Source of the DNA: Nemertoderma westbladi
Taxonomy: Eukaryota > Animalia > Xenacoelomorpha
Assembly (NCBI GenBank): GCA_032718475.1
Contig: JAUCBJ010007828.1
Coordinates: 1-48,955, forward strand
DNA length: 48,955 bases
Reading direction: 5' to 3'
The position numbers and the translations under genes were made by a program. This document shows, piece after piece, positions 1-48,955 of this stretch. Under the pieces are notes generated by a model that saw only the letters and a program-made list of their open reading frames with translations, was not told the DNA's origin and did no database searches. The stretch's first letter is position 1. Each line of letters opens with the position of its first letter.

Positions 1-464
1 AAACGCTATTCTATAAAGATCAAAAAAGAAACCTGCGTTTGTTCAGATAAACGTAAGTTATAACAGTAAGTCCAATCGATAAACGAATTGGCCTTATCTC
101 AGTTCGATTGGGAAACCTCGAATCTCAAAGAAGATATCAAGCTTAGAAAACCCTATTCTCTGCGAGAGTTTTGGACGAACGTATCCCATGACAAGCGGAG
201 GAAAATCAGCTCGAGGAGAAGCATATCGAAATGGACGAGACACCGACCGTAAACCCAAACCTTCTAATGCAATCATATCGCACCCTTCACCCAGGAGTTA
301 TGGCCCTCCTAGTAAAGTGGCTTCCCCCAAAGAGAAAATGACTCTTGCTAGCTTTAAAAAACTGCGTAAACGCCGTCCGCGCAAGAAAGACTAACTGTTT
401 AGAGTATTTATGTATATTAGAAATTGTGATTTTGTATATTTTATAGACTTAAATCCCATTTTCT

Positions 465-1740
465 GGGAGCGGTGTAAAAGCTTTTGTGGGATAACTGATT
501 CGTTTGCCTTGTTGGCCAGTTCCCCCCCGGTCGCTAGAATACTCTAAAGGGATCTATAGCTAAAAATAGTGCAAGCTACCAGCTTATTGGCTGATTTGCT
601 GTACGCAGGTATCTGGGCTCTGTTTAATCGGCCAATCAGCCTAGGGAGGTTGCGTCATAGCCTTGTTTTTGTATCTCCCAATAGAATTTGAGTTAGCCTT
701 GATTTTGACCTATCACAGAGCTACTGAACTGAAATTTTCCTATCTCACTGCTCTTTCTCTGTGTTGAACGGGAGCTTCGTGGAATAAGGGTAGTTGGTAT
801 CCTCGTATAGAGTAGTAGTCACGAGTTTTTCAAAGCCACGAAAGAACGGCTTTGTCGTGTTTTATGCTTTCTGCTTTTTAGCTCAACACTAGTAGGTTTA
901 ATTATAAGGACATATATCCTTTAACGCATTTGACACACCGTACCACACGGCTTTTAATAACTGACGTATAACTGCTGAAACTGCTAAAATTACCTGCTCA
1001 ATCGATACTGTATACTGCTATTTGTTGTCGGTTATTCATTATATTTGTTGATGAATTATTATATTGGAATAACGAGAAATAACCCCGAAACCCAATATTC
1101 TTGATATACCGAAGGTAAGAGAGAAAGGTTACCAATAACGATTGTGACTTATGTTAAAGTGGTTTGAAGTGAATCTAATGTTATTTGATAGACCCTACAT
1201 GAGTCAGTCTGTGTTCCTTTTATATGTGACTAAAATCAGTGAAGATTGGCAGATTAGTGTGCAGTATTGTGCAGCATTGTGTATGAGTGAGTCTGTTAAA
1301 GAAGCAATTCCTAAAGAATGCGCCATATATGTGAATTATAATTAAGCCATATCGTTGTGAGTAGTTTAAGTCATAACTCTGTTTATATAGATAAAGCGCC
1401 ACGTCCTAAAGGAACTGTTAATATTACCGAAGGTGAATAATATTGTCAGAGATTATATAATACTGTCAGTCGAATAATACATTAGGCTTACATAGCAATA
1501 AAATTAAACCGTCGAACCCAATCTCCCGGGAATATCCAGCGGGTGAATGATCGCGCACAGATTGGTTTCGACTAGTGTAGTGAATCAAATACTTGTCATA
1601 GGCTAAAAAGCGATTTAATATCTAGAAGACATCTTAATTTGGCGGATTAAACTGCCAAAGATCTGAAAGCGCGAACACATTCAATCTTTAGCTACAAGCG
1701 TTTAAAAAAAGTGTCTCCAGCGATATTACACCAGTTACAC
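465..1740 (+). mobile_element. Probable PPT and 3' LTR of a second LTR retrotransposon whose body lies upstream of the window; right boundary uncertain (candidates 1696, 1730, 1739)
   Basis: GGGAGCGG (465-472) directly followed by TGTAAAAG at 473. The same GGAGCGG|TGT junction forms the PPT/3'-LTR border of the BEL element at 5181-5187 (minus). The partner LTR is outside the window. Confidence 0.45.
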
Positions 1741-1920
1741 CGCAGTTATTCTTCTGCCTTATAGCTGTTTGTTGGTACCAATGGAAAGCTGGCCATGCAA
1801 GGATTCCAAATATGTAACAAAATTTGAATTTCGTTGAAAAATAGATGAGATATGAGCGTTCAAATGTTGCATGGTTATGCACCGGCGTGAGGCTATTATA
1901 TTCTATTTAATGAGTCTGTA

Positions 1921-2996
1921 CTCCCAGATATTCCCATTGGCGATATCTCCTTTGCAGAAGTGAAGGCTGCTGCAAAGAGCATTAAGACCAATCGTGCCAG
2001 TGGAGTAGATGGTGTTCCCCCTGAGGTCTTTAAAATACCTGAGTGTTTAAAGCTCATCTATCCCATCATAGTAGACATGTACCGAACAACAAGAGTCCCA
2101 CAAGAAATGAAAACAAATAAGTTGGTGCCAGTTCTCAAGAAGGGCAACCTAACACTCTATGGTTCTTTTCGGGGAATCTCATTGATCTCAATGCATAAAG
2201 CTATAATTCAAAGCTGCAAAGCTATACAATAGAATTATATTAAATCGCATCAGGGATCCCATTGAGAGACTGCTCCGTGGAAATCAGAAGGGGTTCCGTA
2301 AAGGTCGTGGGACCATGGAACCCATTTTGGCACTTAGAAGGATAATTGAAGAGTTATCAAAAAAGAAACACAGGCATCTGGCTGTTATCTTTGTTGACTT
2401 CTTCAAGGCCTTTGATTCAGTCTCCCGCTCACGTATTTTCAGCATACTTTCATTATATGGGATTCGTGATGAAATTATTGCAGCAATCAGATCAGTATAC
2501 GATGGTTCGACAACATTTGTGTCTACTGTTGATGGTGACACAGAACTATTTATGGGGCGTCCTCCAAGGAGACACACTTGCACCATTCTTGTTCATTATT
2601 GTGGTTGACTATGTTCTACGCATGTCCTTAGCTCATCATAATGATGATGGGGTGATGATAACTCCACCTACTGGCTCCAGAAGTCGAGGAAATCCTGCCA
2701 AGTACCTAACTGATCTAGATTTTGCTGATGACTTAGGAGTACTCTCAGAATCACTAGAGGGAGCCCAACGGCTCCTCAGCTCATTAGAACATGCTGCTTC
2801 TAGTATTGGTCTTTTTATTAACTCCAGAAAGACCAACATTTTGACAGTTAACTTTGAAAGTCCTCAACAAGTCTCTGATCGGATGAGCATAAGCTCAAAG
2901 GATGGTATGCTTGAGCATGTAGACGACTTCTGTTACCTGGGTTCATGGATCCGGAAGTCAGGTGAGGACCTTCGAATACGTAAGGGAAAGGCATGG
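1921..2996 (+). pseudogene. RTE-clade non-LTR retrotransposon (family A), RT 5' part, frameshifted and interrupted by the LTR element
   Basis: Overlapping ORFs with ASGVDGVPPE, KKGNL..FRGISL, FVDFFKAFDSV, GVLQGDTLAPFLF, DLDFADDL, FCYLGS. The frame ..KGKAW continues as AALNMLSRIW after 21126. Confidence 0.9.
2992..2996. repeat. Left 5-bp target-site duplication CATGG of the LTR element
   Basis: CATGG immediately before TGATAAAC (2997) and again at 21122-21126 immediately after ..CGTAACA. Confidence 0.95.
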
Positions 2997-5180
2997 TGAT
3001 AAACAACCGCGACCTCTATACTAACAGCAGAACTGTTGAACAGACCAATACCCGTTAATATCCTTCTGCCAACCTACTGTAATAAGTTCTCGTCTAACCA
3101 ATAAGACACAAAGACTGCTCTACTGTTAAGTAAAGGGGCTCAGGAGCGTGATATTACTAAATTGTAAGGGTTGCTAAATACAAACCGCTACTTACCGTTA
3201 GATGGCGCTAATCTGCCGTCCGCTAATATATTTACTAATTTTACACAACTCCTGCAAAATCGCTTGTTCCTTTCTCTACCGATTGCTCAATAGAGAGCTA
3301 ACTGTTCGAATCTATGAGCCACGCAGGAATAACCAAAACAATAAACCCGATTCGGCTCCCTAAGCTTACTTAAGACGAGTGCGAGAGGCCTTGCACTCAG
3401 AGTATTCTTACGCCTAATTCTATCACTTATTAAAGCACGCTATTACCTACGTCTTTCTAATCGCGAATACTGGGGTTTCTCTAACGTAATGTGTGGATGC
3501 GAGAATATTTAAATATCAAAAATGGTACAGTAATTGTCTCTCGTGGATAGTACCACTCTGGGTCTAAAATTGCCTGCAGCTGGCTTTAGGCCAGCAAATC
3601 ACTAGCGTTTCGTGCGTACCGAATAGTGCGTTCTAGCTGATTGCCCGCTAATGCGAATAACCGCTTAGCGTGAATAGTTTACAGTACTCTAATTATTACT
3701 TTAGCTACTCTCCGCTATGCTGCGTACTAATTCTTAATTTTTTACTAATCAATTACAGTCACAAATATTTAACAGCGTACTAATTACTAAGAGTTCCAGA
3801 ATACGTAATTCTAATTTATCACGCAACAGGTTTCGCTAGTAATAGCCTAAATTGCCGTATTACTTTGACCTAATCAGTAACTAATTATTGTAACTAAGAA
3901 ATAGAAATCAATCAAAAGAAAAAGAGCGCCTATCTAAGCATTCGTAATCATAGGCACACTTCAGTAACACACCAATCAGCATCAGCAATCACAGTTCGCA
4001 ATTATGCAGTTAACTACTGTATAGCCCACAATTATGCGACTCACTATTCGTACTACACGCTCAACGTTCGAAACGTTGTGATACGTGCAGGCCTCTCCCG
4101 GGTACATATAGGACTCCTAACTAACCTGATTCCCGCCCCCCTAATACTAAATAGAGACGAAACCTGGATCATCAGCCCCCTAACTACTGTACCGGCGATT
4201 GGTCTGCGTACCACAGCGTTAACTTCCCGACCGCAACGGTGACCCCACGCCAGCGTTGCTCGCTTTGAATCCTCCGCTCTCCCTTAGTCGCCCAACCCCC
4301 CGATGTGCCCACCGCCCGCTGGCGCCTTAGCCCTCCATTACGCTAATAGCTACCGTAGCGGCGCATGCAAATCACAAAGTCTGACAGTCTCAGGAATCCC
4401 TTGGGATTATTGCGCAGAAAGGAATCACATAGAACCATCAATCAAAGGTAGAAATCATAGTTCGATTGTAATTTGCAGTAATCGAAGGAATTATTGAGAA
4501 ACACAAGCAAAGTAATCGCACTAGCAAATCATTCCAAAAAATTAATCAAATTAGCAAATTGCAGAAAATACGATATCCTAATACAAATTAGAGACAGCTC
4601 AGCAAGTAAATTGTAACAGGGGTGTGTCATGTGAGTGAGAGATTGATGACAGGCTCTACCGGCACACCGCCAATTTATAGGTGATCCGGGTGGGATGATG
4701 CAATAGGGTGACTCAATCGCTCTCCTATTGGCTCTCCAGTCCATGCTAGCATTAGACCAACCTGGAAGCAGTTAATCCAATAAGGAGGCCGGATTGTAGC
4801 CCTATGCCCTCAAATTATTACCATATATGGTAATGGATCACGTCTCTGGCTGCTGAATGGCCAGGACGGCGTCCCTATATGCTAGCCCTATCAAACTAAT
4901 ATCAGCAAGCACAAAATCCAGGGTCCGAGTAAACTCGCTACCCTGGAACTATCTATATATATCCTAATACAAAATTACGTAGGTAGGGCTACATACTATA
5001 CAAAATGAATGGATGCAAATATATGGGCGTTTTAACTTCCTTACCTAAATGTCACCACACTGCGCCTTATCTAAATAATTATACTGCACAACGGACTAAT
5101 ATTACGTACAGTATAACGGACTAATATTGCATACTGCATAATGGACTAATACTGTGGATACAGCGCCATATACCGTAACA
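2997..5180 (-). repeat. 3' LTR (2184 bp)
   Basis: Direct repeat of 18951-21121. Differences seen by eye: an 8-bp and a 5-bp indel near 3030-3080 and one substitution near 3496. Confidence 0.97.
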
Positions 5181-5187
5181 CCGCTCC
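5181..5187 (-). other. Short polypurine tract (GGAGCGG) abutting the 3' LTR
   Basis: Minus strand reads CCCTTGGAGCGG|TGTTACGG. Confidence 0.7.
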
Positions 5188-6076
5188 AAGGGAAATCATA
5201 TAATGTTTCCCTCCAATTGTAGAAGAGTATAAGGTGATGTATACAAAACAAAATAAATTTCTTCCAACCAATCTAAATAACATAATAATTCTACTATTTA
5301 CAAATATTGCCATAGATATTGCATAATGAATTACATACAAATTAAATTTACAAAATATTATCTCTCTCACTGTTTAACGATTATTACATACAAATTAAAT
5401 TTACAAAATATTGTTTCTCGTTCATTCTTACTACATAATGATTACTACATACAAAATCAAATATAAAATTTTGCTAGGGTAAGTGAAAGGAGTAAGCCAA
5501 ACCCGCAGGTTTGTCTCCCCAATCACTTCCTTCGCCTCTTTCATAATATAAATTCAAATAACTCAACTAGTGTATATGAGTCTAGTCGAAAATTTTCAAA
5601 TGCTACAATATACATCAGAGCGACGATGATGTATATATCTAGAGTCTGTCGCCCTGTGCCATAATGTATTATCGACCCGCTCCTGGGTTCTTTGGGCTCG
5701 CTCCTCTCTTTCGCCCCCTTCCCAGATACACTAATCTACCTCTAGTCGACTCCGTTGACGGCGTCCGTGAGGCGTCACTCCCCGGAACCGACGACGACGT
5801 TCCCTGAGCCCCGACAGATTCTCGGCTCGAACTTCTCCCTCGGCCTCGTCCCAATTGTCGCGCTCCCGTGGTCGCTTCCGCCAACTCTTCCTTCTGCAGT
5901 TGCACACGCGCTTTCTCAGACGCCCCCTGCGCCTTGCGCTGCAACCGTTGAGCTTCTATAATTGAATGATAGTGATCGTCCTTGACTTGACGCTTGTCTT
6001 GGACCCCTCCTCCTGGTTCCTTCCGCGAGCCTTGAGCTCCAGCGGTCGTCGCTGTGGTCGCTGCGATCCTTTGTTC

Positions 6077-9000
6077 CTATATCCTCTCGGCGGTCAATGA
6101 ACCCACTGGCACATGAGTCAACAAGAATTCGTTGCGGTATTGTATAGCCGCCATCCTCCAATCACCTCGCGCGCGTACCACTTTTCTAGTCTCCGTAAAT
6201 ACACCCTTCGTGATGCGATCGCAAATAGCAACGAAGTTCCATGTATACTTATTGTCCATGTTCAATTGTCTGAAGTATTCTCGGACTACGATAACTCCAG
6301 TGTTCTGTGGAAGGTCTTGAGCAGTTAGGATGAGCTCCTGATATTGTGGTAGCGATTGAAGATATGGCTCGTACGCAACATGCGATGGGTCTACCGCCCA
6401 AAACCCATATCCCGCTTTAAATGGTAACCAACGCATCTGCGCTTGAATATGGTAATCCGCCACACTCTCCCACTTATCTAACATCTCCCGAAGTAGGTTA
6501 GTGCTATGGTTTTGAAAGGAATCATCTCGCAGCTGACATCTCGCGCTACGATGTCCTTTTACTCCACAATATCCACATTGAGAAATGAAGACGGTGCACG
6601 TGTGAAACGAATGGTCGGTCTCATTACACCAACGACAGACCTTATGCGCCGCCTCTATTACCGCGTCGCACGACTTTAGATTGTGCCTTGTGCTGCCGCA
6701 CAATTTGCACCTACGCGCTTGTGGAAACCAGGCCCTCTCGTATATGAGGTCTCCAATCGGTTTCGCACTTCCTTCCTTCCCAATGTCTAATACGATGTCG
6801 TCCTCTCTGGTCAACGGTTGTCGATCCGGAACAAAGTAAACATCCTCGCCCTTGTCCTCTATCTCCAATATTTCCTCCCGCGTTCGTTTCGGATATGTCT
6901 TCTCCACCGGAAGATCTACTCCGAACACCTCTACTAACGTTTCCGGCCAGCCCTCCTTAACAGGTCTATCAGCCTCCGAGTGGAAGGGAGTACCAAAACC
7001 GCGGGTTTGATTCCCGAACCACTTCTCCAAAGCTTCTGGCGTCGGATATTCCATCGACGGTCGGTCTCCCAAATCTCCGATGTTCTGTCGATATACTCCT
7101 TCAAATATCGCTAATCCTCTCCTCACCATCGACGTATTCTCTAACGATTGGTTGAAGAACGGGGTTAAGAAACGCTTCATCACGTCGGATTGGATTCCCC
7201 CTTTCGAGCGAACGTATTGATCTCCTCCGAATACCAATGGATGACGCTTCAAAACTCGCGCAACGATATCCGCTAATAAACAAGTCACCGTGTTCGACTC
7301 AAGCACCAAATAATATTGTAGCGACGCACGGGGTGGCGCGCAAATGTTCCAATACACTAACGCTTGCCGCTTGAAGTGGGATTTGAACTCCGCTCCCGGT
7401 GGCGTGTTGTATTCGCCATACGCCTCCTCGTACTTCTTCTGCGTCTTCAACTTAAAGTCCCAATTATACAACAAGTGTGCTATAAAGCCCATACCAGTCT
7501 TGGCAGAGTTGGGATACTCCCTATAAATTCCAATATCCTGTGCCCATAGCAACAATAGCTTGGTGTCGACAAACGGTCTCGGCAATCTATCTTCCAGATC
7601 AGTCATGGCGTTGAAGTCGCTCTCCAAATCGCTCTGGACTCCCGATCCCACCTTGACGTAATCTTGGTTGAGAATAGCCTCTCTAACTTTCTTGGGTAAC
7701 ATCCTGGCGTCGATACGCTCCGCTCCGTGCATACCTCCTCGCCTGCATACCTCCAAAATCTGTTCCCTAGGATCCTTCCCCTTCCGATATTGTGTCGTTA
7801 TGATGGGCTCCGGTCTCTCTCGATCCGCCCTCACACGCATAAACACATGAGTCACACCATCGGCCGCACGAATTTGAATACACTTGCTGGTCAAACATTC
7901 CTGATGGGACCCTCCTTCATTGTCGTAGAACATCACTCTCCAATCCTGCAGTGATTCCTCCGTTTTCCTCCACTGACGCTGAATCTCATCTGATGGGGTC
8001 CACATGCGCTCGATCGCCTTGTGGTCATCATATCGGGTATAAGAACCCTTCCTCCTCAGCCACGTCTGGTCTACCTCCTCGTCGTCTGGGAATGTAGCCA
8101 CCGCGACCCATACCTTGATGTACTTATCCAACCATCCGAATAGCTTACTCTCCTTCCCCGGAGCTCCAATCTTGTCCAAAGTGTCATAATCTGTGATCTG
8201 CATTGGGACATCACGCAAGAACTTCGCGCATAAAACTTCCCGTAGACAGTCAACGTTCCAATGGTCCGCCATTCTTACCATCGGCAAGAATCGTATCGCT
8301 TCTCGCGACTCCGGATGATCTACTAATATCGCAGGTTCGGTGCCGTCGGAATAATACACCGGTCCGGGTTGAGATACGACCTGTGGAACAAATCCGGTCA
8401 CTCTCCTCGTCTCCTCTTGATGTCTATCCGCGGTCTTATTATACTCCGCTATCCTGTTCTCAAATAACTCTTTCGCCTTCGCCGCTCGCTCCTCCTGCCG
8501 CAACGCGTCTATGTCGTCCTGATGCTCAGGCGTGAGGCTTCTCACTCGGTGAGGTGAAGTAAACGTAGTCCAGGGACTCGAGAGCTCCAAACCCGCGGGT
8601 TTGGTACCCGAGTCCCGCGCCGCTTCGCGCCGCGCCTCTAGATCCTTGTAGGCTCGGTACAGCGAAATGGCCGCTGCCGTCTCTATCAAACTAGGTGTCG
8701 AACAGGGTTTAATCTCCGTATACGGATCTAATGTCGTAACGGTCGGCGTAATGGGTCTCGGAGGTCGCTTTCCGCTGAAGTCGATACTGATCATCGGGTT
8801 GCTCATCGGGTAACCTCCCTCGTTGTATCTAAGGAATTGGTGAGCTGGACATCGCGTTAATATCGGTTCCGGATGTTGCTCGTCTAGTCGGTCGGGAATC
8901 GCCACGTCCTGTTTATTCATGCATTCACCACACTTGTAGAAGAGCTTGTATACGCTGAAGACTTTCGGCGTCTCCTGATCCTCGCCTCGAGTCCTCCGAT

Positions 9001-9376
9001 ACAGGTGCATTCCGTCGAACTGGTCTCGGACTGCAGGTAGAGGCTCCTCGTGTCGTAAATACATATTCATATGGTATAGTCGTGCGATTTCCTCGTCCGG
9101 ATCTGCGCTAATGTCGCACACGTCCAAAGCGAAGTCGTAGGGATACCGCGTGCGATACTCTCTCCGCAAAACTTCCATCCGGTCCCCCAACGCTCTCATT
9201 CTTTCTCTCCGTAATTCTTTATCATAACTTGGTTTGTACTTCCCGTTCAGCTCCATCACGGACCGCCCATGGTAGTAAACGTTAGAGTCTTTACATCCCG
9301 GTCGCGCGAATGGTAGCTCCGCCTCCTCTCTGGCAGTAAATCCTCTGCGCGGTTGCGCTCTAATATCCCTCTCCAT
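6077..9376 (-). CDS. Extra ORF in env position: DEDDy-type 3'-5' exonuclease domain plus three CCHC zinc knuckles; frame stays open past an in-frame TAG to 5669
   Basis: 1099-aa ORF. ExoI FYDNEG (~7914-7930), CIQIR, LPKKVREAILNQDYVKVGSGVQSDL (ExoII, ~7622-7700), FVDTKLL, QYYLVLE (ExoIII-like, ~7297-7318). Knuckles CKLCGSTRHNLKSC, CRWCNETDHSFHTC, CGYCGVKGHRSARC (~6537-6710). No signal peptide or TM helix evident. Confidence 0.8.
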   Translation of the reverse strand: MERDIRAQPRRGFTAREEAELPFARPGCKDSNVYYHGRSVMELNGKYKPSYDKELRRERMRALGDRMEVLRREYRTRYPYDFALDVCDISADPDEEIARLYHMNMYLRHEEPLPAVRDQFDGMHLYRRTRGEDQETPKVFSVYKLFYKCGECMNKQDVAIPDRLDEQHPEPILTRCPAHQFLRYNEGGYPMSNPMISIDFSGKRPPRPITPTVTTLDPYTEIKPCSTPSLIETAAAISLYRAYKDLEARREAARDSGTKPAGLELSSPWTTFTSPHRVRSLTPEHQDDIDALRQEERAAKAKELFENRIAEYNKTADRHQEETRRVTGFVPQVVSQPGPVYYSDGTEPAILVDHPESREAIRFLPMVRMADHWNVDCLREVLCAKFLRDVPMQITDYDTLDKIGAPGKESKLFGWLDKYIKVWVAVATFPDDEEVDQTWLRRKGSYTRYDDHKAIERMWTPSDEIQRQWRKTEESLQDWRVMFYDNEGGSHQECLTSKCIQIRAADGVTHVFMRVRADRERPEPIITTQYRKGKDPREQILEVCRRGGMHGAERIDARMLPKKVREAILNQDYVKVGSGVQSDLESDFNAMTDLEDRLPRPFVDTKLLLLWAQDIGIYREYPNSAKTGMGFIAHLLYNWDFKLKTQKKYEEAYGEYNTPPGAEFKSHFKRQALVYWNICAPPRASLQYYLVLESNTVTCLLADIVARVLKRHPLVFGGDQYVRSKGGIQSDVMKRFLTPFFNQSLENTSMVRRGLAIFEGVYRQNIGDLGDRPSMEYPTPEALEKWFGNQTRGFGTPFHSEADRPVKEGWPETLVEVFGVDLPVEKTYPKRTREEILEIEDKGEDVYFVPDRQPLTREDDIVLDIGKEGSAKPIGDLIYERAWFPQARRCKLCGSTRHNLKSCDAVIEAAHKVCRWCNETDHSFHTCTVFISQCGYCGVKGHRSARCQLRDDSFQNHSTNLLREMLDKWESVADYHIQAQMRWLPFKAGYGFWAVDPSHVAYEPYLQSLPQYQELILTAQDLPQNTGVIVVREYFRQLNMDNKYTWNFVAICDRITKGVFTETRKVVRARGDWRMAAIQYRNEFLLTHVPVGSLTAERI

Positions 9377-10131
9377 TATATTATGCGTATATACATATAT
9401 ATATATCCCAATAAGTGCCGTTACGTAACCAACTACACTGTGGGTAAATCAGTTAGATGTCGCCGAAAGACAGACCTCCCGAACCCCCCCGCCTTCCAGC
9501 AGTTCAGGTTCGACTCTCTAGATCCCGTCTCTTCCTAACTAACTATCCTCTAACCTATTCCCATGCATAGCGCAAAACTTTGGAGATAAACTGGCCGTGA
9601 CCAACTCACTTTTTGATGCCCAAACTACTCCCATTACTCGTACTAAACTACAGTAGTTAGAAAGGACCATAGCCACAATACTCGACTATACCAAACCCAC
9701 AGGTTTGATAATCGAACATCACACATCCTGCAAACTACTGAGTGGGGTCCATGTACGCCTCTGGTGCTACTAACCTTTAGCACCTTAGTTGTACTGTTGG
9801 CACCAATCTGTGGAAGTTGCTAAACTCAATTTACACTCCTACGTAATATAGCCGTCACCATGGTTTCTAAATGCTATTTTCCAGGCTTCACGACTTTCAA
9901 ATTACTGTTATCTATAGACGAATTCTAAAACGCGTCTATACACAGCGTCTGGAATTGTCTTGGGTTCACTTCTAATTTTTAAAATTTTCTAATTTTCCAA
10001 AAATTTTGAAAATAAAATTTTGTTTTGATACCCACCAGACAAAACTCAACGCAAATCACCACAACCCCGCTCCTATGCATCTCCTTGTATTTGCATACGA
10101 GGAATGCATATGAAGTGAGTTGCGTCCAACA

Positions 10132-11731
10132 CTAACTCTGTTTTGAGGCAGGAGACAAATTATAATCTCCCGTCTCGATACGTGTCTCCTCTAATAACAC
10201 AATATCTTGGACCGGTCGGTCCAAGGTGTGTAAACCATTAGTTTTACACCTTTTTGGGTGCGGACACTTGCACCTAATTTTCACAGTGACTGTGCGCACT
10301 ATGTTTTGCACGTCTGGGTGTGTGTGCAAGATCACTCCCGTCTCCCAATACTTTCTCTTGACAATGGGTTCGGTTATCAACACGTAATCTCCCCTTTGGA
10401 GACTCCGAACCGTCTTGTACCACTTTGTTCTGGTGGATATGGTGGGAAGATAGAATGAATCGCTGTCTCGCTGCCGACAAACAGTGTAACTTTCCCGCGT
10501 GATGCAACCTCTTGTGTATATCCCATAGAATCGCTCTTTGCAATTCTATCGGGTAACTAGGGATTATCACTGGGAACCGAAACTGTGAGTTTATGTCGAC
10601 AGTCTGGATTCTCGATCTATGACAAATCAAACCCTTATGGATTAATGGACTCCATTTTCTAAGGGGTTTATAGAGAACTGGTCGTTGAGCCGATAATAGA
10701 TGGAATTCTTTTGGGAAGGCACACATTTGATAATGCTTCAAATGCTTTAATTCCGCTTGATCAATCTCATCCTCTGTCAGAGGTTGTTTCAATTTCCGAA
10801 TTCGCTCACTATTGGTGCTCAATGGTTCTCTCGAATGTTTCGAATGTTTTAAACAAAGGTACGAAACGTATCGGCTTAACCACGCAGTTCTTTTACAAAT
10901 TGTCAGCCAAGAGGCAGACGAATTTAGTAATTTGTCATAAACACTGCGTGACTCTAATGCCAGCGACGGTTGTCCGCTAACTAATGGAAGTTTTGAATCC
11001 AAACCCGCAGGTTTGGAAACCAAAGGCTCCATTGTGTCGGTCATTTTCTGTCCGTCACTTACCAATTGTGACTGTCGTCTAGTCTGTAAGGGTGGTTTTA
11101 TGTCATAACTTACCCTTCCTGACCTAGTAGTCACGTAAGTCTGTTGATCTGACAGGTCTCCAGGCCGCTCCAATGACTCTTCAGGCCGCTCCAATGACTC
11201 TTCAGGCCGCTCCAATGACTTAAGTTTGGCTTTAGACTTCGACTTAGAGACTTTCTCCACTTTGACTTCTGCATCTTCAGGCATCGGATTGGTCACTATC
11301 TTTAGTCGCTCTGGCCAATGTTCCTGTGTCCTTGTTAGAAAATCAGGTCCATGCAACCAAAACTCCTGCGACTCTTCCCGACAGAATTCCGCCGGCATTG
11401 CACCTCTCGAAGTTATGTCGGCCGGGTTCAACACTCCCGGACAATGTCTCCATTGTTCCTTCGTCGAAAAATCAACGATCTGAGCGCGTCTATTGGCCAC
11501 AAATGTCTTTAGTGCAATATTGTCGGCCGCAATGTATACTAACACCAAGGATGCGTCCGTCCAATAGAATAAGGTCAATGTCGTGTCTAACTCCTCAATT
11601 ATTTGCTTACTTACCTCGACCGAAACTACAGCCGCCTGTAACTCTGCACGAGGGACAGTCATGTATTTGACCGGCATTGTCTTTGATCTAGAAGTCACAA
11701 AGGCCGTCTCAAATTTGTCCTGACTTACCTC
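10132..11731 (-). pseudogene. pol 3' part: RNase H C-terminus, tether, integrase N-terminal HH motif, then frameshifting deletion of the integrase core, then DUF5641-like C-terminus
   Basis: In frame with gag-pol after the TGA at 11732-11734. IHKRLHHAG..ARQRF jumps at ~10457 to FYLPTISTRTKW..GDYVLI..W..G..VRTVTVK..RPVQDIVLL in another frame. No CxxC or DDE core present. Confidence 0.88.
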
Positions 11732-14700
11732 TCAGCGAAGGTAGGCTACCATACCAAAGCCGGTGTCACTTGCGTCACTGAATAAGTGGAGTTCGAGATC
11801 AGCTGGAAATACCAGCTGATTCGGAAAGTAGGAACGGGGTACGTCTATATTTTTCAATAGATGTAACTCGGCTTCCCACTCTCTCCACTGCTTTGCATGT
11901 ATAGGAGATATTGGTTCGTCCCACTCTATGTCGGACAACCAAATTTTCCTCATGCACGCTCGTGCCTGTAATATAACCGGACTGATAAAGTTCATCGGGT
12001 CAAATAGTCTACTCAATGTCGATAAGCAAATCCTCTTAGTCAAAACTTTGTCTGGGCTACTGGGCTCAAATCTAACTCTTACCTGGAACTTATCCGTATT
12101 CGGATTCCAAGCGAGTCCCAGTACTCGCGCCATGGGGATTGGTTCTACCCCCAATTCTATGTCTCCGCTCCCGCGATCCTTTACCGGGAACGATTCTAAT
12201 AGGGCCTCCGAATTGGTAGTGAACTTGGTCAGAGGAAATCCCCCTGTAGCCAAGCACTCTTGCAGGCCGTGAGCCACTTCTATGGCTTGTTCCGCCGTGT
12301 CCTTGGACACCAATCCGTCGTCCATGTAGAAGTTTCTCAATATAGACTCGATTACTTCTACTGGGTACTTACCAATCTGAGCTGTTGCCGTTTTCTTTAA
12401 AACGAACAGCGTGCCATTTGGACTATCGCGGGCGCCAAATATCCTAACGTACATCTGATATGTAACCACTGGGCCGGATAAGTCTTCATTCTCATACCAG
12501 AGAAAGCGAAGGCTATCCTGGTCTGCCTTACAGGCTCTTACCTGGTGGAACATCGCCTCGATGTCACAAGTAAATGCGAATCGCCGCTGTCTAAAACGCA
12601 ACAGTATTCCTATCAAATAATTATTCAGGTTGGGACCATCCATCAACTCTGAATTCAGGGACATACCTCTATAGACTGCTGCGCAGTCGTTGACTACTCG
12701 GACTTTGTCAGGTTTGTCAGGGTGAGTCACATAGTGGTGTGGAAGGTAATAAGTCTGGTCTGTCACTAAGTCAGGGTCCTCTACCTTCCCAGCAAATCCC
12801 TTGGCGAAATAGTTGTTGATCTGGGCGCAATACTTCTCCCTAATGTCCGGATTCTTCAACAACCGAGCCCTTACTCCATTTAATATTTTCAAGGCTAAGC
12901 TGTAGTTGTTCTCCAACTTAGGTGGTTGTCGACGCCACAACATTCCAACTTCAAAATGTCCAGTCGGTAGTAGACGTACGGTGTCTTCCATCATCTCCAG
13001 CGACCGTTTCTCATCAGTAGACATGGCTAGGTCATATCCACCGGGTTCCATTGCGTCCCTATCCAGCCATTCGACAGTTCTGGCTCCTGTCTCGAGGTCC
13101 TGGCGTATCAATTCCTTCTGTAATTCCTCCTCACTGTATTGGAAAATGTCTAGGTCTCGATATTTAGCCACTTGACCCTCCACTATGTCTGTATAAGTCA
13201 AAACGTTAGTCAGATAAGTAGCGTGGGCCGCTGAACCAGACCCACGGGTCTGATAACAGTAGTCCTCGGGTTCACTATCTGTCCGGTCGTTATGAAGTGG
13301 TTCCGACAACCTAACATTATCGGGAATCAACTCCTCGTCCGACTCGCTAAAGTCACTATAGTGGTCAATGCAGGTTCTCCTAAACTCGTCTATGTCTGGT
13401 GGTTCTACTAACGGTGGTTGAGTTATAGGCTGTAATTCGTCGTATCTGTCCATTGGCTTGTCGCCACCTGTAAACTCATAAGACATGGGTACTCTTGTAT
13501 ACCAACCTAGTATGGTCCTATGGGCATGTGGTCCATTGACATGCGGCTCAGCTGGTCTCGTTTCCCATATTTGGTGTGCGATCAGCTGTTCTGCACCAAT
13601 CAACATAGAAACATTCCTATAACCTACCTGGTGTCTGGGTATCCTGAGCTTGTCAAAATACTCCTGTGCTATGGGACTCATCGGCGGCACCTTACCTAAT
13701 TGCCTGCCGAATCCCTTCATAGCTAGACACTTAAATCCGTCCAATGGCAAAGCTTTCCGTTCTTGTCGAGTGTGTTGGTCTCTCGGAAGTAGGGAATCTA
13801 GTTCTACCGAAATTCTGTGTCCCTTGAGGTCTCCTACCCCGTGCATAGACTTCAACTCTATTTGGATCTCCTCAGCGTTCTGGAAGCTAGAAACAGCTCT
13901 CGCCACTTCCTCGTCGATATACGATAATGTGGACGCAGTGTCCAACATCACATATATTCGTTTTGATCCCTTATCTCCAGTGAGTTTCACCGGAATCACG
14001 CTAAATATTTCCGATGTGGCCGATGATAAATACGTCCGCGCGCTGGTCGATGAACTATCCGCGGTGAAACCTTGGCAGGTCACTTCTCTTGCGCTCGACT
14101 CGCCATCTTCGTCCGACGAACCTGGTTGGTAACCATCGTCCTGGATGCCAGTGTACGTATTCCTTCTTATCGATACGGGTTCTTTGCTCCCCTTCCTGTG
14201 AGGATTTCGCTGTAAGTAACGGTCCGTTGGGGTATGGAAATCCGCATGTAGCAACTTGTGATGTAGTCTGCCGCATTCCATGCATCCGTCCTTGCTGTTC
14301 GGGCACTGCCGCCGTACATGACCTGGCGCAAGACATGCCCAACAGGTGTCCAACGTCCGCACTTGAACTCTTCTCTGTTCCGAATTTAATTCTTTGAACC
14401 GTCTGCAACTATCTAACTTATGGTCGTCAGATCTTACCTCCTTTAGTAAACAGTATTGGCAACCTACAAATCCATCCGGCAACTCCTGTTGCTTTAACCT
14501 AGGTCTATCTAACCGCTCACCTGACCATACTCGCGAGTCTGATCTAAAGGCTGGGGTACTCGAATTATATCTGTCTACTGAGTTATAAGTCACAGTGGTC
14601 CTGTCGTCGTCAAAACTTACCATAGACTTACCGGTAACAGGTTTAGACTCCCTCATATTCTCTTCTGAGAAGTTTGATTTCATCTCTGCTACTGCGTCTG

Positions 14701-17700
14701 TGGCTATCATGTCATGAATATGCTGAAGTGTCAATACTTTACCTTGGCCCTCCAACTTATTCTCTAATTTGCGCCATTTCTGTCTGTAACGCATGTTTAG
14801 ACGTCTTATTACGCTTTTCAAAACTTCGGCGTGATCACCATGATGAGGTAGATTCACCGTCCTCAAGATGTCCAATGCGTTCGAAATAGCGTTCGCTAAG
14901 TTCAACAGCTCTAACGGAGTTGTAATCCTTCCGCCCTTACCCAAGTCTTCTACTATCGACTGCGCCATCTTGGTTTTATTCCCGTAGATGTCACTAAGCG
15001 TCTTCATCGCTAACTCAAATGCTCTTTCATTGCCGACGAAGTTATCAGCAATGGCTCTAGGTTCTCGATGGAGCATCTGAAGCAAATAGTTGAACTTCTC
15101 GTTGGGAGTAAAGGTGCTGTTGGTTAGCTGCTCGTCGACATAGGTTCTAAAGGTCCTCCAGTGCTTGTGGTTGCCCATAAACTTCTGGGGTTGTTGCGTC
15201 GGCAGTCCTTGCCTAGCAGCAAACTTACCTATGTCCCTAAGGGTTGCGTCGTTCTGGGTTAACAAATGGTTTAGTTCCGCAGGGTTGTTAAGTCTGGTCC
15301 TTTCCCGGTGGTTCCAACTTACCTGCTCCGCGTCGGTCCTTCTTTCCTTATAGTTTCGGGACTTCTGACGTCTCATTTCTTCCTCTTCATCGCTTGACTC
15401 GGTGTCAGTCCTTAGCGCTCGCGATGGTTTGCGCGCCGAGGCCCTGATCCAAGCATCCTCAATAAATTTCTCTGCCGAATTTTCGAAATTGGGATTATGG
15501 ATATTCGGGACAGGCGTCCTTACCTGAGGTCTATGTGGTATAGTCTCCTCCGATATGCGTACTCGTTGACTAGGCTGGACTTTATCTAACTCAGGCCTGC
15601 TGGGATTAGAATTACTTCTTACCTGGGCTGCTTCCTTTAACCGTAGGTTGCTAAGCATGTCCGTTATAGGTTGGATGTGCGGCGATATAGCTTGCGCTAA
15701 ACTAGCACTTAACTCATCCCTCGTAATAAATTCCTGGCTAGGGTTCTGTTGTATAGTCGGCTCTATCTGAGTAATCCGCTGTCTCTCATATGATCCCTCT
15801 TCCGGTTTAACCCGGAAGTTCTCCGTCGAACTGGGTCGGCGCTCCGTCCGCGTATTCCAAACCCGCGGGTTCGGTTCGCCAAATACTCGGCCCGTCGGAG
15901 TTTCTTCTCTAAATTCTCCGTTGTCACGTTCGGTGTACAGTGGTGCGGCGTTCCGATGACGTAGATCCTGGGCGATAGGTGAAGCACTAATACCAACTGG
16001 CGTGCGATATGTAGAGAACGGTTTAACGATCCGTGTACTCGTAATAGCTGGACCGGGTATAGGAATTCTGGTCGTCGTCGACTCGCGTATAGCCGGAGTT
16101 CTCGCTTCCTGTTCGGCCTTCTGCAGTGCGAACAGTTCTCGCAACTCAGTCCCTACACTCGCCCCACATTCTTCGAGCATTCGCATCCCCTTCTCGGCGA
16201 TTTCGTTCGCCTTCCTAGTCCGTTCTTCGCTCTCTAAACTTAATCTCGCACTTTCCAACTGCGCCAGTTTACGTTCTTCTTCTTCCCTCGCTCGTCTCGC
16301 TGCGCCCTCTTCTTCCACTCGCGACCTCTCTTCATACAATGCGCGTCTTCTCTTCTCGATCTCGAGTTCGCGTTCCTTGCGTCCGCGTTCGAGTTGAAGC
16401 TCGCGCTCCTTCTGTTCACGATCGAGTTTCTTGCGCTCGCGTTCGGCTTGGAGTTCGCGTTTCTTCGCTTCCTGTTCGCGTTCGAGTTGGAGTTCGCGTT
16501 TCTTCGCTTCCCGCTCGCATTCAAGTTGGAGTTCGCGTTCTCTCTGTTCGCGTTCGAGTTCCTCGCACTCGCGCTCGGCTTGGAGTTCGCGTTCCCTTTG
16601 CTCGCGTTCCGCTCGCTCGCGCTTACTTATCTCTTCCAACTCTCGTAACTCTGCGTCCAACTTACGTGTGCGCTCCCGTTCCCGCTCGGCTTCCTTCCGT
16701 GCTTCCTGTGCACGCAAAACTTCCGCCTGCTGTTCGTCTAGTCGGCGTCTTCTCTCCTCCGCCGAGTTGTGAGAAACAAGGGATCTAGCACATATTACCT
16801 TACCTCGCGCGTGACTAACCTGGGAATCGCCGCTGTCTCTAGATGCATCGTCGGGTGGAGTCAACGTCCTCTGTTGAATGTTCTCCGTCGTCGGTAGCAC
16901 CTGGCCTGGTACCACCACTCCATTCTGCATCAGCCAGCTAGTAACTTCCCTCTGATAACGGCGCTCTTCCTTATCTTGGATCTCTTCCCGCTCCACTAAG
17001 TCTCTTAACTCTGCGTCACTCACCTGAGTCGCCTGCGCTTGTGATGCCCATAGCAGCCAGTTCTCTGTCCTAACTCGTCGGAATCGCTCCGATAACTCGC
17101 GGTGCTCCAACAAGGCTGCTAAAACCCTGTCGTAAATCCTCGTCGCCACGTCGCTCGACTGAGACTCTACTGCCTTCTTCGCTAGGACTGCAAGCTCCTC
17201 CGTCTGCTTGAATAACGCTGAGTTATATCCTCTTCTAATCTCTGCTAACTCTACCCTCCCGATGTTCGCTGAGTCAGCTAACATCTTCCTTACCTTGTCC
17301 GCCGTCCGAGTTATATGTCCGGCGTGCGCGCGAAGTTTCTTCTTTATCGCAGTGTCGAACTCTCTATCACTTACCTGACTTACACTCGGTGGACTTGAAG
17401 GATTATTTCGGGAACTACGGGTACTCCTTACAGCCGTCGGGACCACGGCACTTACCATACCCACAGGTCTGGAAACCGGGCTCCGGGCTCTCGCTTCTGC
17501 TACACTACCCTCCCTATCACTCACCTCTGTCCGGGCTGCTGTGCAGTCCTTCCTTACAGTAGCGGTAGGGGATCCTAATACTATTACTTGAGGTTGTTGT
17601 TCTTCCTCACTAGTCACTGTCTCGTCCTCCTGTTCACTTACGTCAGCGTCGCTCGCTGCGTCGTCATAGTCGGCATTGTCATCAACAGTAATGTTTACGC

Positions 17701-17770
17701 TATCGTCAGTCGGCGGTCCAGCCGCCGTCTCGTAGCTGTCCTCTAGTGCCTCTTTGTCTGAGACACTCAT
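11732..17770 (-). CDS. BEL/Pao Gag-protease-RT-RNase H polyprotein ending at a premature TGA inside RNase H
   Basis: First ATG at 17770. Coiled-coil repeats, DUF1759-like Gag (EKFNYLLQML), CWACLAPGHVRRQC and CMECGRLHHKLLH, protease LDTAS (~13931-13945), RT YMDD (~12317-12328), RNase H FSDAS (~11769-11783). Confidence 0.93.
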   Translation of the reverse strand: MSVSDKEALEDSYETAAGPPTDDSVNITVDDNADYDDAASDADVSEQEDETVTSEEEQQPQVIVLGSPTATVRKDCTAARTEVSDREGSVAEARARSPVSRPVGMVSAVVPTAVRSTRSSRNNPSSPPSVSQVSDREFDTAIKKKLRAHAGHITRTADKVRKMLADSANIGRVELAEIRRGYNSALFKQTEELAVLAKKAVESQSSDVATRIYDRVLAALLEHRELSERFRRVRTENWLLWASQAQATQVSDAELRDLVEREEIQDKEERRYQREVTSWLMQNGVVVPGQVLPTTENIQQRTLTPPDDASRDSGDSQVSHARGKVICARSLVSHNSAEERRRRLDEQQAEVLRAQEARKEAERERERTRKLDAELRELEEISKRERAEREQRERELQAERECEELEREQRERELQLECEREAKKRELQLEREQEAKKRELQAERERKKLDREQKERELQLERGRKERELEIEKRRRALYEERSRVEEEGAARRAREEEERKLAQLESARLSLESEERTRKANEIAEKGMRMLEECGASVGTELRELFALQKAEQEARTPAIRESTTTRIPIPGPAITSTRIVKPFSTYRTPVGISASPIAQDLRHRNAAPLYTERDNGEFREETPTGRVFGEPNPRVWNTRTERRPSSTENFRVKPEEGSYERQRITQIEPTIQQNPSQEFITRDELSASLAQAISPHIQPITDMLSNLRLKEAAQVRSNSNPSRPELDKVQPSQRVRISEETIPHRPQVRTPVPNIHNPNFENSAEKFIEDAWIRASARKPSRALRTDTESSDEEEEMRRQKSRNYKERRTDAEQVSWNHRERTRLNNPAELNHLLTQNDATLRDIGKFAARQGLPTQQPQKFMGNHKHWRTFRTYVDEQLTNSTFTPNEKFNYLLQMLHREPRAIADNFVGNERAFELAMKTLSDIYGNKTKMAQSIVEDLGKGGRITTPLELLNLANAISNALDILRTVNLPHHGDHAEVLKSVIRRLNMRYRQKWRKLENKLEGQGKVLTLQHIHDMIATDAVAEMKSNFSEENMRESKPVTGKSMVSFDDDRTTVTYNSVDRYNSSTPAFRSDSRVWSGERLDRPRLKQQELPDGFVGCQYCLLKEVRSDDHKLDSCRRFKELNSEQRRVQVRTLDTCWACLAPGHVRRQCPNSKDGCMECGRLHHKLLHADFHTPTDRYLQRNPHRKGSKEPVSIRRNTYTGIQDDGYQPGSSDEDGESSAREVTCQGFTADSSSTSARTYLSSATSEIFSVIPVKLTGDKGSKRIYVMLDTASTLSYIDEEVARAVSSFQNAEEIQIELKSMHGVGDLKGHRISVELDSLLPRDQHTRQERKALPLDGFKCLAMKGFGRQLGKVPPMSPIAQEYFDKLRIPRHQVGYRNVSMLIGAEQLIAHQIWETRPAEPHVNGPHAHRTILGWYTRVPMSYEFTGGDKPMDRYDELQPITQPPLVEPPDIDEFRRTCIDHYSDFSESDEELIPDNVRLSEPLHNDRTDSEPEDYCYQTRGSGSAAHATYLTNVLTYTDIVEGQVAKYRDLDIFQYSEEELQKELIRQDLETGARTVEWLDRDAMEPGGYDLAMSTDEKRSLEMMEDTVRLLPTGHFEVGMLWRRQPPKLENNYSLALKILNGVRARLLKNPDIREKYCAQINNYFAKGFAGKVEDPDLVTDQTYYLPHHYVTHPDKPDKVRVVNDCAAVYRGMSLNSELMDGPNLNNYLIGILLRFRQRRFAFTCDIEAMFHQVRACKADQDSLRFLWYENEDLSGPVVTYQMYVRIFGARDSPNGTLFVLKKTATAQIGKYPVEVIESILRNFYMDDGLVSKDTAEQAIEVAHGLQECLATGGFPLTKFTTNSEALLESFPVKDRGSGDIELGVEPIPMARVLGLAWNPNTDKFQVRVRFEPSSPDKVLTKRICLSTLSRLFDPMNFISPVILQARACMRKIWLSDIEWDEPISPIHAKQWREWEAELHLLKNIDVPRSYFPNQLVFPADLELHLFSDASDTGFGMVAYLR

Positions 17771-18940
17771 AGTCCAAATAATATTTGCCTTCCGGCAAAA
17801 ATCTCGCAAAAGTTCGAGATATAATTATAATTTAACCGAAATACGGTCAAATTATTTGTCAAATAATCAGTTGGTCCAAATGTCAAAATAAATTCGCAAT
17901 GCAATATTGTGAATTTAATGGGGTATATAGTTATAGCAAATACTAGCACAATATTTAAACAAAAATATTATTATATAGCTACTATATAGCATTAAATACC
18001 GGTATAGCACAAAATAACTTTGAATCTAATACAAAATATTCAAAATAGACTTGCCACCCGAATATTTCTAATTTTATATATAGCTCTAATCAACGCAATT
18101 TTAATTTCAAATATTATATGTATCCACTAGCGCGTGGCTACATCTTCGGGTTGCGACTCTCTCTAACTCTCTCTCTAACTTGAGCGATTCAAAACCATGG
18201 CCGGCTAAACCTAAATATCCTAACTAATAAATTGAGTTCAGCTTCGCAGTTAAACAACCGGTAATTTTTTACTGCTTCCACAAACACACTGGCGCCAACA
18301 GAACAACTAACCTTGTTTGCTGTGAGATTCCACGTCCGCGTCCAAAGATTCAGGCCCTTCGCTGATTGCAAACCGAACCCGCAGACCCACACGAACCCCA
18401 AACTCAGAAGTCCCGTCTTGCCATGTATCTCCAGATGGTATAAAATAACTAAGCGGTTACCTAACATACCGGTACAAAACTCTAGAATTTTACGAATAAT
18501 TTTGACCGAAACTGAATTCTCGCAAACCTAGCTAATAATTTTCAAAAAACTTACTAATTACAGTTTGCCCTAAGGCCTAAGGAACTGCTGTATTCGCAAT
18601 TAGCAAAAACGCACTACCGTACATCCACTGTATGCAGTACAGTAAGTAAAACAGTACACCAACCTAACAGCCTAATGATACTGTGTGTGGTACGGCAAAC
18701 AAATGTCCTTCTACCGTACGCAGTAACAGCAATCAGCCTAATGTACTACTGTACTAGTGTACGCAGCCAGTGAATACAGTAATATAAACTAACAGCCTAA
18801 AGGAATATACTCAATGTTCTACCGTACGCTAGCCTATAGCCTACAGCAGACGATCACGTGCTCCAATTTATTGCCTAATACTATGATACTACTATCAGCC
18901 TAAGAATACTCTATTGACCGCTGCAAGCAACAGCCAATAA

Positions 18941-18950
18941 CACGTATCAC
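18941..18950 (-). other. Non-canonical primer-binding site GTGATACGTG (candidate self-priming PBS)
   Basis: Immediately follows the 5' LTR end (..TTTATCA), lacks the TGG of a tRNA-CCA PBS, and is the exact complement of 20019-20028 within the LTR. Confidence 0.6.
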
Positions 18951-21121
18951 TGATAAACAACCGCGACCTCTATACTAACAGCAGAACAGACCAATACCCG
19001 TTAATATCCTTCTGCCAACCTAATAAGTTCTCGTCTAACCAATAAGACACAAAGACTGCTCTACTGTTAAGTAAAGGGGCTCAGGAGCGTGATATTACTA
19101 AATTGTAAGGGTTGCTAAATACAAACCGCTACTTACCGTTAGATGGCGCTAATCTGCCGTCCGCTAATATATTTACTAATTTTACACAACTCCTGCAAAA
19201 TCGCTTGTTCCTTTCTCTACCGATTGCTCAATAGAGAGCTAACTGTTCGAATCTATGAGCCACGCAGGAATAACCAAAACAATAAACCCGATTCGGCTCC
19301 CTAAGCTTACTTAAGACGAGTGCGAGAGGCCTTGCACTCAGAGTATTCTTACGCCTAATTCTATCACTTATTAAAGCACGCTATTACCTACGTCTTTCTA
19401 ATCGCGAATACTGGGGTTTCTCTAACGTAATGTGTGAATGCGAGAATATTTAAATATCAAAAATGGTACAGTAATTGTCTCTCGTGGATAGTACCACTCT
19501 GGGTCTAAAATTGCCTGCAGCTGGCTTTAGGCCAGCAAATCACTAGCGTTTCGTGCGTACCGAATAGTGCGTTCTAGCTGATTGCCCGCTAATGCGAATA
19601 ACCGCTTAGCGTGAATAGTTTACAGTACTCTAATTATTACTTTAGCTACTCTCCGCTATGCTGCGTACTAATTCTTAATTTTTTACTAATCAATTACAGT
19701 CACAAATATTTAACAGCGTACTAATTACTAAGAGTTCCAGAATACGTAATTCTAATTTATCACGCAACAGGTTTCGCTAGTAATAGCCTAAATTGCCGTA
19801 TTACTTTGACCTAATCAGTAACTAATTATTGTAACTAAGAAATAGAAATCAATCAAAAGAAAAAGAGCGCCTATCTAAGCATTCGTAATCATAGGCACAC
19901 TTCAGTAACACACCAATCAGCATCAGCAATCACAGTTCGCAATTATGCAGTTAACTACTGTATAGCCCACAATTATGCGACTCACTATTCGTACTACACG
20001 CTCAACGTTCGAAACGTTGTGATACGTGCAGGCCTCTCCCGGGTACATATAGGACTCCTAACTAACCTGATTCCCGCCCCCCTAATACTAAATAGAGACG
20101 AAACCTGGATCATCAGCCCCCTAACTACTGTACCGGCGATTGGTCTGCGTACCACAGCGTTAACTTCCCGACCGCAACGGTGACCCCACGCCAGCGTTGC
20201 TCGCTTTGAATCCTCCGCTCTCCCTTAGTCGCCCAACCCCCCGATGTGCCCACCGCCCGCTGGCGCCTTAGCCCTCCATTACGCTAATAGCTACCGTAGC
20301 GGCGCATGCAAATCACAAAGTCTGACAGTCTCAGGAATCCCTTGGGATTATTGCGCAGAAAGGAATCACATAGAACCATCAATCAAAGGTAGAAATCATA
20401 GTTCGATTGTAATTTGCAGTAATCGAAGGAATTATTGAGAAACACAAGCAAAGTAATCGCACTAGCAAATCATTCCAAAAAATTAATCAAATTAGCAAAT
20501 TGCAGAAAATACGATATCCTAATACAAATTAGAGACAGCTCAGCAAGTAAATTGTAACAGGGGTGTGTCATGTGAGTGAGAGATTGATGACAGGCTCTAC
20601 CGGCACACCGCCAATTTATAGGTGATCCGGGTGGGATGATGCAATAGGGTGACTCAATCGCTCTCCTATTGGCTCTCCAGTCCATGCTAGCATTAGACCA
20701 ACCTGGAAGCAGTTAATCCAATAAGGAGGCCGGATTGTAGCCCTATGCCCTCAAATTATTACCATATATGGTAATGGATCACGTCTCTGGCTGCTGAATG
20801 GCCAGGACGGCGTCCCTATATGCTAGCCCTATCAAACTAATATCAGCAAGCACAAAATCCAGGGTCCGAGTAAACTCGCTACCCTGGAACTATCTATATA
20901 TATCCTAATACAAAATTACGTAGGTAGGGCTACATACTATACAAAATGAATGGATGCAAATATATGGGCGTTTTAACTTCCTTACCTAAATGTCACCACA
21001 CTGCGCCTTATCTAAATAATTATACTGCACAACGGACTAATATTACGTACAGTATAACGGACTAATATTGCATACTGCATAATGGACTAATACTGTGGAT
21101 ACAGCGCCATATACCGTAACA
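18951..21121 (-). repeat. 5' LTR (2171 bp)
   Basis: Direct repeat of 2997-5180; minus-strand termini TGTTA...TATCA. Confidence 0.97.
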
Positions 21122-21668
21122 CATGGGCAGCCTTGAATATGCTTTCCAGGATTTGGAAGTCACCGATAATTAATCGGAAACTTAAGGTCCGATTATTTAG
21201 AGCAGCAGTAGTTCCAGTACTCCTCTATGGGAGTCCATGCTGGGCTCTAACTGCTGAGGACACCAAATCTCTGGATGGCACATTCACAAGAATGCTACGC
21301 CGGGTTCATTGTGTCAAGTACAATGCACACATCTCCAACCAGACACTATATAACATTGGAGGTGTCTCATTGGTTCCCCCAGGCTTGACACTAGAACAAA
21401 ATCGCCTCCGCTTTGCAGGACATTGCTTTCGCCGTGAGGACCAGCCAGTGCATAATCTTGTACTTTGGCAGCCTCATGGAGTGAATAAGCATGGTGGACA
21501 GCCAATGACTTTCTTAAGACGCATCTTAAAGGACACTGGCCTTGAAGATGCGGATGATCTAGCAAATGTCATGGGTGATAGGGAGTTGTGGCGGCACAAT
21601 TTTGTCGACAAGCCGGCACAGCATTCTTAAAAATGCAGCTGCAATGCAGCATGCCGATACTAGTAGTA
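21122..21668 (+). pseudogene. Right TSD (21122-21126) and 3' end of RTE family A LINE with short (TAG)n tail
   Basis: KLKVRLFRAAVVPVLLYGS, RLRFAGHCFR, stop at 21630, 3' UTR ending TACTAGTAGTA. Confidence 0.9.
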
Positions 21669-24600
21669 CTACTACTACTAGGTCGAGCGAACTCGGACAG
21701 TGGAAATGAGATCCTTCCAGGCTTCCCGATTCTCCATAGTTGTCGCAATTTCGTTTCTCCCAAGTTCAGTATCCCTTTCAAGTTGATCTATATATGTTAT
21801 GGCAGGTCGTCCACGACTACGCTTTCCATGAGTTGGTTGCCAGAGAAGTAGATCTGGTATGACCTCGTCTTTACTTCGCCAGCAGTGCCCACTGAATCTT
21901 AATCTGCGTTCACGGAGGGTGGTTGATACAGGTGGTATTGTACCATAAAGCTCGGCGTTTGTCATGTGTTGTCTCCAGCTGATGTTTAGGGCTGCCCTTA
22001 GTAGTCTTGTGTAGCAACCATCAATTCGTTGTTCAAGTGATTTAGTCAGTGTCCAGGTCTCACCCCCGTATAAAAATACACTTTCCACTGTGGCTCGAAA
22101 GAACTTGGTCTTCAGGTGCCTGGAGAGATCTGATTTCCAGATGGTATCCATTTTTGATAGAGCTACCCAAGCCTTTGCTTTCCTAACTTCTATGTCCTTT
22201 TTGCTACTCTCTATCCATGATCCAAGGTACTGGAAGTCATCGACCTGCCTTAGTTGATTATTATCAATGGTTGTCAAGTTTCCATCAACATTAAAGGTCA
22301 TGAATTCGGTCTTGGTAGCATTTATATGCAATCCAACCTCCTTAGCAGCCCTCTCCACTTTATTTAGTAGAAGCTGTGCATCTGCTAGCGTATTAGAGAG
22401 CATGGCGATGTCATCCGCAAAGTCGGTGTCTGTGACTGTAGTTGCCGGATATCTACTACTTCTGCGTTCTTGAAGTGTGAATCCCAGATCTTCACCCTTT
22501 GTGGCCGTCCTCATTGCGTAATCCAGCACAATTACAAATAGTAATGGTGCTAATGTGTCACCTTGCAGTACGCCAGCCAGGATTGAGAAAAACTCAGTTT
22601 CACCATCTGGTGAGAGTACCTGCGCTTCTGTGTCACAATATAGCAATCCAATGCCAGCAACAATTACTTCTGGTATTCCATAAGCTCTTAGGATTTCAAG
22701 CATTTTACCTCTATGGATGGAATCGAATGCCTTCTTGAAGTCCACAAAGGTCATGACTGCGGGGAGATTCTTTGACTTGATTCCTTCAATCAGTCTCCGT
22801 AGTGCAAGTATCTGAGCTATTGTTGATCTACTTGGTCGAAATCCGTTTTGGCTCTTACGCAGTAGTTTCTCTATGTGAGGCCTAATCCTATATAGAATCA
22901 TTTTATTGTATATTTTGGCAGCTACCACAAGCAGACAGATCCCACGATAGTTTGTTGGCATGCCGAGGTCTCCTTTCTTGGGGAGAGGCTTTAGTTGACC
23001 TTTAGTCCAAATTGGTGGTGGCTTTTCCCCTTTTAACATCCGGTTGCAAACATTCAATAATGGTCTATTTAGCACTCCGGTTTTCCATACCTCCGCTGGG
23101 ATTTCATCTAATCCACTCGCTTTATTATTGGACATGCTTTTAATGCTTCTTTGGAGTTCGGCAGGTGTGAAGTCCCCTGTTTCTATAGGTAGTGTCTTGT
23201 CATATATTTTCCTTGTAGGGCTGACCTCGATGTTTGGTGGCTGCCCAAGCAAGTTGCTGAAGTGATTTTTCCACTTCCCAACACGTTCTTCAGGACTATC
23301 GGCTTTGAGGCGCCCCTTTGCACAACTTTCCCGACCAGATACCTCATTTACAGTTCGCCAGGTAAGTCTTGATTGTTGCTGTATGTGAGCAGTTGTAATT
23401 GCTTCAGTTTTATCCTGTAAGTACTTTTCCTGGCTGATGTTGTAGGCCAATTTAAGATCGTCCTTAGCTTTCTCAACCTTGTTAATGTTTTCGGTTGTTG
23501 GTTGTTCGGTTTTAACTTTGTAGGCTATCTTAAGATCTTCTCTCTTACAAGTAACCTCAGAGTTTTGCCATGGCACATACTGTTTTCGTTTAGGTTTCTG
23601 GGGGATATGCCTCTTAGCTGATTCCTTGTGGGCTGTTATTATATTCTGGTATATTGAATCGGTGGATTGGTCTTCATCCATTGACTGAAGTGCTTCAAAG
23701 CGGTTTTGAACTTCTACTGTATAAGCATCCTTTACAGCATTGTCAGTTCTGAGTTTCTCCCAGTCATAGTTGATTTGCTTGCTTGTCCTGGGTTTGCTGG
23801 CTCTCAAACTGAGTCTGATCTCTGCAGTCACAATTATGTGGTCCGAAGCAATTAGGTTGAACGAGCTGTATGCCTCGCAGTTGATCATGCTATTTCTCCA
23901 CTTTTTGTTTATAAGGATGTAATCCAGTTGTGCTTTGGTTCCATTAGGGTATTGAAAGGTCCATAGCTTCCCCTTACTCTTTTCGAATGTGTTGTTTGTT
24001 GGTATCAATTCACATTCTTCCATTAGGTCTAAGAGTAAGTACCCATTTCTGTTAGAACTGGTGTTATAGGTGTAACCCTTGATGTCTTCTGGGCCAATTT
24101 GCGCATTCAGGTCACCAGCAATGACTTTAACATTGTGTTTCGGGATGTCCTTAATAAGTCCAGTCAGTTCCTCATAAAACTTGACTGCTTGTTCTGGCTC
24201 TGATGCATTGGTTGGACTGTAGCAACATATAACTGTTGTCTTGGGATTCCCATCAAATGTCATTTCCAATGTCATTGTACTTCATGGCAGTGTCTTCATG
24301 ACAAATCCGATGTTCTTGGATGCAGATGATGTCGATGTTATATTCCATTGCCAGAGCGACCATGTCACCCTGTTTGCTCTGTGCTTTCAGCGTGCGTGCG
24401 TTCATTGTAGCAATCTTTAGTGTCTTTTTACATTTCAACAGGTTGGTTCTTCTTTCTTCTCTGTCTTCTGTTCCAGTAGCCAATTTATCGACCCCAGCCT
24501 GGTGTACCACTGAGGGACGCGGTCCTTGTTGACCCGGGCGACGACCGAGCCGGTATTTCTCCTGGAGGGTTCTCATACTCATATCTTTCAGTTGTGGGGG

Positions 24601-25077
24601 TAAACCGCTTGTGGTCGCAACTCCTACAAGCGTCTTCGCAGTAGGTCGCCGTTGGTTGATTACCTTCCGCCGACCTTGTCAGCATGTCTAGCCGTTGGTT
24701 GATTACCTTCCGCCTATCCATGGCCTACAGCCCTGCTGCCGACTGTAGGGGTCCATTTGTTACACCCTGAACCAAGTGTGCCTCCTGGGTTAGGTTACCT
24801 AACACTGGTAGAGGAGCATCCAGTATAGACAGGGCGGGGCTTGTATCATCTCTAATGCAGATGCGTATCAAGCCTTTGCCTTCAATGGTGCCCTAGGCGC
24901 TATAGCCCTCAGTGACTTATTTAGTTGACGGGGCTGAACCAACCCACTCTTGATCAACTAAATAATGAATAGGCTATGCTTATCGGGCCTGCCCTACTGG
25001 GCTGACAGCTACAGGTAGTACCACATTACTGCCATAGTGGTAGCAGGATCTGGGGACCTGACCTGACCTGACCTGAC
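21669..25077 (-). mobile_element. Near full-length RTE-clade LINE (family B) with (TAG)n 3' tail and (TCAGG)4 5' end
   Basis: APE+RT ORF, ~500-nt 5' UTR, tail CTACTACTA on plus at 21669, flanked by a long duplication 21592-21668 / 25078-25156. Confidence 0.95.
21678..24582 (-). pseudogene. APE endonuclease-reverse transcriptase ORF with one frameshifting deletion (~24263) in the endonuclease
   Basis: IATMNARTL, IICIQEHR, then a new frame with CCYSPTN, AGDLNA, QLDYIL, SDH, FVDFKKAFDS, GVLQGDTLAP, DFADD, FQYLGS, RLRFSGHCWR. The usual GGVG segment is missing. Confidence 0.92.
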
Positions 25078-25156
25078 CGGCACAATTTTGTCGACAAGCC
25101 GGCACAGCATTCTTATAAGAATGCAGCTGCAATGCAGCATGCCGATACTAGTAGTA
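25078..25156 (+). repeat. Long target-site duplication (copy of 21592-21668)
   Basis: CGGCACAATTTTGTCGACAAG...GATACTAGTAGTA on both sides of the family B LINE, differing by 2 nt of indel. Confidence 0.92.
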
Positions 25157-25592
25157 AGTAACGTACAACGTTTACGGCACCATTAATAAAAGACACATAC
25201 AATACAATTTAAATAAATATATGACACAGTAAGACAATTACGATATATCAGGTGGTCGCTCATTAGTTATGGTGTGGCATATTTACAAATACATACTTTG
25301 AATAAAATATATACATACAGGAAGATAATTACATAAGCATATCGATATGGTTTCAAAGTACAGTTCCAGTAGAAGAAAATACAGTATGTCGAAAAAAGTA
25401 CAGTATATTAATAAAAGTATTAAATAATAAGACAGGTAAATTAATTTACGGTGCTAAATTAAGTCTAATAAAGTATACAATTGTCGAGTTATTATGTTAC
25501 AGTGTATGGAAGGATAGCCTCATGAGGTGCCTGCCTCGTTTCCATAAGGGTCCAAAATTTAGTTTCTATCGACATCGTTATACTAGAGATTA

Positions 25593-25627
25593 CTACTACT
25601 ACTAGGTCGAGCGAACTCGGACAAAAA
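25593..25627 (-). mobile_element. Extremely 5'-truncated family B LINE insertion (~35 bp)
   Basis: Matches 21669-21699; 13-bp TSD ATACTAGAGATTA at 25580-25592 and 25628-25640. Confidence 0.88.
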
Positions 25628-25634
25628 ATACTAG

Positions 25635-26400
25635 AGATTAATAGTTTAAAACGATCGAGTTTGAAAGGTTGGGTTAATAAATATTGTGGTAGTTAGTTAA
25701 AAACGAATTATTAGTATGTACATTAGTTAAAAGATAATTATCAGATAAAAACCAGTAAAAGGCAAAGTGAAAATATTAAGAAATATGCAAAGATTGAGTT
25801 GACATCATTATAAGATTAATTTAATAAAGATAAATAAACTATTAAAGATTAATAGTTTAAAACGATCGAGTTTGAAAGGTTGGGTTAATAAATATTGTGG
25901 TAGTTAGTTAAAAACGAATTATTAGTATGTACATTAGTTAAAAGATAATTATCAGATAAAAACCAGTAAAAGGCAAAGTGAAAATATTAAGAAATATGCA
26001 AAGATTGAGTTGACATCATTATAAGATTAATTTAATAAAGATAAATAAACTATTAAAGATTAATAGTTTAAAACGATCGAGTTTTAAAGGTTGGGTTAAT
26101 ACATATTGGGGTAGTTATAGTTAAAAACGAATATCAGTACATTACGTAAAAGATAATTATCAGATAAAAACCAGAAAAGGGCAAAGTGAGAGTATTTAAA
26201 AATATGCAAAGATTGAGTTGACACAATCGAGTTTTAAAGGTCGGGTTAATACATATTCGTCATCTTGAAGGTGACGTATTGTGATAGTTAGTTAAAAAAC
26301 GAATAATTATCAGTACGTTAGTTAAAAAAAAGATAATTATCAGGAATTAAAACAGAAAAGTGCAAAGTGAACTTATTTAAAAATATGCAAAGATTGAGTA
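25635..26400. repeat. AT-rich tandem repeat, ~210-bp unit, ~3.5 copies, decaying rightwards
   Basis: AGATTAATAGTTTAAAACGATCGAG recurs at ~25635, 25846 and 26057; degenerate partial fourth copy. Confidence 0.9.
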
Positions 26401-27022
26401 AAAGATAAGATGAGGTAGATAAAAAGTTTGTGTAGTGCTTGTGTATGACTCAGTCAGTCAGTGACTGTACAGCTGTAGGCTAAGTAAATACTGAATTATG
26501 CTTGATGCCAGCGCCAGGCAGCCAGGATGCTGTACTGTCTGACTGCTGGACTGTGTGATGCTTAACCACCTGTCTGCCTGTACAAGTGTACTATGCTGCT
26601 ATAGCCTATGTACAGATGTATGCTGGTATGTATGTATAGGTCAGTAGGCAGGCCCGTATCGTGCGGGGGGGCTTTGGGGGCACTGCCCCCTCAGAGAAGT
26701 CCCACTGCCCCCCCCCAGACATGTATTGTTCACTCGTCTTGTTCAGAATTAACTAATAATAATATTGTTGGTAATCAATATTATTGGATTCACATACTCC
26801 TGCCCATTGACCTGACCTGACTCCCCACCATTCCATTTGGTCCAATTCTATAACTACATGACATTAATATACCCACCTACTGTACCTGTAATTACTAAAC
26901 ATACTCGAAAGCGCTCGGTTCTCTCATTGGCTACCAGGGTGGAGGGGTTGTTTGTTGTTGACCCATTGTCTATTTGCTTGTAGTTTGGGAGCCAGCTTGC
27001 AGCTAAAAGGCTTGGCGCTGAG

Positions 27023-27924
27023 CCAGGTTGGAATTCATGCATGAGCGCGCAGGTACGCTTTGTTGTTTTGAAATCACCGCGCACCTGAAATTGGCTCGTC
27101 GCGCACCTCATCATATGTCATAATCCAAACAAAATCGCGCAGCTCATGTCATGCATATCTCAAAAAATCGCACAGTTCATAAGAACAATTTTACATTCCT
27201 ATTTTACAAGTTTGAGCGTTTTAAGCTTATCTTTACGTCTGTCTGTCTGTACGTTGAATCTAGGCTTACATAATAAATGTAATTTTTGCAACATCAAAAT
27301 TGTTAATTTTAAAAAATATTTTTTTAATCCACTACTATGGTGGCCCATCGGGCTCACTGCTTTTATAACAGAAAATATTATTTTAGATTACAAACAAAAC
27401 ATGTACCGGTAATTTCAAAAAAACGAATATTGAAATAGGTACCAGTCTGCCAATAATACTTTGTATAGGCCTACCTAACAATTAGGCTTAAACATACAGT
27501 TGGCTTATAATTAAGTCATACTTATAATACATTGTTACTTTCTGACTTTACCTGTTTACTAACGTAACATCGGCATAGCATAGACCTAATAACAATACAA
27601 CAATAGAGTACTGTAGTTAAAATAAATAGACAAATTCAGCTCCGGTTGCCGGTATTACAGTATTATGGTGAAGTGATTTGACTGTTTGAAGAATTGGAAA
27701 TGAGAAACTAATGCGAGCGTAGCGAGCGAAATTTTTTTGTGTATTTTCGTGATTTCAATTAATTTGTGGTGCGCATCAGAGGCAGAGCTGCGCGCTGAGG
27801 CGCAACGCGCACCTGTCTCACACCAGAACGCGCACCTGTCTCACCCAAACGCGCAACGCGCATCTGGTTTGCGGTCATTCGCGCAGGTACGCGTCCGAGT
27901 TTTGCAGCATGAATTCCAACCTGG
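27023..27924. mobile_element. MITE with 18-bp TIR and 8-bp TSD (hAT-like)
   Basis: CCAGGTTGGAATTCATGC / GCATGAATTCCAACCTGG; TSD GCGCTGAG at 27015-27022 and 27925-27932; GCGCAC/GCGCAG subterminal repeats. Confidence 0.88.
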
Positions 27925-27972
27925 GCGCTGAGGGTTGCTTGCGCTGGTATCCATAGCTATAATTTGTTGTAA

Positions 27973-29837
27973 CAGTCGGTGAGAAGTCAAAAATTGGACT
28001 TCAAGTCCAATTTTAGACTTCAAGTCCAATTTTGGACTCCAAAGTCCAATATTGGACTTTAGTACAACTCCAAGTGTTACCCATGCTGCCATACTGTATA
28101 TCGGTATTTAAATCAAAACTGCATCCCGTATCAGTACATATATATTACATAATTACAATGCAACATTATTTTAATGATTAAATTAATTATTATAAGTATT
28201 ATAAGCAGGGATCGCACACGCACAGTCAGACCAGTAGTTACTTTTTACGGTAGTGGTATGGCTTTGCGGTAGCCTTACTGCCTTAGTGGTGTATACCGCG
28301 GTAGCGGTAGTTGAGTTATAGCTGTATAGTTAATTCATACATACCCATACCTGTGGTATTTTCGTATGGCAAACATAAGACTACTGTAAACTGTAACTGT
28401 TATTGAGTTAATGTTTATTGACTAATTGTTTTGATTAGGTTCACTGTGTCAAGTACAATGCACACATCTCTGCATCTCCAACCAGACACTATATAACATT
28501 GGAGTTGGAGGTGTCTCATTCAGTCATTGGTTCCCCCAAGCTTGACACTAGAACAAAGCCGCCTCCGCTTTGCAGGACATTGCTTTAAGCTGTGAGGACC
28601 AGCCAGTGCACCTCATGGAGTGAATAAGCATTGTGGACTGGACAGCCCATGAATTTCTTGAGACGCATCTTTCTTACTGTCTTAAAGGACACTGGACTTG
28701 AAGATGCAGATGATCTAGCAAATGTCATGGGTGATAAGGCTGTAAGAGTGTAAGGGAGTTGTGGAGGCGCACTTTTGTCAACAAGCCGGCACAGCATTCT
28801 TAATAGGGTCTTTATATATAATGCAGCTGCAATACAGCATGCCGATTGTAGTAGTAGTATGTGGTGAGGTGATAGGGCTCCTTCAATTGGTAAAGTCAAA
28901 AGTGGCCGTTTATTGTTTTAGTTAGAAAAGCCTGCCTCTGTAACCTGTTCCTTTCCCTCAATTGGTTTATGATTATAACAGTATGACGTGTGTTACTTCT
29001 TACTTCTGTACTTATTATGTGGAGACCCCAACACGTTAATCAGTTACTAATCCCCTTTCATTATCCAGCCGTTTAAAAATACCCTTCCTGTTGTATGGAA
29101 AAATTAGAAGAGATGGTGGTAGCATCAACTTGTGGTATTTCTTTCTGATAGGGCTCACAATCGTAGCTTGTACTGTAGTTAGTCTTAGCAGCAGCTGCAG
29201 TTGGCAAACCTGGCATTGGTACCAGTTTCCACCAAATATAATTTGTAATTAAACATTTGTTGGAGCATAATCTAATCTAGTCCTAAAGACTCTAAAGTCC
29301 TGGGTACATAAGGCTGTAAGGTTAGACATAACATGAATGTAAATTGTAAACTAAACAATACTGCAATATGCTAAAAGTAAAGTACAAAGTACCTAGAATG
29401 CTAGAATGTACCATTATATTCTAAGTACAGTACACTGAAGATACATAGGCCTACAGAGCTGCAAAGGTAACTTTCCATAACTTAATAGCTGTCTGGCTGT
29501 CTCTCATCTGTCATGCTTCATGTACCTTTAAGTTTGATTCTCAATGTCACGTCCAAAATTGGACTTAAAGTCCAATATTGGACTTTTGTAAAAATTTAAA
29601 GCCTTATAAAAAAAGTTCCCCCTGGTGAATTTCAGGTCCCCCTGTTCAAAACTCTTATTTTTTGATATATTTTCGATTAACAAAAAAAAATCCCGCCCGA
29701 TCCAATTACCCAAGGCCCTGGAACAATTGGCTGATTTGAAGTCCAATATTGGACTCACAGAAGTCCAATTTTGGACTTGAACTGGAGTCGAAGTCCAATT
29801 TTGGACTCAAGTCCAATTTTTGACTTCTCACCGACTG
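27973..29837. mobile_element. Unclassified non-autonomous TIR element with CAG..CTG ends and 5-bp TSD TGTAA
   Basis: ~29-bp perfect TIR CAGTCGGTGAGAAGTCAAAAATTGGACTT; TGTAA at 27968-27972 and 29838-29842; subterminal palindromes TTGGACT(N3)AGTCCAA at both ends. Confidence 0.85.
28438..28858 (+). pseudogene. Decayed 3' fragment of RTE family A
   Basis: Aligns by eye to 21303-21668 with many small insertions; ends GTAGTAGTAGTA. Confidence 0.88.
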
Positions 29838-30010
29838 TGTAACTTAACCTTAACCATATTATACCTGAAGTGGGTCCTTCGCGCAGCACGTGATATAAAC
29901 TTATGTAAGTGTAATCTTGAAAGAAAAATAAGCAAAATCTAAGCAGATGTGATGCCCTTGATCACTTTATACCAGCCTAGAGGCAGGATTGAAAACTGCA
30001 GTCGATTTAA

Positions 30011-30814
30011 CCCTTGTGCTGTCTTTGAGTTTGAGGTCATTTTTGACCCATCATAGATTTAAACTTACTCAATTTTATCACACATGGATATTCCAACTCA
30101 GTTCGCAAACCAGATGTCATCAAATGTCAAATGGGCCCAAACTTAGATAGATACCAAAATTTTGAATTGGGGATGACATGAAATATTCCAAAATGCACAT
30201 GGCCAGTTCCCGCCCTTGGCGCAAGTGAGTCATATTCCCCATTTTTGTGATGATCAACTTCTAGTATTCCTACTGCATTGATATTATGCTCATTTAGAAC
30301 CGCAATGACCGATTTAGTTGTTGTAGACACCTTCAAAACAAGCATAGAGCTGTAGAGCGAATAGTGTTTGTCAAGGTATTTGTCAATATCGCATCAAGGC
30401 GCTAATTTTGACTTGTGCCGGACTTCACATTATCTGCAATATCTGCAAAACTATTCGCTCTATTGTTGTTTTGAAGGTGTCTACACCAACTAAATCTGTC
30501 ATTGCGGTTCTATTGAGCATAAATATAAATGCAGTAGGAATAATAGAAGTTGATCATCACAAAAATGGGGAATATGACTCACTTGCGCCAAGGGCGGGAA
30601 CTGGCCATCTGCCTGTGGGAATATTTCCTGTCATCCCCAAATGAAAATTTTGGTTCCGGTATCTATCGAAGTTTGGGGTCATTTTATGACATCTGATGTG
30701 CAAACTGAGTTTAAATTCGACAATTCAACAAGTTTTTTTGGACCACCCCAACCCTCTCATTTACCTGAGGTCAAAATTGACCTCAAAGGAATCATCTGTT
30801 TGAGAAACGAAGGG
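30011..30814. mobile_element. piggyBac-like MITE with long internal inverted repeat
   Basis: TTAA|CCCTT ... AAGGG|TTAA; subterminal palindromes GAGGTCA(N4)TGACC; arms ~30130-30345 and ~30465-30690 are inverted copies. Confidence 0.8.
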
Positions 30815-31775
30815 TTAAGACCTCAGAAAAAGTTTAAATGACACAGCTAATGGTCGAGTACAATTCTGCCAAGTTTCAGGTTCAAAAAAAAAGTCTGGGT
30901 CTGGGGTGAAAAGTCGCTAAATAATGTCAAGTTTTGGACATATTTATGCCTACAAATTTTCAATTTGACAGCTTTAAATCTGACAAAGTTATTTAATGTC
31001 AAAATAGTTACGTCAACAACTATTTGCCATTATTGACATTCTCCTTAACAGTGTCAATTCGCCATGGCTCCGCCAACTTCGTGGCTCGCCCCACATACCT
31101 TTCAACAATATTGATTTTACTTTATATACTAAATTAACTCTCACTTTTTGCATGCTCCCCAAATCCCAGTTATTGGTTTGCCCCCCCGGATTTGGCCTCT
31201 GCCCCCCCAGATATTATGATCACCATACGGGCCTGTCAGAAGGTAGTCAGATAGTCAGATAGTGTGAATTATTGGACAGATCAGTTAGTAGGCCTACAGT
31301 CTCACAGTAGTCTGGTAGTAGTAGTACGGCATGCGGCTGTACTGCTGCACGGTCAGACGGTAGCGTAGGTACCGGTGCTGCGGTGTAACAGAGAATTTTC
31401 ACTCCCCATGCAGCCATGTACCATGTAAAATCACTCCCCAGTTAAAATTCCCTAGTCAGCTCTGCAGCTAGTGTACCGGTACCGGTATTGTATACACGGT
31501 TGACGGTATTGTACCGGTACCGGTATTGCAGTATTGTATTTTGTATTACCTACTACACTACTGCACTAGTATATACCGGGTACCGTACGTTTTGCATGCG
31601 TTTCTCACTCGTTTGTACTCTTTTGTACTATTTTTGAACTCTTTTGTACTATTTTGCACTTTAATGTAGGCCTAGGTATTTTGTAGGCCTACTCTTTTGT
31701 AGGGCCTAGGCCTACTATATTAGTTATAGTTCATATCCGTACCGATGGTATTTTCGTATTGCAAAAATAAGACTA

Positions 31776-32527
31776 CTACTACTACTAGGCAGCTAGGTCG
31801 AGCGAACTCGGACAGTGGAAATGAGATCCTTCCAGGCTTCCCGATTCTCCATAGTTGTCGCAATTTCGTTTCTCCCAAGTTCAGTATCCCTTTCAAGTTG
31901 ATCTATACCGGTAGGCCTATATGTTATGGCAGGTCGTCCACGACTACGCTTTCCATGAGTTGGTTGCCAGAGAAGTACAGAAGTAGATCTGGTATGACCT
32001 CGTCTTTACTTCGCCAGCAGTGCCCACTGAATCTTAATCTGCGTTCACGGAGGGTGGTTGATACAGGTGGTATTGTACCATAAAGCTCGGCGTTTGTCAT
32101 GTGTTGTCTCCAGCTGATGTTTAGGGCTGCCCTTAGTAATCTTGTGTAGCAACCATCAATTCGTTGTTCAAGTGATTTAGTCAGTGTCCAGGTCTCACCC
32201 CCGTATAAAAATACACTTTCCACTGTGGCTCGAAAGAACTTAGTCTTCAGGCTGTCAGGTGCCTGGAGAGATCTGATTTCCAGATGGTATCCATTTTTGA
32301 TAGAGCTACCCAAGCCTTTGCTTTCCTAACTTCTATGTCCTTTTTGCTACTCTCTATCCATGATCCAAGGTACTGGAAGTCGTCGACCTTCCTTAGTTGA
32401 TTATTATCAATGGTTGTCAAGTTTCCATCAACATTAAAGGTCATGAATTCGGTCTTTGTAGCATTTATATGCAATCCAACCTCCTTAGCAGCCCTCTCCA
32501 CTTTATTTAGTAGAAGACAGTAGAAGT
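31776..32527 (-). pseudogene. 5'-truncated RTE family B copy
   Basis: Near-identical to 21669-22373 apart from short insertions; 12-bp TSD AAAATAAGACTA (31764-31775, 32528-32539). Confidence 0.92.
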
Positions 32528-33639
32528 AAAATAAGACTATAAGTATGAAATACCCTATGTTATTGAGATAATGTTTATTGTTTTGGTTAGAAAAGCCCAC
32601 CACTGTGACCTGCTCCTTTCCGTTAATTAAGTAATGGAGATTAGTTTATTGTTTTGGTTAGAAAACACCACCACTGTAACACCATCGGTACGCATATGAA
32701 CGATAACCACTATATTTCAGTAATTTACTATTTTGTATTTTTTGTACTTTTTTGTACAGATTCGTTGGACCGCTGCAGATCTGCAGATCGGAACCGGATA
32801 AGCGTTTTCCGGTGTGCGATCTGACGGCAGGACGCGAGGACGGTAGCAGAAAATTTCCACCCCCCTAAAAATTCACCTCCCGGCTTCCCGGTTACAGGGT
32901 TAGGGTACACTTACAACTTACCAGAAAGGAACAAAAACAATAAACGATTTGATCGTCTATGCTTGTGCCTTGGCAGGCCCATCAGCCCATGGTTGCAGGG
33001 ATAAATTAAGCATGGTGGTGGTGCTGGTGGATAGCCCATTACTGCCAGACTGCATTACGTTCTTAAGACACTACCAGACTACTGCACTAAGATGCCTGCC
33101 TGTAATACCACCCTGGACCTTGCCACCCCGGATCTAAGATCGCGTCTAGGACAGTAGGATCTAAGTTCTGAAGTTCTCATCTAGCAGTCTAGAATCTAAG
33201 TTCGCATCTATGATTTATGGCCGGGCCACACCCAGGATTTAGGATCTAAGGTTGCATCTGTAGATACCACCCAGGATCTAAGTTCGTGATCTAAGGTCGC
33301 ACCTCTGGCAGCCTGGTTCCCACCCGAGATATAAGTTCCCTATAGAATTTCATATTATTGGTTTTCACAGCTCGTTTCTGGCTGCTAGTTTTCTGCTCAT
33401 TTCAGCTCGTTTCAGATTGTTTCAGCTCGTTTGCCCGTTACTTTGTCCCTGTCAATACTGCAGTACTGCAATACGATTGTCGTATGTTTATTAAATTGAA
33501 ATTTATTAACGAGTGTCATTGTTTACATAATTATATTATTATCTTTGATCTGTTTACTTTGTATATATACACCTTGTTTTTATTATATATGTGTATTTTG
33601 TTTTGTTTTTACGACCGTCAGAGGAATATCACATACAGG

Positions 33640-33690
33640 AGGTAGAATAAAACGTCTGTCCTTATCTGATCTGATCTGATCTGATCTGAC
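33640..33690 (+). repeat. Retroposon-like 3' end with AATAAA and (TCTGA)n tail; an inverted related end at ~37738-37774
   Basis: AAAACGTCTGTCCTTATCTGATCTGATCTG here and its reverse complement at 37738-37774. Confidence 0.55.
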
Positions 33691-34614
33691 AGCATCTGAT
33701 TCTATAACCAATCAGGAGAAAGAGATATAATATTTACCTAACTGTCTGTTAGGTAAATAGCCAATAGCTGAATAGGGGATCACGTTTCAGGTTGCCTGTT
33801 ACGTATCAGTATCATCATATGAAGTAGCAGTACAGGCATATCGGTATGCATCTAATGCACAAAGGCATGTTATTATTAAAAATGCGATATACAGTAGGAT
33901 GAAGGATGGTGGGTATGAAAGTTGTGTGATTGTCCCAGCAAAGATGGATAGTTTCCGATGTAAACAACTTTCGTAGATTTAGTTGGTGCTGAAACATTAA
34001 ACTTTTATTAAAAACAATACAGCATTTGCTGCAATATTTTTTTCGTAAATCTTTCTTGTTAATAGTTATCATTATTAATAGTTAAAGTTAATTATAATTA
34101 TAATAATTTATAATTAATATTATTAATTAAGTACGGTAATGATACTTATTAATATATTACATTTAAAATATTTATGAAATTTAACAATTTTATTAATTTT
34201 ACTATTTATTAAAGAATATGGGAAGGTGGATGGGAATGTGGGAATTTATAAACACTTATTACCTTCCAATTGAAGGAAAAGAGCAGTTTACAGCGGCTGT
34301 AATTTGTAACCAAAACAATAAACGATTTTGTTACCTACCAATTGAGGGAAAGGAGAATATGTTACCGTGGCGGCTTGTTTACACCCACCTTCTTACTAAC
34401 CGTCCGACTGACTGATCAATAGATCATCCCCCTCAAAAAATATAGGACATCGCGCACGCGCATAAAACACTTAATAAAGATAAATTTAATAAAAATTATC
34501 GACCAATAAAAAATCGACCGAAAAATGAAATCCTGGTATTCTTCACATTGGTGAAGAATACCAGACTTTATGCCGTTATATTTCACTTTGCAGTTACCCC
34601 CATGTGAAGAATAC

Positions 34615-37124
34615 CCCTAGTAGCACACCAACGTTCACCTCACGTTTAGAATAGTTCTAATAACGTGGTTAACGTTGTTCTGATAACGTTCTAGGTGCGT
34701 TCACTGTACACGTTCATCTAGGAAGGGATTTGTCCCGCTCAAAAAACGTTGATTCGACGTCATCTTATAAACGTTAGATATTCGTTCTAAAATGGTCCGT
34801 TCAACTAATTATTTACCGAACTCCTTTTGAACGGTTTAATATTGTTTTGAAAAGGTTCAATAATGGTTCCTTCAAACGTTCAAAACTGTTGGTTTGAACT
34901 GTGCTTGAACTAAAAGTGTAGTTCAAATATATAATTTCGAACGAATATTTAACCACTGCTAAATAGCTGTCAATCATTCACTATTAAATGATAATATGGC
35001 AAAATGCCCCTCCCCCCCCCCCCCCCCCCCTGGACAACTGACCACCGCTGTTAGTGCAACGATTTGTGTACTGCAGGACTGCAGCAAAAGTAAATCAACT
35101 GAACATGAAAACAAACATTTGCTTGTTGAAATAACACCACAAGTTTATATTGAATATTACCACACTACTTACTTTATCACAAATATACCGAATTTACCGA
35201 ACATGAGAAACATGGAAAGAAATATAACAAGAAGATAAATCAAATAGGAAATACATAATATATCATTAAGGTAAAAGTTAAATAGATAAGTCTAGAGTTA
35301 ATTATTACAGAGTGGGAGTACTGTATAATGATATCTTTCTCTGGGTAGCATTCCTTCGTTTTCTCCTGAATTTTGTAGCTAGTCGAATCCCCACACACAC
35401 TCCATCCATAATAAATAGCCTTTCCCAGCTGTAACAAAAATAAAATTTATTTAAAAATAAAAAAAATTAAAAGAAACATTTTATGCACTACTTTACTTCA
35501 AAAAAAGGAAGGAGCCGATTATATAATTATACCTAATGAATAGCATGTTGTATAAGTCACTTTTACTTCAAGTGATATACTGTTAGGCCTATACTTTTAT
35601 AAACTGTATACTCTTGCACAAATATGAAACCGAATCTTTCTAATGTGATGCTTATTTATACATACATATATACTATAAATATACATATAATATATATGCC
35701 GCCTCCGCTTTGCAGGACATTGCTTTCGCCGTGAGAACCAGTGAGTCTGTGCACAATCTTGCGATTTGACACCCCATGACTTCACCCAAGACGCCTCTTA
35801 AAGGACATTGGCTTTGGAGATGCTGATAATTATGGGGATAGGGAATTGCGGCGGTGGAATTTTGTATATAACCTGGCATATCATTCTTTGCATGCTGCTT
35901 CACAGTAAGCCAATTGAAGGTTGCATGGTGGTGGTGGTGGAACAAATTTTTGTTATAGATAGATAAATACTTACATACCGCATTATAAACTTGAGAGATT
36001 CAACCAAAATTTAAATATTTAATTTACCGCTGTGGCTTAAGCAGGCTGATCGGTAAATTGGATCAATTTAAAAAATTTATATTTATTCAATCATGTTTTT
36101 TTGCATTAATTTTATCTGTTTATTACAACAATCTTCGAATTAAATTACATGCAGTACCGTTCATGTGATATATTAAATTATATATTTTAAAGCTAATAAC
36201 TCTAACTGTCTAAAGTTCTGTCATATATTCGACTAGAAATAAAATTATTAACTAATAATTAAATTGTAAATAATTACCTTTAATCTCTTTGATGGATGGC
36301 GGCCCTTTATTATTGGTCCCGATACGGTTGAAAAGCATCACAAGATTGACCTCGATCTTCGCACTGTTCGCCTATTGAATGTATGTACCCCATGACGTAT
36401 GTACCCCATGCCGTCATAAAAATATACAGGAAATAATTGAGACGCAACAAAAATTAATTTAAATTACAGTTATACAATGCAGTATGTTGTATTACACACC
36501 GTTATACAGTACCTACTACTGTATACTTTGCTCCTGAGTTCTGTATGAACCAATATACCACTATTTTTACATCATTCAGTACTTGGGCAGTTCCAGTATT
36601 GCCTGTAATTGGATGATTCATCACAGACACTGGTTCCCATAGCGTGGGAAAGTTTGTCGTTCAGATAATTATTATTTTGAACGGAAAATGTTTAGTATTG
36701 AACCGCTATTGAACTACGGTTATGAAAAACATAGTTTGGACATTTTTTGAACGACAATTTTAAAAATATCTGAACTGAAATTGAACTGGTTAATTTTTAT
36801 TGGATAATAAACAATATTGAAACGTTCACAATAGAAAACGGAAATATAACTTGCCATTTACAAATCGTTACTTTTCAGTTTCTGAACTCAAATTGAACTG
36901 GTTATTGCTTTGGACGCCATTCAAACGTCCAAGAACATTAACGGGAAATTAACTGATACCATTAATGAACGTTACTTTTCAGTTGAAACACCAACACCAT
37001 TTAGGCGTTATTATATGGAGACTAATTTAGAACGTTGAAATCTGGTACAGTATGTGCGACGTTTATGGAGTGGACATGTTCTCAACGTCGAAAAGCTGTG
37101 TGTGAACGTTATGTGCTACTAGGG
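34615..37124. mobile_element. Non-autonomous EnSpm/CACTA-like element (CCC termini, 2-bp TSD AC)
   Basis: TIR CCCTAGTAGCACA / TGTGCTACTAGGG; many AACGTT subterminal motifs. Removing it restores GAAGAATACCAG, a motif also seen intact nearby (~34553-34564). Confidence 0.78.
35698..35885 (+). pseudogene. Decayed short 3' fragment of RTE family A
   Basis: CGCCTCCGCTTTGCAGGACATTGCTTTCGCCGTGAG matches 21403-21438, then diverges. Confidence 0.75.
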
Positions 37125-37540
37125 ACCAGGTTTTCACCAAAAATGCAGGTTACAGAAGGGCTGAATATAACCAAAACAATAAAGGAATTAGTATATTTAC
37201 AGGTTATAAGACATAAATAAGCTCTATAATACACTCAATAAAGATAAATTAAAAAATAATTAAAATCTTCAAATATAAAATTCCAATAAAAGTCGACCGA
37301 AAAGTGAAATCCTGGTATTCTTTACATGGGCGGTATTCTTCACATGGACCGACACCAAAATTTGGCACCAGCCGCTAAAAACAAATTTAAAATTTCTAGC
37401 TTATTTTATTTGAATTCCTTTTAGTTCGTTTCAGTTAGTCTTTTAGTTAGTATCGTTAGTTTCAGAGCGGGAAGTATTATATTGACCCCCCCCCCCCCCC
37501 CCCCGGGTTTAAGGGGAATACCGGGGAAACTTCACATGGT

Positions 37541-37701
37541 CCAGTACTCATTTAGCTACCATTTAAGGATGCAAGGCAGAGATGCCTCGCTAAACCCTTC
37601 AAAACATTCGTGCCGAAAAGAAAACTACCTTGGCCCCATGCCGGGGTTGAACCCACAACCTCTGAGAGATGTGAATTGAATATAACCACTACACCAAGGT
37701 G
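37541..37701 (-). mobile_element. tRNA-derived SINE, copy 1
   Basis: Minus strand A box TGGTGTAGTGG and B box GGTTCAACCC, followed by a body shared with 40461-40624. Confidence 0.75.
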
Positions 37702-37800
37702 CACTCTGAACCAAGGTGGAACAAGTGTCAGATACCGTCAGATCAGATCAGATCAGATAAGGACAGACGTTTTAGCCATCCTACACATACAGTGATACAG

Positions 37801-40304
37801 ACATATGCGGACCCGTGATTTTATATTTTTTTTGTGAATTTAGCGGCGCTCAAATGAAACTGATTTGTTTTTTATTAATTCAATTGACATTTTACCGGTG
37901 CTCAAGCAGTCAAGCGAAATCAAGAAGATTTTATAATTAATGCCGTAATGGAAAGGAGCAAGTTACAGTGGCGAGCTTTTCTAACCAAAACAATAAACGA
38001 TAACTCAAGAACATACCGACATATAAAACACATAGAATGGTGCTAATTGACCTGCGTAAAGCATTTGATTGCGTAGATCACCAAACTGTAATCCAAAAGC
38101 TTGGGGCTATGGGGGCCACTCAGAGTACCAGCAATTGGTTCTCATCTTATCTGTCTGATAGAGAGCAATGTGTCGCCATAGGTGAAATGCGCTGAAGCTG
38201 TATAACTAACGATAATGGGGTTCCCCAGGGTTCAATTCTGGGTGTCTTGCTTTATATCCGTGATACAAATTACTTTCCCCAAGTTCAGAAGTTATCGAAG
38301 ATGAAACAATAGCACCCCACCCATATTTGCCGACGACACAGGCCTAGCCTACAGCAATACATGCTCCGAAAGCATATTTACCTCTCTGAGTAATACCATG
38401 GACCGGGTCTCCCAATGGTGCACCGAGCACAAACTCTCCATAAACTTCGACAAAACGGAATGTATCCTTTTCGGGACCCACCAACGACTTTCTACTGCAT
38501 CAGAGTTGGAAGTCTATTGCAGTGGGAAACGCATATCAAACCGGAAATGCGTCATAATAGAACAGAAATAAATCAACGGTGAGGTGAGGAAATGGCAATT
38601 GAAATATTAAAAAGAGGCAACACCAGACTGAAGTTTCCCCATCGAAATGCCCAGATTTTCGTCCGATCCATTCGCAGAATGCTTTGTAACTCTCTTATTC
38701 AGCTCGACTATGCAGCCTCTACGTGGTTTTTCACTATTTCAGCCAGACTTCGCCAGCAGCTCGACGCCCTCCAGCGGAAGTGCTTTCGATTCTGCTTGGG
38801 CCTCGGACCCAGAGCGCACATTGGATTGAGACTGCCCATTACGTGGACATTAACTGGCTTCCTGTACAACAACGTCTCGAGGCTTTTATCCTTTCCTAGA
38901 TGTATAAGGTAAAACACGGTCAAGCACCTCAGTACCTAATCGATCTTATACACTTCCGCGAGTCCACCTACTGTCTGCGATCAACCAACAAACCAACCTC
39001 GGTCCCTCAGAGAAATTCGTTATACGGCCAGAATACGTTTAGCTTCCTCGGTCCAAAGCTGTGGAATAACTCCCACCCACCATCACAGACTCAACCTCTT
39101 TAGTTGTTTTCAAACATAACGTTGGTTAAGATATACTACCTAGAAAAATTAACCAACTATTCAATGTCGGCATTCATCTACTAACTTGTAATATATACTT
39201 TTATTTTTATCCAAATCGTATAAAACTTTTAATAAGCGAACACACCTTCTTTAAATAAAATCTCAATTTAAAGCCCGAGCTTTTAAAAACTTGTTGTTAA
39301 TTCCGACTTTTTAATAAACACTTAAAACATCTACTTTTTATACCTAATTAATTAAATACAATTTTTTTTTAATTTTTACATTAATCTACTGTAGCACACC
39401 TTATTTCGTATAATTTATATTTATATTTTTAATTCAGTCTCAGTCAATAAGTTTACTTACTACCCCCAGAATACACCAATTACTATTAGGTGAGACCCTT
39501 ATGGAAACGCGGTTTACCGCATAAGGATATCCCTCAGGTGCAGCTGTATTTTTTGCCAATATAATATTTATTTATACTTAAAAATATTTTTATTTTAGAG
39601 TGATTACGTTCGGTCTGTCACCCAGATTTTCAGAGTCAGTAATTTTTAATTTATTAACAATATATCTGTATATTTTTTAGGGGTCCGACAATTATTTTTT
39701 AGCAGTCTTTAAACTTTTTTAGATTTTTTTAGCATGCTTATTTTATTTAATTTGACTTTATCCCACAGCCACACCACCAGGATCTTATTTACGGCTAATG
39801 AATGACCTACAGTAGTTAGTTATGTATTGTCTGTTGTATCCAATATATGTTTGTATCACCAGGAATTACTTCCTGTTCATGACATATCATTAACTTACAT
39901 ATTTCAATCTATATTACCGGTACCGTGTTAAATCATATGTTTAATTTGTTTTTAATGTTAATTTGGAAAATAAAATCAATCAATCAATCAATAGAAATGA
40001 GCCTTGGGGTTGCTCCTGGTGTTTGGTGTTTTCAATGTTCACTTTGCTTTCTTTACCTTTGAGTGACCATCAGACTGTCAGACCTTCCAAATTACAATAT
40101 TTTTTTTTCAGATCGATTTCAAAACTATACGCGAGACTAACAAATCGAAAATTTTAAACAAAATGAAAATAATTTAGCATTTGTGATTTTATTTATATAT
40201 GTCACTACAGTACCGGTACCAGTCTGCCAGTAACATATTTAGAAAAAAACGTCGGTTTGTTGTGCTGATTGCAAATCACATATTAATCACGGGTCCGCAT
40301 ATGT
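37801..40304. mobile_element. Non-autonomous TIR element (20-bp perfect TIR) containing a CR1/L2 insertion
   Basis: ACATATGCGGACCCGTGATT / AATCACGGGTCCGCATATGT; flanks GATACAG / GATAGAG (7 bp, 1 mismatch). Confidence 0.65.
38030..39992 (+). pseudogene. Decayed 5'-truncated CR1/L2-group LINE with (ATCA)n tail
   Basis: LIDLRKAFDCVDH (~38043), GVPQGSILG (~38217), FADDT (~38326), LDYAASTW, FSFLGPKLWN; AATAAAATCAATCAATCAATCAA at ~39969-39991. Confidence 0.88.
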
Positions 40305-40460
40305 GATAGAGCCACCGTCAGTAATATTTGTTGCCTGATTGTAAAGTAAAAGTAAAAATAGAGTGCATTTTCTTCGGCGGCTAGGCCAGGGATTGCGCAC
40401 AAAGTCTGACGACTTATTTCCAGTGCGGTCCCCCCAGAACTTTACTCCCCAGAGGAAACT

Positions 40461-40624
40461 CCAGTACTCATTTAGCTACCGCTTAGGGATGCAAGGCAGA
40501 GATGCGCTCTGGCTGGTCCCTTTAAAGCATTCGTGCCGAAACGAAAACTGCCCTGGTCCATGTGAGGATCGAACCCACGACCTACGGGAGATGTGAATTT
40601 AATGCAACCGCTACACCAAGGTGG
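40461..40624 (-). mobile_element. tRNA-derived SINE, copy 2
   Basis: A box TGGTGTAGCGG, B box GGTTCGATCC; homologous to 37541-37701. Confidence 0.75.
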
Positions 40625-41933
40625 AACCTTGATTGAGTTCTCCTCGACCATATTTACTGGAATCGGGTGTTAATAATAATAAACTAAAGTTAAAAATCTT
40701 GTTAAAACTTAATCAGTTGAATAGCTACCTTTCGGGCAGTAATGCTGCCAAGATATTAATGATTGCTTTATTTATTTACAGAGCCCTTCTGCGACGTAAT
40801 CTCTTATTGGGTGAATTGTAATTTTGTCATACAGCAAGAGACTTCAATTTGCATTGCTTTGTGCTATTATGTAATTTGGGTGTATGTTAAAAGCCAACTA
40901 TAAGGCATTCATTTGCTATGGTTGTTGTTTTTAAATAATATATAAATATAATATAATATTTAAAAATAAAAAATAGTATGAATTAGAACTAAATGCCAAA
41001 GTGCCTTTTGGGAACTATTCCTATTCGTGTGACTTAACCACAGATTAAATTAAGTTATATTTATAACACTTAATAAGACAATTTTATACAGTAGATCTAT
41101 GTGTGTATTAATTATTTAATTTAGTTTACAACTCCCTTTTTCTTTCCACCCGTAAGTGCTTCCTAGACTGGGTTGTCTTCTCCTCCATACTACTTACTAA
41201 TCTACATATATTCTTATTTGCAATTTTAATTATCATTTTATTTTAAAAAGGAAGAGTGTTGATAAATTATTAAAATAAAATAGCAACAATACAAGTCCAA
41301 TATAATATCCATAAAACCAAAATTAAATATAAAAACTGCACCAGCATCCCACCACCAATCAGAACAAAACAATTAAGACAATAAAATTTCATACAATTAA
41401 AAATGGTGCACCGTGAATTAATAATGGTCTGCGAGGTCATTCCCCCGCAGACCCGCACCATCCCCAAAGCCCAGCGCCCTCCAGGGACGCCGGCCACCAC
41501 GCAAACAGAGGGAGTTGGAGCGGAGGAGCGCGAACTTATTTTATTAAAATAAAATAAGATTTTATTATTTTTTATTTATTATTTGTTTTTAATTCTAGTA
41601 ATTTTTTTATGTGGTGTTTTTGTTTATATTGTGTGGTGGTGGGTTTTCTATTTGTAAATTTTGTATTGTTTTGTTTTGAAAATTATATTATCATTTGGTA
41701 ATTTTTTTATTATTTATTATTATTTTTTAAGATTTTATTATTTTGATACAAATACATAGTTAATTGCAGTGGCTGGATTATAGAAAAGCCCTAAAATGGT
41801 ACAGTTGATACACCTGTCCTGTACGATAGTACGATATTAATTTTTATTTAGATGTGATTCATTATGTACCGCGTACCGGTACTTAACTTATAAGCTTTAT
41901 AGTATTACAGTATTATAATGGTGATATAAAATT

Positions 41934-43157
41934 ATGATGGCGGCGACAGAGTTCGAAGAAATGACTATTGCGCAGAGAATCAAACTGTACGAGACTACAG
42001 CGCAACGAGGTTCTACTCCGGCCAGCGCGAAGGAACGCGTCCCCCCCTTGGGATCGGACGACCCCGCATCGACCCCGGGGGACTTCCGGACGCCCAGGGC
42101 CAGGATGCCATCCTCCTCGTCCGAGGGGGACTATCGAACCCCCAGGGGGCACAGCAAGTCCGCTTCGTCGGAGGGGGAAATATTCTCCCCGTTCACGCCG
42201 CCTAACAAACAAACTCCTTCCGGCTTCTACAGAGCAAATTATTCCAACTCCACCAGCACCGCGGCCAATCACAACTCAACGTTGCCAGGTAACAAGATTT
42301 CTTCCACCAATGGGCGCGCCGCTGGTGATCACGAATCCAGATATCCATCCTCCCCCGGTTATAAACGTGTTTCCGATGTAACCACGGTGTTTCACTCGCG
42401 ACATTCGTCCGACAATGTCTCCACACCCAACCATTCCGATTCATTCTCTACTCCCATCGAAGGCTCCCGCTCATCCGCTCCCGGGGGCGGCTCCCCGGCT
42501 TCCGCCGTAGACGAAACGCCACCATTCTCCAACGCGCTCCAATTCTTCGCTAAACTCGATTCCCCGTCCACCGAGGAGGAGCGGCCGGTGAGCGTGCGTC
42601 GCCCGAGCGGCGGTTTGAACTGGAGCGAACGGCGTCTCTCGTCGTCCGGGGAATCGCGACGCGATTCCGCACGGCCGTCGGACCCGTCGGCTACACGCGT
42701 CGGACGCCAACCCACGATCGGCTCCGTTCTCCTCGCAACCTCCTTCGCCGATTCTCCCCACCGCGGTGCCGCTAGTCGTGGCGAGGATTCCCGTTGGCGT
42801 TCCTACGAGAACCGCTCGGGAGGAAGTCGCGCCACCTATATAACCGACTCGTCGGACAACCGTCGGACTGAGAGTACCGACAGTCGGGTAAAAGGTTCCG
42901 ACGCTCCTCTACTAGGCTCTACTAGTCGGACCGGGACAGTAGAGACGGACACGATGGGTGACACGATATCGCAGTACCTTCCCCCCGATATCCGAGCCGC
43001 CGTAACGCGAGCCACGCAGTCCCCAGTTCAACACGCCGCTCCGCATTCTTCTTCTACGGCCACTGGCTCTGGCGTCGTCGATAACGCGGTGACGTACAGC
43101 GGTGCTACAGCGGTCAATGCGGTGCAATCAACGGAAGTTGGGGTGTACCACGTGCGG
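41934..43157 (+). CDS. Probable host coding exon, S/P/R/T-rich intrinsically disordered protein; product unknown
   Basis: 408 open codons in a sharply GC-rich block within AT-rich DNA; starts ATG ATG GCG; ends at CGG|GTGAGT (phase-0 donor consensus). No recognisable domain. Confidence 0.55.
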
Positions 43158-46100
43158 GTGAGTATTAGTACGGGGTTGTTGGGGTGTACCACGTGCGGGT
43201 GAGTATTAGTACGGGGTTGTTGGGGTGTAGTGTACCACGTGGGGGTGGTGCGGTGTTGTTGGGGTGTACCACGTGGGGGTGAGAATAGTACGGGGTTGTT
43301 GGCGTGTACCACGTGCGGATGAGTAGAGTGCGGGGTTGTTGACGTGTACCACGTGCGGATGAGTACGGGGTTGTTGGGGTGTAGCACGTGCGGTTGAGTA
43401 GAGTGCGGGGTTGTTGGGATGTACCACGTGCGGGTGAGTAGAGTGCGGGGTTGTTGGCGTGTACCACGTGCGGATGAGTAGAGTGCGGGGTTGTTGGGGT
43501 GTACCACGTGCGGGTGAGTAGAGTGCGGGGTTGTTGGCGTGTACCACGTGCGGATGAGTAGAGTGCGGGGTTGTTGGCTTGGCGTGTACCACGTGCGGAT
43601 GAGTAGAGTGCGGGGTTGTTGGGGTGTACCACGTGCGGGTGAGTAGAGTACGGGGTTGTTGGGGTGTACCACGTGCGGGTGAGTACGGGGTTGTTGGCGT
43701 GTACCACGTGCGGATGAGTAGAGTGCGGGGTTGTTGGGGTGTACCACGTGCGGATGAGTAGAGTGCGGGGTTGTTGGCGCGTACCACGTGCGGGTGAGTA
43801 CGGGGTTGTTGGGGTGTACCACGTGCGGATGAGTAGAGTGCGGGGTTGTTGGGGTGTACCACGTGCGGATGAGTAGAGTGCGGGGTTGTTGGTGTGTACC
43901 ACGTGCGGGTGAGTAGAGTGCGGGGTTGTTGGCGTGTACCACGTGCGGATGAGTAGAGTGCGGGGTTGTTGGGGTGTACCACGTGCGGGTGAGTAGAGTG
44001 CGGGGTTGTTGGCGTGTACTCCACGTGCGGATGAGTAGAGTGCGGGGTTGTTGGCTTGGCGTGTACCACGTGCGGATGAGTAGAGTGCGGGGTTGTTGGG
44101 GTGTACCACGTGCGGGTGAGTAGAGTACGGGGTTGTTGGGGTGTACCACGTGCGGGTGAGTACGGGGTTGTTGGCGTGTACCACGTGCGGATGAGTAGAG
44201 TGCGGGGTTGTTGGGGTGTACCACGTGCGGATGAGTAGAGTGCGGGGTTGTTGGCGCGTACCACGTGCGGGTGAGTACGGGGTTGTTGGGGTGTACCACG
44301 TGCGGATGAGTAGAGTGCGGGGTTGTTGGGGTGTACCACGTGCGGATGAGTAGAGTGCGGGGTTGTTGGTGTGTACCACGTGCGGGTGAGTAGAGTGCGG
44401 GGTTGTTGGCGTGTACCACGTGCGGGTGAGTAGAGTGCGGGGTTGTTGGCGTGTACCACGTGCGGATGAGTAGAGTGCGGGGTTGTTGGGGTGTACCACG
44501 TGCGGGTGAGTAGAGTGCGGGGTTGTTGGGGTGTACAATGTGCGGATGAGTAGAGTGCGGGGTTGTTGGCGTGTACCACGTGCGGATGAGTAGAGTGCGG
44601 GGTTGTTGGCGTGTACCACGTGCGGATGAGTAGAGTGCGGGGTTGTTGGGGTGTACCACGTGCGGGTGAGTAGAGTGCGGGGTTGTTGGCGTGTACAACG
44701 TGCGGGTGAGTAGAGTGCGGGGTTGTTGGCGTGTACAACGTGCGGATGAGTAGAGTGCGGGGTTGTTGACGTGTACCACGTGCGGATGAGTAGAGTGCGG
44801 GGTTGTTGGGGTGTACCACGTGCGGGTGAGTACGGGGTTGTTGGGGTGTACCACGTGCGGGTGAGTACGGGGTTGTTGGCGTGTACCACGTGCGGGTGAG
44901 TACGGTGTTGTTGGGGTGTACCACGTGCGGGTGAGTATTAGTACGGGGTTGTTGGGGTGTACCACGTGCGGGTGAGTATAGTAGGGGGTTGTTGGGGTGT
45001 ACCACGTGCGGGTGAGTAGAGTGCGGGGTTGTTGGCGTGTACAACGTGCGGGTGAGTAGAGTGCGGGGTTGTTGGGGTGTACCACGTGCGGGTGAGTATT
45101 ACTACGGGGTTGTTGGGGTGTACCACGTGCGGGTGAGTATAGTAGGGGGTTGTTGGGGTGTACCACGTGCGGGTGAGTAGAGTGCGGGGTTGTTGGCGTG
45201 TACAACGTGCGGATGAGTAGAGTGCGGGGTTGTTGACGTGTACCACGTGCGGATGAGTAGAGTGCGGGGTTGTTGGGGTGTACCACGTGCGGGTGAGTAC
45301 GGGGTTGTTGGGGTGTACCACGTGCGGGTGAGTACGGTGTTGTTGGGGTGTACCACGTGCGGGTGAGTATTAGTACGGGGTTGTTGGGGTGTACCACGTG
45401 CGGGTGAGTATAGTAGGGGGTTGTTGGGGTGTACCACGTGCGGATGAGTAGAGTGCGGGGTTGTTGGCGTGTACCACGTGCGGATGAGTAGAGTGCGGAG
45501 TTGTTGGGGTGTACCACGTGCGGATGAGTAGAGTGCGGGGTTGTTGGGGTGTACCACGTGCGGGTGAGTAGAGTGCGGGGTTGTTGGCGTGTACAACGTG
45601 CGGATGAGTAGAGTGCGGGGTTGTTGGGGTGTAGCCTACCACGTGCGGGTGAGTAGAGTGCGGGGTTGTTGGTGTGTACCATGTGCGGGTGAGTACGGGG
45701 TTGTTGGGGTGTACCACGTGCGGGTGAGTAGAGTGCGGGGTTGTTGGTGTGTACCATGTGCGGGTGAGTACGGGGTTGTTGGGGTGTACCACGTGCGGGT
45801 GAGTTGAGTGCGGGGTTGTTGGGGTGTACCACGTGCGGATGAGTAGAGTGCGGGGTTGTTGGCGTGTACCACGTGCGGGTGAGTAGAGTGCGGGGTTGTT
45901 GGCGTGTACAACGTGCGGATGAGTAGAGTGCGGGGTTGTTGGGGTGTACCACGTGCGGGTGAGTAGAGTGCGGGGTTGTTGGTGTGTACCACGTGCGGGT
46001 GAGTACGGGGTTGTTGGGGTGTACCACGTGCGGGTGAGTAGAGTGCGGGGTTGTTGGCGTGTACAACGTGCGGATGAGTAGAGTGCGGGGTTGTTGGGGT

Positions 46101-47649
46101 GTACCACGTGCGGATGAGTAGAGTGCGGGGTTGTTGGCGTGTACCACGTGCGGATGAGTAGAGTGCGGGGTTGTTGGGGTGTACCACGTGCGGGTGAGTA
46201 GAGTGCGGGGTTGTTGGCGTGTACCACGTGCGGATGAGTAGAGTGCGGGGTTGTTGGGGTGTACCACGTGCGGGTGAGTAGAGTGCGGGGTTGTTGGGGT
46301 GTACCACGTGCGGATGAGTAGAGTGCGGGGTTGTTGGCGTGTACCACGTGTGGATGAGTAGAGTGCGGGGTTGTTGGCGTGTACCACGTGCGGATGAGTA
46401 GAGTGCGGGGTTGTTGGGGTGTACCACGTGCGGGTGAGTACGGGGTTGTTGGGGTGTACCACGTGCGGATGAGTAGAGTGCGGGGTTGTTGGGGTGTACC
46501 ACGTGCGGGTGAGTACGGGGTTGTTGGCGTGTACCACGTGCGGGTGAGTACGGTGTTGTTGGGGTGTACCACGTGCGGGTGAGTATTAGTACGGGGTTGT
46601 TGGGGTGTACCACGTGCGGGTGAGTAGAGTAGGGGGTTGTTGGGGTGTACCACGTGCGGATGAGTAGAGTACGGGGTTGTTGGGGTGTACCACGTGCGGA
46701 TGAGTAGAGTGCGGGGTTGTTGGGGTGTACCACGTGCGGATGAGTAGAGTGTGGGGTTGTTGGGGTGTACCACGTGCGGATGAGTAGAGTGCGGGGTTGT
46801 TGGCGTGTACCACGTGCGGATGAGTAGAGTGCGGGGTTGTTGGGGTGTACCACGTGCGGATGAGTAGAGTGTGGGGTTGTTGGGGTGTACCACGTGCGGG
46901 TGAGTAGAGTGCGGGGTTGTTGGTGTGTACCGCGTGCGGGTGAGTAGAGTGCGGGGTTGTTGGGGTGTACCACGTGCGGGTGAGTACGGGGTTGTTGGCG
47001 TGTACCACGTGCGGGTGAGTACGGTGTTGTTGGGGTGTACCACGTGCGGGTGAGTATTAGTACGGGGTTGTTGGCGTGTACAACGTGCGGATGAGTAGAG
47101 TACGGGGTTGTTGGCGTGTACCACGTGCGGATGAGTAGAGTGCGGGGTTGTTGGGGTGTACCACGTGCGGATGACTAGAGTGCGGGGTTGTTGGGGTGTA
47201 CCACGTGCGGGTGAGTAGAGTGCGGGGTTGTTGGTGTGTACCACGTGCGGGTGAGTACGGGGTTGTTGGCGTGTACCACGTGCGGATGAGTAGAGTGCGG
47301 GGTTGTTGGGGTGTACCACGTGCGGGTGAGTAGAGTGCGGGGTTGTTGGCGTGTACCACGTTCGGATGAGTAGAGTGCGGGGTTGTTGGCGTGTACCACG
47401 TGCGGGTGAGTATAGTGCGGTGTTGTTGGCGTGTACCACGTGCGGATGAGTAGAGTGCGGGGTTGTTGGCGTGTACCACGTTCGGATGAGTAGAGTGCGG
47501 GGTTGTTGGCGTGTACCACGTGCGGATGAGTAGAGTGCGGGGTTGTTGGCGTGTACCACGTGCGGATGAGTAGAGTGCGTGGTTGTTGGGGTGTACCACG
47601 TTCGGATGAGTAGAGTGCGGGGTTGTTGGCGTGTACCACGTGAGTGCGG
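43137..47649 (+). repeat. G-rich minisatellite, 35/40/41-bp unit variants, roughly 115 units
   Basis: Consensus GTGTACCACGTGCGG(G/A)TGAGTAGAGTGCGGGGTTGTTGG(G/C); 477-bp higher-order duplication marked by TTGGCTTGGC at 43574 and 44051. Confidence 0.98.
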
Positions 47650-48955
47650 CTTTATTCATTACATTTTATTTTACAAGGGTGAGATTTAACTTCCGATTTA
47701 AAAGAGTATATATTGATTATCTAGTTTTTTTTTATTTTATTAGGCGTGGTAGTACCGGTATCGAAAAGAATAGCCAGGTATATACCGGTACCGGTACTGT
47801 AAACTGTAGTTTCCTTAACGGGGAATCATTAAATATTCTCATCAATCACTTTATATTTATATTGGACCATCAAATTGATATTTGAATATCTTCTTCTGTT
47901 TAGTACCGATAATGTAATTTATTTCCCGCGTTGCTTACAGTTATTAATCTTCTATCACGGGGTGTTAATTATTTATGAATTTTTCAATTTCTAAAGAGAT
48001 TTAATTCTAATCGATTAATATATTTGAATAAACGGCAGTGGCAGATAATTTATTGTTATTTTCATTGAAGGATATTGATTGATAGGCTAGAAGAACCCAG
48101 ATTATATTCAACAGTAACGGTTTTTGTGAAGGGAAGGCCTGTGTATCCGCTGGTTGGCGCTGGCTATCTCCTTCTTCCTCTACCACACTGGTACCATACC
48201 GGTTACCAACATCGACGCAATGCCTCGTTACTTTATTATAGAACGTAGAGAATTCCTTATTGCAACTAGAATACGTTCTATTATTTAATGTTCGTTCATT
48301 AGCGATAATCTGTAATCTGTATTTCCGGATAACAACGGCAGTTCTTTTGGACAGCGGAGTGCTCCAAAAAAACTGTAACCTATTCTATATATTGACTTCA
48401 GTTTATTATCAATTTATATGTGGAATGTGGAGGCAGGGGTGTGGCACTGAGGGCAGCCCTGGCAGGTGTACAATTTTGTGGCACCACTTCAATTACGAGG
48501 TACCATATTTATCGCAATGCCATAAAGTGGATATAATGGTATTTAATCCATTACCGGCATGGTACCTTAAAGTGTTTATTATTGTTTATTAAAATCCCAA
48601 ATAAGCCACGCTTCTTTTCTGTTTTCGGAGTGGCTGGTTCCATTGCTCCGGTTAATATAACTCTTATTGATTCACTCAAACCTTTTTACATGATTACGTC
48701 CCCCGGGAGAACCAGGTGGAAGCGGTTCTATCTGTTCCGTAACTTTTGTTACACAGGAATCAACCACACCTGCTACCCCCTCCCCACCGTCACTCTATGC
48801 CCCCAATCTCTTACATTTCCATTTTATGATGCGGTACATTGAATTTCTGCTGGCTGGCCTTTTGTTTGCATTGCTCCAGAGTTGGAATCAAAAGCCCCCG
48901 GGTTATTTTTATCTCTTAGGGAAGGCGGTTAAATAAGACATCATGGACGCCTATG

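Follow-up and report, generated by a model that had tools for sequence, protein, structure and literature searches.

The window, by which we mean the whole 48,955-nt stretch of DNA analysed, contains a minus-strand LTR retrotransposon of 18.1 kb, with its putative priming site at the 5' end of the element (Table 1). A single substitution and two indels (5 and 8 nt) separate the two LTRs, and this near-identity points to a recent insertion. Empty-site flanks are present among the loose ends of contigs of the same family, and relatives of the element have a PPT tract at a comparable position with a G-rich ending. The gag-pol frame closes at a premature TGA within RNase H (11734-11732, minus strand), and about 230 aa of the integrase core are absent near 10445-10524 (minus strand), together with a change of frame, so that this copy is broken. 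That such lesions occur despite near-identical LTRs could reflect damage after insertion, mobilisation in trans or an assembly error. Downstream of pol is an extra ORF to which no Pfam family could be assigned and which is not env-like by Pfam. A first homologue search with this ORF returned nothing, and a further search returned eight weak relatives (E 2e-11 to 3e-4), one of them with zf-CCHC matches; judging from its sequence, the product is possibly a nucleic-acid-binding accessory protein.

Table 1. Features of the retrotransposon in the window
Feature	Position	Strand	Details
5' LTR	18951..21121	-	2171 bp, TG...CA; from LTR-LTR alignment
3' LTR	2997..5180	-	2184 bp, TG...CA; from LTR-LTR alignment
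Target-site duplication, 5 bp	21122..21126, other copy 2992..2996	-	From LTR alignment
Primer-binding-site position	18940..18950	-	10-11 nt right after the LTR CA; starts GT, no TGG
Predicted self-primer segment, 5' LTR	20019..20029	-	Contiguous, intron-free; 10 Watson-Crick pairs and 1 G-U
Predicted self-primer segment, 3' LTR	4078..4088	-	
TATAAA, candidate promoter	20615..20620	-	Only sense-strand TATAAA of the LTR; inferred start near 20588
Weak TATA-like hexamer	20046..20051	-	Not kept in the family
7-bp hairpin	20002..20019	-	Present in this copy, variable in the family
gag-pol frame	11732..17824	-	DUF1759, zinc knuckles, protease, RT, start of RNase H
Remainder of pol	10165..11731	-	RNase H, N-terminal part of integrase
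Extra ORF, 1123 aa	6077..9448	-	After pol; three CCHC-like knuckles near the C end
Short purine-rich tract	5181..5190	-	PPT position, precedes the 3' LTR

The detection of DUF1759 and Peptidase_A17 in gag-pol marks the element as BEL/Pao. PF05380 was found in 120/120 of its RT-RNase H relatives (the best 120 of 409), which are 35-43% identical to it and all BEL/Pao; the named ones among them come from corals, fish, molluscs, an urchin, a tunicate and a ribbon worm, and the aquatic host range given for the Sinbad/Suzu BEL/Pao lineages in passages of two earlier papers fits these matches (PMC8220671, PMC3118150). Further BEL/Pao traits of the element are the TG...CA LTRs, the target duplication and the PR-RT-RH-IN order, with the integrase core deleted in this copy. 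The ICTV profile of the Belpaoviridae describes LTRs of 0.2-1.2 kb, genomes of 4.2-10 kb and an 18-nt site for tRNA-Arg or tRNA-Gly (PMC8742986). The window element resembles this family in DUF1759, Peptidase_A17, domain order, LTR termini and metazoan relatives, whereas its missing tRNA site, its 2.17-kb LTRs, its length and its extra ORF depart from the profile. It is BEL/Pao by protein and stands outside the profile's description of priming. In run X1 the summed contig depth of the family is 20,000-270,000, which is not equal to copy number, and the contigs include hundreds of variants; the family looks abundant in the host. No relative of the element was found among viral contigs.

The element has inserted into a repeat of very high depth (2346-2996, 21122-24281) that contains LINE-type RT fragments (RVT_1, DUF6451), and a second RT ORF occupies 21678-24281 (minus strand). 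Elsewhere the window has a 211-bp tandem repeat (25625-26404), a MITE-like 500-bp inverted-repeat element (30153-30654), two copies of a 66-nt repeat with a SINE-like look (37636-37701 and 40558-40623) and, at 43127-47650, a G-rich array of tandem units spaced 35-40 nt apart, in which the minus strand has long frames free of stops.

The site after the 5' LTR and its counterpart

The first-pass annotation of this DNA, which was made from the sequence alone, had read the position right after the 5' LTR as lacking the usual TGG, and the aligned LTR boundaries confirm that TGG is absent within 5 nt of the LTR end. It had also reported that the post-LTR 10-mer (18950->18941) has an exact complement inside the LTR in the register needed for priming. 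This held up as well: there is one exact complement per LTR (20028->20019; 4087->4078), at register 0, lengthened to an 11-bp duplex by G-U pairing at 20029. Within the LTR this segment is the top partner of the site, at -17.8 kcal/mol, with the runner-up at -9.6 (a gap of 8 kcal/mol). A register-0 match of the 10-mer arose in 3/5000 dinucleotide shuffles of the LTR and a match at any offset from 0 to 3 in 25/5000, and as an empirical control LTR complements exist for 30/13,759 of the element's internal 10-mers. Pairing upstream of the core extends no further than chance (p=0.68), and candidate junctions in the LTR of the window element gave no pairing of more than 6 nt with the site. The LTR itself is atypical, with 1069 nt from the primer segment to the LTR end and neither AATAAA nor ATTAAA on its sense strand.

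A site of this kind is known from Tf1/Tf2/Tj1 and the Tf1/sushi group of Ty3/gypsy chromoviruses, which, according to passages of three papers, have no tRNA site and carry 10-11 nt after the LTR complementary to their own LTR RNA (PMC7175516, PMC4600332, PMC10085805). The window element is like them in the complementarity between the site and its own LTR, and unlike them in being BEL/Pao by its domains rather than a Ty3/gypsy chromovirus. It would work like Tf1 self-priming without being a Tf1/sushi member. Predicted self-primers are also described in plants, where passages of PMC6317226 give a complement of at least 10 bp situated 0-5 bp past the 5' LTR for Tcn1 (gypsy) and TAR/Houba/Osr-1 (copia); the elements discussed here were called by the same criterion.

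Variation within the element's own family was read from Logan contigs of four runs from three samples, of which X1-X3 are deep and represent two samples, while X4 barely covers the 10-mer. A further run, X5, which may be RNA, leaves the 10-mer uncovered. Nine of the ten positions of the 10-mer have zero variants at 1%. At the remaining one, 20021, a change from C to U on the RNA accounts for 44-61% of depth and keeps a G-U pair with the site of this copy. The stretch 20022-20041 is invariant across the family contigs. One X4 contig (depth 31) joins 18974 to about 20588 and so skips 1.6 kb of LTR including the 10-mer, with 32 other letters between the joined ends; it breaks exactly at the AG 18976-18975, behind a pyrimidine tract, and a GT is present at 20558. 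This contig could come from a relative with a short LTR or represent a spliced form.

Split complements in related elements

Relatives were gathered with a profile of 58 proteins, and the best 80 of 522 confirmed metagenome loci were examined. TGG is absent after the LTR in 12/13 loci whose LTR end is set by both LTRs, the remaining one being L052. The pattern emerged when ten LTRs were read: an intron that starts at a GT donor and ends at an AG acceptor rich in pyrimidines interrupts the complement of the post-LTR site. When LTR ends were set independently, and with rules chosen after viewing ten of those LTRs, 11 of the 13 non-TGG elements (window element included) have a complement of at least 10 bp, across a junction in 8 and contiguous in 3. 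The corresponding controls gave 2/178 for cross-family pairs and 13/3430 for the elements' own downstream windows. L052, a BEL/Pao relative whose TGG site (L052:406-425) is ordinary and whose LTR measures 171 bp, served as a negative control, and neither a junction nor a self-complement of at least 10 bp was found in it.

The other 67 loci were searched out of sample, with the LTR end ignored as a criterion, and 15 of the 37 testable loci matched, leaving 22 without a match. All 15 best matches lie 0-4 nt past ACA/ATA and start with GT (14) or AT (1), and 12 of these loci, from 11 families, were new. Among cross pairs in the same search, some match was seen in 111/1332, with 35 after an ACA/ATA end and many within families. 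A relaxed search of the 43 remaining loci then matched 14 and left 29 without a match: junction matches came from L023, L048, L061, L063, L064 and L079, contiguous ones from L066, L051, L057, L075 and L045, and the matches in L028, L041 and L080 were judged to be chance. For loci without a match, many contigs may be missing the needed part of the LTR. In L033, whose LTR is complete, no true match was found; a match under a looser rule, 624 nt from the acceptor and starting AA, was rejected and left out of the count that follows.

Under a looser acceptor rule, a junction complement of 10-15 bp occurs in 29/80 loci, representing 22 families, and it is present only when the GT-AG intron is removed. 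The introns measure 67-426 nt, exon 1 contributes 4-10 nt and exon 2 contributes 4-7 nt of the complement, and the acceptor is 54-365 nt from the site. AATAAA or ATTAAA follows within 400 nt 3' of the acceptor in 23 of the 29 loci, though some of these signals may lie outside the LTR, which suggests that the primer lies in R. Pairing extended upstream above the level of shuffles in only 1/22 families. Only contiguous complements are described for Tcn1 and TAR/Houba/Osr-1, unlike the split form here, and a blastn screen of the kind used for those elements would miss split complements.

The 22 junction families are 45-84% identical in RT (median 55) and have 19 different first-10-mers, in which position 2 alone is invariant; the site starts with GT in 19 of them. 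When partners were swapped between families, at least 10 bp of pairing remained in 9/462 combinations, 8 of the 9 being between sister families. The first-pass annotation had suggested that a BEL/Pao lineage primes itself without a tRNA and had pointed to covariation between the post-LTR 10-mer and the LTR 10-mer as a check. That covariation exists across families, and the proposal is strongly supported, as relatives without TGG keep the pairing with different letters.

Comparison of L066 with its sister L068 shows the loss of exactly the 168-nt GT-AG intron from both LTRs, with an identical site. At the DNA level, this loss is evidence for splicing of the intron at its predicted ends, and for a spliced form that has been copied and is able to replicate. 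A contiguous complement is also found in L025. L065 shows both states, the acceptor being present in one LTR while the other is joined, but these LTRs, at 88% identity, could derive from two subfamilies.

Two further observations concern the ends and arrangement of these elements. When both LTR ends are compared, the 0-4-nt spacer after CA tends to mirror the spacer on the PPT side before TG, as in L025 (AGA/TCT) and L010 (AA/TT), with no spacer in L024 and the window element; L050 and L029 also belong to this set, and the mirroring is weaker in L005, L059 and L039. L062 and L063 are on one 18.5-kb contig that consists of three head-to-tail 6138-bp units of one BEL/Pao element, representing either a tandem array or an assembled circle.

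Transcription start and alternative readings

From these data we consider it very probable that the window element primes itself in one geometry or another. The geometry is where readings differ most. In Tf1 the mRNA's first 11 nt serve as a contiguous primer held in a three-duplex pretzel, and passages of PMC7175516 place the RNase H cut between bases 11 and 12. The first-pass annotation had proposed a comparable start for the window element, with a TATA-like TATATG at 20051 placed so that the first 10 nt of the transcript would be the primer, and with a 7-bp hairpin beginning at the 3' end of the 10-mer. Both motifs exist in this copy, but neither is a family feature: position 20049 differs in 65-81% of depth in runs X1-X3, and the hairpin region shows numerous substitutions and 9-nt deletions. 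The only TATAAA, at 20620, is 590 nt upstream of the self-primer segment. On motifs, the evidence tends to count against the annotation's geometry in this element.

An exact Tf1 arrangement, with a start at 20028-20029 and the first 10-11 nt as primer, nevertheless explains the same complement data and is the alternative that survives best, though we regard it as doubtful. The window duplex has no upstream extension, as this arrangement would have it, and the invariant stretch 20022-20041 could be a TATA-less core promoter. L006/L018, among the nearest relatives by RT score, has a perfect TATA 36 nt before the donor, which fits a Tf1-like start, with a spliced RNA that would begin with a 12-nt primer. 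Against this, at 20051 there is a weak hexamer that lies close (-23) and is altered in most of the family depth, and the sole TATAAA is far upstream. Among the junction loci, a perfect TATA is found in 8/29 (6 families), and in 5 of these 6 families it is 125-207 nt upstream of the donor. The two side duplexes of the pretzel were not found either: 1 and 2 of 18 families reached p<=0.07, and the window element gave p=0.84 and 0.10, in a coarse comparison of 30 shuffles.

A less probable reading, which we consider unlikely, accepts the duplex as real and assigns it to regulation or packaging, for example as a splicing-dependent switch, with something else acting as the primer. Long-range pairings in the leader do occur in retroviruses, and the priming role proposed here is deduced from sequence. 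However, in all families the pairing begins 0-4 nt past the LTR CA, the position needed for the 3' end of a primer, no alternative primer site is present, and the spacer mirrors that of the PPT side in several families.

Still harder to sustain is priming by the 5' half of tRNA-Asp, cut in the anticodon loop, with the LTR match as secondary or a chance event; this seems very unlikely to us. Half-tRNA priming is known in Ty1/copia lineages, according to passages of PMC6317226, and the anticodon arm makes 6+3 pairs with the window site. The first-pass annotation had named such a fragment as an imperfectly pairing yet real competitor. Imperfect pairing, with one mismatch, is what we see, but it is not the better match: it reaches -10.4 kcal/mol in 16/16 tRNA-Asp genes, which were called in 60 of 80 loci from viral contigs and are not host genes, compared to -15.9 kcal/mol for the self 11-mer. 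The site also varies among families and tracks the LTR each time, and one tRNA cannot explain 19 different sites. Finally, that the window 10-mer matches by chance while its relatives use the mechanism is hardly credible: the 2.17-kb LTR, the shuffles with a match at some offset from 0 to 3 and the unsure position of the element in the tree leave some room for it, but the match is at register 0, starts with GT like 19/22 families and is conserved within the family.

A proposed primer joined by splicing

Returning to self-priming from within a longer transcript, the best explanation in our view, held with a confidence somewhat above even, is that the window element is an intron-less member of this BEL/Pao group in which a piece of its own LTR RNA, internal to the transcript, would prime the minus strand. 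Its place among the relatives is less clear from the RT. In a quick tree (with L069 dropped) it forms a long branch (1.94) of unsure position, its mean RT identity is 41% to the junction families vs 40% to the TGG element L052, and its best scores among the loci include the L006/L008 family. Its GT start and zero spacer are common to many relatives, and with its contiguous complement they make it read as an intron-less form: it lacks the split complement of most families and resembles the intron-less L025, L066, L051, L057 and L075. No intron-bearing version of the window 10-mer was seen among the listed joints and loose ends of the four runs, so that intron loss in this element rests on analogy; by that analogy, it is probably an intron-less form of the splice-built group.

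For the group as a whole, we think it fairly likely that in a widespread aquatic BEL/Pao lineage the host spliceosome builds the primer as an exon-exon junction of the LTR, which would leave priming to spliced RNA alone, and that the window element is a high-copy, intron-less derivative with its primer 1.07 kb from the site. The transcript of the window element would probably start upstream of the segment, possibly from the candidate TATAAA at 20620, and an upstream start would make the primer an internal segment of a longer capped RNA. This differs from Tf1 in that most families have an intron within the complement, which is probably inside the transcript. The host spliceosome would join the two halves of the primer, and the joined segment would anneal to the site after the LTR. 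A cut directly 3' of the segment, probably made by the element's RNase H by analogy with Tf1, would free a 3'-OH, from which RT would copy the LTR as far as the cut (about 1,070 nt in the window element and 50-360 nt in relatives) before jumping to the 3' repeat. The primer could be supplied in cis, or in trans by a short LTR transcript. The intron would be kept only where the 3' LTR copy of the template stays unspliced; where it is spliced, the resulting LTR would lack the intron and already contain the complete primer, a state seen in L066 and probably in the window element. The intron might be kept because it restricts occupancy of the site to the spliced copy nearest the cap.

Neither self-priming in BEL/Pao nor a spliced primer was the subject of any paper we found in searches of the open full-text literature. 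The BEL-type element Cer7 of C. elegans reportedly has been proposed to use a primer of its own, said to be a tRNA-like cloverleaf that pairs with a TGG-type site rather than an LTR exon junction. In the main texts of PMC3118150 and PMC554778, the terms "PBS" and "tRNA" do not appear.

If the proposed mechanism is correct, self-priming would gain a third LTR superfamily in BEL/Pao, which is officially tRNA-primed (PMC8742986). A primer assembled by splicing has no precedent in the literature searched, and it would tie reverse transcription to host splicing and explain why an LTR that passes through RNA during copying can hold on to an intron. It also accounts for the failure of such elements at the PBS filters of annotation pipelines, and these elements would escape tRNA-fragment control at the primer site.
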